This document shows positions 1 to 64,000 of a stretch of DNA of 64,000 nucleotides, one piece after another. The stretch spans positions 32,001 through 96,000 of IMG/VR virus record IMGVR_UViG_3300025168_000034. One strand, written 5' to 3'. Under the pieces are notes generated by a model. That model had not been told where the DNA came from. It worked only from the letters and a program-made list of their open reading frames with translations, and made no database searches. The stretch comes from a virus. How positions within the stretch are numbered: position 1 is the stretch's first letter; every line of letters starts with the position of its first letter. Both the position numbers and the translations under genes were made by a program.

Positions 1-1060
1 TTGCTTGTTCTGATCCTACAGCTGTGATCTTGTGTTTTTTATTTCGCTCTATGAAAACTATATCTCCTTTCTTAACAACCATAGTATCTCCTTCCACAAA
101 CCATTCCCACTCTCCTTTTATGATGTACCACCACTCATCCCAATCATTATGATAATGTAATCGATTTCCTTCACCTGGCATCTGTCCAATTAAGGTAGCT
201 CTGTTAGATTTTGAGTTTATTACTGTGTGTGACCAAGACTCATCATCCGGATTATTACCTATGATACTCTGTACTTTTGTGACTTCTTTATTGTAATCGT
301 GTAGGTTATTATTAACAACACCGTCTTGGGTTAGTACACGTTCTACATTGTGATCATAGACCTTTCCTGGTTTGTAATATTGAGGATCTTTTGGCTTTGC
401 TGCTAGAATCGATTCAGCTAGCAGAAAATCATCCTCCTCGTCTATGTCGACTGTAGCATACCCATCTAACTCAAAGAATCCTATATTGCCATCACCTCCA
501 TGATATCCGCAACCATACTTCTCCATATTTTTTTTATAATTTTCATATGTCCAAGACATTAAAGAGCAGGCATATGCATAGACTGGTTCTAGTAATTGGC
601 TTGGTGGTGATGGTTTTTTTTGATCAAAGTTGATTGGTTGATTATCATACACTGATTCTATTTTGACTTTTTTGGTAGATACTAGTGTTGTATATTGCTT
701 AGCTTGATTTACAAAATCCTTAACTTGCGACGAAGTGATGAAAGGTGATGTTGCAAGTATCTGTATTAGAGTATCTCCTTCTACACTATTCATAAAGTCT
801 AATGTGAAATCGTCATTTGTTGCTTCATCTGTAGATAGATGGGCTGGTCTTTTGTAGAACTTCACACCATACTCCTCAGCTATCTCTGCAAAAATATCTG
901 ACTCTGAATTGATATATATTTCATCAAACACATTTGCTTCTTTAGCAGCTTGTATTGCATAACTAACTAGAGGAACATTACCTAATAGTCTTAGATTCTT
1001 ATTGGGTATCCGTTTACTTCCCAGTCTAACGGGGATCATTGCTATAACTTTTTTATTCAT
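1..1060 (-). CDS. neuA: CMP-nonulosonate/sialic acid synthetase (NeuA/KdsB-like cytidylyltransferase) fused to a C-terminal cupin domain; 3' end truncated by the window edge
   Basis: Absent from the ORF track; translated by hand from the ATG at 1060: MNKKVIAMIPVRLGSKRIPNKNLRLLG...LATSPF...VDIDEEDDF (NeuA motifs), then GEGNRLHYHNDWDEWWYIIKG...GDIVFIERNKKHKI (cupin HxH/E/H). The start overlaps the upstream stop (TAATG). Confidence 0.85.
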   Translation of the reverse strand, partial: MNKKVIAMIPVRLGSKRIPNKNLRLLGNVPLVSYAIQAAKEANVFDEIYINSESDIFAEIAEEYGVKFYKRPAHLSTDEATNDDFTLDFMNSVEGDTLIQILATSPFITSSQVKDFVNQAKQYTTLVSTKKVKIESVYDNQPINFDQKKPSPPSQLLEPVYAYACSLMSWTYENYKKNMEKYGCGYHGGDGNIGFFELDGYATVDIDEEDDFLLAESILAAKPKDPQYYKPGKVYDHNVERVLTQDGVVNNNLHDYNKEVTKVQSIIGNNPDDESWSHTVINSKSNRATLIGQMPGEGNRLHYHNDWDEWWYIIKGEWEWFVEGDTMVVKKGDIVFIERNKKHKITAVGSEQA

Positions 1061-2778
1061 TATTTGTTGTTTATAAACTCATTCATTAAATAATCATCTA
1101 ACGTGAGTGTTCCGTAATGCTCATCTACCATTTTTCTAAAATAATCAATCTGTGGTTGTTGATGATGTATATCCATTCGTAGCTGTTCTACAGAGGGTTC
1201 TTTATTTTCTGTAGAGCTGAAATTGCCTATTGCTGAAGCTGCATCGTGATATGTATCATTGTACACTTTTCCAAAAGTATTCATATTGAAAAAAGTCATA
1301 CCGGTGATGAATAGCTCTTTGACATCATAATTTAACAAGGTTATGACACCCATCAACCCTGTGTTAGCAGTTGTTCCGATTTCATTAAAGCATTTGAATA
1401 AATAACCATCAGATACATCGTGCCAATCCACTTTTAGATCTTGCATAAAATCATATATCGATTGGATATTCCACATTAACACCATTGGACACACAACATA
1501 CTTTAGAGATTTTACAAACTCCACATTATTAGACATTGCATTCTGCTTATAGTGATTCAGGCAATTCATAACTATATCCGTTCGTTGTCCATAGTCTTCC
1601 CAATCACTCTCTGGCATATCATATGCTTGATTAACCCTCACAACTACATCATAAGAATCTATTAATTTACCTAAACCCTTTCCTTTAAGGTGAGGAGATG
1701 GACAGACATATGCTACCCGCTTTCCTTTTACCAACTCGTTAAGCTTTTCATCGAGCTTATAATCTCGAAAGCTATTTACAAAAGGTCCTCGAGAGCCTAA
1801 ATCAAAAAGCTGATCAGCTGGGGTTGGTGTAGATGATTGCCATTCCGGTGGATTAATGCTAAGAGGTATGTTTGTTATATTGTTCAAAGTGTTTCCCCAC
1901 CAATTATCATTATCAATTAAACTCACTCTACACTCGATAAGCTCTTTGTGGTGTATCGGTGGTATCTCCCACGGAAAGATAGGAAATCGACCTATACTCT
2001 CTCCGTTGAACCATCTTAGATCTGTAGTAAAGGACTCTACATTAATCTTATTGGTATCAATAACTTCGCCTGATAATAATAAGCTGTTTAGATACTCAAC
2101 ACTATACACTTCTTCGTACCTATTCAATGAGTTGTTAGTGTGTATTTGTTTTACTACTTCTGTGTGGTGAAACAAATTATATGTATAGTCTTGGAATATA
2201 GGAGATTTTGAACCTGCTATCTCTAGCTCGACTGGTGTGTTGATCTTGTTGTCAGTTTGTATTAATTCTAATACATCTTTCTTTCTGTGAATAACACTAC
2301 TCGCATTAAAGGGATATTTTAGTGCCAACTCTTCGATAGAGCTAGATCCTTTGGTACTTTTGTTAATAGTGTAATAAGCTTCTTCTTGCTTATCCCACCA
2401 CTGCTTATTAAATAAAGTAGGGTCAAGTCCAAAACAATACTTACCAGCGCTATTAAGTGTTTTTAAAGACTTATCACACTGATCAAGGTTTAATGATTTA
2501 AAGTATATAGTATCATCTACCTCAAGCATTACATTGTCTGATTGTATTTCATTACTTAATATTGCTGTAAGTGTTTGTTGGAAGCCATAAACACTCTCGT
2601 CTACAAAAATAACATTGTTAAATATGTTGTTAAGTTTTTGATACCCTTCAAGATACTGTTTATTAGAGTACCCAAACTGGACGTATATATTGTCTACTCC
2701 AGTCACATACCTCTCTATCGTCTCAAGTGATGTGTGTAACTGAAAAGCTCTATCTTTTGAAAAAATTAAAATATCCAT
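1060..2778 (-). CDS. Two-domain glycosyltransferase: N-terminal GT-A-like domain plus C-terminal GT29 (sialyltransferase)-like domain
   Basis: The N-terminus has ILIFSKDRAFQL...VDD (DxD-like). The C-terminus has a sialylmotif-L-like RVAYVCPSPHLKGKGLGKLIDSYDVVVRVN...DYGQRTD, an S-like ANTGLMGVITLL...LFITGMTF and a VS-like HHQQPQ. Confidence 0.7.
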   Translation of the reverse strand: MDILIFSKDRAFQLHTSLETIERYVTGVDNIYVQFGYSNKQYLEGYQKLNNIFNNVIFVDESVYGFQQTLTAILSNEIQSDNVMLEVDDTIYFKSLNLDQCDKSLKTLNSAGKYCFGLDPTLFNKQWWDKQEEAYYTINKSTKGSSSIEELALKYPFNASSVIHRKKDVLELIQTDNKINTPVELEIAGSKSPIFQDYTYNLFHHTEVVKQIHTNNSLNRYEEVYSVEYLNSLLLSGEVIDTNKINVESFTTDLRWFNGESIGRFPIFPWEIPPIHHKELIECRVSLIDNDNWWGNTLNNITNIPLSINPPEWQSSTPTPADQLFDLGSRGPFVNSFRDYKLDEKLNELVKGKRVAYVCPSPHLKGKGLGKLIDSYDVVVRVNQAYDMPESDWEDYGQRTDIVMNCLNHYKQNAMSNNVEFVKSLKYVVCPMVLMWNIQSIYDFMQDLKVDWHDVSDGYLFKCFNEIGTTANTGLMGVITLLNYDVKELFITGMTFFNMNTFGKVYNDTYHDAASAIGNFSSTENKEPSVEQLRMDIHHQQPQIDYFRKMVDEHYGTLTLDDYLMNEFINNK

Positions 2779-4433
2779 TAAACTAAATCTTTTAAGTACT
2801 TATTGTAAAATTTATCATTATCCTCATACCAATCTAAAGCTCTTTCGTAATTTTCTTGAATTGCAGCTTTTTTGGATTCATAAATAGGAGTTTTTTCAAG
2901 GTCTTGGATAATAGTCACCAATTCTTTAGTTGTGTCGAAGGTTATAATACCATCTGGATTAAACCACTGTTGTATATTTGGACAGCCATGATAGATAGGA
3001 ATAACTCCAGCTAACATACAATCAAGTAGCTTTTCTGTAAAGTAGTTTTTCATCTTAGCATTCTCCATTGCTATTGAAAATTCATAGTCCTTTAATCCTT
3101 CTAATTTAGAAGCTATGGGATTAATATCTCGTCCAAAAGCATCAACATTGAGCCTCTGTTTCTGCATCTCTGCTAGACATTCTAATCTAAACTCATGCCC
3201 CTTTACCATACTTTTCTTGGAGGTAATGAAGGATGTCTTTTTAGATTTTTTATAAACCTGAAACTGAGTTGTATCTAGTTCTATTGGTAAAAGATTCCAT
3301 TGTGAAATCTCTGTGATTGGTTTAAATTTAAAGTTTGGTAAATTGTGTAGCGACTCATGCCACCCAAGCACCCTATCAAACTTTCCGTATTCTGTTTGTA
3401 TTGTATCATACAAAAGCTCTTGATTAAACAGGTGTGGACCTTCAGCTATAACTGCTACAATAGGCTTATCCTCATCAACTTCAATTGATCCATTCAAGTA
3501 TTTTAGAATACTATCATCTTGCAAAACTGTCAAATCAAACTCACCTTTTGACAGATTGTATGTGTAGGAAAAGTCTTTAGGAATTGTATGTCGCTCTCTA
3601 TAATCTCCAAAAGCATTTACTTGTGGCAACTTTTCGCCACTCAACTCTTCTCTAACAGCTACTCTCTTGAATTTTTTTCTATTTCGTATTTCTATTTCAT
3701 ACTTTTCATTCTCTTTCGAATCTCTAAAAGAGCCATCCTTTAAAGGCCTTACTCGGTCAGGATCGTTATTAAACATTACAGTAGGATATTGTAGATTCAC
3801 TATCTTCTCTGAAGGTACCATCTCCATCATAGAGAATTGGAGCTGTAGATCAATTGCATGTTTATATATCTCATTATCGATGTTTGAGATTGCATTTTCA
3901 ACTTTAAATTGCTTATGTACAAACCATCTAAACGAGTGTAGGTGACCTGCTCTCCACATGTCCTTTCTATATAGAGCATGTTTATGCACAAACGGATCAT
4001 AATCGCTATTTTGTGGATTAGGCATGACAATCTCTGTGCCACCATTCCATACACGCATACCACCGTAGGTTAGCCAACAATCGGTTTCATTATATGTTTG
4101 GTTGAGTTGTTCTAATACTGTTGGAGTAGCAAACCAATCATCACCACAAAGCTCTACTAGGATTTCATTTTCATCCCTACCATCCATAAACTCATAAGGG
4201 TGTTTAATGTAGTTTGTTGGAGAGTCTAAGTTTTTTTTATTGTTAATAATGTGAAATCTACTATCATTACCAACTAAATCAGTTACTATCTGTAGGGTGT
4301 TGTCTGTAGATGCATCATTAACATATATTACCTCATAATTAGTATATGTTTGTTCTAAAATACTTTCCAAGTGAGTTTCCGCCCACTCCTCATTGTTGTA
4401 TGAACAACATAAGATTATAAATTTATTTTTCAT
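2778..4433 (-). CDS. Two-domain glycosyltransferase: GT2 domain plus GT10 (alpha-1,3-fucosyltransferase-like) domain
   Basis: N-terminal GT2 motifs SYNNEEW...QTYTNYEVIYVNDASTD and LCGDDW. C-terminal GT10 signature YEFSIAMEN...YFTEKLLDCMLAGVIPIYHG. Confidence 0.75.
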   Translation of the reverse strand: MKNKFIILCCSYNNEEWAETHLESILEQTYTNYEVIYVNDASTDNTLQIVTDLVGNDSRFHIINNKKNLDSPTNYIKHPYEFMDGRDENEILVELCGDDWFATPTVLEQLNQTYNETDCWLTYGGMRVWNGGTEIVMPNPQNSDYDPFVHKHALYRKDMWRAGHLHSFRWFVHKQFKVENAISNIDNEIYKHAIDLQLQFSMMEMVPSEKIVNLQYPTVMFNNDPDRVRPLKDGSFRDSKENEKYEIEIRNRKKFKRVAVREELSGEKLPQVNAFGDYRERHTIPKDFSYTYNLSKGEFDLTVLQDDSILKYLNGSIEVDEDKPIVAVIAEGPHLFNQELLYDTIQTEYGKFDRVLGWHESLHNLPNFKFKPITEISQWNLLPIELDTTQFQVYKKSKKTSFITSKKSMVKGHEFRLECLAEMQKQRLNVDAFGRDINPIASKLEGLKDYEFSIAMENAKMKNYFTEKLLDCMLAGVIPIYHGCPNIQQWFNPDGIITFDTTKELVTIIQDLEKTPIYESKKAAIQENYERALDWYEDNDKFYNKYLKDLV

Positions 4434-5301
4434 ATGACTTAATTGTCTTTTTTATACCTGATTGTATATCGTGTTTAGCGCACCATCCAGTGAGTTGTAG
4501 TTTACTATTATCACCACATAGATGGTTTGTGTAGGAATTCTTTCTGTCCTTGGTAGCGTCAAAAGTAATAGTGTGTTCGAGTCCTAAATAGTCATCGTCA
4601 AACTCTTGTTTTATTGTATTGACTACATCCCTAACCACATACTCCTTTCCGGAACATATGTTGAATATACCGGTATGTTTACCTGATAATAGTTGATCAA
4701 CAGCGCTCGTAAAGTCATCTATATACAAGTAATCTGCTACTGAATTACAAGAATTGAGAGTAAGGTTTTGGCGGTCAATGCATGCTTGAACTGTCATAGG
4801 GATTAACCTACTCTGTACGTCACCTGGTCCGTATACATAACAAGGACGCAGCCACAACCATTTAAAATTATTGACCTCACACAAGGTTCTTGTAAACAGT
4901 TTAAGAATATTCTTAGATGCACCATAGTAGTTGTTAGCATACTCCGGGTCTTCTTCTGTTATGCTTGTTTTGTTGATTCCATACTCTGCAAACGATCCTA
5001 CACCTACAAAGTGTAAATTCTTTAGTTGAGAGAATACTCTACCTAATTCGATAGCTATATTAATGTTGCTAAATTGCTCGTAACTATTGACACCGTTAAA
5101 GTTGTTACCATCAGACCATCCATTGTATATAAAGATGTCAGGTTGATATTCTAAAATCTCTTCTCCAACTGTAGTTAGGTTGTTATGCCTTATACTGACA
5201 GATCGTATGTCATATTTTTTTGATAAATGGATTGCTAGACTCTTTCCTAAGAATCCACTAACCCCACTAATCATTATTTTAAGTTTATCTGACTTCTCCA
5301 T
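4423..5301 (-). CDS. NAD(P)-dependent nucleotide-sugar epimerase/reductase (extended SDR)
   Basis: ISGVSGFLG Rossmann motif, YGASK (YxxxK), R..VYGPG, DYLYIDD. Alternative start at 5274. Confidence 0.85.
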   Translation of the reverse strand: MEKSDKLKIMISGVSGFLGKSLAIHLSKKYDIRSVSIRHNNLTTVGEEILEYQPDIFIYNGWSDGNNFNGVNSYEQFSNINIAIELGRVFSQLKNLHFVGVGSFAEYGINKTSITEEDPEYANNYYGASKNILKLFTRTLCEVNNFKWLWLRPCYVYGPGDVQSRLIPMTVQACIDRQNLTLNSCNSVADYLYIDDFTSAVDQLLSGKHTGIFNICSGKEYVVRDVVNTIKQEFDDDYLGLEHTITFDATKDRKNSYTNHLCGDNSKLQLTGWCAKHDIQSGIKKTIKSYEK

Positions 5302-6251
5302 TCCTTCAAATCGTAGTGTTTTTTATAATTTCTTTTTGCTTTGATTACACAATCTGTGTAAAAATCGTAATCATTGCTTAGCCTTTGTGCTAACTTTCTA
5401 GCTGAATCAACGTCTTCTACATCAACACACAAGTCTGGATGACACAATCTTTGTGTATCAACGTGTTTGTTACCTATACAAGGTATGCCAAAGTATGCAC
5501 AATTTAGGCTAAATGTGCCTGCTGCAATAGTTGGCATAAGATGTACAGCATACTTGAATGTTGATAACTCTTTCATCCAATCGATCCAGCTCAATCTAGG
5601 TAGATGTTGTAGGTTTGGTACATATCCTTCACCGTCACGTTTTGCATGAGACTCTTGAGCCCAGATTGGTGCTTTGAATTCATCTGCAACAACGTAGCTT
5701 TGAAAGCCTCCATACCATCTTGCAAAGTTTCCTCCAATAATCACCTTGTTTTCTGTCTTAGGCTCTATATTACTAATAAGCTTTTCGATCATTAATGTAG
5801 GTATTGTTTGTACCTTTTGACCTGGCACTAACCCTTTATAAAATCTCGTATCATATTCGTTGTGAGCATATATTGTATCGACATCAGTTAGCATATTGTA
5901 GAAATTAAACTGATCATGCACTTCTAATTCTGTGAACATCCAAGCCGGTCCTTCTTGTATATAATGGATTTGCTTGTTGTTCTTTTTCAAGACCTCGAGC
6001 CAGTTTGAGTTTAAAAGCTCAGAGTGTGGATTAGGTGAGTTAGCTATTTTTGCTCCAACTGCATTTAGATTAAGCTGTCCTTTAGGGAATATAACAAACA
6101 CATGATCACAATCTTTAATACTTGCATACTCATATATGTTTGTGTGTGTTGCGTCTAATGCATGCATCCATGCAAACTCCGTTCTCATATTAGTATGATC
6201 ACTAGCAATCTTACCACTAAACCCCATCTCTGTAACGAACGCTATTTTCAT
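5274..6251 (-). CDS. Putative GT-B fold glycosyltransferase
   Basis: MKIAFV start and C-terminal AAGTFSLNCAYFGIPCIG resembling the GT-B donor-binding segment; lies inside the glycan operon. Confidence 0.5.
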   Translation of the reverse strand: MKIAFVTEMGFSGKIASDHTNMRTEFAWMHALDATHTNIYEYASIKDCDHVFVIFPKGQLNLNAVGAKIANSPNPHSELLNSNWLEVLKKNNKQIHYIQEGPAWMFTELEVHDQFNFYNMLTDVDTIYAHNEYDTRFYKGLVPGQKVQTIPTLMIEKLISNIEPKTENKVIIGGNFARWYGGFQSYVVADEFKAPIWAQESHAKRDGEGYVPNLQHLPRLSWIDWMKELSTFKYAVHLMPTIAAGTFSLNCAYFGIPCIGNKHVDTQRLCHPDLCVDVEDVDSARKLAQRLSNDYDFYTDCVIKAKRNYKKHYDLKEWRSQINLK

Positions 6252-7405
6252 TTTGCAAAAAACTCTTTTATTTTATCACACACATAATCAACATCGTCAA
6301 CTGTCATACCGTGATGAGCACCTAACAAGAATCCATTAGCCATAATGAGGTCTGAATTTGTAAAATCTTGCAAATACTCTCTATAGATTGGATGTCTAGT
6401 AACATTACCAGCAAAGGTAACTCTAGTCTGTATATTGTTATCTTCTAAGAATGTTAACAACTCAAGACGTCTATCACACTGTAAAGGTACTGCTAGCCAG
6501 TTTGGTTTTATACTATCGTCTGGCAATATAAGCTCTTTAACATCTTTAAGGTTTTCTATATATCTTTCAACATTATCTCTCCTTATCTTTTCAAACTTTT
6601 TAAACCTTTCGAGTTGTACTAATCCAAAAGCTGCGTTCATCTCTGAGCATTTCATGTTGTATCCAAGTACGTCATATAGAAATTTGTGATCGTAAGCAAT
6701 ACCATCTACTTCGTGATTAAAGCGATCTGACATTAACTCTGAGTTGTCTCCCATTCTTCCCCAATCACGATATTGTAGAGCTCTGTTTACATGCTTCTTG
6801 TCGTTAAACATAACCATACCTCCTTGACCTCCAGCTGTAATGACATGACTAGCATAAAAGCTGGTCGTAGACACATCCGATTCTTCTGTGTATGTAATTG
6901 TATCTGCTGAATCTTCTATGACTTTAATGTCATATCTTCTTAGAGCTTGTAGTTTTTGCTTTAACTTAACCCAATCAGGTTTGTTTCCTATTAAATTTGG
7001 AACCATAATAGCTTTAACTTTAGATTCCGTATCCTTAGATACAATGTCAATAATATCTTCCACTGTTGGCACATAGGATTGCAATCCTACATCACAAAAA
7101 ACTGGCTCGAAGCCTAACTGTATAATTGGAGCTAATGTTGTTGAAAACGTACATGCTGGTGTTATCACCTGACATCCTTTAGGTAAGTCTAATGCTGCTA
7201 ATGCTAACAGACATGCTGATGATCCTGAGTTCACAAACACTCCATATTTCTTACCAAAACGCTTAGCTATTTGCTCTTCAAACTCAATAGACTTAGGTCC
7301 AAATCCAGCTAGCCATCCATCACGGAGACACTGTTCTACTGCTTTAATTTCTTCCTCTCCATAAGATTCAAACTTGTTAGGAGCGTACCATACTTTCTTT
7401 CTCAT
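6248..7405 (-). CDS. PLP/PMP-dependent NDP-4-keto-6-deoxyhexose 3-dehydratase (ColD/DdhC-like, DegT/DnrJ family)
   Basis: VNSGSSA, IEDSAD and SFYASHVITAGGQGG, with His at the position of the usual Schiff-base Lys. The Cys-rich [2Fe-2S] segment of DdhC is absent. Confidence 0.8.
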   Translation of the reverse strand: MRKKVWYAPNKFESYGEEEIKAVEQCLRDGWLAGFGPKSIEFEEQIAKRFGKKYGVFVNSGSSACLLALAALDLPKGCQVITPACTFSTTLAPIIQLGFEPVFCDVGLQSYVPTVEDIIDIVSKDTESKVKAIMVPNLIGNKPDWVKLKQKLQALRRYDIKVIEDSADTITYTEESDVSTTSFYASHVITAGGQGGMVMFNDKKHVNRALQYRDWGRMGDNSELMSDRFNHEVDGIAYDHKFLYDVLGYNMKCSEMNAAFGLVQLERFKKFEKIRRDNVERYIENLKDVKELILPDDSIKPNWLAVPLQCDRRLELLTFLEDNNIQTRVTFAGNVTRHPIYREYLQDFTNSDLIMANGFLLGAHHGMTVDDVDYVCDKIKEFFAK

Positions 7406-8034
7406 ATTGTGTTGTAAAATTTATTTTGACGTTCTTGTCGTTGTATCGACTTAGGATGATGTAAGCAATACTCTGGATTGCCTGGCATATGTCCAAATTT
7501 TTTGTAGCCAACCAATCTTTCATGAACCGGCTTTATCCATTTAATGTCTGGTGAGTTTTTGTATAAGCGCATTTGATGATCAGGAAAATTAACCCACCCT
7601 CGTTCACTCACCTGCCATCCCCACTTTGCTATATGCTCTTGTGTTAATCCGCTGACTGTGTTAATTCGTGACAACCAGTACGCTTCAACATCTGGGTTGT
7701 CTGATATTACATAAGGGATTGCTTCCATCAAGTAGTCGTCTGGATACTCGTCTGCATCTAATTGGAGTATCCAATCTCCAGAACAGAGACTGTTTAAGTA
7801 ATTCTTGTGTTTAGCAAAGTTTTTGTTTAGAGGATGATATGCTCGAATCACATTATCATCGATACACTCTTCAGCGAATGCTTCTACATAATCCTTTATC
7901 TCTTGTGTGTGATTTGTTTCATCTACTAAAATAACGATCTCATCTTCAGGTGACTTCCATTTCAATAAATACTTGGTGAGGTTTTTTATTTCTTCAATCT
8001 CGTTACATACGGGGACAGCATAACTAATTTTCAT
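7402..8034 (-). CDS. Glycosyltransferase family 2
   Basis: ISYAVPVCNE, GDWILQLDADE, FPDHQMRLYKN, PVHE. Confidence 0.85.
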   Translation of the reverse strand: MKISYAVPVCNEIEEIKNLTKYLLKWKSPEDEIVILVDETNHTQEIKDYVEAFAEECIDDNVIRAYHPLNKNFAKHKNYLNSLCSGDWILQLDADEYPDDYLMEAIPYVISDNPDVEAYWLSRINTVSGLTQEHIAKWGWQVSERGWVNFPDHQMRLYKNSPDIKWIKPVHERLVGYKKFGHMPGNPEYCLHHPKSIQRQERQNKFYNTI

Positions 8035-8040
8035 AACTAC

Positions 8041-8069
8041 AATATACTAAATTAAATCCTATTAAACAA
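8041..8069 (-). promoter_or_regulatory. Class-2 (middle-type) promoter TTGTTT-N17-TATATT
   Basis: Member of a family of 11 sites with T(T/A)G at -35, an exact 17-nt spacer and a TATA(T/G)T -10; 6 nt upstream of the GT2 ATG. Confidence 0.7.
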
Positions 8070-8559
8070 GGTCTTCGTTAATAATAAATCCAGCATGCTT
8101 ACAAGCATCATAAAATTGAGTTGATGCAAATTTCTCTTTTTGAGACATATCAACTCTCTTTTTGTAATACTCGCCATTAGATCCTGGTATTGGATATTTT
8201 TCTCTTTCACTATCTTTAACATCTACAGATGGAGCAGTAGTCCACCACCAATCTAACTTACTGTTTCCATCTGGAAAAATAATTCCAACATTTGGAAAGT
8301 TGAGAACAAGTGGATACCATACTAAGTTTTTATCATCGATCCATCTAAGATCCTTGATAAGTTTTGCAGTATTTTCTTCGTATTGAATTATAGTTGGGCT
8401 CCCTTCTACATTCAAAGATGTAGTGGTATAGCCACAATCAATACACATGTAGCTTGTTGCTTTTGAGCCATCAGGCAGTTCTGTGTGTTCTTTAAAACAC
8501 CTATGGCCTCCACAGTGTTTGCATATTACCTTTTCAGGTTGTTCATCTTGTTGGTACAT
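8062..8559 (-). CDS. Hypothetical protein with an N-terminal zinc ribbon
   Basis: CKHC...CIDC; overlaps the upstream ORF. Confidence 0.6.
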   Translation of the reverse strand: MYQQDEQPEKVICKHCGGHRCFKEHTELPDGSKATSYMCIDCGYTTTSLNVEGSPTIIQYEENTAKLIKDLRWIDDKNLVWYPLVLNFPNVGIIFPDGNSKLDWWWTTAPSVDVKDSEREKYPIPGSNGEYYKKRVDMSQKEKFASTQFYDACKHAGFIINEDLV

Positions 8560-8791
8560 ATTCTATATTGTATGATAGTCCGTTATTATTATCGCTCACT
8601 CCATGTTTTACATTATCAAATATTGCCATGGAGCTACGCACGACAAATTGACTATACTCTTCTGAGTTTTGTAATAATTCTTGTTTCCATTCACAATCGT
8701 GATTTGCTGATGTGAACCAGTTTATAAAGTGATCATGCGTCCATTTAGTATAACACTTTATGTAATATTTTATGTATTGTTCTTTCTTCAT
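8543..8791 (-). CDS. Hypothetical protein
   Basis: ATGA overlap with the upstream GT4 gene; fills the gap in the operon. Confidence 0.5.
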   Translation of the reverse strand: MKKEQYIKYYIKCYTKWTHDHFINWFTSANHDCEWKQELLQNSEEYSQFVVRSSMAIFDNVKHGVSDNNNGLSYNIEYVPTR

Positions 8792-10122
8792 GATTCTACT
8801 TTTTTGAGTTTAGGAAGTTTCATTTTAGGTTCTGCTTTTCTGAGTTTAGGAAGTTTCAATGAAACCTCAGTAGGAGTGTTTGATGTGATCTTGTCAAGAT
8901 GTTCTTTTAGTTTTTCTTCCATATGCTTCATTGCAAAGTTTTCTTTTATAAACTTAGCTTGACGTTTAGCTAAAACGTTGAGGTTCTTTTGATTTTTCTT
9001 ATCACAAACATACTTGAAGGCATCTGCTGCATGATTATAATTAACAGAAAACCACTGACTTTCTGGTAAAATTACATCATCCCATACAGCTGAAGGATGT
9101 ACGTTTGTTAGCTGTCCTTCCAATCTAATGCTATGTTTTAAGAAGTCGACTTGGCCACTCCAGTTAGGAGCTATGATAATTTTTTCAGATAAACTTGCTT
9201 CTGCTAAAGGTCTTCCAAAACCTTCTCCTTTGGTAAAAGTGACATGCGCTTTTACTTTTGGATGATTGTAGAGTGAGTTCATTTCATCATTAGTCAAATC
9301 TCCATGTACAAGATATATGTTTGGTAAATTTTTTCCACCATTAACACTTGTACATATCTGTTCAATTCTATTAATCATCTGATCTCGATCAACAGGAGAG
9401 AAGTCAGCTGCTGATGTTTTCATTATCAACGCAGGCTTGTTATGTCTTGCTTTATCTTTAAAAGTTTCCAAAAAACTCTTAATCATACCAGAGATGTTTT
9501 TACGATCTTCGCCAAAATCACCTTTCAGCCAATGACCTACAAATAAGAAAGCAAAGTCTTCTTTCACTTGTTTTAATTGATCATCTATTGACTTGTGTAT
9601 TTCTTTAGTTTTAAAGTAGGTTGTAAGATCGACCCCTTCTAACAACACTTCAACTGGAACCTGACATTTAATTGTTCCAACCTTCTGTTTGGTTTGATTG
9701 TCTATTTTTTCAAACGCTGTGCTCTGTAGTACATTTTTAGAATGTTCGGATGATGTCAATACTAAATCCATTTTATTCATTCCTTCAATCCATGGAGCTG
9801 CACACATTGTAGTCTCAATGCCTGCTGTAATTCCTATATTGACTTTGCCAATTTTCTGAAACTCATTAGGTACTGTGATTTGTATAAACACTTCTGGCTG
9901 TTTAGGTAAATTAGGGTCCGCAAGACATCTATTGAGTATCTCTACGTCTCTTTCATCTTCGGTATTTAGAAAGTTTTGTGGTGTTGTTCCCCAACGTGTA
10001 GGCCATATCTTAACATCATACTTATCTAATGCAATAAGTGCGTGTGCTACGTCTCGTGATCTTGCGCCATATCCAGATACTGTATTGACTGGCGCCATTA
10101 ATAATAATAGTGGTTTTTCCAT
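8788..10122 (-). CDS. Glycosyltransferase family 4 (GT-B)
   Basis: SGYGARSRD, FLFVGHW, KGEGFGRPLAEA...NWSGQVDF. Confidence 0.85.
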   Translation of the reverse strand: MEKPLLLLMAPVNTVSGYGARSRDVAHALIALDKYDVKIWPTRWGTTPQNFLNTEDERDVEILNRCLADPNLPKQPEVFIQITVPNEFQKIGKVNIGITAGIETTMCAAPWIEGMNKMDLVLTSSEHSKNVLQSTAFEKIDNQTKQKVGTIKCQVPVEVLLEGVDLTTYFKTKEIHKSIDDQLKQVKEDFAFLFVGHWLKGDFGEDRKNISGMIKSFLETFKDKARHNKPALIMKTSAADFSPVDRDQMINRIEQICTSVNGGKNLPNIYLVHGDLTNDEMNSLYNHPKVKAHVTFTKGEGFGRPLAEASLSEKIIIAPNWSGQVDFLKHSIRLEGQLTNVHPSAVWDDVILPESQWFSVNYNHAADAFKYVCDKKNQKNLNVLAKRQAKFIKENFAMKHMEEKLKEHLDKITSNTPTEVSLKLPKLRKAEPKMKLPKLKKVES

Positions 10123-10124
10123 AA

Positions 10125-11624
10125 CTAAAGTGCTATTCCTGTTTTCTTGTTTTTACTCTTTTTTATCTCTGCATGTACATTATAAACTGTAAAGCGTGGT
10201 TGTGGTGTAAAATTGTCTATGCATAACTGCATTGCATCTCCTACAGTTTTACACATATGTTCTGCTGTGAATCCTGCTTCTTCACTCATTGCCCAAGCTC
10301 GACCTCTAGCCCCACATTCAGCACGTACATCTGCTGGAGTCTCCCACCACTTATATAGTGCTTTAGCTACATCTCTTGGATCACATCTATCGTCAAATAT
10401 GTATGGTGTTTGAGGAGAACCTTGAAGGTTAATACTTGCTGGGAATACTGGATTAACCCATCTTCCGTGTTTTTTGTATCTACCTTGATGGTTGCTACCA
10501 AAATCTTCATCGAAGTCGATCCAGTTACCTTTTTCATCTTCAAAGCGACATTGATCCTGCAATCCTCCAGTCACATTGTTTACGATAGGTGTTCCAGTAA
10601 GCATTGCTTCTGTACTACTAAGTCCCCAACCTTCGTTAGATGCAATGTTTGGTACTACATCTGCAATGTTATAAAACATGTTAAGCTCTTGCAGTGATAC
10701 TTTCACATTAGTGATCACTATCAAATGTTCAATTTCTGGACAGACGTTTTTAATGACTGCAGGAAGATCAGTACCATTACCATCTACAGCGTCTGTGTGT
10801 AATAGTAATCGAATCTTTTCTGCTTGCTCTGGATCTTCTTTCTTTATCTTATCATACATCAACTTGAATGAAAGAATTAAATCAGAAGTCATCTTACGTC
10901 GTATGTTTCTGTTGTTATGAAATACAATAAAATTCACATCTTTGTTGTGATTCTCTCCAAACAACTTTGCTCTCAGTTCTGTCGTTTCATGCTTAGCTAG
11001 TGGATAAAACCTCTGTTCGTTGATGCCGTGAGGTGCATAGCACACCTTTGGTAGAGTACTTTCGTACAAACGATCAGCAACATTAGGCATATCAAGATCT
11101 ATGTAATTCTCTTTACCACCCAATACAATCTTTGCGATGTTGTTGGATTGCTTGCTGATGCCCATCAAAAGGTCACAGCTTTGATAGAATGGTTTGTTGT
11201 AATGTGGTGCTGGAAGATCATCCCATATATGGTAGTAGAATATAGGTAAGTTCTGTCTAATCTCTGCTGACATTCTGTATAGCCAGTTCCAATATCTTGG
11301 ATCAGTGAAGTGGATAATTGCATCAATTTTATGCTTATCTACTAATCCTCTAACTACTTCTGGATTGCCATATCCATCAAAAGGATACACAAACACACAA
11401 GAGTCTTGAATGCCTTGTTGTTTGTTAATATCTTCCGACAAGTCAAATATCTTACCTGCCTCTGGATGTTTTATGGCTGCGCCTAGTTGGAAAAAATTGA
11501 ATCGATGAGCATTACCAATAATAATCTCACGCGTCATTGTACCTATACCTGATGGTATTCTACAATCGTCTGCTAAAAATAGGATATTCTTTCTATCCTC
11601 TTGCTTAATATAACCTTCTTTCAT
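10125..11624 (-). CDS. Glycosyltransferase family 4 (GT-B)
   Basis: SGIGTM, APHGI, NRNIRRK, NEGWGLSSTEAMLTGTPIV. Confidence 0.85.
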   Translation of the reverse strand: MKEGYIKQEDRKNILFLADDCRIPSGIGTMTREIIIGNAHRFNFFQLGAAIKHPEAGKIFDLSEDINKQQGIQDSCVFVYPFDGYGNPEVVRGLVDKHKIDAIIHFTDPRYWNWLYRMSAEIRQNLPIFYYHIWDDLPAPHYNKPFYQSCDLLMGISKQSNNIAKIVLGGKENYIDLDMPNVADRLYESTLPKVCYAPHGINEQRFYPLAKHETTELRAKLFGENHNKDVNFIVFHNNRNIRRKMTSDLILSFKLMYDKIKKEDPEQAEKIRLLLHTDAVDGNGTDLPAVIKNVCPEIEHLIVITNVKVSLQELNMFYNIADVVPNIASNEGWGLSSTEAMLTGTPIVNNVTGGLQDQCRFEDEKGNWIDFDEDFGSNHQGRYKKHGRWVNPVFPASINLQGSPQTPYIFDDRCDPRDVAKALYKWWETPADVRAECGARGRAWAMSEEAGFTAEHMCKTVGDAMQLCIDNFTPQPRFTVYNVHAEIKKSKNKKTGIAL

Positions 11625-11643
11625 GTGTGTTTACTTATAACTT

Positions 11644-11672
11644 ATAATACGACTTTTTTTTTGTTTTTGCTA
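11644..11672 (-). promoter_or_regulatory. Class-2 promoter TAGCAA-N17-TATTAT
   Basis: Same architecture as the other class-2 sites; heads the GT4 genes. Confidence 0.55.
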
Positions 11673-12113
11673 ATTAACTATTGTAATTTTTACCATTTGG
11701 CTACCTGACATCTTTTGCAACATCTTGATAGCAGCTCTAGCTTTGAGAGTCTTCTCTTGTGCCATATTCTTGGCAGTTGTCATTGCTTGAGCTTCTCCTA
11801 TACTTTTAGAGTTTTTTACAAGTGCATCAACCCACGATTGTGCATCTCTATCTTGAAAACCTCCTAGACCAAAACTACCATCACGCATACTACTCATGGG
11901 TGGTGATTTAGGTACATAGTCTTGTTTAAGAGCATCGTATCTGAACATTTTTTGTGAGACTCCTTGGAATCGTTTTTCATTTACAATTTTGATTAGTTGT
12001 CCTTTTGGAAATGTCATTCTCCATGCACCTCCTCCAATTTCAAATCTGTTAGTGACTTCAAAATAACCCTCAGGCCATTCAACAGCTTCGTTTAGTAAAT
12101 TCTTTAGTTTCAT
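11670..12113 (-). CDS. Hypothetical protein with an MKLKNLLNE leader (putative internal head protein)
   Basis: Basic leader ending in L-N-E; ATGA-coupled to an upstream gene that carries the late motif. Confidence 0.55.
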   Translation of the reverse strand: MKLKNLLNEAVEWPEGYFEVTNRFEIGGGAWRMTFPKGQLIKIVNEKRFQGVSQKMFRYDALKQDYVPKSPPMSSMRDGSFGLGGFQDRDAQSWVDALVKNSKSIGEAQAMTTAKNMAQEKTLKARAAIKMLQKMSGSQMVKITIVN

Positions 12114-12502
12114 TTGTATTTTGTATTATCTGTCCAATCTCTGAATAACATAGCGCTTCGTTCGTAAGCTTCTCTCTCCATCTCGCGAAGATGCTTATTG
12201 CTTTGTGCATAACCATCTCCAGCTCCTTGCATTTTTTCTTCATCCAAATCACCTCTCAAGTTTTGTTCGTGATGGATCAACTCATGAGCTAATGTCTTGA
12301 GTATATCTTTCTCATGTCTTCCGTTAGTGTATAGTGTGATTGTTTGATTTGCTGGCTCGTAATGTCCAGTTGGATGTAAGTGTGCAGGTCCTTGGTGTTG
12401 CATGTTACTCAACTTGACTTTAGGTAATGAGTCGCATCCACAACCATTCTCGGTCATATACTTACACATTTCTGCCATGCTCTTTTTTAAAGACTCTTCC
12501 AT
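12110..12502 (-). CDS. HEXXH zinc metallopeptidase-like protein
   Basis: GHYEP...ITLY...DILKTLAHELIHHEQ...MEREAY; TATTTATA 3 nt upstream of the ATG. Confidence 0.6.
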   Translation of the reverse strand: MEESLKKSMAEMCKYMTENGCGCDSLPKVKLSNMQHQGPAHLHPTGHYEPANQTITLYTNGRHEKDILKTLAHELIHHEQNLRGDLDEEKMQGAGDGYAQSNKHLREMEREAYERSAMLFRDWTDNTKYK

Positions 12503-12505
12503 GAT

Positions 12506-12513
12506 TATAAATA
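12506..12513 (-). promoter_or_regulatory. Late-type promoter motif TATTTATA
   Basis: Recurrent motif; 3 nt before the ATG at 12502. Confidence 0.65.
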
Positions 12514-12517
12514 GTCA

Positions 12518-12922
12518 CTAATTAATTACAACAACTTTTTTCTTATGTTTGTTAGCAGCTTTGATTAGGTTACCAAGTTTACGATCTGTTCCATTTGTGT
12601 CATCAAACACCAAGAGCCTATCAATGTACCTTGCATACGTGTTGTTACGTAGAAAGAAGTTTTTGACGTTGTAAGTCTTATTGTAGAAAGACTCATTCAT
12701 CATACTGTATAGTGTTGGTGGAGTGTGAGGTAGATTGGCTTCTTGATAATTGCAACCAAACTCTAAAGCAAACTTGCGAATGTGTTTATCAGCTCCGTGT
12801 TTGTCTCCAATTCCAATAAGCATTACATCTTCTTTCAACTCTTGCTTTATCTTAAAAATCATCTGTTTGATTTTAACTCTATTCTCGAAGGTTGTTGAAC
12901 CCGTTATTCCTAATTTCACCAT
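12518..12922 (-). CDS. SLOG/YspA-like Rossmann-fold protein
   Basis: KLGITGS.TF, G..HGAD, FFLRN...FDD..GT pattern. Confidence 0.55.
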   Translation of the reverse strand: MVKLGITGSTTFENRVKIKQMIFKIKQELKEDVMLIGIGDKHGADKHIRKFALEFGCNYQEANLPHTPPTLYSMMNESFYNKTYNVKNFFLRNNTYARYIDRLLVFDDTNGTDRKLGNLIKAANKHKKKVVVIN

Positions 12923-13376
12923 ATGTTTCTGTGTGCCATTGTCCTATTGATCTGTCTAAGAGGTTTTCTACATGACCTGGTTCGTAATTGTGTTGTCTTC
13001 TAAATCCTGAGCTCCATCCATGCTCTTCAAATCTTTTTATCACCTTTATCCACATCCATCTCCAGTACTCTGTTTGTTTTGCTTCTTTCCATGTTTGCAT
13101 TTTGCTATCATAAAACAAACAAAAATCCAAAGCCAGTCCATAGTTGTGAGGACTGTATCCAGGTCTATTAATAGTTAAAAGTGTTCCCGGAATCGTTCTT
13201 CCGTATTTATAAATAGTAGTCTGCTCTTCCAGACTTCTTCGGCCACATATAATATGCAAAGGTATTCTATCTTTAATGCAAGAGTTGTACACTTGTATTG
13301 CGGATTTAGTTAGTTGAGGATTAAGAGTGTTGATTCTATTTATAGAAGTCGTTTGTGTAAACTCTTTAGTTGTCAT
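12879..13376 (-). CDS. Endolysin, M15 family L-Ala-D-Glu peptidase
   Basis: GRRSLEEQ..Y..GRT.PG...T...PGYSPHNYGLALD...EPGHVE. Confidence 0.8.
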   Translation of the reverse strand: MTTKEFTQTTSINRINTLNPQLTKSAIQVYNSCIKDRIPLHIICGRRSLEEQTTIYKYGRTIPGTLLTINRPGYSPHNYGLALDFCLFYDSKMQTWKEAKQTEYWRWMWIKVIKRFEEHGWSSGFRRQHNYEPGHVENLLDRSIGQWHTETYGEIRNNGFNNLRE

Positions 13377-14212
13377 TTAGGCTTCCTACAATACTTACAC
13401 CACCTATCTTTACACTTAGGAATATCAATATTGAGATCCATGTTATATGTACCGTCATCATTGAAGGCTTCATCTATAAACTCTTGCAAAAGATTTCCAA
13501 TCTTATTAATAGTCGGTTTTCCATTAGCAGGAGCAAATGTTTGTATACGTTTCATAGGCCATTCAGAATCCTCATTGATCTGTCTACGTAGTATAATGTA
13601 CTCTACGTCAATAAGATCTTCACTAACATTAAACTGTTTAGCATAAAACTTCTTATACAATATTAATTGTGCAGTCTTTTTATGATCTTTCTTCTGATAC
13701 TTATTCCAACCTCTTGTCGAAGTTTTAAGGTCAATGATTGTAATACGTCCATCTCGTTTATCACGTATTATGACGTCAACAAATCCTTTGAATACAAGAT
13801 TATTAACCAAGCCTACTTTCAACTCAGTCTCTATTCCTAATAACTCATGATGTGATGAGAAGTGTTGTCTTCGTTTACTTTTGAAGTACTTTAGAATCTC
13901 TACACCATCTTGATAGAATGATTGTAGTTCTTCAGGAGTAGAAAAGTGACCAGTCTTCTTGGCAGCTTCTCCATACAAAGTAACTAAACGACTTTGAAGG
14001 TCGGACGCTAAATCAATCTCGTCCGCCTTCTTAGCCGTAGTGGAGTACATAACTGTCAAATAATTTTGCAGAACCTCATGCATTGCAGTCCCGAAGATAG
14101 TGTGAATGCTTTGCTCAAATACTCTTTTGTTAAGTGCATATTCGTTGTACCATCTAATCTTACAACTCATGAACATTGAAAACTGTGAGTAGGAAATTGA
14201 ATTTTCTGCCAT
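13373..14212 (-). CDS. Cas4/RecB-like PD-(D/E)xK exonuclease
   Basis: ISYSQ...C, GTAMHEVL, E, GFVD...IIDLKTS, QL.LY and C-terminal cysteines (CKDRWCKYC). Confidence 0.8.
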   Translation of the reverse strand: MAENSISYSQFSMFMSCKIRWYNEYALNKRVFEQSIHTIFGTAMHEVLQNYLTVMYSTTAKKADEIDLASDLQSRLVTLYGEAAKKTGHFSTPEELQSFYQDGVEILKYFKSKRRQHFSSHHELLGIETELKVGLVNNLVFKGFVDVIIRDKRDGRITIIDLKTSTRGWNKYQKKDHKKTAQLILYKKFYAKQFNVSEDLIDVEYIILRRQINEDSEWPMKRIQTFAPANGKPTINKIGNLLQEFIDEAFNDDGTYNMDLNIDIPKCKDRWCKYCRKPK

Positions 14213-14238
14213 TGTAACTTTGTTTTGTAACCTATATA

Positions 14239-14267
14239 ACTATACTCCTTTTTTATCGTTTATGCAA
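14239..14267 (-). promoter_or_regulatory. Class-2 promoter TTGCAT-N17-TATAGT
   Basis: Matches the family consensus. Confidence 0.7.
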
Positions 14268-14270
14268 CAT

Positions 14271-14525
14271 TTAACCTGCAAGTATTCCTGGTCCACTGTT
14301 ATCATCTTCATCATCTGGAAGATCCTTTGGAAGAAACTCCTTGTTGATGTGTCCACACTTTACACAAGCAAATGCTTGTATTGGTACCAACATCTCTTCA
14401 CCACTCGGTGATGCTATTGCTGATATTTGTCTAAGTTTAAAGACTGTTTGAAATGTGTCGTGTCCACATGCTTCGCACACATAAGGTGTGCTTGCAGATA
14501 AATCTACGTTTGGTTGTTGTTGCAT
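14271..14525 (-). CDS. Small zinc-ribbon protein
   Basis: CEACG...CVKCGH. Confidence 0.65.
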   Translation of the reverse strand: MQQQPNVDLSASTPYVCEACGHDTFQTVFKLRQISAIASPSGEEMLVPIQAFACVKCGHINKEFLPKDLPDDEDDNSGPGILAG

Positions 14526-14528
14526 ATT

Positions 14529-14873
14529 TTACCTTTTACCACCATAGTATTCTGTTCCATGGCCTTCTGTTATTAGTTGTTTATTGATTGAATGGTCGTC
14601 AACACGAATGTCTCCTAAGCATCTTCCAAACTTACCGACTCCATGTGATACTAATATAAATTCGTTATCAATATCTTCAAGGAGTTCGATTAATCTAGCC
14701 TTTGCAGCCAATCCTCTTTTCTTTTCTTCTAAGTCTCTGGTACGAGATTCTGGAGCGTTGATACCATGCATTCTTATTCTGACCTTTTTCCAAGTATCAA
14801 ATCCTAAGTCTATCATGGCATCAACTGTGTCACCATCTACAACTCGTAATGTTTTTGCGTTGTATTCGTACAT
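14529..14873 (-). CDS. Thermonuclease (SNase-like) family protein
   Basis: RVVDGDTVD..IDLGF...RIRMHGINAPESRT...GKFGRCLG. Confidence 0.85.
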   Translation of the reverse strand: MYEYNAKTLRVVDGDTVDAMIDLGFDTWKKVRIRMHGINAPESRTRDLEEKKRGLAAKARLIELLEDIDNEFILVSHGVGKFGRCLGDIRVDDHSINKQLITEGHGTEYYGGKR

Positions 14874-16483
14874 TACATCATGTATTGTGGTTTCTTCTCC
14901 TCTTCTTCAGCTTCTGGATTGATACCTACGACACACTCAGTTGTAAGTAATGTTCCTGCTGCTGAAGCAGCTAATTCTAATGCAGTCAATGTTACTTTGG
15001 CTGGATCAATAATACCAGCATCGAACATGTTTACAAACTCATCATTCCTAGCATCATAGCCAGCATCATCGTTAGATGGAATCATCTGACGAATAGCTTC
15101 AGGACTCTTTCCTGCATTTCTAACGATAGCGTTGAATGGTTCAAAGCATGCTTTGCTGACTATGCTATGTCCCATACTTTGATCTGGATGATCAGTTTCA
15201 CATACAAAGTTTTCAGCAGCTTGGGATAATCCAATTCCACCTCCAGCAATGATGCCATCTTCGACTGCAGCTCTTGTAGCACATAAAGCATCATCAACTC
15301 TGTCTGCCTTTTCTTGAAGTTCAATCTCTGTAGCAGCTCCTACATTAATAACAGCTACACCTCCAATAAGCTTGCTCATTCTGCTTTGGTGCATTTGTTT
15401 ATCGAAATCACTTTCTGCACTCTCGTATTGGGATGTGATCTGCTCTACTCTCTCTTCGATAGCTTTCTCGTCACCTCCACCATCTACAATAACAGTCTCG
15501 TTCTGATTAACAGTTACAGTTTTAGCTGTTCCTAACATGTCAGCAGTTAGCTTCTCTAGCTTCATACCCTTCTGTGTTGATATCACTTGACCTCCAGTAA
15601 GAGTAGCGATGTCTTCTAGGTATTGTAATTTTCTGTCTCCAAATCCTGGAGCCTTAACTGCACAAACTTGAAGAATTCCTCTAGCTTTGTTTACGATCAT
15701 GGCTGCCAATGCTTCACCATCTACATCATCTGCGATGATTAATAGTGGTTTGTTTTGTTTGCTACAATTCTCTAGCAAAGCTAAAACCTCTTTTACACTA
15801 CTGATCTTTTTATCACACAATAAGATTAGTGGATCTTTCAATGTACACATCATTGTGTCATTATTTGTAACAAAGTATGGTGAAACATAACCTTTTTCAA
15901 ACTGCATTCCTTCAACTATCTCTAAAGTAGTTTCAGCAGTCTTGCTCTCTTGTACTTGAATGACACCATCCTTACCAACATTATCCATAGCTTCTGCTAT
16001 AATAGTTCCAATTGGTTCATCATTATTAGCTGAGATAGTTGCCACTTGTTTGATCATATCATTCGTAACTACTTCTTTAGCATTTTTACGAATATTCTTA
16101 ATGATCTCCTTTGCAGCTGCTTCCATTCCTCTCTTCAATTCTACTGGATTCATTCCAACCATTACGGCTTTCAATCCTTCATTGTACATGTAGGATGCTA
16201 AGATTGTTGCAGTAGTTGTTCCATCTCCAGCTCTCTTTGCAGCTCTCATTGAAACCTCTTTAATTACTTCTGCTCCAAGGTTTTCGAGTGAGTCTTCTAG
16301 TTTGATTTCCTTTGCTACTGATACTCCATCTTTTGTAATTGAAGGTGGTGCACCTTCTTTCTCGATTATAACATTTCGTCCACATGGACCTAGTGTTGTT
16401 TCAACAGCTTTGGATAACTTGTTGACGCCAGTACGGATTCTCTCTCTTCCGTCTTCTCCGAATTCTAAAACTTTACTTTTCAT
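14873..16483 (-). CDS. groEL: Chaperonin GroEL
   Basis: TLGPCGRNV, ITKDGVSVAKEI, GDGTTTAT, EGMQFEKGY.SPYF, APGFGD. Confidence 0.97.
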   Translation of the reverse strand: MKSKVLEFGEDGRERIRTGVNKLSKAVETTLGPCGRNVIIEKEGAPPSITKDGVSVAKEIKLEDSLENLGAEVIKEVSMRAAKRAGDGTTTATILASYMYNEGLKAVMVGMNPVELKRGMEAAAKEIIKNIRKNAKEVVTNDMIKQVATISANNDEPIGTIIAEAMDNVGKDGVIQVQESKTAETTLEIVEGMQFEKGYVSPYFVTNNDTMMCTLKDPLILLCDKKISSVKEVLALLENCSKQNKPLLIIADDVDGEALAAMIVNKARGILQVCAVKAPGFGDRKLQYLEDIATLTGGQVISTQKGMKLEKLTADMLGTAKTVTVNQNETVIVDGGGDEKAIEERVEQITSQYESAESDFDKQMHQSRMSKLIGGVAVINVGAATEIELQEKADRVDDALCATRAAVEDGIIAGGGIGLSQAAENFVCETDHPDQSMGHSIVSKACFEPFNAIVRNAGKSPEAIRQMIPSNDDAGYDARNDEFVNMFDAGIIDPAKVTLTALELAASAAGTLLTTECVVGINPEAEEEEKKPQYMM

Positions 16484-16781
16484 TCTTTTCTTTTAGTTTT
16501 GAGATTACATCTCGTTCTTGAATAACATGATACTCTTCATTATCGAATTCGATAGTTTGAGCTGCAAATCGTTGATATAGGATTATATCGCCAGGCTTCA
16601 TAGTGGTTTCGATAAACATATCGGTACCAGCCCAAAATCCTTTTCCTACGGCAACAACTTTTGCTGTGAGTGATTTCTTGTCGTCAACATCAGGTAAATA
16701 AATACCTCCAGATGACATTTCTTCTTGATCTACTGGTAAGCATATTAGCTTATCACCGATCGGTTCAAATTGATCTTGCAT
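16473..16781 (-). CDS. groES: Co-chaperonin GroES
   Basis: PIGDK...SSGGIYLPD...VVAVGKG...GDIILY; directly upstream of groEL. Confidence 0.92.
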   Translation of the reverse strand: MQDQFEPIGDKLICLPVDQEEMSSGGIYLPDVDDKKSLTAKVVAVGKGFWAGTDMFIETTMKPGDIILYQRFAAQTIEFDNEEYHVIQERDVISKLKEKNEK

Positions 16782-16810
16782 ATAACTTTTAGTGTTTATG
16801 TGTTTGGTTT

Positions 16811-16839
16811 AATATACGGCTTTTATACTTATAAAGCAA
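16811..16839 (-). promoter_or_regulatory. Class-2 promoter TTGCTT-N17-TATATT
   Basis: Matches the family consensus; upstream of groES. Confidence 0.7.
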
Positions 16840-17310
16840 CTATAAAATCTCAATTTTATGAGATACTTCTACTTTAGGCTCCTTCTTTGGTAATGTTAAA
16901 TCTAACACTCCATTATGAAAAGTTGCTTTTGCTTTAGAGCAATCTAGTACCTCTTCATTCACATTCCAGCTTCGTCTGAATGAGCTTCTTTTTAGCTCTC
17001 GAAGTACTACGACACCAGTGTCTTCTAAGTCTTGTGCTTTTGCTCCACTAACTGTTAAGACACCATCTTTATATTCGATGTCAACATCTTCTTTAGTGAG
17101 CCCAGCAACTTCAGCAGTTATTACTACTCTGTCGTCGTAATCGGTAATGTTTACTTTTGGATAAGATCCCTTTGCAAATAAGTCTACTCCAAACTCTTGG
17201 GAAAATTGTGGGAAATTTGTTTGGATGATTTTGTCGAACATGCTGTCAAAAGCGTCGACGAAGTTTGATCTGTGGTTGTGGAATACAACCGGAGTTAATC
17301 TAGTTTTCAT
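16840..17310 (-). CDS. Small heat-shock protein Hsp20
   Basis: YPKVNI...AEVAGLTKEDVDI...LTVSG...SFRRS...A.FHNGVL.LTLPK (alpha-crystallin domain). Confidence 0.92.
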   Translation of the reverse strand: MKTRLTPVVFHNHRSNFVDAFDSMFDKIIQTNFPQFSQEFGVDLFAKGSYPKVNITDYDDRVVITAEVAGLTKEDVDIEYKDGVLTVSGAKAQDLEDTGVVVLRELKRSSFRRSWNVNEEVLDCSKAKATFHNGVLDLTLPKKEPKVEVSHKIEIL

Positions 17311-17372
17311 TTTAGATAATTTTTAGTTAAACAATTAAATTAAAACAACCCATCTTGTGGCGTTGCTCTGAC

Positions 17373-17380
17373 TATAAATA
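17373..17380 (-). promoter_or_regulatory. Late-type promoter motif TATTTATA upstream of hsp20
   Basis: Recurrent motif, followed by a leader hairpin at 17342-17369. Confidence 0.55.
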
Positions 17381-17401
17381 GTATGCTGTTTATGAAAACA
17401 G

Positions 17402-17950
17402 TTATTTTATTCTGATAGTTATATCATGAGGTGCTTCTTCATCACCACCAAAGTAAGGGTATAGGTAGTATCTCTTATAAGCCTCGGAGCACTTTCGATC
17501 TACTACAACTTCAATGCCATCCACACCCAAGATGTAAGAATCTTCTGTGAACGTAATTGTACAGTAGTACGATGTGTTTAGTTCTATTGTTGTGATTCGT
17601 TCAAAGCTGAATTTGCTATCCTCTCTCTTATACCACAAGATCTCGAGACTGTCATTTAGCCATCTCCAACCAAATCGTATTGAGTTTTTTGAATGAGATG
17701 TTCCGCAGTCACTTAAACCATACAGCTTATTTACATCGTATTGATTGGTAGGGTCGTTTGTTGTGTATTGTGCTGATTCGTCGAATATAGCCTCAAAGCT
17801 TAGATAGTTGCTTTTAGTTGTGCAGTATGCTGTGTTGGATCGATGACGACCTTCTTTAATTGTGAATACTCTATAGCCGTTGGAATCTATTTTTTTGCAT
17901 GATATAACACATAACATTAAAACTATGAAACTGAGGTTTTTTATATTCAC
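17402..17950 (-). CDS. Putative lipoprotein with a beta-sandwich domain
   Basis: Signal peptide II MNIKNLSFIVLMLCVIS-C-KKID; beta-rich, aromatic body. Confidence 0.6.
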   Translation of the reverse strand: MNIKNLSFIVLMLCVISCKKIDSNGYRVFTIKEGRHRSNTAYCTTKSNYLSFEAIFDESAQYTTNDPTNQYDVNKLYGLSDCGTSHSKNSIRFGWRWLNDSLEILWYKREDSKFSFERITTIELNTSYYCTITFTEDSYILGVDGIEVVVDRKCSEAYKRYYLYPYFGGDEEAPHDITIRIK

Positions 17951-18462
17951 CTTTTTTCTTTTTTATCCCAAGAATGGATTGGCCATCGCCATCCTACATT
18001 AAGGATGTGTATATATTCACCTCTTCCCCAATATCCAGTACCCATCTCTAAACAAAAAGTAAAGAATCCTAAGTCTTTCATTTTGATATGATACTGAGCA
18101 TAAAGCATACCTGGATTAAGTCTTACACCTAGAGTGATACTGGCATTTTCTATACCTCCATGATCGTAGTAAGATCCCATACCAAATTTTGCAGTCCATA
18201 TGTCTGGAAAAGAAACTCCTGCTGACATATCAATTAAACTATAACCACCAAAATCAAACACATAGCCCACGCCTAGTGATTGAAATGTTAGATTGTCAAT
18301 CTCCCAACCCTCTGTACTAAAGGTAGGAATAATTGGTTTTCCGCCTGAAACACCAATGCCGGTGTTTGCTTCAACGTATATTTGATTGTCCGGACGAAAT
18401 ACTCTAGTTTGTCCAAGGAGGATTGTAGGGATTAGTAGTAGTGCAAGTAATAGATGTCTCAT
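17947..18462 (-). CDS. Putative outer-membrane beta-barrel protein
   Basis: Signal peptide MRHLLLALLLIPTILLG|Q, alternating amphipathic strands, terminal ILNVGWRW strand. Confidence 0.55.
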   Translation of the reverse strand: MRHLLLALLLIPTILLGQTRVFRPDNQIYVEANTGIGVSGGKPIIPTFSTEGWEIDNLTFQSLGVGYVFDFGGYSLIDMSAGVSFPDIWTAKFGMGSYYDHGGIENASITLGVRLNPGMLYAQYHIKMKDLGFFTFCLEMGTGYWGRGEYIHILNVGWRWPIHSWDKKEKR

Positions 18463-18552
18463 GTAGTAAGTTAGTTGTAATAATCATAGTCATTGTAGTT
18501 CTCTATAACTTGTTACAATAAATAGTCTATATGAAACACCTAACACCTATTA

Positions 18553-20799
18553 TTACACGTGACCTTCTGCGAAATCTGTTGCTATATTTGGTTCTGCAAT
18601 TAATCCAGTCTCAATTGAAACAGTATTCTCCATACAATCCTTTGTAATCTCACAAGCTTTCTCTGCATGCTCTGCTGATGCGTTTACTACAAATTCATCA
18701 TGTATCTGTAGCATTATATAAGCATCGATGTTATGCTTTTGAAACTCTTCATGAATTCTAATGGCAGATCTGTTCATGATTGAAGCTGCAAGAGATTGGA
18801 TCTGGAAGTTCTTAGCATTGTTAAGGCCGTTCTTATATTCCATTCTCAACTGCTGAAGCTCTTTCTCGTTACCAGCCTTGCGTGCATTCTCTTTCATGCC
18901 TTTGAATACCCACGGCTTGATCAAATTGTCTTCAAATTTCTCATAAATGTACTTGACTTTATCAAGATGTCTAATTCTACCAGTCTTGTTTACAATCTTA
19001 CCTACCGTGTTTGCACGAAGGTGGGTATCATTCATCCACTTTGCTAACTCTGGAAAACCATCTAAGTATCCGTTGATCATTTTCTGAGCTTCTTTGATGT
19101 GGATGTTAAGTTGTTTACCAATCTGCCATGCACCAGCTCCATAAGGAATAGCTAGTGCAATCGACTTAGCTCTCTGTCTAAGGTCAGGTCTGAGTTTCTT
19201 GAGATAGTTATCATCTGATTTGATAGCAGACATACCTTCAAGCTTCCATGCTTGTATTGCTACTCTACTATATAGATCTTCACCATTCTTGAATACGTTG
19301 ATTAGTCCTGGATCATTGCTCACACTTGCAAACACTCTTGGCTCCAAACTACTCTGGTCACATATGACTAAACGTCTATCGTCTTCTGACTTAACAAACT
19401 TACGGACAATGTTATTGTACTTCAATACGAGTGGACTAGCCTCACCAGGTTCTAGGATTCTAGGTAACTGTTGGCTGTCGGAGCTGAATCGTCCACTCGT
19501 AGTTCCATGTTGTTTCACATAGAAGTAGTACCTTCCATCCTCAGATCGTTCTGTGAATCGATCAATGTAGGAAGATTTGATCTTGTTAAGTTTGTTGTAA
19601 TCTTTCATCTTAGCAGCCCACTCATAATCCTTAGATATATGGTCAACCAAGCCTTCGTTGAATTGATTATTACCTTTACGTGTTTTGCTTAACGGCTTTA
19701 TTCTGAGATAGTCAAAGCATAATTCACCAAGTTGTTTCTTACTACTGATGTTAATGAGTCCACCTTCTTTCTCTTTTAAGAGATCCAGACTAACTCTCAT
19801 GCTGTCCATAGGATCCAGATGTTCAGTATCACCATCTGCAAGAAACTGATCAACACCATCTTCATTCTTCATCATGCCTCTATTCTTGTAGTCTAAAAGC
19901 TTCTTAGCAAAGTTACCTCTTTTCTTTGGTGGAAAGGATTCGTGAGCTCTTTCTAAAGCCCATCTCTTAGCTTCTGGTAGTTTCATCAAAGCATCTACAA
20001 CTTCTTTCTCAAGTCTCGTAATGTCTTTTGTAATCTGACTATCCATATCATTGATCAAATCCATATCAAGCATAGATCCTTTCTCTTCCATCTGAATAGT
20101 TACTGTACGATATAGAGGCATCACCTCATCTGTAAAGAAGAAGTCCCATAGGTTTTCCTCTTTTAGTAGTGGCAGATAGTGAGTCATTACACGTAATGTA
20201 AGATCGGTATCAGCTGCAGCGTATTCTCCAATGATCTGCATGTCAGCTTTGTATAATTCGTAGTTAGTCTTGGTAGTCTGACCTCCATTGGCTTTTATAG
20301 ATTCTTTCAATTTGATCTGCTCTTCGTTAGCTTCCTTCTCAGCATCTATACCTAACTCGTTCTGAAGCTCTATTGCAATATCCTTCAAACCAAATGGACC
20401 ATCTTCTTTAAGAGTGTGACGTAGTAGCATAGTATCACAATAAAGTGAATCACGCAAATCTATACCATAGCAGTTTAGAGTATAGCGAACATCAAAAGAT
20501 GCATTATGCATTACTAACTTCTTACCGACAAGCAGCTTGATTAGCTTAACAGCAATATCCTCACACCTCTTACCTTCGATAGTAAGATTATCAATAGTTT
20601 GTGTGTCGTTGTTCCAAATCTTAGTTGGAAAATAGTAACCTTCATTGAGGTTAGCAGAAACAGAGAAACCTATGATATCTCCTTGTCGAGGATTAACACT
20701 GGTTGTCTCAGTATCATATGCAATTATGTTTCCTTGTGTGATGTAGTTGGCTAGCTCTACTACACCAGCTGCATCTGTGATTATTTTGTAACTCTTCAT
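18553..20799 (-). CDS. polA: Family A DNA polymerase with 3'-5' exonuclease and no 5'-3' exonuclease domain
   Basis: ExoI DTETT, ExoII HNASFD, ExoIII YAAAD; TTSGRFSS; motif A DQSSLEPR, motif B RQRAKSIALAIPYG, motif C QIHDEF. Confidence 0.95.
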   Translation of the reverse strand: MKSYKIITDAAGVVELANYITQGNIIAYDTETTSVNPRQGDIIGFSVSANLNEGYYFPTKIWNNDTQTIDNLTIEGKRCEDIAVKLIKLLVGKKLVMHNASFDVRYTLNCYGIDLRDSLYCDTMLLRHTLKEDGPFGLKDIAIELQNELGIDAEKEANEEQIKLKESIKANGGQTTKTNYELYKADMQIIGEYAAADTDLTLRVMTHYLPLLKEENLWDFFFTDEVMPLYRTVTIQMEEKGSMLDMDLINDMDSQITKDITRLEKEVVDALMKLPEAKRWALERAHESFPPKKRGNFAKKLLDYKNRGMMKNEDGVDQFLADGDTEHLDPMDSMRVSLDLLKEKEGGLINISSKKQLGELCFDYLRIKPLSKTRKGNNQFNEGLVDHISKDYEWAAKMKDYNKLNKIKSSYIDRFTERSEDGRYYFYVKQHGTTSGRFSSDSQQLPRILEPGEASPLVLKYNNIVRKFVKSEDDRRLVICDQSSLEPRVFASVSNDPGLINVFKNGEDLYSRVAIQAWKLEGMSAIKSDDNYLKKLRPDLRQRAKSIALAIPYGAGAWQIGKQLNIHIKEAQKMINGYLDGFPELAKWMNDTHLRANTVGKIVNKTGRIRHLDKVKYIYEKFEDNLIKPWVFKGMKENARKAGNEKELQQLRMEYKNGLNNAKNFQIQSLAASIMNRSAIRIHEEFQKHNIDAYIMLQIHDEFVVNASAEHAEKACEITKDCMENTVSIETGLIAEPNIATDFAEGHV

Positions 20800-20805
20800 A
20801 CGCTT

Positions 20806-20834
20806 AATATACGTTTTTTATTTCGATTTTCCTA
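20806..20834 (-). promoter_or_regulatory. Class-2 promoter TAGGAA-N17-TATATT
   Basis: 6 nt upstream of the polA ATG. Confidence 0.65.
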
Positions 20835-20996
20835 ATCATCTTTGTTTTGGTTTGTATATAATTCCACTAAAGTTAGTGCAATGGCTAATAACACCACAGT
20901 CTCAAACCCAAGTTCACTTTTCATAAGGTGAAACCCTGCGAACACCATTAGAATATTTATTACTCTTACTATTATATCTATTATCCTATCACTCAT
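20832..20996 (-). CDS. Small membrane protein (54 aa, two hydrophobic segments)
   Basis: Hand translation MSDRIIDIIVRVINILMVFAGFHLMKSELGFETVVLLAIALTLVELYTNQNKDD. Confidence 0.55.
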   Translation of the reverse strand: MSDRIIDIIVRVINILMVFAGFHLMKSELGFETVVLLAIALTLVELYTNQNKDD

Positions 20997-21006
20997 CTTC
21001 TTTTTG

Positions 21007-21111
21007 TTAGTTTAAAAAAATCATTAATAATGTGACAAATACAATTGCTAGTAGCAAGGCTTTAGGGTTTACATGTGCATTTTCAGGATCTCCAATTCTG
21101 TCATCAAACAT
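21007..21111 (-). CDS. Small membrane protein (34 aa)
   Basis: Hand translation MFDDRIGDPENAHVNPKALLLAIVFVTLLMIFLN. Confidence 0.4.
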   Translation of the reverse strand: MFDDRIGDPENAHVNPKALLLAIVFVTLLMIFLN

Positions 21112-21119
21112 CTTATTCC

Positions 21120-21341
21120 TTATTTATCCATGAACCGAAGCTCCGTTTTATAAATGGTACTATCTTCTATTTTTTTGTCTATAGCTCTGACAGTTCTTCC
21201 TATGTCTATTAAGTCATTGGTTATATGATGTTGTCTTTTATTAAGATCTTCCCAATGGTATTCTTGATCCCATTTTATAAGGACAAGAATAATAAGATTT
21301 ATTAGTGATATTCCAGTTATTATTAATATTGCTGTAATCAT
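21120..21341 (-). CDS. Small protein with an N-terminal TM helix
   Basis: MITAILIITGISLINLIILVLIK; A-rich start context. Confidence 0.6.
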   Translation of the reverse strand: MITAILIITGISLINLIILVLIKWDQEYHWEDLNKRQHHITNDLIDIGRTVRAIDKKIEDSTIYKTELRFMDK

Positions 21342-21357
21342 TTTATTTGTTTTTGGT

Positions 21358-21567
21358 TTAATATAATTCTCCGTGTAATTTTTTTTCTAATTCTTTTGTG
21401 AGAAGCTCCTCTGTAAAATAAATTAAAAGTGCAATTCTAAATCCGAAACGAAATGAATTTACAATACTGAAAGGTTCGTTGTATGTTTCATATATTAATC
21501 CTGGAAGGAAAACTATTGCGGTGATTTGTACTAATTTCAGTAAAATGTATTCTATTTTATTTTTCAT
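21358..21567 (-). CDS. Small membrane protein
   Basis: Two hydrophobic segments; A-rich start context. Confidence 0.55.
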   Translation of the reverse strand: MKNKIEYILLKLVQITAIVFLPGLIYETYNEPFSIVNSFRFGFRIALLIYFTEELLTKELEKKLHGELY

Positions 21568-21585
21568 TTCTTTTCGTTTACCATA

Positions 21586-21813
21586 TTACAAATTAAATTT
21601 ATCTAACTCCATCTTAGCTCTTTGGAGTGCTAGGTTATACTCATCAGATGATACCATCTTTGCTCCATAATAACCAGTCGTTACAATCTCACTATTATCA
21701 AACTTCTGTGCCATTAACGCTCTAGCATCTAGTTTATTATCTGCTTTTACATAACCAAGTATATCTTCTGGTCTACCATAATCATCTGTACTATACACTT
21801 TATAAATCTCCAT
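21586..21813 (-). CDS. Hypothetical protein
   Basis: ORF in the early operon. Confidence 0.6.
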   Translation of the reverse strand: MEIYKVYSTDDYGRPEDILGYVKADNKLDARALMAQKFDNSEIVTTGYYGAKMVSSDEYNLALQRAKMELDKFNL

Positions 21814-21818
21814 ATCTC

Positions 21819-22628
21819 TTATTTTTGGTAATCTGTAACGTAATCAACAATGTTTTCAACTCTTACTCGATCATAAGTGCAAGTGTGAGTCATACCTCTG
21901 AAGTCATTAGATGCTACTTCTATTGTGGCACTCTTACCGGAAGCAGATTTCTTTGTGATCTTGATGTGTGTAGGAGCCCAGATAGTTTTCTTGTAACCAT
22001 ATTCAAAAGTGTGAGCACCTTCTTTGATATCAACTCCAGTAGTTGTTAGTGTTTTGATCAAATTCTTTTGAGCTTTTTCTTCCTCTTCTTCTTTCAGTAC
22101 TCGAATGTGCATCTCTAACTCATGAATCTCTTCTTGAAGAATGTTATAAGTATTTTCGAAAAACATGAATGTATCAACCATTTTAGAAACCATCTCTTCT
22201 TTTGTGTCCTCTATACATTGAGCAACAAGACCGAAGAATGCAAGCTGTTTAAGATTGTCTCCGTTAGTAATCATATCTCCATTACCATAGCGACTGTGAA
22301 TATTAAACTCAACTCCTAGCTCAAACTTACCTTCTTTTTTAGCTCTCCACTCAAGTAGGTTTTTAAATTTAACTTGATTCCAGTTGTTATTGTTGAAGGT
22401 AATTTCAAAAGGAATAAAAGGAGTCTCCGCCTTAGTATGGTAGGTTGTGTAACCTAACTCAGGTCTCACTGTAATATCATTGTCACCCATATTAAAGTAG
22501 ACACCTTGTGGTTTGAAGAATTTCTCAATCATAGTTTCTTTAGCTACTCTCATAGCCTCCATATAAACTTTTGACTGCTTCTCTCTTAACTCGACGATTT
22601 GATTGTTAATTTTTTCGATTTTTTTCAT
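21819..22628 (-). CDS. Hypothetical early protein with coiled-coil segments
   Basis: 269-aa ORF directly behind a class-1 promoter. Confidence 0.7.
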   Translation of the reverse strand: MKKIEKINNQIVELREKQSKVYMEAMRVAKETMIEKFFKPQGVYFNMGDNDITVRPELGYTTYHTKAETPFIPFEITFNNNNWNQVKFKNLLEWRAKKEGKFELGVEFNIHSRYGNGDMITNGDNLKQLAFFGLVAQCIEDTKEEMVSKMVDTFMFFENTYNILQEEIHELEMHIRVLKEEEEEKAQKNLIKTLTTTGVDIKEGAHTFEYGYKKTIWAPTHIKITKKSASGKSATIEVASNDFRGMTHTCTYDRVRVENIVDYVTDYQK

Positions 22629-22662
22629 TTTGTGATTATTTGTTAGTATTAATTATCTTTCC

Positions 22663-22704
22663 CTTTACATAGTAAAGGTCAGGACTTTATTCCGTGTTTG
22701 CAAC
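22663..22704 (-). promoter_or_regulatory. Class-1 (early-type) promoter GTTGCA-N13-GTCCTGACCTTTACTATGTAAAG
   Basis: Near-identical 42-nt element also at 23097-23138; contains the inverted repeat CTTTAC-N3-GTAAAG. Confidence 0.7.
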
Positions 22705-22710
22705 TTTTTT

Positions 22711-23082
22711 CTAATGTTTTTGAATTAAATTATCATAATGATTAGCTACCCAACCATACTTTTCTATACTATCTTCATAGAATGAATCATCTCCATACAT
22801 GAAATAAGCATCGGCTTGATCTAACCATCTCAATGCTGTCTCTTTATCAGCACCTAATGCCATAACATCTGCAATGGCTTTTTCCACAACTGCAGATTCT
22901 AATTCAGCTTCTCGCTCAGACTCTTCAAATAAATCATTAACAAAATCTGTTAACTCTTGAAACGTGAAAGCTTCAAAGTTATAAGTACGAGGACGAAATC
23001 CATACACATCTTTGTATAGATCTGAGATCCACATTAAACAGTCGTTGAAGTCTTCTTGAGTTGTTATCTTGAAATTTTTCAT
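22711..23082 (-). CDS. Hypothetical early phage protein
   Basis: SDLYKDVYGFRPR motif, which is common in small early proteins of large phages. Confidence 0.7.
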   Translation of the reverse strand: MKNFKITTQEDFNDCLMWISDLYKDVYGFRPRTYNFEAFTFQELTDFVNDLFEESEREAELESAVVEKAIADVMALGADKETALRWLDQADAYFMYGDDSFYEDSIEKYGWVANHYDNLIQKH

Positions 23083-23096
23083 ATCTATCTCTTTTT

Positions 23097-23138
23097 CTTT
23101 ACATTGTAAAGATCAGGACAAATATTCAATTATGCAAC
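23097..23138 (-). promoter_or_regulatory. Class-1 (early-type) promoter GTTGCA-N13-GTCCTGATCTTTACAATGTAAAG
   Basis: Second copy of the 42-nt element; T-tracts upstream (UP-element-like). Confidence 0.7.
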
Positions 23139-23230
23139 GCTTTATAGGAAAAAAATTGAAAAAAAAATTTTACGTGGGATTATGATTTAGTGATGTTAAA
23201 GTTTAATCGCCTAGTTTTGCATTATCCAAA

Positions 23231-25201
23231 TTATTTTGTAGTATATGTAATAACATAAGTTGATTTTCCAGATGTAACAGTTAGTGTATTGTTGGTAAAC
23301 TGTGCTGTGGTTGATAGAGTTTCTAGACCATTAGTTAATCTAAATGGTCCATTTGGAGATGTTTCTGCATCAGTTGCAGTAAGTGTAATGGTTGTTTTTG
23401 AAGCGTATTGTAAAGTTCTTGTTCCCAACTGAACCTTGTTAGTCATTGTTACAGTTTCTCCACCATTTTCCGTTAGTTGATATGTACCACTACTAGCTAT
23501 GTGATGCGTATCAAAACTATTAATTTGAAATCTTCGAGCCGCATCTTTACTAGATATATTAGTCCATTGAGCTTCATTAGTAAAATCAGCAATATGTGCT
23601 GTTAATGTTTTCGAACCTCCCTGAGGAGTTATTGAATATTCATATCTACTTGTTGATGAATTATATGCTATTTCATAATTAGTACTTCCAAGCTTGCTAC
23701 TCAGTGTAGCAGATGTAGATGTTTGATTTGCTGCTATTGAAGCTGTAAATGGTTGTATAGGTGCAGTTGCCCATTGTTTTCCATCATACTCTTGTAACGT
23801 ATAACTACTTGCAGTTGGTAAATATTTTGCTTCGTCTTTTAATTCAGATGATAATACTTGGAATCCAGGATTAGCCAATGTTATTTCATACACTTTACCG
23901 GCTGATGCCGTAACTTGTGTTGCTATGATAGTTGGTGCTGCTTTTGGAAAAGTAGCTGCTACTGTTGGATTAAATGGTCCAGACTCATTGTTTAAGAATT
24001 GTCCTCTTCTTATTTCAGTTCCTACTACAAACATTTGACCTGGGGCTTCTTTAAATTCAAGCGTAACAACATCTTCACCTTTTTCTTGCATTGTGTAAGT
24101 CATTCCACCTAATTGAAAAAATTCACGAGAAGGTTTTTTAGATGTATTAGCATCTGTTTCATTTGCTTTGCCATCTTCTATTTGAGCTAAACTACTTTGT
24201 TGGGTTTCTATTAATTCAAATACAGGAACAAATCCAGCTGATGCACCTTGTGCTAATCTATCTGCTTGTACAGCATAATCTTCTTTTACGCCTCTGTTAA
24301 CTGCTTGGATTTGGGTCGTTAAGTAGTTAGCATTATATAATTCAGATCTTGATAACTCACCTAATTGTTCACGTACACTGTTTAGTGATGATTTGATAGT
24401 TCGTCTAGCCGAGGTATCAAGACTACCAGTTGTTGTCCAAGCATTACCATCAGGAAGTTTAACTTTATCGAAAAGAGTTTCAGGATCAATTTCGGTTTTA
24501 GCTCCTCTTGTACTTTGTATTTGTCGAGCTATAGATTTATATCCTTCTACCTTTGCATTATTAGTTGTAAAGTTTGTAGAGTCTGCTCCTTTTACTGCAC
24601 TACCTACCATCTCGGTAACACTCTCTAAATAGGTTGCTATTGATTGAGCTGCTACTGCTGCTTGACTGTCAGCTAGTATGGATTCTGCTACGTAGTCTTT
24701 GTTGAGCATTACATCTTTATCTGCTACATCTAACTCTACTCCAAACAATGTGCTTGAGCTAACAAATAAAAGATCAATAGCTGTGTCAACAGTTAGGTTT
24801 GTATCTTCTTCTTTGAGGTGAAATGCTAATGTGGTTAATGGAGAAACTGTTGAGTATTCTGCAAAGCCTTTTAATTCACCAGTGAATGCTACTCCGGTAA
24901 TTGCATCGGTTCCTCCAATCACTGTTATTTCTTCAGTTGGAATTCCAGGTAAGGTGAATCGACCAGCGTTGTCTGTTACAGCATTTCCGGTTCCTGGAGA
25001 AGATACGGTTGCTCCTGATAAGGGTCCATCAGATGCATTACCACTAAATCCAACTCCTCCTGCAGCTCCGCCATACATGGCTTGGATTGCTTGAAGGTCA
25101 AGTAATTGTTTAGAGTTTTCTAAAAGGAATCTAGCCTTTTGTTCTCTAAGAGTTAGTTTTGTATTTTCTGGATTGCTTATAAATTGCTGCCATGTAATCA
25201 T
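23231..25201 (-). CDS. Putative virion surface/appendage protein (S/T-rich, multi-domain)
   Basis: Late motif upstream (25219-25226); Gly linker followed by DGPLSGATV...TDNAGRF (carboxypeptidase-regulatory-like beta domain) and beta-rich C-terminal domains. Confidence 0.5.
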   Translation of the reverse strand: MITWQQFISNPENTKLTLREQKARFLLENSKQLLDLQAIQAMYGGAAGGVGFSGNASDGPLSGATVSSPGTGNAVTDNAGRFTLPGIPTEEITVIGGTDAITGVAFTGELKGFAEYSTVSPLTTLAFHLKEEDTNLTVDTAIDLLFVSSSTLFGVELDVADKDVMLNKDYVAESILADSQAAVAAQSIATYLESVTEMVGSAVKGADSTNFTTNNAKVEGYKSIARQIQSTRGAKTEIDPETLFDKVKLPDGNAWTTTGSLDTSARRTIKSSLNSVREQLGELSRSELYNANYLTTQIQAVNRGVKEDYAVQADRLAQGASAGFVPVFELIETQQSSLAQIEDGKANETDANTSKKPSREFFQLGGMTYTMQEKGEDVVTLEFKEAPGQMFVVGTEIRRGQFLNNESGPFNPTVAATFPKAAPTIIATQVTASAGKVYEITLANPGFQVLSSELKDEAKYLPTASSYTLQEYDGKQWATAPIQPFTASIAANQTSTSATLSSKLGSTNYEIAYNSSTSRYEYSITPQGGSKTLTAHIADFTNEAQWTNISSKDAARRFQINSFDTHHIASSGTYQLTENGGETVTMTNKVQLGTRTLQYASKTTITLTATDAETSPNGPFRLTNGLETLSTTAQFTNNTLTVTSGKSTYVITYTTK

Positions 25202-25234
25202 ATGATCAAGTTCTTTCTTATAAATAGTCAGATG

Positions 25235-25312
25235 TTAATCTTCTTTGCCTAAATATTGTAAGCCAATAGCTAAAACAATAAGACATATAGCTGTTGGTAT
25301 AAGTACATCCAT
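25235..25312 (-). CDS. 25-aa single-TM microprotein
   Basis: MDVLIPTAICLIVLAIGLQYLGKED; TATTTATA exactly 3 nt upstream (25316-25323). Confidence 0.5.
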   Translation of the reverse strand: MDVLIPTAICLIVLAIGLQYLGKED

Positions 25313-25321
25313 GCATATAAA

Positions 25322-25354
25322 TAGAGCCTTATATTAGGAAAACATAAGGCTCTA
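25322..25354 (-). terminator. Stem-loop closing the deazaguanine operon
   Basis: Perfect 11-bp inverted repeat TAGAGCCTTAT-N11-ATAAGGCTCTA just after the stop at 25362. Confidence 0.6.
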
Positions 25355-25361
25355 GTTTGTG

Positions 25362-26174
25362 TTAAAGATCTGCTCGCAGCAGTTCTGGGATTCTGCATTG
25401 TAATCCTAAGAAAGCTATATTCTTTTCGATTAAGCTAAAGTCAATATCAGCAGGATTACTCAGATCAAACTCCTCCAAAAAGTTGTGAGGTGTTGGAGTT
25501 CTTGTCTCGTGATCCATACTAAAGTCTTGACCATGTACAGCTGCTAATACTGGATACACTGAATCTGTACTTCTCATCATCGCATGATCATAGTAAGCAA
25601 ACTCAGTTGGATCTCCTTGGCCTAGACAATGAATAGGCTTCTTGAGTAAATCTTTCTTTTTGAGATAATCGTAACACGCATGACGTGCCTCTTTGATTCC
25701 TTGATCATCTTCAAAATCATCAAGCCATGCATTAGGTACTGCTATTTTTGATAAGCCAATTACCTTAACCCAATTCTTATCTATACCCCACTGATAAGCT
25801 TCAATCCAATCCTCTTTAGTTTGTCCTTGAGGACAGAAGAAGATATCGATATTGTCAGATAATCCTTCTGCATCCATTCTTGCTTTGAAGTTTGTTGCAT
25901 TAGCAATTGTAGCTTGTTTGTCAAACAACACATCAGGTGCAATCACTTCATTTGGCATAAGCACTTTGCAGATACCAATCAACACATCTTCAGTAACTAA
26001 TGCTCTTTCAGCTGCGCTATTGTCAAGTGTTATAAATTTACCTTGCTCTTTTTGTTCGAGAATAAACTTTCTGTATTCTGGAAACTGTACCCATAAGTGT
26101 GCAAGAGCAAATATTCTATCTCCGAGCTTCATTGGCTCGAGGTTGCTTACAGGTGATATTACGTAATAATCCAT
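25362..26174 (-). CDS. dpdA: TGT-like TIM-barrel 7-deazaguanine transglycosylase (DpdA-like, probably the divergent DpdA3 type)
   Basis: TGT-fold motifs LDNSAAE, APDVL, PQG, IHCLG, RSTDS; starts 1 nt after the folE stop. Confidence 0.7.
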   Translation of the reverse strand: MDYYVISPVSNLEPMKLGDRIFALAHLWVQFPEYRKFILEQKEQGKFITLDNSAAERALVTEDVLIGICKVLMPNEVIAPDVLFDKQATIANATNFKARMDAEGLSDNIDIFFCPQGQTKEDWIEAYQWGIDKNWVKVIGLSKIAVPNAWLDDFEDDQGIKEARHACYDYLKKKDLLKKPIHCLGQGDPTEFAYYDHAMMRSTDSVYPVLAAVHGQDFSMDHETRTPTPHNFLEEFDLSNPADIDFSLIEKNIAFLGLQCRIPELLRADL

Positions 26175-26175
26175 A

Positions 26176-26817
26176 TTATGTTCTACTTTGATCTATTAAT
26201 TGAAAAAATTCTTGTCTTGTTCCTATCTCATTTGTCCAGAAGTATCCAGACATTTGTGATGTCTTCATTACTGAGTCTTGTTTGATACCTCTACACTTCA
26301 CACAGTTGTGTTGTGATTCAACTACCACAGCTACACCTCTGTTTCCTACACATAACTTATCAACGTGATCGTGAATTTGCTTTGTTAAGCTTTCTTGTAT
26401 GTTTGGTCTACGAGAATAAAAATCTACAATACGATTAAGCTTACTCAAACCAACTACTAGATCCTCCTTCTCTTTACCTGGTATGTAAGCTACATGAGCT
26501 ACTCCTGAGAAAGTTAAGTTATGGTGTGCACACATACTCATTACTGGAATACGTGTTTGGCATATTAATCCGGTGTAGCCTTCGTCGTTAGGGAATGCAG
26601 TTACTTCAGGTGCTGGATTGATGGATCCTGCAATAAGATCATTAACCCATGCTTTCGCTACACGGTGAGGTGTACGATCGCTATGAGGATCAGCTTTCCA
26701 ATCAAAACCTAACGCTTCTAAAAATCCACCATAATACTCAGCAGCCTTTTTTATCATCTGCTCCTTCTCTTCGTTTGTACGAGGAAGATTCCCGTTCGCT
26801 TTTTTAATTAATTTCAT
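26176..26817 (-). CDS. folE: GTP cyclohydrolase I
   Basis: TPHRVAK, SMCAHH, GLSKLNRIV..YSRRP.IQE.LT, HNCVKCRG. Confidence 0.95.
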   Translation of the reverse strand: MKLIKKANGNLPRTNEEKEQMIKKAAEYYGGFLEALGFDWKADPHSDRTPHRVAKAWVNDLIAGSINPAPEVTAFPNDEGYTGLICQTRIPVMSMCAHHNLTFSGVAHVAYIPGKEKEDLVVGLSKLNRIVDFYSRRPNIQESLTKQIHDHVDKLCVGNRGVAVVVESQHNCVKCRGIKQDSVMKTSQMSGYFWTNEIGTRQEFFQLIDQSRT

Positions 26818-26820
26818 ATA

Positions 26821-27297
26821 TTAATTGTTGTTTATAATTTCTAATCGTTCTTCAAATATACTAAAAATCTTTTGACATTCCAACTCTATTGGTTTATTAT
26901 CTGCAACCTCAAAAGATTCAGTATCTTTGATATCGTCACGACGTTCATAACGCACTTTTCGTATGTGTTCGGATGTGTTTAACCATATTAGATGAGAGTC
27001 GGGATACCACTCAAGAATTTTATCTACGATTGTAGATTGTCTTATCCCATCTACAATAATAGGTCTTCTCTTAATGATACCTTTCTCCACACAAGTTGTT
27101 ATAGCATCTAACACTCCAACAACCTCTTCCGCAATACGCTCATCTAAATGTAGTGAGTTTTGTAACTTTGTTCGATCCTCACTTTTTATCAAATCCTTAA
27201 CAATGTTAGATACCGATATTCTGTAAGATGTTGATGCTTGAAACGAACTCTTCCCACTACATATACGTCCAAATAATAATATAACTTCTGCTTTCAT
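26821..27297 (-). CDS. P-loop nucleoside monophosphate kinase-like protein
   Basis: VILLFGRICSGKS (Walker A), IIVDGIRQ, lid-like RKVRYERR, terminal IINN. Start reassigned to 27297 (ATGA overlap with the upstream stop). Confidence 0.75.
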   Translation of the reverse strand: MKAEVILLFGRICSGKSSFQASTSYRISVSNIVKDLIKSEDRTKLQNSLHLDERIAEEVVGVLDAITTCVEKGIIKRRPIIVDGIRQSTIVDKILEWYPDSHLIWLNTSEHIRKVRYERRDDIKDTESFEVADNKPIELECQKIFSIFEERLEIINNN

Positions 27298-27635
27298 ATC
27301 TCTACAATTCCAAAAAATTCTCCATCCTCTGACACAGTGCATCGACAAAGACCAAAATAGTTTAACAAATCCTCCGCTATCATCTCACAGCTCATTCCTC
27401 CAAAGTTGCAACATCCATATGCTCCATCGTACCAAGTCTTAGCAATATATTTTTTAAGCTTATGTTTAAAATCTATAAACTCAATGTCTCTATCACCATG
27501 TGACACTTCTGCTCTACAACTTATCTGGAATGTGTGTCTGTGTAAATGTTTTAAATACTCAACATTTGGTAGTGGACAATCTTTCCACTGATGCAATCCT
27601 TCTACATCAACTCTTACCTCTATATATTTTTTCAT
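27294..27635 (-). CDS. dpdL: QueD-paralog T-fold protein, putative 7-carboxy-7-deazaguanine decarboxylase (DpdL-like)
   Basis: EGLHQW, LKHLHRHTF (LxxxHRHxF), DRDIEF, SCEMIAE, VSEDGE; a canonical queD is present separately. Confidence 0.7.
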   Translation of the reverse strand: MKKYIEVRVDVEGLHQWKDCPLPNVEYLKHLHRHTFQISCRAEVSHGDRDIEFIDFKHKLKKYIAKTWYDGAYGCCNFGGMSCEMIAEDLLNYFGLCRCTVSEDGEFFGIVEI

Positions 27636-27641
27636 AATTCT

Positions 27642-27670
27642 AATATACGGCTTTTATTGCAAAGATACAA
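27642..27670 (-). promoter_or_regulatory. Class-2 promoter TTGTAT-N17-TATATT heading the dpdL-kinase-folE-dpdA operon
   Basis: 6 nt upstream of the ATG at 27635. Confidence 0.72.
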
Positions 27671-27675
27671 CTTTA

Positions 27676-27879
27676 TTAGTCTTCAATTAATTCTGGTTCT
27701 TCTTCGCTCTCTAAACACTTATCTCTTGCTAGATCCCAATCGAAGTCAAACTCCCCCTCGTAATATGCTTCTAAAAAGCTTTCTTTATCTTTCTTGTAGT
27801 GAGCTAACTGTTCTTCAGTCAACTCCACCTCTTCCCATCTGTAGTCCGTATATGTGACTAGCTTTCGTAACTTTGCCAT
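27676..27879 (-). CDS. Small acidic hypothetical protein
   Basis: Start reassigned to MAKLRK at 27879, 1 nt after the dUTPase-like stop. Confidence 0.6.
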   Translation of the reverse strand: MAKLRKLVTYTDYRWEEVELTEEQLAHYKKDKESFLEAYYEGEFDFDWDLARDKCLESEEEPELIED

Positions 27880-27880
27880 A

Positions 27881-28363
27881 CTACTTTTTGTCTTTGTCTT
27901 TTTGCCATTGACCATCGTACAACTCTGCTTCTGCATTCTCCATCATAATGATCTGAGCTACTCTAGCACCTTTTTCTAAAACAATAGTTTCAGTAGCTAT
28001 AAGCATACCACCCATCTCATCTACCTCAAATCCTGGATCGTAAACTCCTGATGTGATAACACCTCCTGATCTTAGAACAGAGGACCTATGCCTAATAAAA
28101 GCTGTGTGTTTGTCATCCAACTTACATCCTTGTTCAAAGGTGAGTGAATAGGTACCTGGTTCTAGTTGATATAGAAACTTACCATCATCATTAATGAATG
28201 GTGTAACTTCATCGTAATCAAATACAGTGGTTTTATCTTTCATAACCATACCACCATTTACTTTATTTATTGACTTTAAGGTTAAGTCATAACCAACTTG
28301 CGCTTTCTTTCCTTTGTCTTTTGTATCAAGCAAGGAAGCGACTCCATCTGCATTTAGTAACAT
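27881..28363 (-). CDS. Trimeric dUTPase/dCTP-deaminase-fold protein
   Basis: GYDLTL, RSS, VYDPGF, GARVAQ, YDGQWQ; the TLE glutamate of dCTP deaminases is not evident. Confidence 0.8.
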   Translation of the reverse strand: MLLNADGVASLLDTKDKGKKAQVGYDLTLKSINKVNGGMVMKDKTTVFDYDEVTPFINDDGKFLYQLEPGTYSLTFEQGCKLDDKHTAFIRHRSSVLRSGGVITSGVYDPGFEVDEMGGMLIATETIVLEKGARVAQIIMMENAEAELYDGQWQKDKDKK

Positions 28364-28372
28364 ATTTGTATC

Positions 28373-28531
28373 TTATTTGTTTTGTGTATTAATACTTCTT
28401 TTTAAAACTGCAGCAATTAATAACATTGCTCCTCCTATTACCAACGCATGCATAAGAGTTGGTGATCCTTCATACTGACAACACTGCTCTCCGCATGCTC
28501 CCATAGTGTGTTTAATTAAATCTGTGTTCAT
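28373..28531 (-). CDS. Small Cys-containing membrane protein (52 aa)
   Basis: Hand translation MNTDLIKHTMGACGEQCCQYEGSPTLMHALVIGGAMLLIAAVLKRSINTQNK; lies behind a class-2 promoter. Confidence 0.55.
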   Translation of the reverse strand: MNTDLIKHTMGACGEQCCQYEGSPTLMHALVIGGAMLLIAAVLKRSINTQNK

Positions 28532-28553
28532 ATTATTTGGTTTTATTTGTATT

Positions 28554-28582
28554 AATATACGGTTTATTATTCTATTTTCCTA
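28554..28582 (-). promoter_or_regulatory. Class-2 promoter TAGGAA-N17-TATATT
   Basis: Matches the family consensus. Confidence 0.65.
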
Positions 28583-28706
28583 ATTCTTTTATCTTTTCTT
28601 TAAGCTCATCAATCATTGCTTGAACCTCATCAGGCTCCATTGTAATAGCACAGCATGTGCCAACGTGTTCTGATATCTCTTCTAGTAACTCTAAAGCTTC
28701 TTCCAT
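28572..28706 (-). CDS. Small hypothetical protein (44 aa)
   Basis: MEEALELLEEISEHVGTCCAITMEPDEVQAMIDELKEKIKELGK; TGATG overlap with the queE stop. Confidence 0.55.
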   Translation of the reverse strand: MEEALELLEEISEHVGTCCAITMEPDEVQAMIDELKEKIKELGK

Positions 28707-29563
28707 CACACTCCTCGTTCTGTATCGAATGCTATGATGTGATCTCTACCAGTCATATTGTATCCCTCTCTTTCGCACATTCTGAATACTTTGGGATACA
28801 TTTCGATTAGTGTTACTCTCGTATCTCCGGCTGGCATCATATATGTCTTGTCTTTTGGAATATTCATCTCAACTCTGAAAGCTTCGATCTCCTCTAAGTT
28901 TTTATCTGTACCGTCCCATACTGGTTTGAAGTGATAGTCTGTGTGATAGTCTAAAGTCTTACGCATTGCGTCGTAATTCATTCTCAACTTGTTGTGTTGT
29001 TTTATCATACGCTCATCCGTTTCTTTACCAGATGGCGTCTTAGCGCCCAAAACGGGAACACTATTACTAAACTTAGGGCTAAGACTAATAAGCCCAATAG
29101 GATGATCAGTTGGTAAAAAGTGACTACCTTCAGTTTCAATAGTGATAAGAATACCTCTTTCATTTGCAAAGTGTGTTAATTCGTTTACTAGAGCTGGATG
29201 CATTGTTGGTGATCCTCCAGTTAACATCATTTCTTTTACGTGAGGATTGTCGTCATAAATTTTAATAATGTCGTTGAAGTTGAATGTACCTTTCTCTGGA
29301 TGAATACTTGTGTACCAAGAATCACACCATCCACCCTCACCAAAGTAACATCTGTGAGTACATCCAGTTGTTCTTACTGCAATAGTAGGTCTTCCGAATC
29401 TACTACCTTCAGACTGAACACATCTGTAAACTTCCACTATAGGTAGTACTTTATCGTAATTCTCAATACGTTTTAGTTGCTTTTCTTTTGTTGCTTGATA
29501 AGGTTTGTTCCTATCAAAATCGTAGTAATGCTTTGAGTGTTTTCTTGTGTCTTGCATGCTCAT
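28706..29563 (-). CDS. queE: 7-carboxy-7-deazaguanine synthase (radical SAM)
   Basis: EVY..VQSEG...GRPTIAVRT.GCTHRC...WCDSWY, LTGGSP, IETEG, SLSPK, R.HI..F...RGV. Confidence 0.9.
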   Translation of the reverse strand: MSMQDTRKHSKHYYDFDRNKPYQATKEKQLKRIENYDKVLPIVEVYRCVQSEGSRFGRPTIAVRTTGCTHRCYFGEGGWCDSWYTSIHPEKGTFNFNDIIKIYDDNPHVKEMMLTGGSPTMHPALVNELTHFANERGILITIETEGSHFLPTDHPIGLISLSPKFSNSVPVLGAKTPSGKETDERMIKQHNKLRMNYDAMRKTLDYHTDYHFKPVWDGTDKNLEEIEAFRVEMNIPKDKTYMMPAGDTRVTLIEMYPKVFRMCEREGYNMTGRDHIIAFDTERGV

Positions 29564-29566
29564 AAA

Positions 29567-29812
29567 TTAAAATGGTAAGTCATCAACCTTTGGTTCTGGT
29601 CTCTTTGGTGTATCTGGCTTTGGTGCAGGAGGGTTAAAATAGCTGTCTAAGAATTGTTTTGGATACATTAGTATCTTTCCTTCGTATGTAGGATTCTGTA
29701 TTTCTTTGCTTTCAATGCGTACACCTTGCTTAAACGCTTCTTCTGCAACTTTCTTACCTAGCTCTGCTCCTGCAGCTCTGTTTAAGTAATCGTATAATGA
29801 TAACATCTCCAT
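29567..29812 (-). CDS. Hypothetical protein
   Basis: SLYDYL..AAG.ELG..V...Y.GKI.MYP; acidic DDLPF tail. Confidence 0.7.
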   Translation of the reverse strand: MEMLSLYDYLNRAAGAELGKKVAEEAFKQGVRIESKEIQNPTYEGKILMYPKQFLDSYFNPPAPKPDTPKRPEPKVDDLPF

Positions 29813-29878
29813 AACTAATCTTTTATGTATTCGTATACAAAATCTATATCACCAAACGTGGTTGTGTATGTCCAATAA

Positions 29879-30346
29879 CTATCCTTCATAGATTGCTGTA
29901 TTTTTCTTGTTCTCAAAAAATTCCACTCTTGCGATACTCACTCTGCCTTCTGTCTCTTCTTGTACAAACGCGTTTAGCTTTTTGTATATAAACTCAGCAA
30001 ATCTCTCAGCGCCTACTGGACCATCCATTTCTCTTAATTGGATGATACCCTCATCATCTGCTTCTTGAAAATGAGTTAAGTATGGATCATCTTTTGCAAT
30101 TACAACTGTATGATCAAACATATAATCCATCCACTCTTTAGGAGACATTCCATCAATCTTAGTATTGGATCTTTTCATTCCTCCAAAGTCCCATACCCAA
30201 TTACGATGATCAAGATCACCCTCGAAGGTTACTTTAAACTCTATTGCATATCCATGTAAGAATCTGCAGTGTGTTGTTGTTGCTTGGTATTGACGAAATA
30301 CTGTACTGAATCCGTCAAAGATTTTTGTTGATTGAAATTTAGGCAT
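29879..30346 (-). CDS. queD: 6-carboxy-5,6,7,8-tetrahydropterin synthase
   Basis: CRFLHGY, WVWDFG, FDH, GAERFAEFIY, E..KNTA.Y. Confidence 0.9.
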   Translation of the reverse strand: MPKFQSTKIFDGFSTVFRQYQATTTHCRFLHGYAIEFKVTFEGDLDHRNWVWDFGGMKRSNTKIDGMSPKEWMDYMFDHTVVIAKDDPYLTHFQEADDEGIIQLREMDGPVGAERFAEFIYKKLNAFVQEETEGRVSIARVEFFENKKNTAIYEG

Positions 30347-30794
30347 ATTGTTCTTTTGTTTGTTTACTTATACTACTATACAAAGAATAAAACGATTTTG
30401 CACCTTTTGTGTCCTGATCAAACGCTTCGGATAAACACTTATCCCAAACATCTATCTCAAAGTAATCTATTAATGCTAACTTGAAATCGAGCAAAATGTT
30501 TCCTTCTTCCCAGTTATAATCCTCCATCAGCTTATTATATCGCTTTCGATACCTACGCTCGATGTCTAGGTATCTGTGATCTTGTTCTGGGTTTGTGCCT
30601 TTGTAGGATTCTACAAATGCTTTGAGCTCTCTGTCTCTTGTTTTAAACTCTTCCTCAGCTTGACGTTTGTAGTCAGACTCATCAAAGTCACCATGCTCGA
30701 TCTGTTGTAAGATGAACGGTTTGAGTTTGTGAGCGTGTTTAGGATTTAGCTTCTTCTTTTTTGGATAACGTCTCCACCAATAAAATCTACTCAT
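30339..30794 (-). CDS. Hypothetical protein
   Basis: Overlap-coupled ORF upstream of queD. Confidence 0.65.
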   Translation of the reverse strand: MSRFYWWRRYPKKKKLNPKHAHKLKPFILQQIEHGDFDESDYKRQAEEEFKTRDRELKAFVESYKGTNPEQDHRYLDIERRYRKRYNKLMEDYNWEEGNILLDFKLALIDYFEIDVWDKCLSEAFDQDTKGAKSFYSLYSSISKQTKEQYA

Positions 30795-30978
30795 ATTCTT
30801 CTATTATTTCAGCGTCTTGTATATGTTCACAGAAGTATAGTTTTCCCTCCTTGCGCAATACTAGATTGCACAGCAAATGTTCTTTCATTTCTACTGATGG
30901 AAAGTCGGGGTGATCAGTGAACTTTCGCTTCACTATATATAGTTCCCCTTTATAGTTTATAACCTCTTTATTAAACAT
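30787..30978 (-). CDS. Hypothetical protein
   Basis: First gene after the class-2 promoter at 30984-31012. Confidence 0.65.
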   Translation of the reverse strand: MFNKEVINYKGELYIVKRKFTDHPDFPSVEMKEHLLCNLVLRKEGKLYFCEHIQDAEIIEEYE

Positions 30979-30983
30979 ACCTA

Positions 30984-31012
30984 AATATACGGAATATTTA
31001 TTAGTAATCCAA
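30984..31012 (-). promoter_or_regulatory. Class-2 promoter TTGGAT-N17-TATATT
   Basis: Heads the queD-queE transcript; 5 nt upstream of the ATG. Confidence 0.7.
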
Positions 31013-31016
31013 CTTA

Positions 31017-32381
31017 TTATTCTTCTTTAGATACCTCAGACTCCTTTTGTGGTGCCGCTTTGTATTCTATACGTGGTAACAAGTTACTCGAAAGATTAAA
31101 TACTTCAAAGCCACACTCCTGACTCCACAGATAATCAACTATATCGTTTATGCTTCCTTTTGCGTATATATAATCTCCATTGCTTGGTGCATCTTTTTTT
31201 CCAGCGTCACACGCTATAAAGCCTACAAATTTACTCTTTAAGCCATTGTAGTACTTGATTAAGTTTCCAAGACCCCAATACCTATTAACTTCTAACGGAT
31301 CTTTCCAGTTACATGTTATGTTTGATGGTGGTATCAAATTTGTAGCTTTCATCATGTCAACAACCAAAGCTTCAACCTCAGCTTCATTTCCATCTTCAGC
31401 AGCTTTAGCCAATGCAAAGGGAGCTGTTAATGATTTATCATTGTACATTATTCTAGTACCCTCCTCCAACGCATCTTCTTGCACTTTTCCACCGCTAACA
31501 GTAATGCCAATTTCGTTCAATCTTTTAATAAAATCCTGATTCGTAATGAGATTGACTCCTCCTGATGCTCCCAGCCTTGCACTCCATCCTTTAACTTCGA
31601 GTTCTCCAACTTTGTCAAGCTCTAAATCACCAGCTCCTTTTGGCTTTCTTATGTTTTGATACAATAAAGCCATCATAATCTCAGCCATTCCAACCCCTTT
31701 TACGCCCTCATCTTGTCCAGTATATTTAGACAATATATCGACCAACTCGTCAGTCATTCCAGTTTCCGCAAGGTCTTTTTTGAAGTTACCATAGTGGGAC
31801 TCTGGATTAAAATATTCTTGTTCACCCTTTCCTTTCTTATCTAAATAAGAAATAAATTTACTATACACGGAAGATGGTAGAGCTTTTAACATTTCTTGGA
31901 TTTCTAAGGATATCTTTTTTGGCATGTTGTAAACTACATTACCTTTCTTATCTATTTTCTCTTTAAATCCAGTTAGTTTAAATGTCTTTTTGAGTGGATC
32001 ATATAGAGTAAATGCTTGAAGGTCTTGATGTAATCTATACAACTTTCCTTTAATATCATCTTCTATTTCTGGATCAAGAGAACCATCGTCCAACTGAACA
32101 CTAAGTGCTTTAACTGCTTTTAATCTGTCCTTGAAAACTTTTTCAACATCAGCAGCGGTTATTGAGTCTTTGTCTACTTCATTAATCACACTATGCTTAA
32201 TCACATCCGATACTGGAGTCTTGCTTTTTACAAAGCTAGGCATCTCATTGATACCATTCTCTTTAAGTATCTCATGTAACACTTTTAATTCACTTGGTTC
32301 AGTAAACTTGCCATCCTCCATTGTAGGATAACCTTTCTTGAGTCTATATGACCACTCTAGTAGTATGTCATTTATTTCCAT
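31017..32381 (-). CDS. Putative internal head protein with a PD-(D/E)xK nuclease-like core
   Basis: N-terminal ILLEWSYR..KGYP leader with LxE/IxE sites; core GMAEIMMALL...GAGDLELDKVGELEVKG. Confidence 0.5.
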   Translation of the reverse strand: MEINDILLEWSYRLKKGYPTMEDGKFTEPSELKVLHEILKENGINEMPSFVKSKTPVSDVIKHSVINEVDKDSITAADVEKVFKDRLKAVKALSVQLDDGSLDPEIEDDIKGKLYRLHQDLQAFTLYDPLKKTFKLTGFKEKIDKKGNVVYNMPKKISLEIQEMLKALPSSVYSKFISYLDKKGKGEQEYFNPESHYGNFKKDLAETGMTDELVDILSKYTGQDEGVKGVGMAEIMMALLYQNIRKPKGAGDLELDKVGELEVKGWSARLGASGGVNLITNQDFIKRLNEIGITVSGGKVQEDALEEGTRIMYNDKSLTAPFALAKAAEDGNEAEVEALVVDMMKATNLIPPSNITCNWKDPLEVNRYWGLGNLIKYYNGLKSKFVGFIACDAGKKDAPSNGDYIYAKGSINDIVDYLWSQECGFEVFNLSSNLLPRIEYKAAPQKESEVSKEE

Positions 32382-32385
32382 AACT
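32343..32385. repeat. Direct repeat B, copy 2 (start of the 454-aa gene)
   Basis: 41/43 nt identical to 33550-33592. Confidence 0.9.
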
Positions 32386-33529
32386 GTTTTTTAACTTTCG
32401 TTAGTTGTTCAAAGATTGATTCGTTAAGACTATTTTTATACTCTGAGAAAAACTCTCCTAGATCGTCTGAATATTTTTTGTTGTTTATGATGTTAGAAAC
32501 TATGTCATCCATGTCTAGGTCCATCGGATCTAAATTCATACCATCACCATAGTCTGCAATAAGATCTTCTCGAGTAGCTCCTCCCATCTCTAAGGTGTCA
32601 ACTAACCATTTTTCAAACTCTCCTTTTAAGGTTGCATCCTTTTTAAGCTCCTTTGCTGCTTGTTTTCCATCTATGCTTACTGATTTTTGTTTACCTTTTG
32701 GTGGAGTTTTGGCTAGGTGTTTAGCAAAATCATCACTCATAGCTAACTCTACCCACGCATCAAAAACCGCTTCATACGCTTTTAATAGCTCTGCTGCTGC
32801 TTGGTCACCCTTTGCATCCATTAACTTTTTGAAGTCTGATACCCAACTCGTCTCATCGTCAAGCTTCCATGTTGAAGCCTCTGAACCTCCTTGTGAGTTT
32901 ATTACATAAAGACATAAGAGATTGTAGTCGTCAATTCCGTACTTGGCACTTTTCACATCTCCCTTGAGTGTTTCGACAGTCCATTCTAAGTCACGATTTA
33001 ACTTCCTGTGGGACGGAACTTTTTTATTATAAACTTCTGATGATGCATCGGCATAGTTGTACCAAGGTTGCTTAAAAGGATCCATCATGCCGGCACTTGT
33101 TCCTATCTCAGAGCGATTATCAAGACCCTTCAAACCTGGACTACTGAAAGCTTGTGCTAATTGTTCTGCTGTTTTCCGGCCATACTGCTGAGAATTATAT
33201 CGGCTCACCCAAGCATAAATAGCAGACCCTCCAGGAGGAGTGTACATAAAAAACGTATTATATGCTATGGCGTTTGCAAACTCATCCTTACTCACTGCCA
33301 ACTCTCCAGAGATTTTAGAATTAGAAAGCTGGGATGCGGCTGCTTGCTTGAATGTCGATTCGTTCTTCTCAGCGTACTTTTTTATTATCTTTCTCAGATT
33401 GTCATTATCATAGTCATAAGGTTCGCCCAACTCTTCCATCCTCTCTACATAAGCTGAGTAATCAGTTGCTTCATTAAGCGGACTACGAAGTCCTGCGACT
33501 TCCATTAATCGTTTTCTATTCAGTTTCAT
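32372..33529 (-). CDS. Putative internal head protein, leader MKLNRKRLMEVAGL...PLNE
   Basis: Leader shared with 33591..34187; body unrelated to it by eye. Confidence 0.6.
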   Translation of the reverse strand: MKLNRKRLMEVAGLRSPLNEATDYSAYVERMEELGEPYDYDNDNLRKIIKKYAEKNESTFKQAAASQLSNSKISGELAVSKDEFANAIAYNTFFMYTPPGGSAIYAWVSRYNSQQYGRKTAEQLAQAFSSPGLKGLDNRSEIGTSAGMMDPFKQPWYNYADASSEVYNKKVPSHRKLNRDLEWTVETLKGDVKSAKYGIDDYNLLCLYVINSQGGSEASTWKLDDETSWVSDFKKLMDAKGDQAAAELLKAYEAVFDAWVELAMSDDFAKHLAKTPPKGKQKSVSIDGKQAAKELKKDATLKGEFEKWLVDTLEMGGATREDLIADYGDGMNLDPMDLDMDDIVSNIINNKKYSDDLGEFFSEYKNSLNESIFEQLTKVKKQLWK

Positions 33530-33543
33530 TTTTTTCTATTTGT
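33491..33543. repeat. Direct repeat A, copy 2 (upstream context plus leader codons)
   Basis: 47/53 nt identical to 34149-34201. Confidence 0.9.
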
Positions 33544-33588
33544 CTTGATTCTATATGACCACTCTAGTAATATGTCATTTATCTCCAT
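33526..33588 (-). pseudogene. 20-aa remnant of the 454-aa gene start (MEINDILLEWSYR-IKTNRKK)
   Basis: Repeat B copy 1 fused to repeat A copy 2; its stop overlaps the next ATG (ATGA); late motif at 33599-33606. Confidence 0.7.
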
Positions 33589-33592
33589 AACT
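33550..33592. repeat. Direct repeat B, copy 1
   Basis: 41/43 nt identical to 32343-32385. Confidence 0.9.
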
Positions 33593-34187
33593 ATCTTTTA
33601 TAAATACCTTTTCTGTGTTGGAAGTTTTTACCTTTTTGTTTCCATGTAGAATACGTATGCGCATCCTTATCTCCCATATTAATTGCATACCTTCTCCACT
33701 CATTCTCCTCGGATGTCTCGCCCTCTTGGTCTTTTCGTCCTCGTGTGAGAGGTGCATCCCTTCGATACTGAGCATTGAAAGGCGCTTCTGGTGGTCGATC
33801 ATATGTTTTCATGTACTCTGGGTGATTAGGATCTACACTTATATAGGCTTTACCGGGTGGTAAACCTGCTTGCTTAACTTCTACTGCTTTAGTAGCTTTT
33901 TTTATATTCAACGATGGGTCTTTAATTTTTAGATAAGCAATCAATTGATTAAACCACTGGTTCTCCTCCTCATCATTAGATGCCCAATCTTTAGCTTCTA
34001 AGCTCGCTATAACGTCAGCTGGTTGAGCTGATCCGTCTTCCATTGCTTTATCTGCTGCTTTTTCGTTAAACGCATCTGGATCAATGTCTAGTAGGTTCTC
34101 AATCACACCGTACCCTGCGTCTTTGTTTGCTGCTTCAGTTACTGGCAATCCTGCCATCTCCATTAATCTTTTTCTAGTTAGTTTCAT
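33591..34187 (-). CDS. Putative internal head protein, leader MKLTRKRLMEMAGLPVTE
   Basis: Leader shared with 32372..33529. Confidence 0.6.
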   Translation of the reverse strand: MKLTRKRLMEMAGLPVTEAANKDAGYGVIENLLDIDPDAFNEKAADKAMEDGSAQPADVIASLEAKDWASNDEEENQWFNQLIAYLKIKDPSLNIKKATKAVEVKQAGLPPGKAYISVDPNHPEYMKTYDRPPEAPFNAQYRRDAPLTRGRKDQEGETSEENEWRRYAINMGDKDAHTYSTWKQKGKNFQHRKGIYKR

Positions 34188-34201
34188 TTTTTTCTATTTG
34201 T
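34149..34201. repeat. Direct repeat A, copy 1
   Basis: 47/53 nt identical to 33491-33543. Confidence 0.9.
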
Positions 34202-34497
34202 GATGACTTAGGTGGCATCTTCTTTGGAGCTGGCTTTGATTTTGCAGCTTCTTTTTTATTTTTGATCGTTTCCCAATCTGGAGTGTCATGTACTTCTTTA
34301 AACATTACCTTTTTAGGTGGAAACAATGCATTGTATGTTTCGTCGTTTACTTCAGCAGTTTGGTGTAATCCATTCTGCTTTTGAAATTCCAACACCTTTC
34401 TTTGTGTTGCTGTATCCCATACTCCGGTGATCATTGCACCGACTCTTTCTTGTATTTGTCTTACGACAGCTCCTGATGATCCTCTTCTTATTAACAT
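34174..34497 (-). CDS. Peptidoglycan-binding (PG_binding_1) domain protein with a Lys/Pro-rich tail
   Basis: LIRRGSSGAVVRQIQE..G...TGVWD..T...V.EFQK.NGL; start reassigned to 34497. Confidence 0.75.
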   Translation of the reverse strand: MLIRRGSSGAVVRQIQERVGAMITGVWDTATQRKVLEFQKQNGLHQTAEVNDETYNALFPPKKVMFKEVHDTPDWETIKNKKEAAKSKPAPKKMPPKSSQIEKNETN

Positions 34498-34498
34498 A

Positions 34499-35275
34499 TT
34501 AGTAACTATTAAGTTGTTTATAGCCAAGTATTCTAGTTGGCTTCATTATTATTTCATTCCATAATTGTGTTGCATCACCACTACAATCTTCTAGTGAGGT
34601 GCACAAATTGTCTTGCTCCCCTGGATACGCTAATCGTTCCATGCTTGCTGCTTTGTTGTTGTTGTCAGTTACGACACTCTTTACATCACTTCTAAATGCT
34701 GCAACTAGATCTCCTTCTAACTTCAATACCACATTGCTTGCTTTCTTGAAGAATGGCTTCCACTGCTTGGTAAAAGTACTCACATCATACGAATCACCTT
34801 CTTCAATACGTTGCTGAAGTCTTTGCATATTCTCTAATGTGGTAAATCTTTTTGTCACAACTTTATGTGTAGTAGATCCATATAGCGATTGTGTAAACTC
34901 TTCGTCTAACAGCACAAATGGCTCTATATCAAATCGCGAATAAAAGTACGCAATTTTAATCTGGTCAATGTTTGGAAAGTAAGGAGAAAACTCTTTTCGT
35001 AATCCCCACACCTTATGGTTTACAAAGTCTTCAATAAAGTCAAGAACATTTTTACGAGTCACTTGTGGTGCAAATCTCTTAACCTCTATGTTAAGCTGAA
35101 AGCTAAACCACTTCGATACGAGCATTGCAAGTCTTGGATCACTCTTAATCTGACCACCTCTTGTGTCTTGTCCTTTTTGTTGTAAGGCCAAAAACTCACG
35201 AGCAATATCTTCCCATTGCTGTATTGTTGCAAAGCAACTTTCGGGGTGCATATGTCCTTGTAATTGTAAAGCCAT
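34499..35275 (-). CDS. Hypothetical late protein
   Basis: 258-aa ORF; TATTTATA at 35280-35287. Confidence 0.7.
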   Translation of the reverse strand: MALQLQGHMHPESCFATIQQWEDIAREFLALQQKGQDTRGGQIKSDPRLAMLVSKWFSFQLNIEVKRFAPQVTRKNVLDFIEDFVNHKVWGLRKEFSPYFPNIDQIKIAYFYSRFDIEPFVLLDEEFTQSLYGSTTHKVVTKRFTTLENMQRLQQRIEEGDSYDVSTFTKQWKPFFKKASNVVLKLEGDLVAAFRSDVKSVVTDNNNKAASMERLAYPGEQDNLCTSLEDCSGDATQLWNEIIMKPTRILGYKQLNSY

Positions 35276-35300
35276 TTAATATAAATAGTTCTCAGATAAT

Positions 35301-35325
35301 AAAAAGCAGGCCTAAATGGCCTGCT
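35301..35325 (-). terminator. Rho-independent terminator
   Basis: Minus strand AGCAGGCC-ATTTA-GGCCTGCT-TTTT. Confidence 0.85.
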
Positions 35326-35346
35326 CTTGTTGTTTTGGAATTTTTG

Positions 35347-35502
35347 TTACGCTTTAAAGGCTAGCATGAATTCTCTTGCTCCAATACCAAATGCAATACC
35401 TGCATAAAGTATCTCTCCCTTAATCAACAACGCAGCACCAACAGCTCCTGCAAGAGCAGCCTTGAACCACGATGAATTAACGATCGCTTTTACTTTTTCC
35501 AT
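35347..35502 (-). CDS. Small two-TM membrane protein
   Basis: MEKVKAIVNSSWFKAALAGAVGAALLIKGEILYAGIAFGIGAREFMLAFKA; start reassigned. Confidence 0.6.
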   Translation of the reverse strand: MEKVKAIVNSSWFKAALAGAVGAALLIKGEILYAGIAFGIGAREFMLAFKA

Positions 35503-35605
35503 TTTTCTGGGTTTTAGGCAGATTTTTTTGATCTGCACGGTTTATATTCTTCTTTGCTTTTGGTGTATGTTCTTTGACATATAAGTCGTATATCCAGTCT
35601 TTCAT
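35477..35605 (-). CDS. Small basic hypothetical protein (42 aa)
   Basis: MKDWIYDLYVKEHTPKAKK...; TGATG overlap with the nrdJ stop. Confidence 0.45.
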   Translation of the reverse strand: MKDWIYDLYVKEHTPKAKKNINRADQKNLPKTQKNGKSKSDR

Positions 35606-37461
35606 CATTTTACTTCACATGCTCCGCCTGCGCAAGCAATCTCTCCTTTTAGATCTGTTTCATCATCCGACTCTACAACTTGAGTTAAGTCTATATCTGT
35701 CAATACAGCCATCATCTCATTATACTTTTCTTCAGTAATATCTTCAAAAGGTGCTTGAGTGTATGTTCCTCCATCATACGGAAGTACAGATAGGCCACTG
35801 TAGTGGTTTTTATTCTCCCACATCCATTCACCAGCTAATTCCCAATCCTCTTCTTTTAAAGAAACGGTAGCTGATACATTGTGTGCATTATTACCTCCTC
35901 TGTGTCCAGGCTTAATCCATTGCTGATGCACTTGTTTGATTCTTTCTAATAACTGGAACGGTGATTCTGTTCTTAGGATTGCTCCTTCTGGCGCCTTTTG
36001 CGGTACTGAAATTACAGCTGTATCATGAGGTCTGAAGTATTCATCTTCTACTAAAGCAGGACATGCTTTTACTAGATAGTTGTATATAGCTTCGTTCTTT
36101 CCAACTCTCATTCTTCTTACATAGAAGTCGTTGTGCCATGCGTGAATTCCTGAGGACGTTCCCAGTGTTAATGATGTTGTTCCTGCAGGCTTTACTGTTG
36201 TGCATCTTGCAGATTTTTTAATGTTGATCAACTCTGCTACTCTTTGATTTTCTTCTTTAACAAGTTTTGCTGCGGATTTCATATCATATCCCAATACAGT
36301 ACCAGATCCAATTCCTGTCATTGATACTCCTATCAAAGCATCTTTCTCAGTTGTTCTTTGCCATATTGGTCGTAGGTAATGAAATTCTGTATATCCAGCT
36401 TGTAGTGTGCCAATGAGTGCTGCAGCTTTTACTCTTGCTTCAAAATCCTCTTGATCTACAATATTGGATACATTCACTTCACATAGGTTGCAGAATTGAA
36501 ATGGTCTTAGTGCAATCTCACAACATGGATTAGTTCCCCAATCCTTATCGTTAGATAGATAGATTCCAGGCTCACCTGCTCCACTAAGCTTTGTACGCTC
36601 CCAAAGATCCATAAACACATCCTTAGTAATCTTATGTCTCATCAAGCATGCTGAGTTGTTTGCTCTACCTCTTTGAGGATTGGTTTCCCACCAGTTACCT
36701 GACTTACATCCCATCATAGCATTGTCGTCAGTGCTAAACAAGCTGATAAGAGCCGCTCTTCTAATACCACCTGCTAGTACCGCATCTGCAATATGACACA
36801 CAATATCATGTACTTCAATTGGTTGTAATTGATCTCCATTTTGTTTTGCATCTAAGATACCTCTAACCTTTATCAAACACTCTTTCAATGGTTGAGGTCC
36901 TGGAGCCTTTCCTCCTGACGTTACTAGTCTTGCTCCTTTTGGTCTAATATCAGAGAAGTCAAACTGTAATGTTGATCCGCTATTAAAATAGTTTTTCATA
37001 AGAACCTTTACTGCATCTGCCCATCCTTCAATTGAATCTGCAATTACAAACCTTCTTTTTCTGTCTGGATTTGGTTTGTGTATTTCTGGTAGCTTTTCTA
37101 TGTGGTGTTTTTGTACAGAGTATCCAACTCCGGTTCCTCCTAGTAATAGGAACATTGTTTCACCGAATGCCCTTACGTCATCGATTGGTAGATAGGCACA
37201 ATTGTAAACTCGGTTAGGAGATATCTCAATTGGCTTTCCTGCAAACTGCATAGAACGCATTGATGGTAGAATTTTTTTGTCATAAACAAACTTATACGCT
37301 GCATCAATGTCCTTTGTGAGGTCTGGATACTTTTTTAAATGCATTGCTTTGTTTCTGGTAACAAGCTCTTCCCACGTTTCACGTCTCTGCAACTCAGGAA
37401 GGTATTTGGCGTATTTTGTGAAGACAGTGATGTCACTCAAGATCTGATTAGATTTTGTCAT
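35605..37461 (-). CDS. nrdJ: Class II (adenosylcobalamin-dependent) ribonucleotide reductase
   Basis: RRETWEE, LPSMR, YNCA, GGIRRAA, TNPCCEI, CNL, TTVKPAGT, C-terminal ACAGGACE. Confidence 0.92.
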   Translation of the reverse strand: MTKSNQILSDITVFTKYAKYLPELQRRETWEELVTRNKAMHLKKYPDLTKDIDAAYKFVYDKKILPSMRSMQFAGKPIEISPNRVYNCAYLPIDDVRAFGETMFLLLGGTGVGYSVQKHHIEKLPEIHKPNPDRKRRFVIADSIEGWADAVKVLMKNYFNSGSTLQFDFSDIRPKGARLVTSGGKAPGPQPLKECLIKVRGILDAKQNGDQLQPIEVHDIVCHIADAVLAGGIRRAALISLFSTDDNAMMGCKSGNWWETNPQRGRANNSACLMRHKITKDVFMDLWERTKLSGAGEPGIYLSNDKDWGTNPCCEIALRPFQFCNLCEVNVSNIVDQEDFEARVKAAALIGTLQAGYTEFHYLRPIWQRTTEKDALIGVSMTGIGSGTVLGYDMKSAAKLVKEENQRVAELINIKKSARCTTVKPAGTTSLTLGTSSGIHAWHNDFYVRRMRVGKNEAIYNYLVKACPALVEDEYFRPHDTAVISVPQKAPEGAILRTESPFQLLERIKQVHQQWIKPGHRGGNNAHNVSATVSLKEEDWELAGEWMWENKNHYSGLSVLPYDGGTYTQAPFEDITEEKYNEMMAVLTDIDLTQVVESDDETDLKGEIACAGGACEVK

Positions 37462-37552
37462 GGTGTAAATTGATTTTTATAAATAATTAATAGTAGTTTG
37501 TAATCGGCCGCTATGGCTATAAATAGGCGTTTTGTCCATTGAAATCGTCGTT

Positions 37553-38923
37553 TTAGTCGATTAATTTGTTTAATTCTTCAAATTTATTTGCCAAAGCATT
37601 TCTGATTACTGTATCGTCATTGTTCATAACTTTTTTAGTAGCCTGTCCTAGTATTGTGTTCTCTTCATATATCTCAATACCACACACTGCCATGTTCATC
37701 TTACTTGGGAAAGTCAACCCATCGGGTCCAAACCGATTCTTTATTATATGCCATCTTCCAGTTCCACTAATCTTATCAGCAGTCTTTCTTGATAATGATA
37801 CAATAAAGTCAGCTACCATTACTTTAGTGTATGATTCAGCAATCTTATCTGCTTCTATCACTTCCATCTCAGCTGCACTTCTATTTGCTTGAGATGCTGT
37901 CCATAATGGTATCTTATGTAATCCAGCTAGCCCTCTCAACTCTTCATAGATACCTCCAAGTACCTGATCGTGTCTAGCGTTCTTATTCGATCCTGCGTCT
38001 CTTAGTAGATCGGCATAATCCAGGAACACTATATCTGGAACAGCTCCTTGTATTGCACACTTATCTAGGTGTGCTGCTATAGTATTTACAGTTGCAGTCT
38101 TAGTTGGATAGTATTTGATTATCAACTTACCCTTCAACTTTTCCATAGCAATCTCAACTTCTTCTTTATGATACTTCAAATCAGAAGTTGGGATGCCAGT
38201 GTAATAGCTGTCAAACCTTCCACCCACATAAGTGTCAGAAAGCTCTAATGTATAATACACAACATTCATTCCTTGCTTTGCACAATGCGCAGCTGCATTT
38301 ACTAAAGCCATTGATTTACCAATACCTGCAGGTGCTACAAATACTCCCATCTCACCTGGACCTAATCCACCATCGGTTATGTCATTAATGACTTCCCATG
38401 GAGTTGGTACAGTCTTTCTGCTATTCGCACTGAACCTTTCTTCTATGTGATCAATATACTCATGACCAATGTCTTTATCTGATCCAGCTTTCATAGCCTC
38501 ATCTACTGTGCTTTTAATTGCATCATACTTGCCTTGTTGAAGAAGTTGAACAGACTCTAGTATTGCAGCTTTTAGTTTCTGATTCTTACAAAAGTCGATT
38601 GTCTTGTCTTTTATGTAATCTGAATCTAAAGCATCTATATGTTTCATGACATCTTTTAGATTATCAATTACAGTAGTCTTTAGAACATCTTGTTCGATAC
38701 TATCAATCTCAACTTTCATCACCTCTAATGTCGGTGTTGTTTTGTATTCGTTAAAATACTTTGCAATAGTCTTTGCAATCCATTGTGATGATTCTGAAGA
38801 GAAGTATGTTGGATCAAGTATGTCGTGTATCTGTTGTAGGTATATTCGATCCTTAATTAGGACCGCTAACAGCTTACTTTGAAAACCAGCTCCGTATAAT
38901 TGAAAAGTATCTTGTGTTCCCAT
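37553..38923 (-). CDS. Replicative DnaB-like (SF4) helicase
   Basis: APAGIGKS, YYTLEL, LDYADLL, WTASQANR, KNRFGPDG. Confidence 0.92.
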   Translation of the reverse strand: MGTQDTFQLYGAGFQSKLLAVLIKDRIYLQQIHDILDPTYFSSESSQWIAKTIAKYFNEYKTTPTLEVMKVEIDSIEQDVLKTTVIDNLKDVMKHIDALDSDYIKDKTIDFCKNQKLKAAILESVQLLQQGKYDAIKSTVDEAMKAGSDKDIGHEYIDHIEERFSANSRKTVPTPWEVINDITDGGLGPGEMGVFVAPAGIGKSMALVNAAAHCAKQGMNVVYYTLELSDTYVGGRFDSYYTGIPTSDLKYHKEEVEIAMEKLKGKLIIKYYPTKTATVNTIAAHLDKCAIQGAVPDIVFLDYADLLRDAGSNKNARHDQVLGGIYEELRGLAGLHKIPLWTASQANRSAAEMEVIEADKIAESYTKVMVADFIVSLSRKTADKISGTGRWHIIKNRFGPDGLTFPSKMNMAVCGIEIYEENTILGQATKKVMNNDDTVIRNALANKFEELNKLID

Positions 38924-38930
38924 GTGGATG

Positions 38931-38959
38931 AATATACGGTTTATTAATGTAACTTACAA
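38931..38959 (-). promoter_or_regulatory. Class-2 promoter TTGTAA-N17-TATATT
   Basis: 7 nt upstream of the helicase ATG. Confidence 0.7.
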
Positions 38960-39997
38960 CAAGTTTGTGTATTGATTTATTTTGGTGGTAACATCTCGTA
39001 ACCACATTTCTGGATTACGTATAGCGTTTGTCATTCCATCTTCGATTAGTAGTCTGTGAAATGTCATCTTTGCTAAGCTACGTCCTTCAGCATCCATAGT
39101 ATCATGTATGCGAAGTTGTGTAGTTGCGTTTAGTAGTGTTTCACCTAGCTGCATTATCTCATGATACAACTCTATATCTTTAACATTATTCTCCACAATG
39201 TTGTAGGCTTTAATTTTAGAGTCTTGCACCAGATCTTTATTGTAGCTGAAGAATTCTTTGAGATTGATTACTTCTTGTTCGGCCATCCGTGGCCATCTCT
39301 TCAATATTGTCTTTAGCTTTAGGCCGGGAGCTCCTGGAATATTATCCGAGGAGTCCCCTTCCAAAGCTCGATACACTGCGAAGTTTTGAGGAATGACTCC
39401 ATACTCACTATACACATCATCTTCATAATACAATTTCTTTTTCGTTGGGCTCCATACGTGTACGTTATTGGATACCAGTTGTAAGAAATCCTTATCGGAT
39501 GACATAATAAATGAGTGGGAGTCTTTCGGTGTAAGTATGTTATTTGCGATGTAAGCAATTACATCATCAGCTTCTGCTCCATCTAAAGTTATTACGGTGA
39601 TCGGTAAAGTCTCAAGATAGTCAATCAATCTAATTAATTGTTCTAGTTGATTATCTTCCTTGTCTACGGATTGTGCTCTGTTGAGCCTAATGCTGACTTT
39701 ACGTGTTGCTTTATATTCTGGATACAGCTTTCTTCTAGCAGCTGATCCATTTTTACCATCAAACACGACAATGACCCGAGTAGGGCTCATCGTCTTGATA
39801 GCGTGACCCATACTAGATAAGAATCCTGAGATCCCACCGCAATGCTCACCATTAGCGTTTAGGGTGGGTGTTGCTGAGTAAGCTCGTATAAATGTGTTTA
39901 ATCCGTCTATGATTAATACTCGGTCGTCTCTATGTTTAGATTCTTCTGTCTCACGCAACTTTAATTGATTGAGCAATTTAGCATACTTATTTTTCAT
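38954..39997 (-). CDS. 5'-3' exonuclease / flap endonuclease
   Basis: LIIDGLN, VFDG, YPEYKATR, EADDVIA, SSDKDFLQL, GDSSDNIPG. Confidence 0.93.
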   Translation of the reverse strand: MKNKYAKLLNQLKLRETEESKHRDDRVLIIDGLNTFIRAYSATPTLNANGEHCGGISGFLSSMGHAIKTMSPTRVIVVFDGKNGSAARRKLYPEYKATRKVSIRLNRAQSVDKEDNQLEQLIRLIDYLETLPITVITLDGAEADDVIAYIANNILTPKDSHSFIMSSDKDFLQLVSNNVHVWSPTKKKLYYEDDVYSEYGVIPQNFAVYRALEGDSSDNIPGAPGLKLKTILKRWPRMAEQEVINLKEFFSYNKDLVQDSKIKAYNIVENNVKDIELYHEIMQLGETLLNATTQLRIHDTMDAEGRSLAKMTFHRLLIEDGMTNAIRNPEMWLRDVTTKINQYTNLL

Positions 39998-41154
39998 TCC
40001 TCGTCTTGGTTTAGTGGTGTATCAATTCCTTCCATATTAGAGGTGTCAATTGTCAACTCATCCGGATCAATTTCCGTCTGTGTTTTGTAATGCGATATAC
40101 TATTCTGTTCAATAGCATTTTTGCAATACGCTCTAACCTCTGGTCTCTTGAGTATGTCTCTCCACTCTTTACTTTGGAATTTAACAACCTCTCCAGTATC
40201 CTCCATTATGAGGGTGTACCAAGATCCTCCCACTGTTATAACTTTATACTTCTTGAGTGTGTCTAACCAACTAGCGTCATCATCTATTCCAGAATCAAAG
40301 TATATACTAAACTTCGCTTTCTTAAAAGGAGGTCCATATCTATTCTTTACGACTGTGGCTTGTGTGTTTACGCCAATTATATCTCCATCACTATCCTTGA
40401 TCTTACCAACAGCTTGAAGTCTCACTCTACAGCTTGCATGGAATGGCAAAGCCTTTCCTCCACTTGTAGTGTATTTGTCTCCAAACATAGCGCCTAACTT
40501 TTCTCTCAACTGATTTGTAAACGCTAAGATTACTTTCTCTTTTCCAATAAGATTGGTTATCTTTCTTAACGCTTTCGACATAATAATAGCTTTGGATGTA
40601 GCCCATCCATCTTTATCATAGTCAGCATCTTGCTCTATCTTCGTGGTAGCTGCTGCTACTGAATCTACAACAATTGTAACAAGTCTGTCTTTACTAGTCT
40701 TACGAATATCAAGTATAAGATTCTCTATTGCTTCAAAGATGTCTTCAATTGTATCCATTGGTAGGTAAAGCATGTTCTTGACATCAACACCAATTGCAGT
40801 AAGAAACTCTTCACTTAGTGCATTCTCAGTATCAATGTAAACTGCTATACCACCTTTCTTCTGAGTATTAGCTAATAGGTGAGCTGCGATCAGAGATTTA
40901 CCGGACGCTTCAAGCCCGGTAAATTCTGCGATTCTTCCTACTGGTAATCCTCCGTTAGGTCGATTTGATATGGCAAGGTCTAGATCTGTTGATCCGGTTG
41001 ACACCCAATCCGAAAGATCGGTTTGTGTTTTCTCTTCTCCTAGGAAGTGAACAGCTTTGAAGTCTTTAAACTTCTTATTTAGACTTGATGCCAACTCTTG
41101 AGCTAGCTCGTCCCTTCCCGCTATTTCATCGGGTGTAACTTTTGCTTTTGCCAT
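39994..41154 (-). CDS. recA: RecA/UvsX-like recombinase
   Basis: STGS..LD, GGLPVGRI, GLEASGKS, YIDTENA, VVDSVAA, NQLR, SGGKALPF, KNR. Confidence 0.93.
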   Translation of the reverse strand: MAKAKVTPDEIAGRDELAQELASSLNKKFKDFKAVHFLGEEKTQTDLSDWVSTGSTDLDLAISNRPNGGLPVGRIAEFTGLEASGKSLIAAHLLANTQKKGGIAVYIDTENALSEEFLTAIGVDVKNMLYLPMDTIEDIFEAIENLILDIRKTSKDRLVTIVVDSVAAATTKIEQDADYDKDGWATSKAIIMSKALRKITNLIGKEKVILAFTNQLREKLGAMFGDKYTTSGGKALPFHASCRVRLQAVGKIKDSDGDIIGVNTQATVVKNRYGPPFKKAKFSIYFDSGIDDDASWLDTLKKYKVITVGGSWYTLIMEDTGEVVKFQSKEWRDILKRPEVRAYCKNAIEQNSISHYKTQTEIDPDELTIDTSNMEGIDTPLNQDEE

Positions 41155-41159
41155 AACTG

Positions 41160-41924
41160 TTATGAATTAAATAAATCTCCGAATGCTGTTGAGATGTCTT
41201 CTGTTGTGTTTGCCGTCTTAGCTCCAGTAATTGGTGCCTTCGTAGTAGTAGCTTCGCCACCTTCACCAGGCTTCAACCAATCCTCTAATGCAACTTTCAT
41301 ATCGTCATACGATAGCTCAGTAAACATCTTTGTTAATTCTGGTTGCTTGTTAACAATCATTTCTGCAACATTCTTATCTTCTGTTGCTGGTGTTGTGTTA
41401 GGCTTAACTCTAACATTGTAAGATGGATAGCCACCCTCCTTGTCTGGAGCGATGTGTTCGATTGTTACGTCACGACCGTTTGTTAAGTCAGTGATATCTC
41501 CATAATCTGGATCTGTGATTACTCCTAATAACTCAGAGTATATCTTCTTACCAAAAGCATAGAACTTAACTCCTTCAGATTCTTGTCCTCTAACAATTAC
41601 GGGAGTGTAACATCTGAACTTTGGTTCCATCTTTCTTCCCATCTTCCAATCTTCTTTGTCTCCAGTGCTTTTAAGCTTCTCTGCAAATTCAAGTACAGGA
41701 TCAGGTCTTCCAAATGAGCTCGGAGAGATCATTGTTTTCTTTCCTATATCGTAATGAAAATAAAGTTCTTGAAAAGGGTTTGATTTGTCGAACGAATAAG
41801 GTACTATTCTTACTTGTGATTTTCCGACTGGTGGTTTCCAGAATACATCTGAGTTTCTGCTTCCACCGCTTGTTGTTTGAAGCTCTTGCAGCTTCGCTTT
41901 AATTGCATCTAAATCTAGTGCCAT
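41160..41924 (-). CDS. Single-stranded DNA-binding protein (gp32-like)
   Basis: FWKP..G...VRIVP, PF..LYFHY, FGKKIY, DYGDITD...GRD, acidic C-terminus ending FGDLFNS; next to recA. Confidence 0.8.
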   Translation of the reverse strand: MALDLDAIKAKLQELQTTSGGSRNSDVFWKPPVGKSQVRIVPYSFDKSNPFQELYFHYDIGKKTMISPSSFGRPDPVLEFAEKLKSTGDKEDWKMGRKMEPKFRCYTPVIVRGQESEGVKFYAFGKKIYSELLGVITDPDYGDITDLTNGRDVTIEHIAPDKEGGYPSYNVRVKPNTTPATEDKNVAEMIVNKQPELTKMFTELSYDDMKVALEDWLKPGEGGEATTTKAPITGAKTANTTEDISTAFGDLFNS

Positions 41925-42063
41925 TTTTTGTTTTGTTTTTATTGGTTTATATTTATATTTAACTGTCCTATTAAGTATCGGGTATCTTGTTGAGCTATTT
42001 CTTTTTATTTCTTTGTACTATATTTATGCTCTTATTGTACCGCTGACTTAATACATTAGACTA

Positions 42064-42092
42064 ACTATACTGCTTTTCTACCGTATTTGCAA
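42064..42092 (-). promoter_or_regulatory. Class-2 promoter TTGCAA-N17-TATAGT
   Basis: About 140 nt upstream of the ssb ATG. Confidence 0.7.
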
Positions 42093-42100
42093 CTTTTATT

Positions 42101-42475
42101 TCATTGTAAATGTTTTATTTCTACACTCCTAAAAGATCCATCTCGATTAGTAAGTAGTAGGCGATTAGTAAATTGGGTCCAATCAACACGATATGTTTTA
42201 TCTAACACACCATTGTTTTGCTCGCGTATTAATGCATTAAGGGCATTAATGCTATACAATGTTTCTGTATCTTTTTTGCGATTGATTGTAATTGTGTCTG
42301 ACATTCTGCTTTGCGTATTGAATGTATTGTATATGCAAACAACTGAAGAGTCTTCAGTATATTGATAGCATCTCATGTTTGAAACATTTTCAACTTGATA
42401 AGTTTTGTGAATGCGTGTAATGCAAGAGGGTAGCTCCGACACGGTCGTAAAGGTGCAAAGTAACTGAGATCTCAT
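42101..42475 (-). CDS. Conserved-looking hypothetical phage protein
   Basis: QLLCTFT...TITINRKKDTETLYSINALN..I...NNGVLD. Confidence 0.7.
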   Translation of the reverse strand: MRSQLLCTFTTVSELPSCITRIHKTYQVENVSNMRCYQYTEDSSVVCIYNTFNTQSRMSDTITINRKKDTETLYSINALNALIREQNNGVLDKTYRVDWTQFTNRLLLTNRDGSFRSVEIKHLQ

Positions 42476-42478
42476 TTA

Positions 42479-42739
42479 TTATCCTGAAGTTTCGTCGGGC
42501 TTCTCAGATGCTGCTTTACCTTGTGCTGTTTTTAAGACTGCTATTTGGTCCTGCAGAGCTTTGATTTGCTCCTCTTTTGTTTTAATTCTTTGGTCCATCT
42601 CCTTCTTCTCTGCGTCAATCTCTCCTTGAGTCTTTTCTGCTAAAATTTTTTTTGAATACTTAATATTGTTTTGCTGGAAATAGCTCTCCAATCTACGGCG
42701 AACTTTCTCCTTCAATACCTTTCTCTTATGATCCTTCAT
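42479..42739 (-). CDS. Small coiled-coil late protein with LxE sites
   Basis: Start reassigned to MKDHKRK, 3 nt after TATTTATA (42743-42750). Confidence 0.6.
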   Translation of the reverse strand: MKDHKRKVLKEKVRRRLESYFQQNNIKYSKKILAEKTQGEIDAEKKEMDQRIKTKEEQIKALQDQIAVLKTAQGKAASEKPDETSG

Positions 42740-42753
42740 ACTTATAAATAGGA

Positions 42754-44079
42754 CTAAGTTGTGCAAAAATCTAAATTTGCGTAATTATTTCCTTGCTTTA
42801 CTTTGATAGGAAATTTATACAAATCTATTGATGCTGGTATGATTTTATTCATTAATAAATTCTTATGACGGTTGTGTACATCAAATAATACACTATCATA
42901 TGTGTAGAGTATTGGTTTACCTTTGATTCCAGATTGTACAAAATGCTCAGCCATTGTACTTAACATCTCTACATTATATTCAGTCTCCATCATCTGAATG
43001 TAGTAGTTGAAAAAGGTGTAAGGAGTAACATCTTTGTAGTTTTCCCAATACATCACTCTGTGTGATATCGGACTCTCTACACGATAGTTTTCTCTCTTTT
43101 CCCACAGATCCTTTACAAAGGCATCTGTTTTTGCAAAGAATGGTATATGTAAATAATCCTTACGTATTCCTCCATACAGTTGTCTGAATGTATCTTCTTT
43201 AGCTTTAGATATTTGATCTTGTGTAGGATTGTCTGTGTTGTGATAGTGCTTAGCTAAATGCTCGTAAACATTGTCTTCACCAAAATCGTAATCAATTAGT
43301 GTTGCAATAATTCTAGGATGGTATGAGTTAAAATCTAATTCTACTAAACACCCATCATCACCATACCTACTAACAAAGCATTCACGTGTCTCATCTTTAG
43401 GCAATGCTGCATAGTTTACTCCTCCAAAGCGATTACTAGGTCTTCCGGTAGTTGTGTAGTAGTTGTATTGCGTGTAGCATTTGTCACCAACTCGGCTAAA
43501 GGTTTTTCCAAATCGTTCTTTATACCTTTCCTTATCTACACGTAATCCACTCGACTCAATCCAATTAAACACTCCTCGAAGTTTGTTTGCATAAAAATCA
43601 TAACCGCTAGGAACATTAATATCTATGAATTGATTACATATACGATCTACTCGCTCTTGTAGTTTGAGTAATGATATAAGTGAGTTTGTTTTCTTACATC
43701 CTGACATGCTACGATTATATCGTGTAACCATCACACCTGATTCTTTTTCTAGCTTTTGTCTAGTTCTAAGATAGTGTATCATATCAAGGTCCATGAATGT
43801 TGGTTCTGATCCTAATTGAAACTCATAATTTTTAAAAAGATGAATATCTGTACAGAATAGTAGGTTAGAAAACTTACTCAACAAGGATAGTGACATATTA
43901 TAAACAGCCTCTGGATGATCTACTCCTACAATATAGGATGGACCTAAGTGGCCTTCTTTAATTGCTAATGCAATAATCTTATTCTGTGTAGAATGTACTC
44001 GATCGTCTTCTGGGATTGGCACTATGAATAGTGCTTTGTCTTGCAATTCTAGTAACTGCTGTTCGCTATCTATAACCAT
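42754..44079 (-). CDS. Short atypical family A polymerase-like protein (degenerate exonuclease domain)
   Basis: TTTGRPSN, motif A ELDFNSYHPRI, motif B KAKEDTFRQLYGG, motif C YTYDSVLFD, terminal GNNY. Confidence 0.8.
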   Translation of the reverse strand: MVIDSEQQLLELQDKALFIVPIPEDDRVHSTQNKIIALAIKEGHLGPSYIVGVDHPEAVYNMSLSLLSKFSNLLFCTDIHLFKNYEFQLGSEPTFMDLDMIHYLRTRQKLEKESGVMVTRYNRSMSGCKKTNSLISLLKLQERVDRICNQFIDINVPSGYDFYANKLRGVFNWIESSGLRVDKERYKERFGKTFSRVGDKCYTQYNYYTTTGRPSNRFGGVNYAALPKDETRECFVSRYGDDGCLVELDFNSYHPRIIATLIDYDFGEDNVYEHLAKHYHNTDNPTQDQISKAKEDTFRQLYGGIRKDYLHIPFFAKTDAFVKDLWEKRENYRVESPISHRVMYWENYKDVTPYTFFNYYIQMMETEYNVEMLSTMAEHFVQSGIKGKPILYTYDSVLFDVHNRHKNLLMNKIIPASIDLYKFPIKVKQGNNYANLDFCTT

Positions 44080-44085
44080 AATGTA

Positions 44086-44114
44086 ACTATACGCTTTTTT
44101 TATCTAGGAGGCAA
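44086..44114 (-). promoter_or_regulatory. Class-2 promoter TTGCCT-N17-TATAGT
   Basis: 6 nt upstream of the ATG at 44079. Confidence 0.7.
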
Positions 44115-44858
44115 TGGTTCGGGTGGAATAATTTTACCAGATTGCAAATCAAAAGTTCTTTTTAGGGTTGGTTTATTCCCACTTGTTAGCTTGTTGTTAG
44201 TTAATAATGCTTCTGGATTACCGAATTCTGTTTGAGCGGTAGGCACTGCAAATTGTATATAATTGCTAATAAGAGATGGCAAGTCGGCAACTGTTTGAGA
44301 TGCTATGCTTACGCGTTCTTTGTTAGTTTTTTCTATAAACTCAATGGTTCCAGTCAACTGCCACAACACATCTACATAATCGTAAATATTAGAATCAATT
44401 CCAAAATCACTACCAAACTTATCCCTTTGTGCTGAATCAATCTCTACTGCAAAATTGCCTGACCCTCGTCGTTGTACAAAAAACCTTGTGTCAAACCCTA
44501 ACTCATACATTCCATCAGAAGGTCTGACAAGGTATGTATATGGTATAGGGTCTACGTGATCTTTAAGAGGTGTTACGAATTTGTGTAATCTATCATAAAC
44601 AAAATTATCCATGTCGTCATAATATGGTAACAGTTGAATACCGTTGTCTATACGTCCTTGTGGTTTAGTAGGACCAGTATATGTTTTTCCATCGTTACGT
44701 CTATGATACTCTCCTATATATTCTTCACCCATTCTTGTAGTAAACTCCCCACCTTTAGTGTACTTATAAGATTGCTCACTCCTTATAATCTGTCCAGGTG
44801 TAGGTCTATTAAATCCTTTTGATTTTTTTCTATTACGTTTACTTCCTCTCTGTCCCAT
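44100..44858 (-). CDS. Putative baseplate-associated protein
   Basis: Ends the tail module; late motif 3 nt upstream (44862-44869); YTKGGEF...EYIGEYH...TGP. Confidence 0.45.
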   Translation of the reverse strand: MGQRGSKRNRKKSKGFNRPTPGQIIRSEQSYKYTKGGEFTTRMGEEYIGEYHRRNDGKTYTGPTKPQGRIDNGIQLLPYYDDMDNFVYDRLHKFVTPLKDHVDPIPYTYLVRPSDGMYELGFDTRFFVQRRGSGNFAVEIDSAQRDKFGSDFGIDSNIYDYVDVLWQLTGTIEFIEKTNKERVSIASQTVADLPSLISNYIQFAVPTAQTEFGNPEALLTNNKLTSGNKPTLKRTFDLQSGKIIPPEPLPPR

Positions 44859-44869
44859 GCTTATAAATA

Positions 44870-46879
44870 TTACTGAGCTATACCGGGTTTTGGTGAAGTA
44901 CCAAATGGGTTAGTTCTACACACTGTTGATACTTTTGTTACCCAATCATTTACCGATACTTCATGTTCTACTTTGGTCACTTGCCATCTAAATGCATCAC
45001 GTACGCCTTTTGGTATTCTGTTAGCTGAAACCATTTGACCAAATTCAAATCCTCCAATACCATCTACTTCAAAACTAAAATCAAATGGTAGGGGAGTGCC
45101 GGCACACTTTTCTATATCAATGTCACCAACTACACCATCTACCCAAGTCTGCAACGCTCCTACTGTTTGTGCATTTACTTCATCTGACATATCATCAAAC
45201 AAGTCAGACTTGCTTGGTTCATCTGCTGCGTTGGAGCTGTCTTTACAACCTCCACAATCTGTTCCTAATGTACTCGGTTTTGGTTTAGCTTTGTTTACTG
45301 AGTCATTTGCTAAAAAAAGAGCATCGGCTGCAATGGGTTCACATCCACCGTCGCCAAATTTGCTAGTTCTTGTTTTTTGACTATTACCAGCATAAAGCGC
45401 TTGTGTTTTCATAGCACCAGTCATTTTCATGTTTAATGCAAAACTTCTCAAGGATGAGTCACCTATTGTGCTTGGAAGTAGGAATGGTTGTTGAGATTTC
45501 ATGGCTTGTCTTTCATCAAGTATTTGGATTACTGGTCCATCTTTATCATTGCAAGCTTCTTGTGATGCAATTGTTACAAATGTCCATGGACTTCCAGACA
45601 CTCTGTTTATTCCTCTCAACACATTATCTACTAAAGTTTTTAACTTTCCATCTCCTTCATATACAGATTTATATTCTTTCAAAAGGAATATTGTATTGCA
45701 CATAATTTTAGATAAACGTACTTTACTACCTTCAACACAATTTGGTATTCGATCTCCTCCCTCGTGATCAAAATCTAAATCACTTGTTACTGACAAATCT
45801 CCTCCTCCAAGAATACACACACGTGGATCAGCTGATAGTAACCATAAAGGTTTAGGAAGTAGTATGTCGTTACAATCTATTCGACCAAGCGGATACTTTG
45901 AACCTTTACTTGGTATGGACATTGCATTTAGCATATCTATAAACATTCCAAAACTCATCCAACTCTCTGTTGTTTCTTCTCCAAAAAATATACCATCCCA
46001 CCAACTTCCGTCTTTTTCGCCTCCATCTTCCGTTCGCTCAACACCCTCAAACTCATATGTAGAAACATAATGGTATTTCGTTGTCTTTGATTTGCTTCCA
46101 ACTTTTCTCTTAATCCTTCGACCATGCGATTGACCATTCTCATATATATCAGCAAGAGCTGCATATACTGGACCAAAATCTTTTACTGTTTCTCCTTGAT
46201 CTGTTTCTACTTCTCGAGGACATTGACAACTTGAATTGCTAACCTTACTGTCTGTGAATGGATCTGCTGCTGAAATGATCTCGATTTCACAATCCCAAAA
46301 GTTGTCTTTATTTAGGCTGTACTTGAAGTTACCTACAATTCCTTGAAACCCATCGTAGCTAGCGTATTGCTTTCGTCTTTGATTAATAGTGCAGGTGATT
46401 AGTTGAGCATCATCGCTTGGACTAATAAGTCGTGGAGGTGGTGGGTTGCCACCACAATCCTGACTCCATCCCCACTGCACTCTAACATCCATACCTGGAA
46501 TAAAAAAGCATTTTTGAAGTTCGAGTAAATCATCATCAGTATAGCATGCCATGTTAACGGTCGCCTTACGTGTTGTACCTAACGAACCTAAGGCTTTTAC
46601 TGATAATCCAGTTAGTGTTGGGTGTGGTAGTTTTGTAGATTTATTGTATGCTGAGAGTGATGGATTAGATCCAAATAGAGTTAATGCTTTTCCAGCTACA
46701 TCTGGATCGTTACCTAATTCATTGTACTTCTCACTACATCCTCCTCCAGCACAACTCAGTACATGGATCCATGGAAAGCGTTTTGCTGTCCACTTCATTA
46801 ATTTTGTACCGTCAGCCCGGTTTTGAAACTCCGTGTCAACAGAGCCTGGTACTTGTCTTGCTCTAAATGGATCTGCCAT
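44870..46879 (-). CDS. Putative baseplate hub protein
   Basis: Follows the LysM-like gene; beta-rich; C-terminal FEVDGIGGFEFG...WQVTKVEHEV...WVTK hub-like strands. Confidence 0.55.
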   Translation of the reverse strand: MADPFRARQVPGSVDTEFQNRADGTKLMKWTAKRFPWIHVLSCAGGGCSEKYNELGNDPDVAGKALTLFGSNPSLSAYNKSTKLPHPTLTGLSVKALGSLGTTRKATVNMACYTDDDLLELQKCFFIPGMDVRVQWGWSQDCGGNPPPPRLISPSDDAQLITCTINQRRKQYASYDGFQGIVGNFKYSLNKDNFWDCEIEIISAADPFTDSKVSNSSCQCPREVETDQGETVKDFGPVYAALADIYENGQSHGRRIKRKVGSKSKTTKYHYVSTYEFEGVERTEDGGEKDGSWWDGIFFGEETTESWMSFGMFIDMLNAMSIPSKGSKYPLGRIDCNDILLPKPLWLLSADPRVCILGGGDLSVTSDLDFDHEGGDRIPNCVEGSKVRLSKIMCNTIFLLKEYKSVYEGDGKLKTLVDNVLRGINRVSGSPWTFVTIASQEACNDKDGPVIQILDERQAMKSQQPFLLPSTIGDSSLRSFALNMKMTGAMKTQALYAGNSQKTRTSKFGDGGCEPIAADALFLANDSVNKAKPKPSTLGTDCGGCKDSSNAADEPSKSDLFDDMSDEVNAQTVGALQTWVDGVVGDIDIEKCAGTPLPFDFSFEVDGIGGFEFGQMVSANRIPKGVRDAFRWQVTKVEHEVSVNDWVTKVSTVCRTNPFGTSPKPGIAQ

Positions 46880-46882
46880 AAC

Positions 46883-47197
46883 TTATACTTCTTGTTTGTT
46901 TAAATCTTCATAATCTCTCAAAATTGGATCTAACTGACTTGGGATTCGTAGTTGTAATCCAATAGGTAGTTGTTGTGTTTTTTTAGACACTTTCTCATTA
47001 GCTTCTCCTATAATCCAGTAATAGTTTACATCGCCGTAGTATTTTTCAGCTAATGCATACAGAGTATCTCCAACCGTTGTAATGACATACAAATCACTGT
47101 CGTGTCGTGCTATGGGTGGATACACAACCGATCTTACAATTCTTGTATTGTATGAATCTTTTCTTTGCGGTATGTCTTGATATCTCTTATATGCCAT
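46883..47197 (-). CDS. LysM/tail-X-like baseplate protein
   Basis: GDTLYALAEKYYGDVNYYWII..AN...GLQLRIP. Confidence 0.8.
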   Translation of the reverse strand: MAYKRYQDIPQRKDSYNTRIVRSVVYPPIARHDSDLYVITTVGDTLYALAEKYYGDVNYYWIIGEANEKVSKKTQQLPIGLQLRIPSQLDPILRDYEDLNKQEV

Positions 47198-47201
47198 CTG
47201 T

Positions 47202-49319
47202 CTAATATGCTTTACCGAAGTAGTTTCCTTTCGCTCCGTTTAATAACTTGTCATTACTATCTGCCAACACTGCAGCATCAAAACTAACCTTTAACATGTG
47301 AGGCATTTGCTCATCAACATCAAACGTAGATTCAGCTGGATCAAAATCCCACTTCATAGAAGAAAATGCACAATAAGCATCTATAAGATTTCCAATTTTT
47401 AATTTACATAAAGGTCCAGTAATATATCTGGAGCCACCACTAAATCCACCTACTACAGTCATTCCTGCAAGAAGGTTTAGTTTTTTCATATTTATATCAA
47501 TATCACCTTTACTAAACGAAGGTAGTAATACTGCAAATGAGACAGCCCTTGTAACTCCAGTAAATTGTTTTAATGTATCTTGTCTTCCAACATACTTAAC
47601 ATCATTCCAATTAGCAGTAATTCCATCCGAGAATGATGTTAGATAAGATTTTAATTTTAGAAACTTACCATCGTGTGTAAATTTAATGTCTACGAAATCT
47701 TTAAAGTTTCCTCTCTGAGCGCCTGGACTAACTCCTCCTACTGCTTTAAGGTTTGATTTATAAGTTTGTTTTTGGCCAAACTCAATATCACCTTCTATTT
47801 TTTTCTGAAAAGCTTCTCCTGCTAAACTTCCATAAAAAAGTGAATCATAATATCCTAAACTCCCTACATATCCAGTATTGTTGAGAGATGGCAAGTCGCC
47901 AGGATTAGTATTTCTTAATATACCATTACCGGTTGGATTACCATTGTTGTATTGATCTCCACCAACATCTCCAGTCTCTGAGGAAGATTCTAGATTTTTA
48001 TCACCCGGTGTTGAGGTTGGGGGTACTACAATGGTCGATGTTTGTGATTGTTTATCACCCGTATAATACTCTACAAACTCTATAGGTGATGTACCGTGAA
48101 ACTGAATTGGATCATTGACTGCCTTAGTACGATTTTCTAAAAATTGTTGTACGGCTAGTTCTGCAGTTCCGTGCTTTATTAGTGGGTTTTGTATAGCTTG
48201 TAAAGCGTCGGCATCAAATCGTGTTATTTCAATAGTTGCTGATCCATGTTTAATTTTTGGTGTTGCAAATGCAAGTAGTCTATCTGTTTGGTATGATAAA
48301 ATATTAAGCGTAGGTACTGGTACGTTTTCTAAGGTTATTGTTTTAAACTCATCTCTCTGTAATACACTACCCTGAATCAAACCGTTTTCTTCAAACATTC
48401 CTTGTAGTATAGCTATGTTAAGGTCATTTGAAGGTTGATTCTCTTCTGCCGTGATTCCTTGTTCGTTGACTGGACTCCATATAGGTAGCTCAATTGAACC
48501 TTGATTTACAACTACAATAGGTGTTGTTGTTTGTGTAAAGGAGAGGTATTGATTGTTTGTTAAGAAAGTTCCTTGCAACTGTAACATGCTAGTATCCTCA
48601 ATTCGATCTACTAGATTAGTTAGAGATTCAAATGAACCATTATTAAAAATTGTTCCTTGACTAAGAAGTGTACTTCCTTCGCCAATCATTGTTGTTAGTG
48701 ATGTATTAGGATCTTGTATTGCTAAAATAGCACCGGTACCAATTGGCTCTTGAGTTGTTGTTGTGTTTTGAGTAGCACCAATTGCTGCTGTTAATAATGG
48801 TGAAATTTGTAAGTATCCAGTATATAAATCTGATAAAAAATATTGAGCTAGATGTGTTGTTTTTGCTCCATTAGGTTGTGCTAATCTATCTGCAAGACTG
48901 ATGTTTGAAGCAAATTGTGTTCTTGATCTTGGCACATCAAAAGACTCTAATGACCTATATTTTATTGGTAACGGTATTGGTAGGTTTGCTTGCGGTGAGT
49001 CTAACAGTGTTTTTAATATTAGACTTTCTTTTTGTGGTAGCGGTGGTAATTTTTTTAATGAAGCTCCTTCCTTAGATGTATTTAGTTGTGACTTAGGTAA
49101 AACTATTTCATCACTATTCTTGTTTTGAGACGTTGGAATAGTATTAATTTCTGGAGATCCTTGTGGTTTGTTTTCTTTTGGAATAGTATTGACTTCAGGA
49201 GATCCTTGTGGATCTTTTTGTTTTGCAGTACTTTTAAAATCCTTATCATAGATAGACCCCTTCAACTTATCTACTAAGCTGATTGTTTTAAAAGGCTGAA
49301 TTGTTTTTCTTTCTTCCAT
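47202..49319 (-). CDS. Putative tail tube initiator / baseplate-tube junction protein with a long N-terminal extension
   Basis: Follows the tape measure gene; C-terminal SFSD...W.....GR......GVTRAVSF...PLCKLKIG tube-like domain. Confidence 0.5.
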   Translation of the reverse strand: MEERKTIQPFKTISLVDKLKGSIYDKDFKSTAKQKDPQGSPEVNTIPKENKPQGSPEINTIPTSQNKNSDEIVLPKSQLNTSKEGASLKKLPPLPQKESLILKTLLDSPQANLPIPLPIKYRSLESFDVPRSRTQFASNISLADRLAQPNGAKTTHLAQYFLSDLYTGYLQISPLLTAAIGATQNTTTTQEPIGTGAILAIQDPNTSLTTMIGEGSTLLSQGTIFNNGSFESLTNLVDRIEDTSMLQLQGTFLTNNQYLSFTQTTTPIVVVNQGSIELPIWSPVNEQGITAEENQPSNDLNIAILQGMFEENGLIQGSVLQRDEFKTITLENVPVPTLNILSYQTDRLLAFATPKIKHGSATIEITRFDADALQAIQNPLIKHGTAELAVQQFLENRTKAVNDPIQFHGTSPIEFVEYYTGDKQSQTSTIVVPPTSTPGDKNLESSSETGDVGGDQYNNGNPTGNGILRNTNPGDLPSLNNTGYVGSLGYYDSLFYGSLAGEAFQKKIEGDIEFGQKQTYKSNLKAVGGVSPGAQRGNFKDFVDIKFTHDGKFLKLKSYLTSFSDGITANWNDVKYVGRQDTLKQFTGVTRAVSFAVLLPSFSKGDIDINMKKLNLLAGMTVVGGFSGGSRYITGPLCKLKIGNLIDAYCAFSSMKWDFDPAESTFDVDEQMPHMLKVSFDAAVLADSNDKLLNGAKGNYFGKAY
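49135..49211. repeat. Intragenic duplication (PQGSPE(V/I)NTIP twice, 45-nt period)
   Basis: 49135-49166 versus 49180-49211. Confidence 0.8.
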
Positions 49320-49320
49320 A

Positions 49321-52230
49321 CTACGCTATTCCTGATGTCGATACTGCTAACCCTATAACATCTCCCACCTTTTGACCATCCATATTTATTACACCTGGAG
49401 TTTGGAATGCTGCTTTTAAGCTTCTTATCTCTTCAATTAATGTATCCATCTTACTGTCTTCAGCTGAAGAATCCACACTCGATCCTCCACCCAAGTCAAA
49501 GTTGATTGAGTTTCCTAATGCTATCAATATTGGAGCAACTAATGACAATGCTATGAGACCCATAATCGTTGGTAATGTAAATACTCCTGCTACTGCAAAT
49601 GCTGCCAGTCCAGCAGCCATTCCGAATAAGGCTGTACCCATCATTAACATGGCTGGAAGTAAAGCTACAATAGATGTAATAGACGTTGCTACTCCTACGA
49701 ATGCTTGATCGATGGTTGGCATTATTCCAGCTATCAACTCTAATCCTACAGCTGCTAACATTACTCCTACTCCTAAAGCCATCATTCCTAAGCCCAATGC
49801 AACTAAGGCAGGTGCTCCAAATATTGCTGCTATTGCTAATATACCTAATGAAGCTGCAAACGCCAACATTCCAATTGCTGCTAATCCAAACGCTGGACCT
49901 AGTAGCATCAATCCTAATATAGCTTCTGGGGTTATGGCTGATAGCATAGTTACAAATCCATCAGCTATTGCTTGTATAATTGGTGGGACTGCTCCTAATA
50001 CTCCTATGATAATGTTTCCAAACGCCTCTACTAATGGTGTTAATAGTGATAGTGCAAATGTGAGTGGAATCAAAGCTACACCAAAAAGTGCGAGGACTGC
50101 TATTCCTTGTATCGCTCCTGCAGCTGATGCTCCCACTGCAGCTAATCCTTTTCCTAAACCACTTAAACCAATTCGTATTGCTGGTCCTGTCAATGCTATA
50201 AACGACAAGAATGGAATTGCTGCAATTGCTAATATGAAAGCAGGTCCTGCTAATGCAACTGCACCAATACCTTTAAATACTTTACTATTACCCATAGCTT
50301 TTAAACCTGCAGCTAATGATTTTAATCCTCCTCCACTTTTACTAGAACCCTCTGCTGCTTTAGGTCCCAGATCTTTTGTTTTATCTAATCCTGGCACATC
50401 TGACTTAGGTTCACCACCTTTAAGGGCACCTTTCAAACCTCCAGTTAATGCTTTTTTGGCACTAGCAAGCATCTCTTTTCGCTTGCTCTTATCAAACAAA
50501 AACTCTTTTGCTTTTTGTGCCATTCGTAGTAGGTGACCTTTGAGGTCCATTGCCATCTTACTTTTTCCAGTCATAAGATCCCACGCTGCCTTTGCTTTTG
50601 CTACAACAAAATCTTTAGCGGCTATTGCGCCTGATTTTATTTGAAGTAAGATTTTTTTAGCTATTGCTTTAACTTGTTTCAAGCTTTCGATACCAAACAT
50701 TTTCATGCTATCCTTAACACCTTCCATTGTACCTGATAATGTGCTAAATCCTTCTACTAGAGAAAATGCAGTTATACCAGTCTCTTTTAGCTTGTCAAAT
50801 AAGCCTCCTGCACCTGCTGCTAACTCATCCATAGTAACATCACCGGCTGCTAATGCTGCTTGTTGATCTTCTGTCAAGTCATTTAACTTGTCTTGGTTTT
50901 TAACCATCTTTTGCATCTCACCAACCGACACGCCATAAGAATCTGCTAACGCTTGTCTTTGAATAGCATTCATCTTATTGAATTCTACTTCTCCTCCTAC
51001 TTGATCCAACATTGCTTTCGTTGCTCCGGCTAAGTCACCCTCCAAAGCTAACTGTCTTGCTTTATCGAGATTAATTTCTCTACCCAACAACACACTTGCT
51101 TCCATTTGTTTTTCAATGGAGTTTTCAAAGTCAAGTAGATTTTCAGTCATCTGGACTAATGGCCCCATCTCCATTCCAATTTTCTTAGCAGCAACAGCCA
51201 TACTAGCCATATTCTTACCACCATCCTTACCATATTTAGCAATTGCTTCTTGGTTTTTGGACATGTCTTTTAACACCTCTCCTGGAGCTACGTGTGCAGC
51301 TTTTGCCATGTTAGCTGCAAATCGTGCTGTCTCATTAGCAGTCTCCATTGTAGCACCTGGCATCATACTTAGCTGAGCTGTTAGCTTTCCAGCCTCTTCG
51401 TTGCTAATACCAAATGATCTTGCTAACGATGCTGCTTCAAGTCTTGCATCTCGAGTGTGTCCTTCAAGAGTACCCATCTCTGCACGCATACCAGCCATCA
51501 CTTCCATTGAGTCTTTGGCACTTGTTCCAGTTAATGAGAACGAATCACTAATTGCTAATCCAGTTTCATGGAATGCTTGTGATACAGCCATTCCTTCATG
51601 ACGAGCATGATCGAATAGAGCTGTCATATTCTTCATGCCTTTTTGGACTTGGTTTAAGAATATACCAGCTGCTACTCTTCCGTCTGTAAATATGTCTTTG
51701 AATACTCCTTGGTATCCAGTAATCTCTTTAAGCTTATCTCTTAATGCTTCTGCATGCTTTTCGTTTTCTGCCGCTAACTCTTCAGCTGCTTCTTGTTTAG
51801 CAGCTTGAGCTTCCATCTCTCTCGTCTGATCTATCATCGTCATATATTGACCTTTGATAGTATCAAGCTGTTCTTTAGTGGCTCCTAGGGCTTTGGCTTG
51901 AGCTACGACTCTCATCTGTTCTTGTCGCAGAGTCATTACCATAATCGACTGTTGTGAGTTCATTGCCATCGACTGAGTCTTCATCTCTGCAGTTTGGGCT
52001 TTTTTTTCTCGTAAGATATCCTTTCCTAAATCGGCGGTATTTGTAAGTATCTCTTCTAAGGTCGAAGACTCCTTAGCTGTATTTTTAAACTCGTTAGTCA
52101 TAGATTTGGCAAAGTCAGCTCCCTTAGCGAAAACTTTCTCCATTTTTTCACTAACACTAGCAAGCGCTTGTGCAGCCTTTTGCAAATTTGCAGCTGCGTC
52201 TTTACCTATTTCTTTGTCTTCTTTAGCCAC
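49321..52230 (-). CDS. Tail tape measure protein
   Basis: 969 aa, Ala-rich and helical, with a hydrophobic C-terminal half; follows the tail chaperone genes. Confidence 0.88.
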   Translation of the reverse strand: MAKEDKEIGKDAAANLQKAAQALASVSEKMEKVFAKGADFAKSMTNEFKNTAKESSTLEEILTNTADLGKDILREKKAQTAEMKTQSMAMNSQQSIMVMTLRQEQMRVVAQAKALGATKEQLDTIKGQYMTMIDQTREMEAQAAKQEAAEELAAENEKHAEALRDKLKEITGYQGVFKDIFTDGRVAAGIFLNQVQKGMKNMTALFDHARHEGMAVSQAFHETGLAISDSFSLTGTSAKDSMEVMAGMRAEMGTLEGHTRDARLEAASLARSFGISNEEAGKLTAQLSMMPGATMETANETARFAANMAKAAHVAPGEVLKDMSKNQEAIAKYGKDGGKNMASMAVAAKKIGMEMGPLVQMTENLLDFENSIEKQMEASVLLGREINLDKARQLALEGDLAGATKAMLDQVGGEVEFNKMNAIQRQALADSYGVSVGEMQKMVKNQDKLNDLTEDQQAALAAGDVTMDELAAGAGGLFDKLKETGITAFSLVEGFSTLSGTMEGVKDSMKMFGIESLKQVKAIAKKILLQIKSGAIAAKDFVVAKAKAAWDLMTGKSKMAMDLKGHLLRMAQKAKEFLFDKSKRKEMLASAKKALTGGLKGALKGGEPKSDVPGLDKTKDLGPKAAEGSSKSGGGLKSLAAGLKAMGNSKVFKGIGAVALAGPAFILAIAAIPFLSFIALTGPAIRIGLSGLGKGLAAVGASAAGAIQGIAVLALFGVALIPLTFALSLLTPLVEAFGNIIIGVLGAVPPIIQAIADGFVTMLSAITPEAILGLMLLGPAFGLAAIGMLAFAASLGILAIAAIFGAPALVALGLGMMALGVGVMLAAVGLELIAGIMPTIDQAFVGVATSITSIVALLPAMLMMGTALFGMAAGLAAFAVAGVFTLPTIMGLIALSLVAPILIALGNSINFDLGGGSSVDSSAEDSKMDTLIEEIRSLKAAFQTPGVINMDGQKVGDVIGLAVSTSGIA

Positions 52231-52236
52231 AGACTA

Positions 52237-52581
52237 TTATCTTCTTAAACCGTGTTTCTTGAGTATGTTGTTGAGCCTTGAACTGCTTACTTGATTTCGC
52301 AATACTTTAGCAAAACCTTTTGGATCTTTTGCTAACCACCCTTTAGCTGTACGTTGCCAGTTTGCATCTGACATCTTAAACTTCTTAGCAAGACCTTTGA
52401 AGTCTTTGTGTTTGAGTAAGAAATCGTATTGGTAGTCGGCTTTTCTATTAGTAGCCCATTTCATACCACCTGCAATCTTATCAATCACCCATCCAGTTAA
52501 TCCACCTTCATCTAAGTGTTGTGGAGCTTGTTTTATGTATTCTCGAATTTTTTCGCGTAGTTCTTTCTCTCTTGGATCCAT
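52237..52581 (-). CDS. Basic hypothetical late protein with an LRE/LDE leader
   Basis: Late motif at 52595-52602; sits between the chaperone and tape measure genes. Confidence 0.6.
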   Translation of the reverse strand: MDPREKELREKIREYIKQAPQHLDEGGLTGWVIDKIAGGMKWATNRKADYQYDFLLKHKDFKGLAKKFKMSDANWQRTAKGWLAKDPKGFAKVLRNQVSSSRLNNILKKHGLRR

Positions 52582-52614
52582 GTGTTTGCTTTCTTATAAA
52601 TAGTTTGGAATAAT

Positions 52615-52643
52615 AAAAAAAGCCACCCTAACTAGGATGGCTT
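52615..52643 (-). terminator. Rho-independent terminator
   Basis: AAGCCATCCTA-GT-TAGGGTGGCTT-TTTTT. Confidence 0.85.
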
Positions 52644-52647
52644 CCCA

Positions 52648-52864
52648 CTATCTTCGTGATTGGCTTTTGATTTTATCAACCTCAGCTTGCTCTGCCTTAT
52701 TTTCTTTTTCCTTAATCTCAGCCAACTTACGGTAGTAGTAGCTTCGTATATGTACCGGCAATTGGTAGAGTTCTGTCCATGACCAGCCCATTTTTCCGTA
52801 GTACATAAGTTCGAAAAGCTGGTCGTATAGGCGGGCCTTATAGCTAGACCCCAGGCCAAAAAAA
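52648..52864 (-). CDS. Tail assembly chaperone frameshift extension (GT-like part)
   Basis: FFGLGSSYKARLYDQLFELMYYG..GWSWTELYQLPVHIRSYY in the +1 frame, overlapping the end of the upstream gene at GGG TTT TTT TGG. Confidence 0.7.
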
Positions 52865-53728
52865 CCCGACATCAATCGGTAACTGCATGTTAGCCGATTC
52901 GTGACCACAATGCGGACACTCAAAGTATATTGTAGTGTCTATGTCTGGAGTCACTACCTTTAGATGTTTTCTTAATGCTAATGAATCCCTCGACAACATA
53001 TTATCTACAGACTGATTAATATAAGCTCTTTCTTCATTACCATCAATAGCAACGATTACTTGCTTGAGTCTTGTTGTTAAATCTCTATCAATTCCCGATA
53101 CTTTAGATCGTTTTTTGTTTGCCTTTGCTGCTGCTTCAATAGCTTTTTCATCGCCATGTGTAAGCATCTTTAAAGTCAATTCGCTTTTTGAAGCTGGCAA
53201 GCTAAATTTGTGAGTTACTTCTCCTTCTGCAAAGATGTTCCAATCAATTTCTTTTTCTTGAAATTGCTGAAGATCTATAACATGTGTAGACTTTTCACCA
53301 CAATCCGGACAAGTGATTTCAACTTCATAATCTTCTCCATAGGCTAATATTCTAGCTGCAATAAAGATTGCGTTTTTGTCAACCGTAAGCAGGTCGTTGT
53401 AGTTGATCTTTGTTACAATAAGAGATTGTAACAACTTATCTATTACTACTCCTTGCTTAATTAAGTTTTGTGATGCTAGGATATCCTCCTCTTTAGCAGT
53501 CATGTATTTCATCTCAATCTGTCCTGATTTTAATGGATGACCTTCTGGGTAGAATAAACCTCTACTTGGCAATGCAATTGTTTCTGTGGGTACGTTTACT
53601 GTTTCACCTTTTGTGAATTCAGACGGAGCGCCAGTATTAACATGGTTACTCATAACCATCTCTTTTAACTCTTTATCGCTTAATTCAGGTTGATTCTTTG
53701 GATAATCGTCGTTTACAACTTTACTCAT
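52844..53728 (-). CDS. Tail assembly chaperone / baseplate hub assembly protein (T4 gp26-like) with zinc ribbons
   Basis: LPSRGLFYP, MTAKEEDIL, ARILAYG, CPDCG, CPHCG, FFWP; between the tube and tape measure genes. Confidence 0.75.
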   Translation of the reverse strand: MSKVVNDDYPKNQPELSDKELKEMVMSNHVNTGAPSEFTKGETVNVPTETIALPSRGLFYPEGHPLKSGQIEMKYMTAKEEDILASQNLIKQGVVIDKLLQSLIVTKINYNDLLTVDKNAIFIAARILAYGEDYEVEITCPDCGEKSTHVIDLQQFQEKEIDWNIFAEGEVTHKFSLPASKSELTLKMLTHGDEKAIEAAAKANKKRSKVSGIDRDLTTRLKQVIVAIDGNEERAYINQSVDNMLSRDSLALRKHLKVVTPDIDTTIYFECPHCGHESANMQLPIDVGFFWPGV

Positions 53729-53778
53729 TTTATTTTAATTTAGTAACTAATGTCTTTACATATAAATAGGCACAAAAT

Positions 53779-53806
53779 AAAAAAAGCCAACTTTTTATAG
53801 TTGGCC
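53779..53806 (-). terminator. Rho-independent terminator after the tail tube gene
   Basis: GGCCAACT-ATAAAA-AGTTGGCT-TTTTTT. Confidence 0.85.
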
Positions 53807-53836
53807 TCTTTTATGGTGTTGGGTAAGGGTATTATT

Positions 53837-54325
53837 TTAAAATTCTAATACTGCGTAGTCAATTCCTAGTGTAAGTGCAATCTCAACTGGAGTTTCAGTA
53901 GACCAATCCATGTCTCCAAATTGAGCTGTCTTAATATAAGCACCCCAAATTTTCCAATTCTCAATCTTATCACCTACTGGACCTAATACGAATATATCAA
54001 AGTTCTTTTTGTAAAAGTCAGCGTATCCATCTCTACCAGTTACTGATTCGTGTGATGTACGAACCCACTCCATCACTGCTTGTGCTCCTGAAGGAACAAT
54101 TGAATCATACATAGTGATTGTGATGTCACCCCACTTACATTTACCTTTCATCTTTCTGATGATGTTAATGTGATCTAGTACAACCTCCCCACATTCTAAT
54201 TGAGGACGAGAGACTTTTTTACATAAGAAGGATGGAATACCATCGATTTCTAAGATAAATCTATTCTGTACCTTGGGCTCATAATTGGTATAGAATATTT
54301 TGTCGTTTTCTATTAAGTTTGCCAT
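53837..54325 (-). CDS. Tail tube protein (gp19-like)
   Basis: EPKVQNRF, GK..W..ITIT.YD.I.PSGAQAVMEW, GPVGD..E.W...GA; follows the sheath gene; late motif at 54339-54346. Confidence 0.9.
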   Translation of the reverse strand: MANLIENDKIFYTNYEPKVQNRFILEIDGIPSFLCKKVSRPQLECGEVVLDHINIIRKMKGKCKWGDITITMYDSIVPSGAQAVMEWVRTSHESVTGRDGYADFYKKNFDIFVLGPVGDKIENWKIWGAYIKTAQFGDMDWSTETPVEIALTLGIDYAVLEF

Positions 54326-54361
54326 AGTTGTTCTTTATTATAAATAGTCTGTGTACTAATT

Positions 54362-56836
54362 TTATGCGTTATCAAATGTTGCTCCAGTTGGTAAAACATT
54401 GAAGTCAAGTACGATGAATTCTGCAGCCTTTGCTGGTTGAATGAATATCTGACCTACCATTTGGTTTCTATCTATAACGTCTGGAGTATTGTTTGTTTCA
54501 TCCATTACTACTCTGTAAGCAAATAATCCTTGTCTCGATTTTACTGTCTCTAAGTATGGAGTTACAATGTTTAAGAATCTCTGACGAGTTTCAGTTGTAT
54601 TGTTCTCGAATACTAAGAATCTTGAAGAGCTTGCAATGAATTTTTTCAATGCGATTAACAATCTTCTAACATTTACTCTATCAAGTGCACTTGGCTTAGC
54701 TTGTAGTGTTTTCTGACCCCATACACATACTCCTTGGTTAGGGAATGTTGCTATTGGATTAATTCTGTTATCATAAAGATCGTCTCTATCTGATTGTTGA
54801 AGTTTCTTTTCAATGTCTATTGCTTCACTAATTCCACCTCTATTCAATCCAGCTGGTGCAAACCACTCATATGCTACATTGTCAGAGTTAGCGTACACTC
54901 TTGGAAGTACTACTGATGGTGGAACCCACACTGGTTTGTTCTTGTCAGTGTCTAGGATCTTAACCCATGGCCAATAAACTCCAGCAAAGCTTGTGTCTAT
55001 TGATCCGTTAGCTACTGCAGAGACTGCAGCTCCTATTGTGTTTCCTTGTACTACACAATCAAGTAGTGTAAAACAATCTCCTCTATCTTCTGCTACTTCA
55101 ATCATCTTGTTAGTGATTGCTGAATGATCAGCTATAGTAGCTCCAGGTGCAACAATTAAGTTAACATCTAATTCGTCCGGATTGTTTACTGTGTTTAATG
55201 CTTTGATGTATGCTTTTGCTCCTTTTGCACTTGCAGATGAACAATCCATTCCAAATAGGTTAGTGTTTAGTATGTCTGCTCCAGTCTTCTTTTCTAATGC
55301 TGGATCGTCTCCATCAAATCCACCTTGTAATCCTACTGTGAATTTTAAGAAGTTTGAGATGTCAACTCCAGCAAATGTTGATCCTGTGATGCTTGTGTTT
55401 GCGCTAATAGATGAGTTAGCATCTACTGCTGACGCACTTGCGTGAATCAAACAATCATCAAGGTTAAAGTCGTTATTTGGTAATTGAATTGCACCATTTG
55501 TTAACGGTTTAAGTAATTGGTTTGCATCATTTGTTGAAGCAAAATTGTGACCGTAGAATGCTTTTTTGTTGTATGCTGCGTTAATCTCTGTGTCTTGAGT
55601 GATAAATGATGCAGTTGGTACTGTTACAGCGACGGTGTTGAGTTTTGCGGTTATTGGTGATACGTAAGCATCATATCCAAATGGCTTAACATTTGCTGTA
55701 ATAGCTTTGTTTTTAACATCATCAACTGGGTTTATGTAAACATATTGTGATATGTTATCGTAATCTCCATTTATGGTTACAAGTCCAGCATCCGATACTG
55801 ATTTATACTTATCTCCAATTCTTCGAGAAATAAAGTTTGGAGAATCTGGATCCAAGTTTAGATTAGCAAACGATTCCAATACTGATGGTCGTTTATCTGT
55901 ATCACCGAACTCTCTTACTAATAGTGTAAATGAACCGTAATCACTTGCTGGATTACCTCCAGGTAGTAGTGTGTTTATAATACTAACTTTTATAGAAGTG
56001 TTAGTGTCAGTTCCGTCTGCTATAGTTTTTACTTTGAAAAGATCCAACTTAGCTCCACCAATTGTTTGTGATGTAATGTATGGTGTACATGCTGGTTGTG
56101 GATCTCCTGCATCGGAGCTCGAATAATCTACTAAAGTGTCTATTGATGCAGTTGCAAAATATATTGCAGAACCAGTTGCGCCAGTTGAGGTTGCAGAAGC
56201 TGCATTAGCAACAGTTGTTGTGAATTGACTAACATCAGCTTTTAAGAAGTTATCAAAGTATTGAAATGTGTATGCTTTTTTAGCTCCTTGAGGAGACTCT
56301 CCAAGTACATTTTTAAGGCTACTTACATTGCTTGGGTTAGCAGATGCTGTGTATCCACCACTGATAAAGTCGATTCCAGATCCAGACAACATGAAGTTGA
56401 AAGAAGATGTAAGACTAACTGCTTGATCAGCTGTTGTTGGGAAGCTAGAAAGTGTGTAATCGTGGCCGGTTGATGCTCCGTCTGTTGTGTTTTTTGTTGG
56501 TAATAAAGTTCCTACTACTCTCAAACCCCAAGATCCGGATGCAAGAATATGCAGACCATTTGCACCATATCCACCTTCCTGCATTACTCTAACGACAGTG
56601 ACAGTCGAAGCTGCATTTAAGTAGCTCTTAACTGCATAAGGTACATAAGTGCTCTCACTTAATCCTCCAAACTTAGCAATAAATTCATCAAAATTTTCTA
56701 CAATTGTAGGTACAAAGGCTGGGCCTTTTCTCGTAGGTCCTACAATAGCTGCTCCAATGGCAGCGATACCTGCGGGTAAAAAGGAAAGATCCTTTTCGTT
56801 TGTAAATACTCCTGGGCTAACAATTTTCTCGGCCAT
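54362..56836 (-). CDS. Tail sheath protein (gp18-like)
   Basis: SPGVFTNEKDLS, YWPW, VPPS, WFAPAGLNRG, WGQKTLQ...SALDRVNVRRLL, AEFIVLDF. Confidence 0.96.
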   Translation of the reverse strand: MAEKIVSPGVFTNEKDLSFLPAGIAAIGAAIVGPTRKGPAFVPTIVENFDEFIAKFGGLSESTYVPYAVKSYLNAASTVTVVRVMQEGGYGANGLHILASGSWGLRVVGTLLPTKNTTDGASTGHDYTLSSFPTTADQAVSLTSSFNFMLSGSGIDFISGGYTASANPSNVSSLKNVLGESPQGAKKAYTFQYFDNFLKADVSQFTTTVANAASATSTGATGSAIYFATASIDTLVDYSSSDAGDPQPACTPYITSQTIGGAKLDLFKVKTIADGTDTNTSIKVSIINTLLPGGNPASDYGSFTLLVREFGDTDKRPSVLESFANLNLDPDSPNFISRRIGDKYKSVSDAGLVTINGDYDNISQYVYINPVDDVKNKAITANVKPFGYDAYVSPITAKLNTVAVTVPTASFITQDTEINAAYNKKAFYGHNFASTNDANQLLKPLTNGAIQLPNNDFNLDDCLIHASASAVDANSSISANTSITGSTFAGVDISNFLKFTVGLQGGFDGDDPALEKKTGADILNTNLFGMDCSSASAKGAKAYIKALNTVNNPDELDVNLIVAPGATIADHSAITNKMIEVAEDRGDCFTLLDCVVQGNTIGAAVSAVANGSIDTSFAGVYWPWVKILDTDKNKPVWVPPSVVLPRVYANSDNVAYEWFAPAGLNRGGISEAIDIEKKLQQSDRDDLYDNRINPIATFPNQGVCVWGQKTLQAKPSALDRVNVRRLLIALKKFIASSSRFLVFENNTTETRQRFLNIVTPYLETVKSRQGLFAYRVVMDETNNTPDVIDRNQMVGQIFIQPAKAAEFIVLDFNVLPTGATFDNA

Positions 56837-56909
56837 AGTGATATTATATTATAATTTTCTTGTTATTAATAAATATGTCAACTATAACCCAGAACCTAGT
56901 TTTTAGATG

Positions 56910-57170
56910 TTAATTTGGTGTAAATTCACCAGTAGTCATATCTAAAGAACCTACTCCATATTTTTCATTCAAATCATCAGCCAATTTCTTTTCTCTCTTA
57001 TTAATCTCTTGAATACCATTGGTGAGTGTTTCTTCTTGTTCGTTTAGCTTTTTTAAATACTCTTCGCTAGAGTTTTTTGCTAGCTTTAATTGAACAAACT
57101 GAACGCCTACTTGTGTGTATTCTTCTTGAATGGTCTTGATGCTTTGCATCTCTTCATCTGTAATCTTCAT
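56910..57170 (-). CDS. Small coiled-coil late protein
   Basis: L.EKYG.GSLD..TGEF; late motif at 57186-57193. Confidence 0.7.
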   Translation of the reverse strand: MKITDEEMQSIKTIQEEYTQVGVQFVQLKLAKNSSEEYLKKLNEQEETLTNGIQEINKREKKLADDLNEKYGVGSLDMTTGEFTPN

Positions 57171-57211
57171 AACATTTTCCTTTATTATAAATATGTTGAT
57201 TTTTTTGAAAG

Positions 57212-58663
57212 TTACAATTCTATAAGAGTTGTGTCATTAGGATTGATAAGAATATTACCTTTGTTGGTGGTGTATATTTTTTTAGATGTTCCACCGCCAC
57301 TTGTAGCAGGCACTGTTACAGAAGTAGAAGTAACAAAACTACTAGTTGTTAGGTGGTGTTGATTTTTAGACTGAATTTTGTAATTATAAGTACCATCTGG
57401 TAATTCTAGATCTGCAAATACCGTTGGAACGAAACTACCAAAAGAAGCAGTATTTGCAGCAGATGGTGAAGAGCCAGATAGAGTTGCTATGTGAGTATAA
57501 CCACTTCCATCATCACGTTGTATATTATACATGATATCTTCGAGCCTATTATCTGATCCTGAGTTTTGAGCCCATGATAGAAATACGTTATTGGTTACAG
57601 CTGAAGCAGTAACGGCAGTAGGTAAGGGAGGTGTATCAACTGAAACTAATTCATACATCCAGGCATGATAACTTAACAAGTTTACAGTGTTCCCATCTCC
57701 CTCTTCATTTAATACTATTCTTAAATATTGTGTTTTTATTGGAGTACAAAAATCTAAAGTATAATAAGTATGAGACACATGTTGCTGTGTATTCTCATGA
57801 TCTACTGAAGCAACTAATGTCCAGTCATTGTAATTTCCGGTATCAGATTTCCATACTTGAAATGATCCTGGGTAGTAGGTAGCGTTACTGTATCCGGACA
57901 TTAGCATAGATCTGAATAATTTTGGTCCATCACCAAAACTTAAATCTAAACTACCAATATCAGCATTTGCATACCAACCATAATTTTCTCTTTGAGGAGA
58001 AGTTAATTTAGTTAAACTGGTGTTACTTCCTCCCTCAAAACTTCCGGTGACATTTGTTGTGCTTGGATCTAATAGATTAACATTCTTTATGTATTGGGAA
58101 GAATCCCATGCTGCGAACCCTGCTAATCCTCTATATCCACTCCCTGCAGATCCAGTTACAATTAAAAGTCTATAGTATCTGTAATAATCGTTATTTACAC
58201 ATGTCGCATCAGTGTCGTGTTGAATATTACTACCTTTATCTAGTGCAACTAATCCTGTCCAATTAGTAGCATCGTTTGAGGCACTAATTTGATATCCTGT
58301 ACCACAGAAATTATTATTTGATGCATCGGTAAATATAAAACTATCTAAACTAGCTGTATAACCTATCCCATTGTCAAGATCAAAATTAAGACCAATTGGA
58401 TCACCTACAGGGTTTGTATCTCCTAAATAAGCTTGTCCGGTGGTGGCATTCCATCTATAATGATTATCAAAAAACCCTAAGTCTTTAGCGTATTGTTTGC
58501 CGTTTAAAGTGCTTGAACCTTTTCTGACCCATTCAGGTCCATAATTAGCAGTACTACTGAATTGAGGACCGGTTGCTGTAACCGAAGATGAATATATTGC
58601 ATTTACCTGTTCATGTAAAGGCCAATGTGGAGTAGATTCATGTTTGAATAATGCTATAGACAT
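57212..58663 (-). CDS. Virion protein with tandem discoidin (F5/8C)-like domains and an FN3-like domain
   Basis: ISASND..NWT...YRYYRL; VWKSD....WTLV...TQYLRI; LSW...YNIQR...F.D..L..GTYNYKI. Confidence 0.6.
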   Translation of the reverse strand: MSIALFKHESTPHWPLHEQVNAIYSSSVTATGPQFSSTANYGPEWVRKGSSTLNGKQYAKDLGFFDNHYRWNATTGQAYLGDTNPVGDPIGLNFDLDNGIGYTASLDSFIFTDASNNNFCGTGYQISASNDATNWTGLVALDKGSNIQHDTDATCVNNDYYRYYRLLIVTGSAGSGYRGLAGFAAWDSSQYIKNVNLLDPSTTNVTGSFEGGSNTSLTKLTSPQRENYGWYANADIGSLDLSFGDGPKLFRSMLMSGYSNATYYPGSFQVWKSDTGNYNDWTLVASVDHENTQQHVSHTYYTLDFCTPIKTQYLRIVLNEEGDGNTVNLLSYHAWMYELVSVDTPPLPTAVTASAVTNNVFLSWAQNSGSDNRLEDIMYNIQRDDGSGYTHIATLSGSSPSAANTASFGSFVPTVFADLELPDGTYNYKIQSKNQHHLTTSSFVTSTSVTVPATSGGGTSKKIYTTNKGNILINPNDTTLIEL

Positions 58664-58666
58664 ATG

Positions 58667-59926
58667 TTAACTTTGTGTTATTTGCGATATTACGCTTGCA
58701 CTATAAGTGAGCGTGTATAGTTTGTTTATTCCATCTGATCCAGTAACTGACACACTTATTGGATTGCCGTCTTCAAAATTAGATGCTGAGTATATTATAT
58801 TGGTTATTTGTTGTGTTGCACCAAAGCTTTGAGTTACTTGTGTAACACTACTACCGCTATAAACCATACTTGCTGTTGTGTAAAGAATACGCGTTGTTCC
58901 AGCAGTTTCTAATCCTGATGATTGTACTACTCCGCTTGTGCTTATGTTACCCGATGCTGATATATGGTAATCTGTTACTATCGATCCTGATTCGTGTTGT
59001 ATTGTAAAATGGTCTTCCGCACTAGAATTATAGAATGTAACAAACTTATCTGCAGATACTTTTACGAAGTTATCTCCATCAATAGCAATTTGGTTATCAA
59101 CTCCTGAGATAAATTGATCTGACCCGTCCTGCGAACTATCAAAAGATATTTTGCCGGCGCCTGCTAGGAACACATTTTCAGCTAATATATTACCACTTGC
59201 ACTTATATTACCTGAGGCTGTTATATGTCCTACAAAATTTGAGTCACCAGTTTGATTAAATGGTCCTATATTTGTTAATGTGTTACTACCAGATATTGTT
59301 AAAGATCCAGTTATTGTAGTGCTGCCTGATACCGTTAGTGATCCAGTTATAGATTGATTGCCGCTAAAATTATTAGATCCAGATGTTGCAAATGATCCAG
59401 TTTGAGAATTTGTTGCAAATGATCCAGTTTGAGAATTATTTACAAATGATCCGGTTTGATTACTTGTAGTTACACCACTTCCATTAACCACAATACTACC
59501 TGATATAAATAAACTACCAGTATTGGTAAACGATCCAGTATTGTTAAAAGGACCGGTATTGCTAAAAGAACCGGTATTGTTAAATGATCCTGAATATTGT
59601 ATTGAAGATGTAGGGTTTGAAAAAGTAAAGGTTTCACCAAACTTTACAACTGTAGGTGCAGGCCCACTAACAGTTAATGCTGATGCTGATATGCTTGGAT
59701 TGCCAAATAAATTTGCAGCAATAGATGCTGTTTGTGCATATGATGAAGAAATCTCGTGTGTAATTTCGTGAGATGCTGATACTGCAAACGAAGCTGTTTG
59801 GGCATAGGATGCAGATGTTGCTGTACCAGTTATTGTTCCGGTAATGTTACCAGCAAACGATCCACTAAACGATCCGCTTAGACTATATGATCCTGTTGCT
59901 AATTGTCCTGGATTAATTATTGGCAT
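58667..59926 (-). CDS. Fibre-like virion protein rich in SGS/TGS/TAS repeats
   Basis: Low-complexity G/S/T repeats; lies in the neck-tail operon. Confidence 0.6.
   Translation of the reverse strand: MPIINPGQLATGSYSLSGSFSGSFAGNITGTITGTATSASYAQTASFAVSASHEITHEISSSYAQTASIAANLFGNPSISASALTVSGPAPTVVKFGETFTFSNPTSSIQYSGSFNNTGSFSNTGPFNNTGSFTNTGSLFISGSIVVNGSGVTTSNQTGSFVNNSQTGSFATNSQTGSFATSGSNNFSGNQSITGSLTVSGSTTITGSLTISGSNTLTNIGPFNQTGDSNFVGHITASGNISASGNILAENVFLAGAGKISFDSSQDGSDQFISGVDNQIAIDGDNFVKVSADKFVTFYNSSAEDHFTIQHESGSIVTDYHISASGNISTSGVVQSSGLETAGTTRILYTTASMVYSGSSVTQVTQSFGATQQITNIIYSASNFEDGNPISVSVTGSDGINKLYTLTYSASVISQITQS
59384..59464. repeat. 27-bp tandem repeat x3 (NSQTGSFAT-type)
   Basis: tgttgcaaatgatccagtttgagaatt twice exactly, plus one degenerate copy; hexapeptide G(S/P)F(N/S/T)NT repeats nearby at about 59515-59592. 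Confidence 0.85.
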
Positions 59927-59928
59927 AT

Positions 59929-61131
59929 CTACGTGTTAAACTTTCCGGTTCCTACTACTTCATCAGTTGCAGCTATTGTGAATCCTAATTCAGAAGTGTT
60001 GAAGGTAACAGTACATGTGTTGTTTCCATTATCAACAAAGTTTGATATTGCTGCTGGTTCACAGTTTACGCCATTAACAAAGAATATAAAGTCGTTTTTG
60101 CTAGTTGCAGGTAATCCGCTTGGAGCTGTCAAGAAGCTACCTGGGAATGTTGCTGTATCTGAAGTTTGGCTTGTAGCAAGTACACTTACGTTGGTTCCTA
60201 AGAATGCTAATGTTGCTGCTGGGATTTCGGTACTTATTGGTACTGGAGAAGACTCTGTCTGTACGCTGTCTGTTGTATCAATACTTGCTCCAACTCCTTC
60301 AGATTGTATTTCTGTAAATATAGAGCTATCTGCATCTACAGTAAGTTCTGTGTTGAGTTGTTGTACTGATCTAGTTTTGTCAGAAAGTTTTTTGCTTAGG
60401 TGTTTTACTAAAACATCCGGTACAATATATCCAAACAACGTTAATGAAAATGACGTTCTAATAACCCTATCTGCATCAGCCATCTGATCAGTAGTGTTTT
60501 GAAAATCGTCTATCTTTGTTCTAAACTTAAATCGTTCTGGTTCTCCCCAGTATGCACCTTCTGAATAGATTACAGATTCAACGATGCTGTTCATATGTTC
60601 TATAAAATCTGACCAAATTACTATTTCGTATGTTAAATCTACGTATTCGGGAATTACAGTGTTGACAAAACTTCGTGCTGGTTTAAGGTTTGTGAGTGTG
60701 CTAAATTGATCGTATCTGTTTCTAGAATTATACTTTACTTCTTGAGCTTTGTATAGCTGTGGAAAGTTAGCATCTATCTTGTTTCCAAGATTTCTATTTT
60801 TTACAATGTTTGTTCTTCTGTATGAAATAATAGGTTTTAGTATCTTTCCTCCAACATCTCTGAGATATCCATCTTCTTGTATTTGCTTCCACTTTTCTCC
60901 GCCACCGTAGACGACTGGTACTTCTGCCACTCGTCCAAAATCATCTACACGAGGCTTAATGGTGTTATCAAAGTACCACTTTATACAATAATCTAAATCA
61001 TACAAGCCTATCTGAAGATCCTTAATCTTATCATCATCTCTACGTGTATCGTTAGAGCGTCCAAATGCTTTATTCTCAACGCCTTTAGATAATTCGTATT
61101 GTGATGTAGGTAGGTTTTTTTTTGTATACAT
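59929..61131 (-). CDS. Tail terminator / sheath stabiliser (gp15-like) with a C-terminal beta domain
   Basis: VPVVYG..EKW...Q.DGYLRD..GK...P, P.YVDL.YE...W; follows the neck genes. Confidence 0.6.
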   Translation of the reverse strand: MYTKKNLPTSQYELSKGVENKAFGRSNDTRRDDDKIKDLQIGLYDLDYCIKWYFDNTIKPRVDDFGRVAEVPVVYGGGEKWKQIQEDGYLRDVGGKILKPIISYRRTNIVKNRNLGNKIDANFPQLYKAQEVKYNSRNRYDQFSTLTNLKPARSFVNTVIPEYVDLTYEIVIWSDFIEHMNSIVESVIYSEGAYWGEPERFKFRTKIDDFQNTTDQMADADRVIRTSFSLTLFGYIVPDVLVKHLSKKLSDKTRSVQQLNTELTVDADSSIFTEIQSEGVGASIDTTDSVQTESSPVPISTEIPAATLAFLGTNVSVLATSQTSDTATFPGSFLTAPSGLPATSKNDFIFFVNGVNCEPAAISNFVDNGNNTCTVTFNTSELGFTIAATDEVVGTGKFNT

Positions 61132-61634
61132 TATAATCTTGCTTTAGCGATTTGTAATCTTTGTTGGTTTGTTTGGTGTGTAACAGCTAAGATTGAAATA
61201 CTTCTACCAAAATCGGTGCCAACACTCTTTGGATGGTTTTTATCTTTACCTAAAATAAACTGACCTTCGTTGATATCATCCACTTCAAAGTATTTGTTTC
61301 TGTATTCTATAATATCACCTAACTCCATTACTAGGTTCATAGGCGTTAAATCATCTCGCAAGAATGCAAAAGTTACTGGTCTGTTAAAATCCAAAAACTG
61401 GTCATCTTGTATTGGGCTATCTGGTTCATATGTTACTAAGCTGTTTAGTCTAACTGGACGATGCCATGTTTTTTGAGCTGAAGCTTCTCCATACAAGTTA
61501 GCAGTGTCTTTGGACTTTGTGTCAGGTAGGTATGGTTTATAGAAATCTACTTGCTGCTCAATTACGTCGTTGAGTAGTTCTCGGTTAATTCCGACTAACA
61601 TATCGATATCTCTCTGTCTTCCAAATAAAGCCAT
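61131..61634 (-). CDS. Head closure / neck protein (gp14-like)
   Basis: NLYGEA..K.W, F.FLRDDL, GDII.Y...YFEVD. Confidence 0.6.
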   Translation of the reverse strand: MALFGRQRDIDMLVGINRELLNDVIEQQVDFYKPYLPDTKSKDTANLYGEASAQKTWHRPVRLNSLVTYEPDSPIQDDQFLDFNRPVTFAFLRDDLTPMNLVMELGDIIEYRNKYFEVDDINEGQFILGKDKNHPKSVGTDFGRSISILAVTHQTNQQRLQIAKARL

Positions 61635-61635
61635 A

Positions 61636-62817
61636 TTATTTTATGTAAATGTGATTTGGAACCTTTGCCAATGTAGTTGACATTGCTGTAGCAATTGTTG
61701 CTTCTGCTTGCATCGAAGTCTCACGACCCATTGCTAATAGTATTTCTTTTAAATCTGTTATAAGTTGTGTTTTTCTTTCCGTTCCTTGTGATATTAAATC
61801 AGCTCCATTAAGTGTTGTTTCAGATCCTGGAATTGGTACAGTTGTATATTTTCCTCTAACCAATCCCAAAGTAGTCAAAGAAGAGCCTAAAGTATACTCA
61901 TATATCCATTGAACCCCTACATCTCTTATATCGCCAAATCGTATTCGATTGTAAGGTACATTTGCTAGATCACTAACCGACCCTGTAGGCTCTTTTAGCG
62001 GATTGTTTCTATCTTCAACTAAGACATAATCAAAAAACAATGTATATGTTGATTCTGGAATTGGGAATATTTTAAGTTTGTTGTTTTGTATTTCAAATGA
62101 ATATCCGGATTTTCTAATTTGATCATTCATCTCAATTGCTTGCATTCGCAATAAATCGGCATATATAGGCATCACTAAAAAAGATACAGCTGGTGAGTAT
62201 GACCCCCAACCAAAGCCATCTAACATAGTTTGCGATCCAGCTCCGGTATCAGTTTGTGGATCAAAGTATCTTGTGATTGCTGGAGGTGGATTATGAAAGA
62301 CTCTCTTGATTTCTATTTTTTTTCCAGACTCACTCACATCTGCATACAGTGCATTTAGATCATAACTCTGTGATGCTGCTGTAACCTCTATATGTCCACG
62401 CTTCCAATCTACATCACCACCTGATCCAATCTCTGAACCATAAGTTTTAGCCATTGCAATTGTACGTCCGAGGTTAGGTGTTACAGTTCTGCTGCTAGCA
62501 TTAGATGCTGTTGATGTGCCTTGTAGAGTTAGTATGTAATCTTTAGCATTATACATATTAACCATTGAGCTAAACTTTGTTATAGATTCTTCAAAGGCTG
62601 CAAAGAAGTTAAGGTCTTGAAGTTCAACATCCATAATAGGATATCCAAGACTCTTAGCACAGTAATCTGCTACACCATCTGCTTGTGTTTTAAATGTTGG
62701 ATCGTTATCGTAGAAACCAAAGGGAGTTGGTTTTGGTCCTACTGATGGACTGTCATAATAAGATGCTGAGACTGTTGTAAACGAGCTCGATCCGGGCCAT
62801 ATTGGTACACTACTCAT
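61636..62817 (-). CDS. Neck / head-tail adaptor protein (gp13-like)
   Basis: LGYP..DVEL, WIYEYTL......LG.VRGKY..VPIPG....LNG; late motif at 62836-62843. Confidence 0.7.
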   Translation of the reverse strand: MSSVPIWPGSSSFTTVSASYYDSPSVGPKPTPFGFYDNDPTFKTQADGVADYCAKSLGYPIMDVELQDLNFFAAFEESITKFSSMVNMYNAKDYILTLQGTSTASNASSRTVTPNLGRTIAMAKTYGSEIGSGGDVDWKRGHIEVTAASQSYDLNALYADVSESGKKIEIKRVFHNPPPAITRYFDPQTDTGAGSQTMLDGFGWGSYSPAVSFLVMPIYADLLRMQAIEMNDQIRKSGYSFEIQNNKLKIFPIPESTYTLFFDYVLVEDRNNPLKEPTGSVSDLANVPYNRIRFGDIRDVGVQWIYEYTLGSSLTTLGLVRGKYTTVPIPGSETTLNGADLISQGTERKTQLITDLKEILLAMGRETSMQAEATIATAMSTTLAKVPNHIYIK

Positions 62818-62867
62818 AAGTTACTAGCTTTTACCTATAAATAGTTACGAATTTGGTTTGAGGTATG

Positions 62868-63566
62868 TTAACTGCGGAAGTTTTTATAGACGTCAATAAT
62901 CGAGTCTACAATTCCATGTCTATGGCTTTTTAGTAGTTGTATCACATTAAAGCTTTTAATATTAACAAGGTGTTTACACATAAAGTCAAATCCTGAGGTT
63001 TTCTTTTCTCGAAGATCAATTTGAGCATTATCTCCACAAAAGATCACTTTACTTCCTGAGCATATTCTCGTTAGTATTAACTCAGTTTGTGTGTCTGTAA
63101 GGTTTTGTGATTCATCTGCAACTACTAAGCAATTAGTAAAATTACGACCTCGCATAAAGTTTACTGGAAGTATTTCAATCTTTCCATCTTCTACACACTT
63201 TTCGATTGCTTCTTTTTTATACAGTCTATACATGTTTTCGTAAACTGGTGCTGTAAAGGGTGCTAATTTTTGATTGATGTCTCCTGGAAGAAATCCTATA
63301 TCAGGACCTGCGCCTACGGGTGGTCTTGTTATAATGACCTTCTCTACTTCTTTTCTAAACAAAAGATCTAAAGCTACGTTGGCAGCTAATAACGACTTTC
63401 CAGATCCTGCTCTACCTTTAAGTACAGTCACGGTGTTGTTAAAAATGCTATCCTTAGCTAGTTTTTGCTCTTCGTTTAGTTGGATGTTGAACTTGATTGG
63501 GTTCTTTGGTTTACGCTTTGCTTTAAAAGTCTCTTGTGCTTCGTTTGTGCGATTATAATCTGTCAT
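62868..63566 (-). CDS. phoH: PhoH-like ATPase
   Basis: GRAGSGKS, ITRP, GFLPGD, FMRGRNF, DESQN, GD.AQ.D, HRH. Confidence 0.93.
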   Translation of the reverse strand: MTDYNRTNEAQETFKAKRKPKNPIKFNIQLNEEQKLAKDSIFNNTVTVLKGRAGSGKSLLAANVALDLLFRKEVEKVIITRPPVGAGPDIGFLPGDINQKLAPFTAPVYENMYRLYKKEAIEKCVEDGKIEILPVNFMRGRNFTNCLVVADESQNLTDTQTELILTRICSGSKVIFCGDNAQIDLREKKTSGFDFMCKHLVNIKSFNVIQLLKSHRHGIVDSIIDVYKNFRS

Positions 63567-63606
63567 GGTGTAACATTGTTGTTTTATATAAATAGTTGTG
63601 GGATAT

Positions 63607-63630
63607 AAAAAAACCCTCCGAAGAGGGTTA
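63607..63630 (-). terminator. Rho-independent terminator with a UUCG tetraloop
   Basis: AACCCTC-TTCG-GAGGGTT-TTTTT. Confidence 0.9.
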
Positions 63631-63649
63631 TCTTATAAAGAATGGGTGT

Positions 63650-63976
63650 TTACTTCATTTCGATCATTTGTAATGGAACATTCCAACCTTGATCAAATCG
63701 ACCAGCTCCTTCTGCTTTTACAACTCCACGAGTCTTGTTGATCTTGGTTAAGATAAGATCGTGTCTGTAGCTTAGTTTTGGATGGTTAACATTACACGGA
63801 GAGCCTTCTACTAACTCTTGTTTAACTTCTGCAATTTTAGATGCTTTTCGAGTTTTTAAGATTCCAACAACATACTTGTTGATTCTCCTCAATTCTTCTG
63901 ACGACATTGCTTGTAATGCCTTTCTTGTTTCGTAGTCGTTAATGTCGACTGTTTTGTTACTGATATTCTTGTTCAT
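63650..63976 (-). CDS. Hypothetical (probably early) protein with an SH3-like C-terminus
   Basis: KINKTRGVV...WNVP; its 5' leader (TAACAAATAATCACAA) matches the leader of the early gene starting at 22628. Confidence 0.65.
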   Translation of the reverse strand: MNKNISNKTVDINDYETRKALQAMSSEELRRINKYVVGILKTRKASKIAEVKQELVEGSPCNVNHPKLSYRHDLILTKINKTRGVVKAEGAGRFDQGWNVPLQMIEMK

Positions 63977-64000
63977 ATTGTGATTATTTGTTATTAATTA

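Follow-up and report, generated by a model that had tools for sequence, protein, structure and literature searches.

Conserved linkage of a nucleotide-kinase-fold protein to DpdA3 suggests a nucleotide-level route to deazaguanine-substituted phage genomes

The predicted nucleotide kinase encoded between dpdL and folE in the genome of a marine phage is, as judged by gene order and gene fusion, an integral and conserved partner of the DpdA3-type transglycosylase. It very probably functions as part of the DpdA3 pathway, and its linkage to DpdA3 suggests that G may be modified at the level of free nucleotides, ahead of DNA synthesis, and not exchanged in completed DNA. We tentatively propose a route, to which we give somewhat less than an even chance, in which DpdA3 would exchange the base on free deoxynucleotides or deoxynucleosides and, together with the kinase and a dGTP-removing phosphohydrolase, give rise to fully G-substituted genomes.

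The source genome is that of a nearly complete 165.6-kb uncultured marine phage represented by an IMG/VR record. The window, meaning the whole 64,000-nucleotide stretch analysed here, contains the following features.

29879..30346, minus strand: QueD-like CPH4 synthase, 155 aa, signature CxxxHGY (Pfam PTPS, 4.7e-14)
28706..29563, minus strand: QueE-like radical SAM enzyme (CDG synthase), 285 aa (Pfam Radical_SAM, 1.3e-5)
28554..28562, minus strand: second CCGTATATT promoter-like core, ahead of a 52-aa ORF and the dUTPase-family gene
27881..28363, minus strand: dUTPase/Dcd-family NTP pyrophosphatase-like protein, 160 aa (Pfam DCD, 4.4e-12)
27642..27670, minus strand: promoter-like motif TTGTAT-17-TATATT (core CCGTATATT), 6 nt ahead of the ATG of dpdL
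27294..27635, minus strand: DpdL-like QueD paralogue, proposed 7-carboxy-7-deazaguanine decarboxylase, 113 aa (homology and signature)
26821..27297, minus strand: P-loop nucleotide-kinase-fold protein (AAA_18-like), 158 aa from ATG (Pfam, AF2, Foldseek and synteny)
26176..26817, minus strand: GTP cyclohydrolase I (FolE), 213 aa (Pfam PF01227, 4.6e-44, 150 bits)
25362..26174, minus strand: DpdA3-type TGT-fold transglycosylase, 270 aa (homology, PHROG and fold)
25322..25354, minus strand: terminator-like hairpin closing the four-gene unit (-23 kcal/mol, z = -4.7)
18553..20799, minus strand: family A DNA polymerase (PolA) with 3'-5' exonuclease (Pfam DNA_pol_A 9e-60, exo1 5e-14)

The dpdL-like, P-loop, folE and dpdA3-like genes follow one another tightly packed on the minus strand, with a 4-nt ATGA overlap at the dpdL/P-loop junction, a 3-nt gap (TAT) between the P-loop gene and folE and a 1-nt gap between folE and dpdA3, exactly as an earlier note on this DNA had stated for four tightly coupled genes. 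The closing hairpin described there is also borne out; it is strong, with 14 pairs at 25354-25322 (end pairs included) and TTTATAT behind them, and none of 200 shuffles folded equally well. The CCGTATATT core of the promoter is present five times in the window (at 16811, 27642, 28554, 30984 and 38931) against 0.2 expected, and because all five copies lie on the coding strand and all five in intergenic gaps, it is a recurrent phage promoter-like motif; a sigma-70 scan made no call at 27670-27642, the motif being too weak for the scanner. As the dpdL ATG is only 6 nt past the motif, the leader would be very short or absent. When the module was compared with phages by nucleotide BLAST, the sole match was 293 nt of folE.

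Judged by its modelled fold, the 158-aa protein is an adenylate/UMP-CMP-kinase-fold nucleotide kinase. Its match to Pfam AAA_18 is borderline (2.9e-6, 28.2 bits, below the 29.4-bit cut-off); PF13238 is the precomputed assignment for many of its close homologues. The AF2 model has a pLDDT of 90.7, and its best Foldseek matches are adenylate and UMP/CMP kinases (E <=2.5e-7), thymidylate kinases and the Sulfolobus AdkA-like protein 3LW7. The Walker A motif reads GRICSGKS, and Arg42, Arg86 (within a VDGIRQ motif) and Arg113/116/120 are kept in 25/25 family members and align to the AMP-bound 3LW7 structure. Fold and conserved residues together uphold, at fold level, the nucleotide-kinase reading of the earlier note. 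The names dephospho-CoA kinase and cytidylate kinase, which some sources give to homologues, were rejected, neither family profile being matched. Neither the kinase nor DpdA3 is represented by an NCBIfam model.

The transglycosylase belongs with DpdA3, the group defined by Cui, Hutinet et al., NAR 2023 (PMC10516641), where post-replicative exchange was argued. By tblastn it shares 38% identity over 87% with DpdA3 of phage phiST (gp042 = CGPG_00065; E 1e-39); it is 44% identical to its MA9V-3 counterpart and matches phrog_20335 at 2.8e-48. Its AF2 model (pLDDT 94.4) is a TGT-type (beta/alpha)8 barrel for which the top 50 Foldseek matches are all Z. mobilis TGT (E ~1e-8, TM ~0.6). The link to TGT came from this fold search alone, a PDB-sequence profile search with the DpdA3 alignment giving zero matches at E up to 10. 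Asp51, Asp81, Gln116 and Asp204 are invariant in 32 diverse members and occur in the same order as TGT Asp102, Asp156, Gln203 and Asp280, which makes them candidate catalytic residues; the putative nucleophile Asp204 is assigned by motif order only. An hhalign comparison with a DpdA2 paired LDNSA/GDSGA and PDV/LDV weakly (E 0.01). The chain ends ~65 residues past Asp204.

Like bacterial DpdA and phage DpdA1/DpdA2, which act post-replicatively and modify partially, DpdA3 is a TGT-fold barrel. Unlike them it lacks a ParB/DpdB partner, the large Ins8 insertion and a Zn subdomain; it is acidic, occurs together with a kinase and a pyrophosphatase, and is linked to complete rather than partial base replacement. 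The acidity is general (median net charge -12.5, n=32), with K/R conserved at three positions only. The earlier note had also leaned on the protein being a bare barrel of only 270 aa. That argument is weakened because the ParB-linked DpdA of Cellulophaga phage phi3:1 is shorter still (240 aa, net charge -6), and it counts against nucleotide-level exchange that small size does not separate DpdA3 from such DNA-acting DpdAs.

The phage carries QueD, QueE, FolE, DpdL and DpdA3 and lacks QueC, a phiST-type gene set from which 2'-deoxy-7-deazaguanosine (dDG) is predicted in place of dG. The DpdL-like protein is 36% identical to phiST gp040 (E 8e-12) and 49% to that of MA9V-3, and matches phrog_17812 at 2e-20. 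Its LKHLHRHTF fits the published DpdL signature LxxxHRHxF (QueD: CxxxHGH), and the motif is present in 93/95 DpdL ORFs of related loci. FolE scores ~1e-45 against the NCBIfam FolE models, under their equivalog cut-offs, and the QueE-like protein reaches 1.6e-13 against NCBIfam QueE models and is syntenic with QueE of related loci. PolA is the downstream neighbour of the module and comes after DpdA3 in most related loci.

The 160-aa pyrophosphatase-like protein exceeds the 27-bit Pfam DCD cut-off (46.8 bits), and in an alignment to 4XJC the dCTP-deaminase Glu position is Gly; on these two grounds it is probably a hydrolase-type member of the family. Since it scores best as an archaeal-type dUTPase (NCBIfam NF002598, 1.4e-24, 86.5 bits, under the 130-bit cut-off), it may simply be a dUTPase, which would count against a nucleotide-level route. 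It is the only dUTPase-family gene in the genome, and a homologue adjoins DpdA3 in most clades. More widely, an NTP phosphohydrolase accompanies DpdA3 in a fold that varies by clade (Dcd/dUTPase-like, MazG or HD), and kinase and NTP phosphohydrolase both lie beside DpdA3 in 3/3 groups reported as fully G-replaced (phiST, the Campylobacter CP220 group and immuto_2-6A).

The phiST genome, reported to be fully dDG-substituted, has a cluster of FolE, QueD, QueE, a MazG-like gp039, DpdL gp040, an 'ATPase' gp041 (CGPG_00066) and DpdA3 gp042 (PMC10516641). The window phage shares with phiST the QueC-less gene set and the order DpdL-kinase-DpdA3, with identities of 38% for DpdA3, 36% for DpdL and 28-32% for the kinase. 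It differs in that folE stands between kinase and dpdA3, in carrying a Dcd/dUTPase-family gene where phiST has MazG, and in having PolA where phiST has Pol III alpha. The architecture that the earlier note called undescribed is therefore visible in the published phiST genome (gp040-042), although its meaning was dismissed there: CGPG_00066 was said to be without homologues in other deazaguanine phages and was set aside (PMC10516641). Given the homologues recognisable by sequence in other deazaguanine loci, that statement does not hold.

The extent of the linkage was assessed from both sides. In a census of 55 unique DpdA3 loci, each flanked by 3 kb or more in both directions, a kinase-fold gene lies within 3 kb of DpdA3 in 42/55 and within 7 kb in 44/55. 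The remaining 11/55, all from distant clades, have no kinase within 7 kb and count against a nucleotide-level route; Rhizobium phage RHph_I1_18 is among the DpdA3 loci without a nearby kinase. Conversely, 34/37 IMG/VR viral loci with a kinase homologue (identity down to 34%) keep the order DpdL-kinase-FolE/DpdA3, and deazaguanine modules house 34/37 loci with a family member, three lying elsewhere. Among seven annotated phage loci with non-DpdA3 deazaguanine systems, a kinase-fold gene was found in none; an eighth, Bacteroides phage BS162P1, had FolE only. The control is limited to these seven because an IMG/VR scan with phi3:1 DpdA for a wider set yielded zero relatives. The earlier note had advised examining co-occurrence and synteny and had named absent linkage to dpd genes as contrary evidence; the kinase instead proves specifically and widely linked to DpdA3/DpdL.

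Many large phages encode (d)NMP kinases, and this one could be an ordinary enzyme boosting dNTP supply that sits near DpdA3 only through a shared replication and nucleotide-metabolism module. The module does adjoin PolA, RNR, helicase and RecA, and the single AAA_18 gene is the only NMP kinase in the 165-kb genome, in which neither a thymidylate kinase nor a T4 gp1-type dNMP kinase (PF21448) was matched, the P-loop protein included. We consider this explanation improbable given that the position between dpdL and folE/dpdA3 is kept while the kinase diverges to 34% identity, that the family occurs largely within deazaguanine modules, that a kinase is present in 42/55 DpdA3 loci versus 0/7 other deazaguanine clusters, and that the kinase is fused to three different pathway proteins.

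These fusions join the P-loop domain to DpdA3 (P0358, 408 aa, found in the representative search, kinase HMM 3.7e-15), to DpdL (AAA_18; L072 and L073) and to FolE (L016 and L017). That search gave 5,409 DpdA3 clusters in all. The P0358 contig reads dUTPase-QueC-AAA_28-fusion-FolE-QueE-QueD; no fused DpdA3 form was recovered in the 540-2000 aa range. Other kinase families also take the position. A T4-type dNMP kinase (PF21448, 55 bits) sits between QueE and DpdL-DpdA3 in L095, an AAA_28 gene adjoins DpdA3 in Campylobacter phage CPt10, which has an HD+AAA_33 fusion too, an AAA_28 kinase lies at DpdA3 in immuto_2-6A (CPt10_0551 and immuto26A_68 are homologous at 2e-20), and a P-loop protein with weak dNK likeness abuts DpdA3 in Bacillus phage BSP7. 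In CPt10 and immuto_2-6A, as in the window phage, an NTP phosphohydrolase and a small kinase flank DpdA3. Their kinases differ in being of AAA_28 type, immuto_2-6A has QueF and DpdN instead of DpdL, and DpdA3 of these groups is only ~22-26% identical to that of the window. For the Campylobacter phages, synthesis is reported to go no further than CDG, with a proposed ADG synthase (PMC10516641).

The same arrangements bear on the possibility that exchange occurs post-replicatively on DNA, as in the published model (PMC10516641), while the kinase and pyrophosphatase, with a phosphoribosyltransferase in some phages, manage precursor supply. Guanine freed by DpdA3, or GMP derived from degraded host nucleic acids, would be returned through GMP, GDP and GTP to FolE to make more 7-deazaguanine. 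Full G replacement needs a large GTP flux, the kinase directly precedes folE in the window clade and is fused to it in frame in L016/L017, a phosphoribosyltransferase is annotated between QueE and FolE in immuto_2-6A, and the P-loop protein has a weak, partial PHROG match to guanylate kinase (phrog_1815, E 0.0036). However, Pfam guanylate kinase (PF00625) gives no match to it at E up to 1, and one stop-to-Gln change accounts for the FolE fusion, the genes already being in frame. In most other clades (among them phiST/MA9V-3, CPt10, BSP7 and L113) the kinase abuts DpdA3 rather than FolE, which is several genes off or missing from the locus, and P0358 has the kinase fused to DpdA3 itself. GTP is likewise consumed by phages with partial modification, which show no kinase. 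We regard a supply role as unlikely, while still giving it appreciable weight.

Bacterial DpdA requires the ATPase activity of DpdB to insert preQ0 into DNA (PMC10164549), and the P-loop protein might be an ATP-using helper of DpdA3 on DNA, a functional analogue of DpdB. Just as bacterial DpdA pairs with DpdB, a ParB-like gene lies beside DpdA or DpdL genes in 3/7 non-DpdA3 loci (Mycobacterium phage TA17A, Cellulophaga phage phi3:1 and Faecalibacterium phage Roos). Neither the phage's own genome nor the ~110 DpdA3 or kinase loci yielded a ParB-like ORF, and Pfam detects no ParB_N domain in the P-loop protein. The DpdA3 loci carry a P-loop gene instead of ParB-like genes, DpdA3 alone is inactive in E. 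coli, and a DpdA3 fusion would be equally expected of such a helper. Against this, the protein is a minimal NMP-kinase fold without a DNA-binding domain that keeps the arginines for a phosphorylated acceptor as well as the lid arginines. Its fusions extend to DpdL and FolE, enzymes of small-molecule steps, and bona fide kinases (PF21448, AAA_28/dNK-like) substitute for it in other clades, which is unexpected for a DNA-handling ATPase. A helper function is in our judgement improbable.

In the route that we propose, FolE, QueD, QueE and DpdL would convert GTP to the free base 7-deazaguanine. The neighbouring dUTPase-family pyrophosphatase would hydrolyse dGTP to dGMP, both clearing the competitor and supplying the acceptor, and DpdA3 would swap guanine for 7-deazaguanine on the free deoxynucleotide, or perhaps on the nucleoside in clades with AAA_28/dNK-like kinases. 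The kinase would then raise 7-deaza-dGMP to the diphosphate and host NDP kinase would complete dDGTP, from which the phage PolA would polymerise the genome. Gene anatomy, folds, conserved synteny, fusions, kinase-family replacement and the ParB contrast are observed; every substrate in this scheme, and the timing of exchange before replication, are inferred.

Similar logic is known from phage T4, whose hydroxymethyl-dC pathway comprises dCTPase gp56, dCMP hydroxymethylase gp42 and dNMP kinase gp1, and from the Z-genome pathway of MazZ, DatZ and PurZ. By analogy, the canonical dNTP would be destroyed, a monophosphate modified, a dedicated kinase employed and the product polymerised, and a gp1-family kinase is found in one DpdA3 clade. 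Unlike in T4 or Z phages, the modifier would be a base-exchanging TGT-fold transglycosylase rather than a base-decorating or de novo enzyme. To our knowledge the characterised members of the TGT superfamily all act on tRNA or DNA and none on a free nucleotide or nucleoside, which counts against nucleotide-level exchange.

Counted in favour of nucleotide-level exchange were the kinase nature of the P-loop protein, the two-way synteny, the fusions and the replacement by other kinase families, and also the NTP phosphohydrolase, the ParB contrast, the acidity of DpdA3 and published observations on DpdA3 phages. The last comprise complete G replacement, the failure of DpdA3 expressed in E. coli with or without DpdL to produce modification, and the cytoplasmic ADG nucleoside seen in cells infected with CP220 (PMC10516641). 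That the polymerase might use a modified dGTP was suggested for Campylobacter phages in 2019 (PMC6884629), which reduces the novelty claimed for the idea in the earlier note. Of that note's interpretation, the nucleotide-kinase fold and the DpdA3/DpdL linkage stand, while the argument from size and the claim of novelty are weakened.

Two puzzles surround DpdA3 phages, namely how 100% guanine replacement is reached and why DpdA3 expressed alone is inactive. A conserved, sometimes fused and family-swapped kinase together with an NTP phosphohydrolase offers a concrete and testable answer to both, and names genes that were absent from the failed reconstitutions. A nucleotide-level route, if real, would extend the TGT superfamily to a further class of substrates and join hmC/hmU, Z and dI as the fourth way of replacing a base before replication; it would also give enzymatic access to 7-deaza-dGTP analogues, useful as reagents. 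Even should this route prove wrong, the kinase marks a component of the DpdA3 system that had gone unrecognised.

The window's module is a new member of the phiST-type 2'-deoxy-7-deazaguanosine (dDG) module and contains a unit of four genes:

27635-27294, minus strand, DpdL-like gene (113 aa)
27297-26821, minus strand, P-loop gene (158 aa)
26817-26176, minus strand, folE
26174-25362, minus strand, DpdA3-like gene (270 aa)

The dpdL gene overlaps the P-loop gene by ATGA, 3 nt separate the latter from folE, and a single nucleotide lies between folE and dpdA3; a hairpin of 14 pairs with a T-rich stretch behind it ends the unit. Read 5' to 3' along the minus strand, the larger module begins with QueD, QueE and a dUTPase-family gene, continues with a small ORF, and then runs through DpdL, kinase and FolE to DpdA3, with PolA ~4.5 kb beyond DpdA3. 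The stretch from DpdA3 to the PolA region includes a 656-aa ORF (23231-25201) that matches nothing in Pfam or PHROG. The window has ~36% G+C, and its minus strand carries nearly all genes. The source IMG/VR record, of which the window takes up bases 32001-96000, is 165,609 bp and an estimated 98% complete; the whole genome holds a single AAA_18 gene and a single dUTPase-family gene, and no QueC, ParB, T4-type dNMP kinase, thymidylate kinase or ThyX was found in its 165,609 bp. Across QueD of the window (29879-30346) and of DpdA3-linked loci (L005-L117), 52 of 58 ORFs carry CxxxHGY, not the canonical CxxxHGH, so that tyrosine replaces the second zinc-ligand histidine of the signature.

The candidate promoter of the four-gene unit, TTGTAT-17-TATATT, is weak by sigma-70 rules; of its core, CCGTATATT, the window has five copies where 0.2 are expected:

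16811-16819, minus strand, copy of the core
27642-27650, minus strand, copy of the core
28554-28562, minus strand, copy heading the dUTPase-family gene
30984-30992, minus strand, copy heading the queD-queE stretch
38931-38939, minus strand, copy of the core

All five are intergenic and on the coding strand, with a start codon 6-30 nt downstream. The core is therefore accepted as a recurrent phage promoter-like element, which upholds the promoter proposed earlier for this unit. It has the look of a phage-specific promoter core whose transcripts might have very short leaders or none.

With phiST gp042, the founding DpdA3, the 270-aa protein shares 38% identity, and the best structural matches of its predicted barrel (pLDDT 94.4) are all tRNA-guanine transglycosylase (TGT). 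Asp51, Asp81, Gln116 and Asp204 are invariant among 32 DpdA3 members diverged to ~25% identity, in an order that parallels TGT Asp102, Asp156, Gln203 and Asp280; a weak hhalign alignment to a DpdA2 agrees with the first three. The published DpdL signature LxxxHRHxF is present in the 113-aa protein. The P-loop protein scores slightly below threshold for AAA_18, and its predicted fold (pLDDT 90.7) matches adenylate, UMP/CMP and thymidylate kinases and an AMP-bound Sulfolobus AdkA-like protein. Its family conserves the Walker A lysine, a VDGIRQ-motif arginine equivalent to the GFPR arginine of adenylate kinase, a second NMP-site arginine and three lid arginines. Together, these matches and residues identify it as a nucleotide-kinase-fold protein, not an AAA+ or ParB-type ATPase.

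A 2023 study that defined DpdA3 and DpdL (PMC10516641) reported the phiST kinase CGPG_00066 to be without homologues in other deazaguanine phages. This no longer holds. The order DpdL-ATPase-DpdA3 of phiST gp040-042 is that of the window, and in Chryseobacterium phage MA9V-3 a DpdL-containing protein, a kinase homologue and DpdA3 follow one another; the first of these (XQU63047, L002:6647-7528, 293 aa) is DpdL in its C-terminal third, its N-terminal ~180 residues lacking a Pfam match. Scanning IMG/VR with a kinase alignment gave 37 loci, and in 34 the kinase, at identities down to 34%, lies between dpdL and folE/dpdA3; one of the three exceptions (L041/L107) has a DpdA3-like gene 25 kb off on the same contig. 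A DpdA3-alignment scan gave 79 loci. The count covers the 55 unique ones that extend 3 kb or more to either side: a kinase-fold gene lies within 3 kb of DpdA3 in 42 and within 7 kb in 44. Both surveys answer the co-occurrence check proposed in the earlier note in favour of a tie between the kinase and DpdA3 and DpdL across phages. The kinase family varies by clade:

Window clade and phiST/MA9V-3 clade: AAA_18-type kinase
Loci L094/L095: T4-type dNMP kinase, significant in Pfam, placed between QueE and DpdL-DpdA3
Campylobacter phage CPt10: DpdA3 flanked by an HD+AAA_33 fusion and, on the other side, an AAA_28 kinase
Phage immuto_2-6A: NTP pyrophosphohydrolase, DpdA3 and DpdN, plus an AAA_28 kinase with homology to that of the Campylobacter phage
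Bacillus phage BSP7: P-loop gene abutting DpdA3

Fusions join DpdA3 to a P-loop domain (P0358, 408 aa, whose contig also has a dUTPase-family gene, QueC and a separate AAA_28 kinase), DpdL to AAA_18 (L072, L073) and, via a stop-to-Gln change, kinase to FolE (L016, L017). The second DpdA3 companion is an NTP phosphohydrolase, which most clades have in a Dcd/dUTPase-like form; the phiST clade and immuto_2-6A have MazG instead, and Campylobacter phages an HD protein.

Other variants were also seen. DUF3310, of unknown function, is a second recurrent fusion partner of DpdA3 besides the kinase, C-terminal on the DpdA3 proteins P0317, P0318, P0325, P0266 and Rhizobium phage RHph_I1_18 EVB91_073 (L127:4998-6266). 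LAGLIDADG homing-endonuclease domains are joined to the DpdA3 ORFs P0244, P0249 and P0333, and mobile endonucleases appear to target dpdA3; in L048 an HNH-like ORF runs into dpdL. In the distant DpdA3 clade of L095, a FolE2-type GTP cyclohydrolase (7744-8685; PF02649, 4.8e-69) replaces FolE between DpdA3 and the dUTPase-family gene.

No kinase is found in any of seven deazaguanine loci with other DpdA types (Seurat, VpKK5, Vid5, phi3:1, TA17A, Roos, ACP17). Three of these (TA17A, L120; phi3:1, L119; Roos, L043) pair a ParB-like gene with DpdA or DpdL, and no ParB-like ORF occurs in DpdA3 or kinase loci. The examined systems split cleanly, ParB pairing in three non-DpdA3 loci against kinase and pyrophosphatase in DpdA3 loci. 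In Acidovorax phage ACP17 (L042), where neither DpdA3 nor kinase was recognised, a glycosyltransferase-like gene (ASD50404, 5972-7000) lies immediately upstream of DpdL.

Pre-replicative base replacement is known from the T4 hmC and Z genome pathways, whose pattern is matched by the conserved, fused and family-swapped kinase and phosphohydrolase of DpdA3. A pool-level route in DpdA3 phages, as the earlier note read the four genes, may operate, with a chance a little short of even. The absence of kinase and phosphohydrolase from the partial-modification, ParB-linked DpdA systems fits such a route, as do the acidity and few conserved basic residues of DpdA3 proteins and the ADG nucleoside reported in infected cells (PMC10516641). 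The same study states all such modifications to be post-replicative, and found DpdA3 inactive in E. coli with or without DpdL. The small size of the 270-aa protein, also advanced earlier, is a weak argument because one ParB-linked DpdA measures only 240 aa. The kinase could instead serve GTP supply or guanine recycling, which we consider rather unlikely; its adjacency to folE, its fusion to FolE and a phosphoribosyltransferase in immuto_2-6A speak for this role. The latter (immuto26A_60, L126:4768-5163), so annotated and lying between QueE and FolE of this fdPreQ1 phage, bears on guanine salvage or on nucleotide synthesis from free base. That the kinase is a DpdB-like helper seems improbable, and a general dNMP kinase very improbable.

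For Campylobacter phages, a polymerase-level route was proposed in general terms in 2019 (PMC6884629). Against the literature searched, what is new is the systematic linkage of a kinase to DpdA3, with its implications for the mechanism of modification.

Follow-up and report, generated by a model that had tools for sequence, protein, structure and literature searches.

Why should a phage that encodes a full-length PolA also carry a second PolA-like protein of only 441 aa? The question is raised by an open reading frame at positions 42754–44079 of the window, by which we mean the whole stretch of 64,000 nucleotides analysed here (positions 32,001 to 96,000 of IMG/VR virus record IMGVR_UViG_3300025168_000034). 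The host phage genome is 165,609 bp long and 98% complete. An earlier note, made from the sequence alone, had described the product as a second, minimal PolA-like enzyme with unusual active-site motifs and had proposed that it uses ribonucleotides or is otherwise specialised, for example in primer synthesis or in the handling of modified nucleotides. The reading frame proved to be real and lies on the minus strand, and its product is a member of the divPolA1 family, which is carried by large aquatic phages beside a normal replicative polymerase. The genes and elements that bear on the question are the following.

42754..44079, minus: divPolA1 gene, 441 aa (open reading frame list and translation)
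44080..44114, minus: promoter-like element TTGCCT-N17-(C)GTATAGT, ending 7 nt before the divPolA1 ATG (consensus scan)
42101..42475, minus: small124, a conserved 124-aa protein always found between divPolA1 and gp32 (tblastn)
41160..41924, minus: gp32-type ssDNA-binding protein (PF08804 7e-13, phrog_1192 1e-24)
39994..41154, minus: UvsX/RecA recombinase (PF00154 1e-60, phrog_97 3e-69)
38954..39997, minus: Pol I-type 5'-3' exonuclease, FEN (PF02739 1.5e-35)
37553..38923, minus: DnaB-like replicative helicase, preceded by another copy of the promoter motif (phrog_19 2e-80, PF03796)
18553..20799, minus: regular full-length PolA (exo + pol), 748 aa (PF00476 9e-60, PF01612 5e-14)

The divPolA1 family has already been published (Yutin, Tolstoy, Mutz, Wolf, Krupovic and Koonin 2024, Virol J 21:200, PMC11348598). 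[quoted passage not shown] All of these defining features were present in the studied phage: the open reading frame aligned with gene 1 of immuto at 28% identity (tblastn, E 7e-40, 98% coverage), a regular PolA was found in both the studied genome and immuto, and the replication genes lie downstream. The catalytic and structural features were found as well, with the palm Asp residues kept, the thumb cut down and an exonuclease domain without a DxE motif. The gene is a further metagenomic member of the family, with no essential difference from the published ones. In the literature, divPolA1 was named only in the 2024 study and its preprint, and a reclassification of PolA into 19 clusters (PMC10201439) contains no cluster matching it. 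The text of PMC11348598 does not discuss several features described here: a His that occupies the steric gate throughout the family, the missing Arg754 equivalent, the promoter motif common to several genes, the 124-aa protein conserved next to divPolA1, and how large the family is.

The family is abundant. More than 4,500 related proteins were retrieved at E ≤ 0.001 from a set of 5.8 billion proteins, with 916 clusters at 50% identity, and a scan of IMG/VR found 589 stretches encoding a relative, with 80 loci kept. Relatives of ~440 aa predominated in both protein searches, and a single longer, fused form was found (P0171, 935 aa), whose extra N-terminal 508 residues matched no Pfam family. 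The family offers a natural experiment on how much a Pol I-type enzyme can lose, here thumb, proofreading, steric-gate Glu and O-helix Arg, and still be kept by selection. Its activity would reveal how two polymerases share the work in these large phages, and the family might provide a polymerase of very small size and unusual substrate tolerance.

Placing the protein among known polymerases took a profile of relatives, since the single-sequence searches were weak or empty: the protein alone gave no Pfam match at E 0.01, nothing in PHROGs beyond 31 residues aligned to a DNA polymerase family, and a best phmmer match against PDB of only E 0.78. The profile was built from 111 diverse relatives of about 30% identity, over which the conservation counts below were taken, and it matched Klenow at E 8.7e-12, motifs A, B, C, TGR and Q849 all being in register. 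When the family was aligned by hhalign with the full PolA of the same phage as a single sequence, motif A only was recovered, at low probability. The AF2 model of the protein (pLDDT 89.3) had a Foldseek match to a family A DNA polymerase at E 3e-19 and aligned with Pol1, Pol nu, Klenow, DpoZ, T7 DNAP and Pol theta at VIA Z of 21–23 over 385–421 residues; the fold shared with E. coli Pol I Klenow comprised exonuclease domain, palm and fingers (Z 21.7, 421 residues aligned). Both the sequence profile and the fold show homology to Klenow. Its motifs and domains are placed as follows.

43312..43335, minus: motif A DFNSYHPR, residues 249–256, with catalytic D249 and with His254 at the steric gate (profile alignment)
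43168..43212, minus: motif B / O helix ISKAKEDTFRQLYGG, residues 290–304, with Ile at the Arg754 position (profile alignment)
42880..42900, minus: motif C YDSVLFD, residues 394–400, with catalytic D395 and YDS at 394–396 (profile alignment)
43426..43455, minus: primer-terminus motif TTTGRPSNRF, residues 209–218 (aligned to Klenow TATGRLSS)
43486..43533, minus: thumb remnant, residues 183–198, 16 aa (profile-to-Klenow alignment)
43543..44079, minus: N-terminal degenerate 3'-5' exonuclease-fold domain, residues 1 to about 179 (fold matches of the AF2 model)

According to the profile, D249, H254, I290, K294, F298, Y302 and Q362 correspond to D705, E710, R754, K758, F762, Y766 and Q849 of Klenow, R213 to R668, and Y394-D395-S396 to H881-D882-E883; motif A also aligned with DQSSLEPR of the full PolA of the same phage. 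Both catalytic Asp residues were kept, as had been claimed, D249 and D395 being invariant (111/111 each) together with K294 and R213, while H254, Y302 and Q362 were each present in 110 of the 111 relatives and F298 in 104. Glu365 is invariant as well. Position 290, the equivalent of Arg754, was Tyr in 69 relatives, Ile in 20 and Arg in only 4, and position 396, the equivalent of Glu883, was Ser in 89 and Ala in 20. The His at the gate, the YDS of motif C and the lost Arg of motif B were thus all read correctly in the earlier note; its suggestion that H and DS be followed across homologs held for the His and the Asp, and the Ser alternates with Ala. As judged from the alignment, three canonical residues of Pol I are replaced across the family, Glu710 by His, Arg754 by Ile or Tyr and Glu883 by Ser or Ala, and the studied protein also has Tyr in place of His881. 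Of the marks of a family A DNA polymerase, the Klenow-like fold, the Asp of motifs A and C and the Lys and Tyr of motif B (K294 and Y302, next to F298) are present, and the equivalents of Glu710 and Arg754 are absent.

The very short thumb was likewise confirmed. Because D182 aligns with D548 and Y205 with Y659, 16 residues replace Klenow 549–652, a thumb of roughly 104 residues; about 88 thumb residues are missing in a protein of 441 aa, compared with the 605 aa of Klenow. Residues 1–179 of the model resembled ExnV1 (Z 8.1) and RNase D and Nibbler EXO (Z 6.4–7.5), and this domain is shrunken relative to that of Klenow. No DxE motif was present in it, in agreement with the claim that exonuclease acidic motifs are not evident, and a sequence search of PDB with a profile restricted to the N-terminal domain yielded no exonuclease. 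H29, H55 and D97 are nearly invariant in the domain, though it is read as dead. By alignment and model, divPolA1 is a compact family A polymerase consisting of a shrunken exonuclease-fold domain, predicted to be inactive, palm and fingers, with the thumb deleted.

On the same strand, divPolA1 is followed by gp32, UvsX, FEN, DnaB and RNR, and this downstream order was repeated in immuto, Mel-JY01 and the 80 IMG/VR loci kept. The small124 protein had a tblastn match on the same strand in 79 of 83 divPolA1 loci. It belongs to no Pfam or PHROG family (none in Pfam across 31 members), and its AF2 model (pLDDT 93.4) is ferredoxin-like in the N-terminal half; a fold search returned generic ferredoxin/ACT/RRM-like matches only (best Z 7.0), with no OB-fold protein listed. 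Prediction of a complex between divPolA1 and small124 gave a score of 0.01 against a mark of 0.32, which counts neither for nor against such a complex. At the head of a conserved transcription unit stands divPolA1, followed by the 124-aa protein, gp32, UvsX and FEN. The synteny of divPolA1 with FEN, UvsX and gp32 descends within a single large phage clade and so cannot serve as independent evidence that they are functionally linked.

The gene had also been credited with its own promoter. The element TTGCCT-N17-TATAGT lies at 44114–44086, and as 15 consensus sites were found in the region versus 13.7 expected, the match alone is no more than chance. Across 73 distinct related loci, the element was found 3–14 nt before the divPolA1 start codon in 40, as against 0–2% for the genes that follow divPolA1 and 7.4% of all ORF starts, which supports the claim. 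In the studied genome the same motif also precedes the helicase, the DnaG primase, the full PolA and the deazaguanine operon. This conserved, near-leaderless and putatively promoter-like motif heading divPolA1, helicase, primase and full PolA is newly found.

The claim of a second polymerase besides a full PolA was also upheld, the latter having canonical motifs (DQSSLEPR, RQRAK...YG and HDE) and an intact DTE exonuclease motif. What, then, would the smaller enzyme do? With moderate confidence, drawn from sequence and model, we regard divPolA1 as an active DNA polymerase that would need a primer, lack proofreading, have low processivity and make short patches at the fork, while the regular polymerase would copy the bulk of the genome. 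The lack of the DxE motif and of the thumb argues for such an accessory role, and the promoter motif common to DnaB, DnaG primase and full PolA, together with the Pol I-type FEN in the unit, argues for a role in replication. In the account of Minnick et al. 1996 given in PMC10061031, deletion of the thumb in Klenow lowers DNA binding, processivity and fidelity, and activity remains. One candidate job is gap filling after primer removal with the neighbouring Pol I-type 5' nuclease, which, unlike in E. coli Pol I, is a separate gene, three ORFs downstream; we propose that the two genes together could therefore stand in for bacterial Pol I. Another candidate job is the extension of D-loops made by UvsX and gp32, and the rewired nucleotide pocket would imply altered substrate handling. 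The notion of a specialised second family A enzyme is thereby supported, with catalytic Asp residues intact, proofreading predicted to be absent, almost no thumb and odd residues fixed family-wide.

Arg754 and Glu883 matter for catalysis in Klenow, and the loss of their equivalents across divPolA1 could therefore mean a different chemistry or substrate. The alternative that survives best, although we consider it unlikely, is that divPolA1 is relaxed towards the sugar or primes, using ribonucleotides or starting chains de novo as a synthase of RNA or mixed primers, perhaps in the manner of CcPol-MP. That 110 of 111 relatives have His254 where Klenow has Glu710 is the first point in its favour, but His is bulky, may still gate, and alone says nothing on sugar choice. 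The second is the Ser or Ala at the Glu883 position, which recalls the HDS of motif C in T7 RNA polymerase. With the T7-type RNA polymerases divPolA1 shares a right-hand PolA-type palm and fingers and the Ser after the motif C Asp, but it lacks the N-terminal promoter-binding domain, has lost the O-helix Arg, and at the sugar-sensing O-helix position keeps Phe, as in Phe762 of DNA polymerases (F298, 104/111), instead of the RNA polymerase Tyr (Y639 in T7). Moreover, R213 in the primer-terminus TGRPS, the equivalent of Arg668, is invariant, and the fold is far closer to DNA polymerases: VIA Z was only 7.5–11.4 over about 265–270 residues against T7, mitochondrial and N4 RNA polymerases (8.7–11.4 in the T7 and mitochondrial alignments, with T7 at 9.6 and the yeast mitochondrial enzyme at 11.4).

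Priming itself draws some support from CcPol-MP of staphylococcal SCCmec, which was experimentally shown to be a PolA-type primase-polymerase (Bebel et al. 2020, PMC7581432; Rice 2023, PMC10061031). In CcPol the exonuclease domain is partial and the thumb shortened, and a small partner and an adjacent helicase accompany it (PMC7581432, PMC10061031). The divPolA1 product, also a small PolA-type protein, shares both of these domain features, and its gene is followed by one for a small protein and, further on, by a helicase gene; the likeness is one of architecture and gene order. However, CcPol keeps both Glu710 and Phe762, whereas divPolA1 has His at Glu710, and because CcPol keeps this Glu and uses dNTPs (PMC7581432), priming needs no changed gate. 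The partner MP has an OB fold, whereas small124 is ferredoxin-like in its N-terminal half; an OB-fold small partner is absent beside divPolA1, the gp32-type SSB there being a separate, ordinary phage SSB. In a further difference from CcPol-MP, divPolA1 phages also carry a DnaG-type primase, which lies outside the window in the studied genome (G000:C1:121608-122531; phrog_47, 3e-38) and also turned up in each of the four further divPolA1 genomes that were searched, complete or nearly so (immuto, Mel-JY01, LR756508 and a 137-kb contig). The remark that no primase is visible is true of the replication block, but the argument from a missing primase fails because of these genes, and ribonucleotide use or primer synthesis is not supported as the role of the enzyme.

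It is decidedly unlikely, in our view, that divPolA1 is the true core replicase of the phage clade and the interchangeable regular polymerase an accessory. In divPolA1 phages the regular polymerase is swapped among families A, B and C while divPolA1 stays put, and divPolA1 sits in a conserved replication module while the regular polymerase lies among chaperonin and nucleotide-modification genes (PMC11348598). This pattern would fit a core role of divPolA1 equally well, and so counts against the accessory role that we prefer. In the studied genome, too, GroEL (14873–16483) and the deazaguanine genes (25362–30346) adjoin the full PolA, and divPolA1 has its promoter motif in common with helicase and primase. 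Against this, divPolA1 has neither a proofreading site nor a thumb, and error thresholds make genomes of 160–480 kb hard to copy without editing. A stand-alone DEDD exonuclease that could proofread in trans was not detected in the 165.6-kb genome, the sole DEDD exonuclease found being the exonuclease domain of the full PolA, which has intact exonuclease and polymerase motifs and the same promoter type. Just as doubtful, from the sequence, is a broader proposal that divPolA1 is no longer a plain dNTP-dependent primer extender, but would make, for example, ribonucleotide or mixed patches, de novo chains with a phage partner or chains with an unusual nucleotide, as the invariant core polymerase of a very large aquatic myovirus clade with interchangeable regular polymerases; it is prompted by the His that sits at the gate throughout the family, and by the absence of both thumb and gamma-phosphate Arg.

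Much as DpoZ serves phages with 2-aminoadenine, divPolA1 might instead be specialised for copying or building 7-deazaguanine DNA, which we regard as quite improbable. The window encodes FolE, QueD, QueE and a 270-aa phrog_20335 protein, and according to the literature all G in immuto DNA is replaced by a 7-deazaguanine derivative. The O-helix Arg754 and Arg755 lie near N7 of the incoming purine in Taq structures, and both positions are changed in divPolA1. However, 7-deazaguanines are thought in the literature to be inserted post-replication by DpdA, the modification genes adjoin the regular PolA and not divPolA1, and searches of Cellulophaga phage phiST and Campylobacter phage CP220, in both of which G is fully replaced, gave no relative. 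QueE is absent from the complete divPolA1 genomes of Mel-JY01 (190 kb) and LR756508 (484 kb); a strict link between divPolA1 and 7-deazaguanine DNA was rejected on these two genomes, and for the same reason the proposed handling of modified nucleotides does not stand as a general role. In all, the interpretation offered in the earlier note is partly supported.

A catalytically dead scaffold, that is, a DNA-binding replisome component without polymerisation, is very improbable, for although the loss of Arg754, Glu883, the thumb and the steric-gate Glu would suit it, 110–111 of the 111 relatives at about 30% identity retain both metal-binding Asp residues, Lys and Tyr of the O helix, and Arg and Gln at the primer terminus, a pattern typical of an active site maintained by selection.

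The 441-aa PolA-like ORF that the earlier note had placed at 42754-44079 was confirmed as a single ORF within these coordinates on the minus strand, as are all long ORFs of the window in the ORF listing. The source virus record has 165,609 bp and is 98% complete by the IMG/VR rating; the window comprises its bases 32001-96000. In the direction of transcription, the ORF follows tail sheath and baseplate genes, two unassigned ORFs of 669 and 252 aa, and is followed by a 95-aa ORF, a 124-aa ORF, a gp32-type SSB, a UvsX/RecA recombinase, a Pol I-type 5'-3' exonuclease (FEN), a DnaB-like helicase and a class II ribonucleotide reductase (RNR).

Features of the window
42101-42475, minus strand: 124-aa conserved protein, between divPolA1 (the target gene) and gp32
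18553-20799, minus strand: regular PolA, 748 aa, exonuclease and polymerase domains (domain search)
14873-16483: GroEL, just downstream of the regular PolA
25362-30346, minus strand: 7-deazaguanine module of QueD (phrog_2389), QueE (phrog_2076), a dCTP-deaminase/dUTPase-like gene, FolE (phrog_2197) and a 270-aa phrog_20335 protein

A Pfam search with the single protein gave no family match, the protein being too divergent. [quoted passage not shown] The immuto gene is the prototype of divPolA1, a group named by Yutin et al. 2024 (Virol J 21:200, PMC11348598) and described there as having replication genes conserved downstream, palm residues kept, a truncated thumb and an inactive exonuclease. 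All of these features were found here with a gene order alike in immuto and Mel-JY01, and immuto also has a second, full PolA. The target is a new member of this family, which our literature search found in no other paper; the text of PMC11348598 is silent on the steric gate and on ribonucleotides, and names no primase in connection with divPolA1.

A profile of 111 divPolA1 relatives at ~30% identity, used for both the Klenow alignment and column counts, matched Klenow (E 8.7e-12) with all motifs in register.

Residues of divPolA1 and their Klenow counterparts in the profile alignment
TGRPS: TGRLS, with R213 at R668
D249: D705
H254: E710
I290: R754
K294: K758
F298: F762
Y302: Y766
Q362: Q849
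Y394-D395-S396: H881-D882-E883
D400: E887

D249, D395, K294, R213, E365 and D400 are invariant (111/111), H254, Y302 and Q362 are kept in 110 relatives and F298 in 104. The earlier note had read from the one sequence a steric-gate Glu replaced by His, a lost motif B Arg, YDS instead of HDE in motif C and two retained catalytic Asp residues (D249 and D395), and had proposed checking the conservation of the His and the Asp-Ser pair; every one of these readings held. The Arg754 position has Tyr in 69 relatives, Ile in 20 and Arg in only 4, and the Glu883 position has Ser in 89 and Ala in 20. From D182 (Klenow D548) to Y205 (Y659), 16 residues replace 104 of Klenow, so that the thumb, already noted as very short, is essentially deleted. 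These substitutions are genuine and hold across the family, and divPolA1 is a strongly conserved, real enzyme that is probably active.

The AlphaFold2 model, based on an alignment of 41 relatives, had a mean pLDDT of 89.3 and a pTM of 0.87. The best Foldseek matches in the PDB were Klenow (E 3e-19, TM 0.73 by query), Pol theta, Bst, apicoplast Pol and Pol nu, and a structural search against representatives aligned 385-421 residues at Z 21-23 to M. smegmatis Pol1, Pol nu, a Taq variant, Klenow, DpoZ, T7 DNA polymerase and Pol theta; these DNA polymerase matches cover model residues 1 to ~438. Since model residues 1-179 resemble stand-alone exonucleases (ExnV1, Z 8.1; RNase D; Nibbler), the N-terminal domain is predicted to be a shrunken exonuclease fold. 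We found no DxE motif in it, in line with the earlier remark that exonuclease acidic motifs were not evident. Despite the missing DxE, H29, H55, Asp/Glu57 and D97 within residues 1-97 (window 43789-44079) are 93-99% conserved in the 111 relatives, and may make up another kind of site or a structural interface with the palm.

The regular PolA has canonical motifs (DQSSLEPR, RQRAK...YG and HDE) and an intact DTE exonuclease motif, and the contrast previously drawn between the two enzymes is therefore correct. A search of the genome with PF00929 and PF01612 detected no DEDD exonuclease other than the exonuclease domain of this PolA. Because divPolA1 is thumbless and non-proofreading and the sole detectable DEDD exonuclease belongs to the regular PolA, divPolA1 is unlikely to be the bulk replicase of 165 kb. 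We infer an accessory short-patch polymerase of the replication fork, which would fill gaps after primer removal with the FEN of its transcription unit, the two genes jointly standing in for bacterial Pol I, and would extend UvsX/gp32 D-loops; both jobs would fit its gene neighbours. In the regular PolA itself, Leu occupies the Phe762 position (RQRAKSIALAIPYG). Leu at this position is known from surveys of marine virioplankton PolA. The variant is treated in a PolA reclassification paper (PMC10201439), and GroEL near the regular PolA of these phages was described by Yutin et al. 2024 (PMC11348598).

Ribonucleotide use or priming, proposed in the earlier note, is not shown by the changed residues, and a DNA polymerase is favoured by the fold and by the Phe aligned with Phe762. 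CcPol of staphylococcal SCCmec is a known PolA-type primase-polymerase whose exonuclease domain is partial and whose thumb is short; it has a small OB-fold partner (MP) and a helicase nearby (PMC7581432, PMC10061031). However, CcPol keeps Glu710 where divPolA1 has His, and the conserved small neighbour of divPolA1, unlike MP, is not an OB fold. The argument from a missing primase fails, as the check for DnaG found a 307-aa DnaG-type primase outside the window, at G000:C1:121608-122531 of the whole virus record (phrog_47, E 3e-38; CHC2 zinc finger, weak Toprim), adjoining SbcCD and endonuclease I. The same primase family occurs in immuto, Mel-JY01, the 484-kb phage and a 137-kb contig, all of the complete or near-complete genomes searched, and divPolA1 is thus not needed as a primase. 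The cluster at G000:C1:120195-123428, also outside the window, comprises this primase, a fused or adjacent SbcD/SbcC-like nuclease, a T7 endonuclease I-type resolvase and an S-adenosylmethionine decarboxylase-like gene.

In favour of modified-nucleotide handling are the FolE, QueD, QueE and dCTP-deaminase-like genes of the window and the complete replacement of G by a 7-deazaguanine in immuto DNA. This reading is countered by the complete Mel-JY01 and LR756508 genomes, which have divPolA1 and lack QueE, and by the modification genes here, which adjoin the regular PolA and not divPolA1. We saw no QueC in the window, and Pfam gave no match for the 270-aa protein. RNA-polymerase-like chemistry, suggested by motif C, is opposed by the primer-terminus Arg and Gln, which we call invariant (R213, 111/111; Q362, 110/111), and by a fold nearer to DNA polymerases (Z 21-23) than to the yeast mitochondrial (11.4), T7 (9.6), human mitochondrial (8.7) and N4 (7.5) RNA polymerases over ~265 residues.

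The claim that divPolA1 has its own promoter gained support from the comparison of loci. TTG-N18-21-TAT(A/T)NT, ending 3-14 nt 5' of the start codon, precedes divPolA1 at 40 of 73 distinct loci and DnaB at 17 of 39, against 7.4% of all ORF starts; before gp32, UvsX, FEN, the 124-aa gene and the two upstream ORFs it occurs at 0-2% of loci. A sharper form in this genome, TTG-N17/18-(A/C)CGTATA(T/G)T-N5-8-ATG, stands before divPolA1, DnaB, the DnaG primase, the full PolA, the deazaguanine operon head and three small ORFs.

Copies of the promoter-like motif
Window, minus strand: 44080-44114, 38924-38960, 20800-20840, 27636-27672, 30979-31015 and 8035-8070
Outside the window: G000:C1 near 122532 and 156718

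As the -10 box ends 5-8 nt 5' of the start codon, transcripts would be nearly leaderless. The motif distribution indicates that divPolA1 heads a putative near-leaderless transcription unit, co-regulated with further replication genes, that of the regular polymerase among them, and the motif appears to define the phage's early or middle promoter class for replication genes.

Among candidates of a 5.8-billion-protein set, 4536 divPolA1 proteins (E <= 0.001) were found, nearly all of 425-460 aa; the family accounted for 916 clusters at 50% identity, and at least 589 IMG/VR stretches were confirmed as encoding relatives. In 80 loci, the 669-aa ORF, 252-aa ORF, divPolA1, 124-aa protein, gp32, UvsX, FEN, DnaB and RNR are kept in this order on one strand, which is weak evidence of a functional link because the order is inherited within one clade. 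The 124-aa gene, found in 79 of 83 loci, is flanked on either side by variable inserts; its product (QLLCTF...HRKK.TNTLY.INALN...NNGVLDK...W) is without a Pfam or PHROG family. The AlphaFold2 model of this protein (pLDDT 93) has a ferredoxin-like N-terminal half; together with the fold search it ruled out an OB fold, and it is not helical like UvsY. The only fused divPolA1 form found, P0171 (935 aa), came from one Logan contig of 5996 bp. No Pfam family matched its extra N-terminal 508 residues, in which FDIVAAQPSL and FTVHDSIYV, the latter with an HDS triplet, look like PolA-type motifs A and C, and this extension is possibly another polymerase-like domain, reduced still further.
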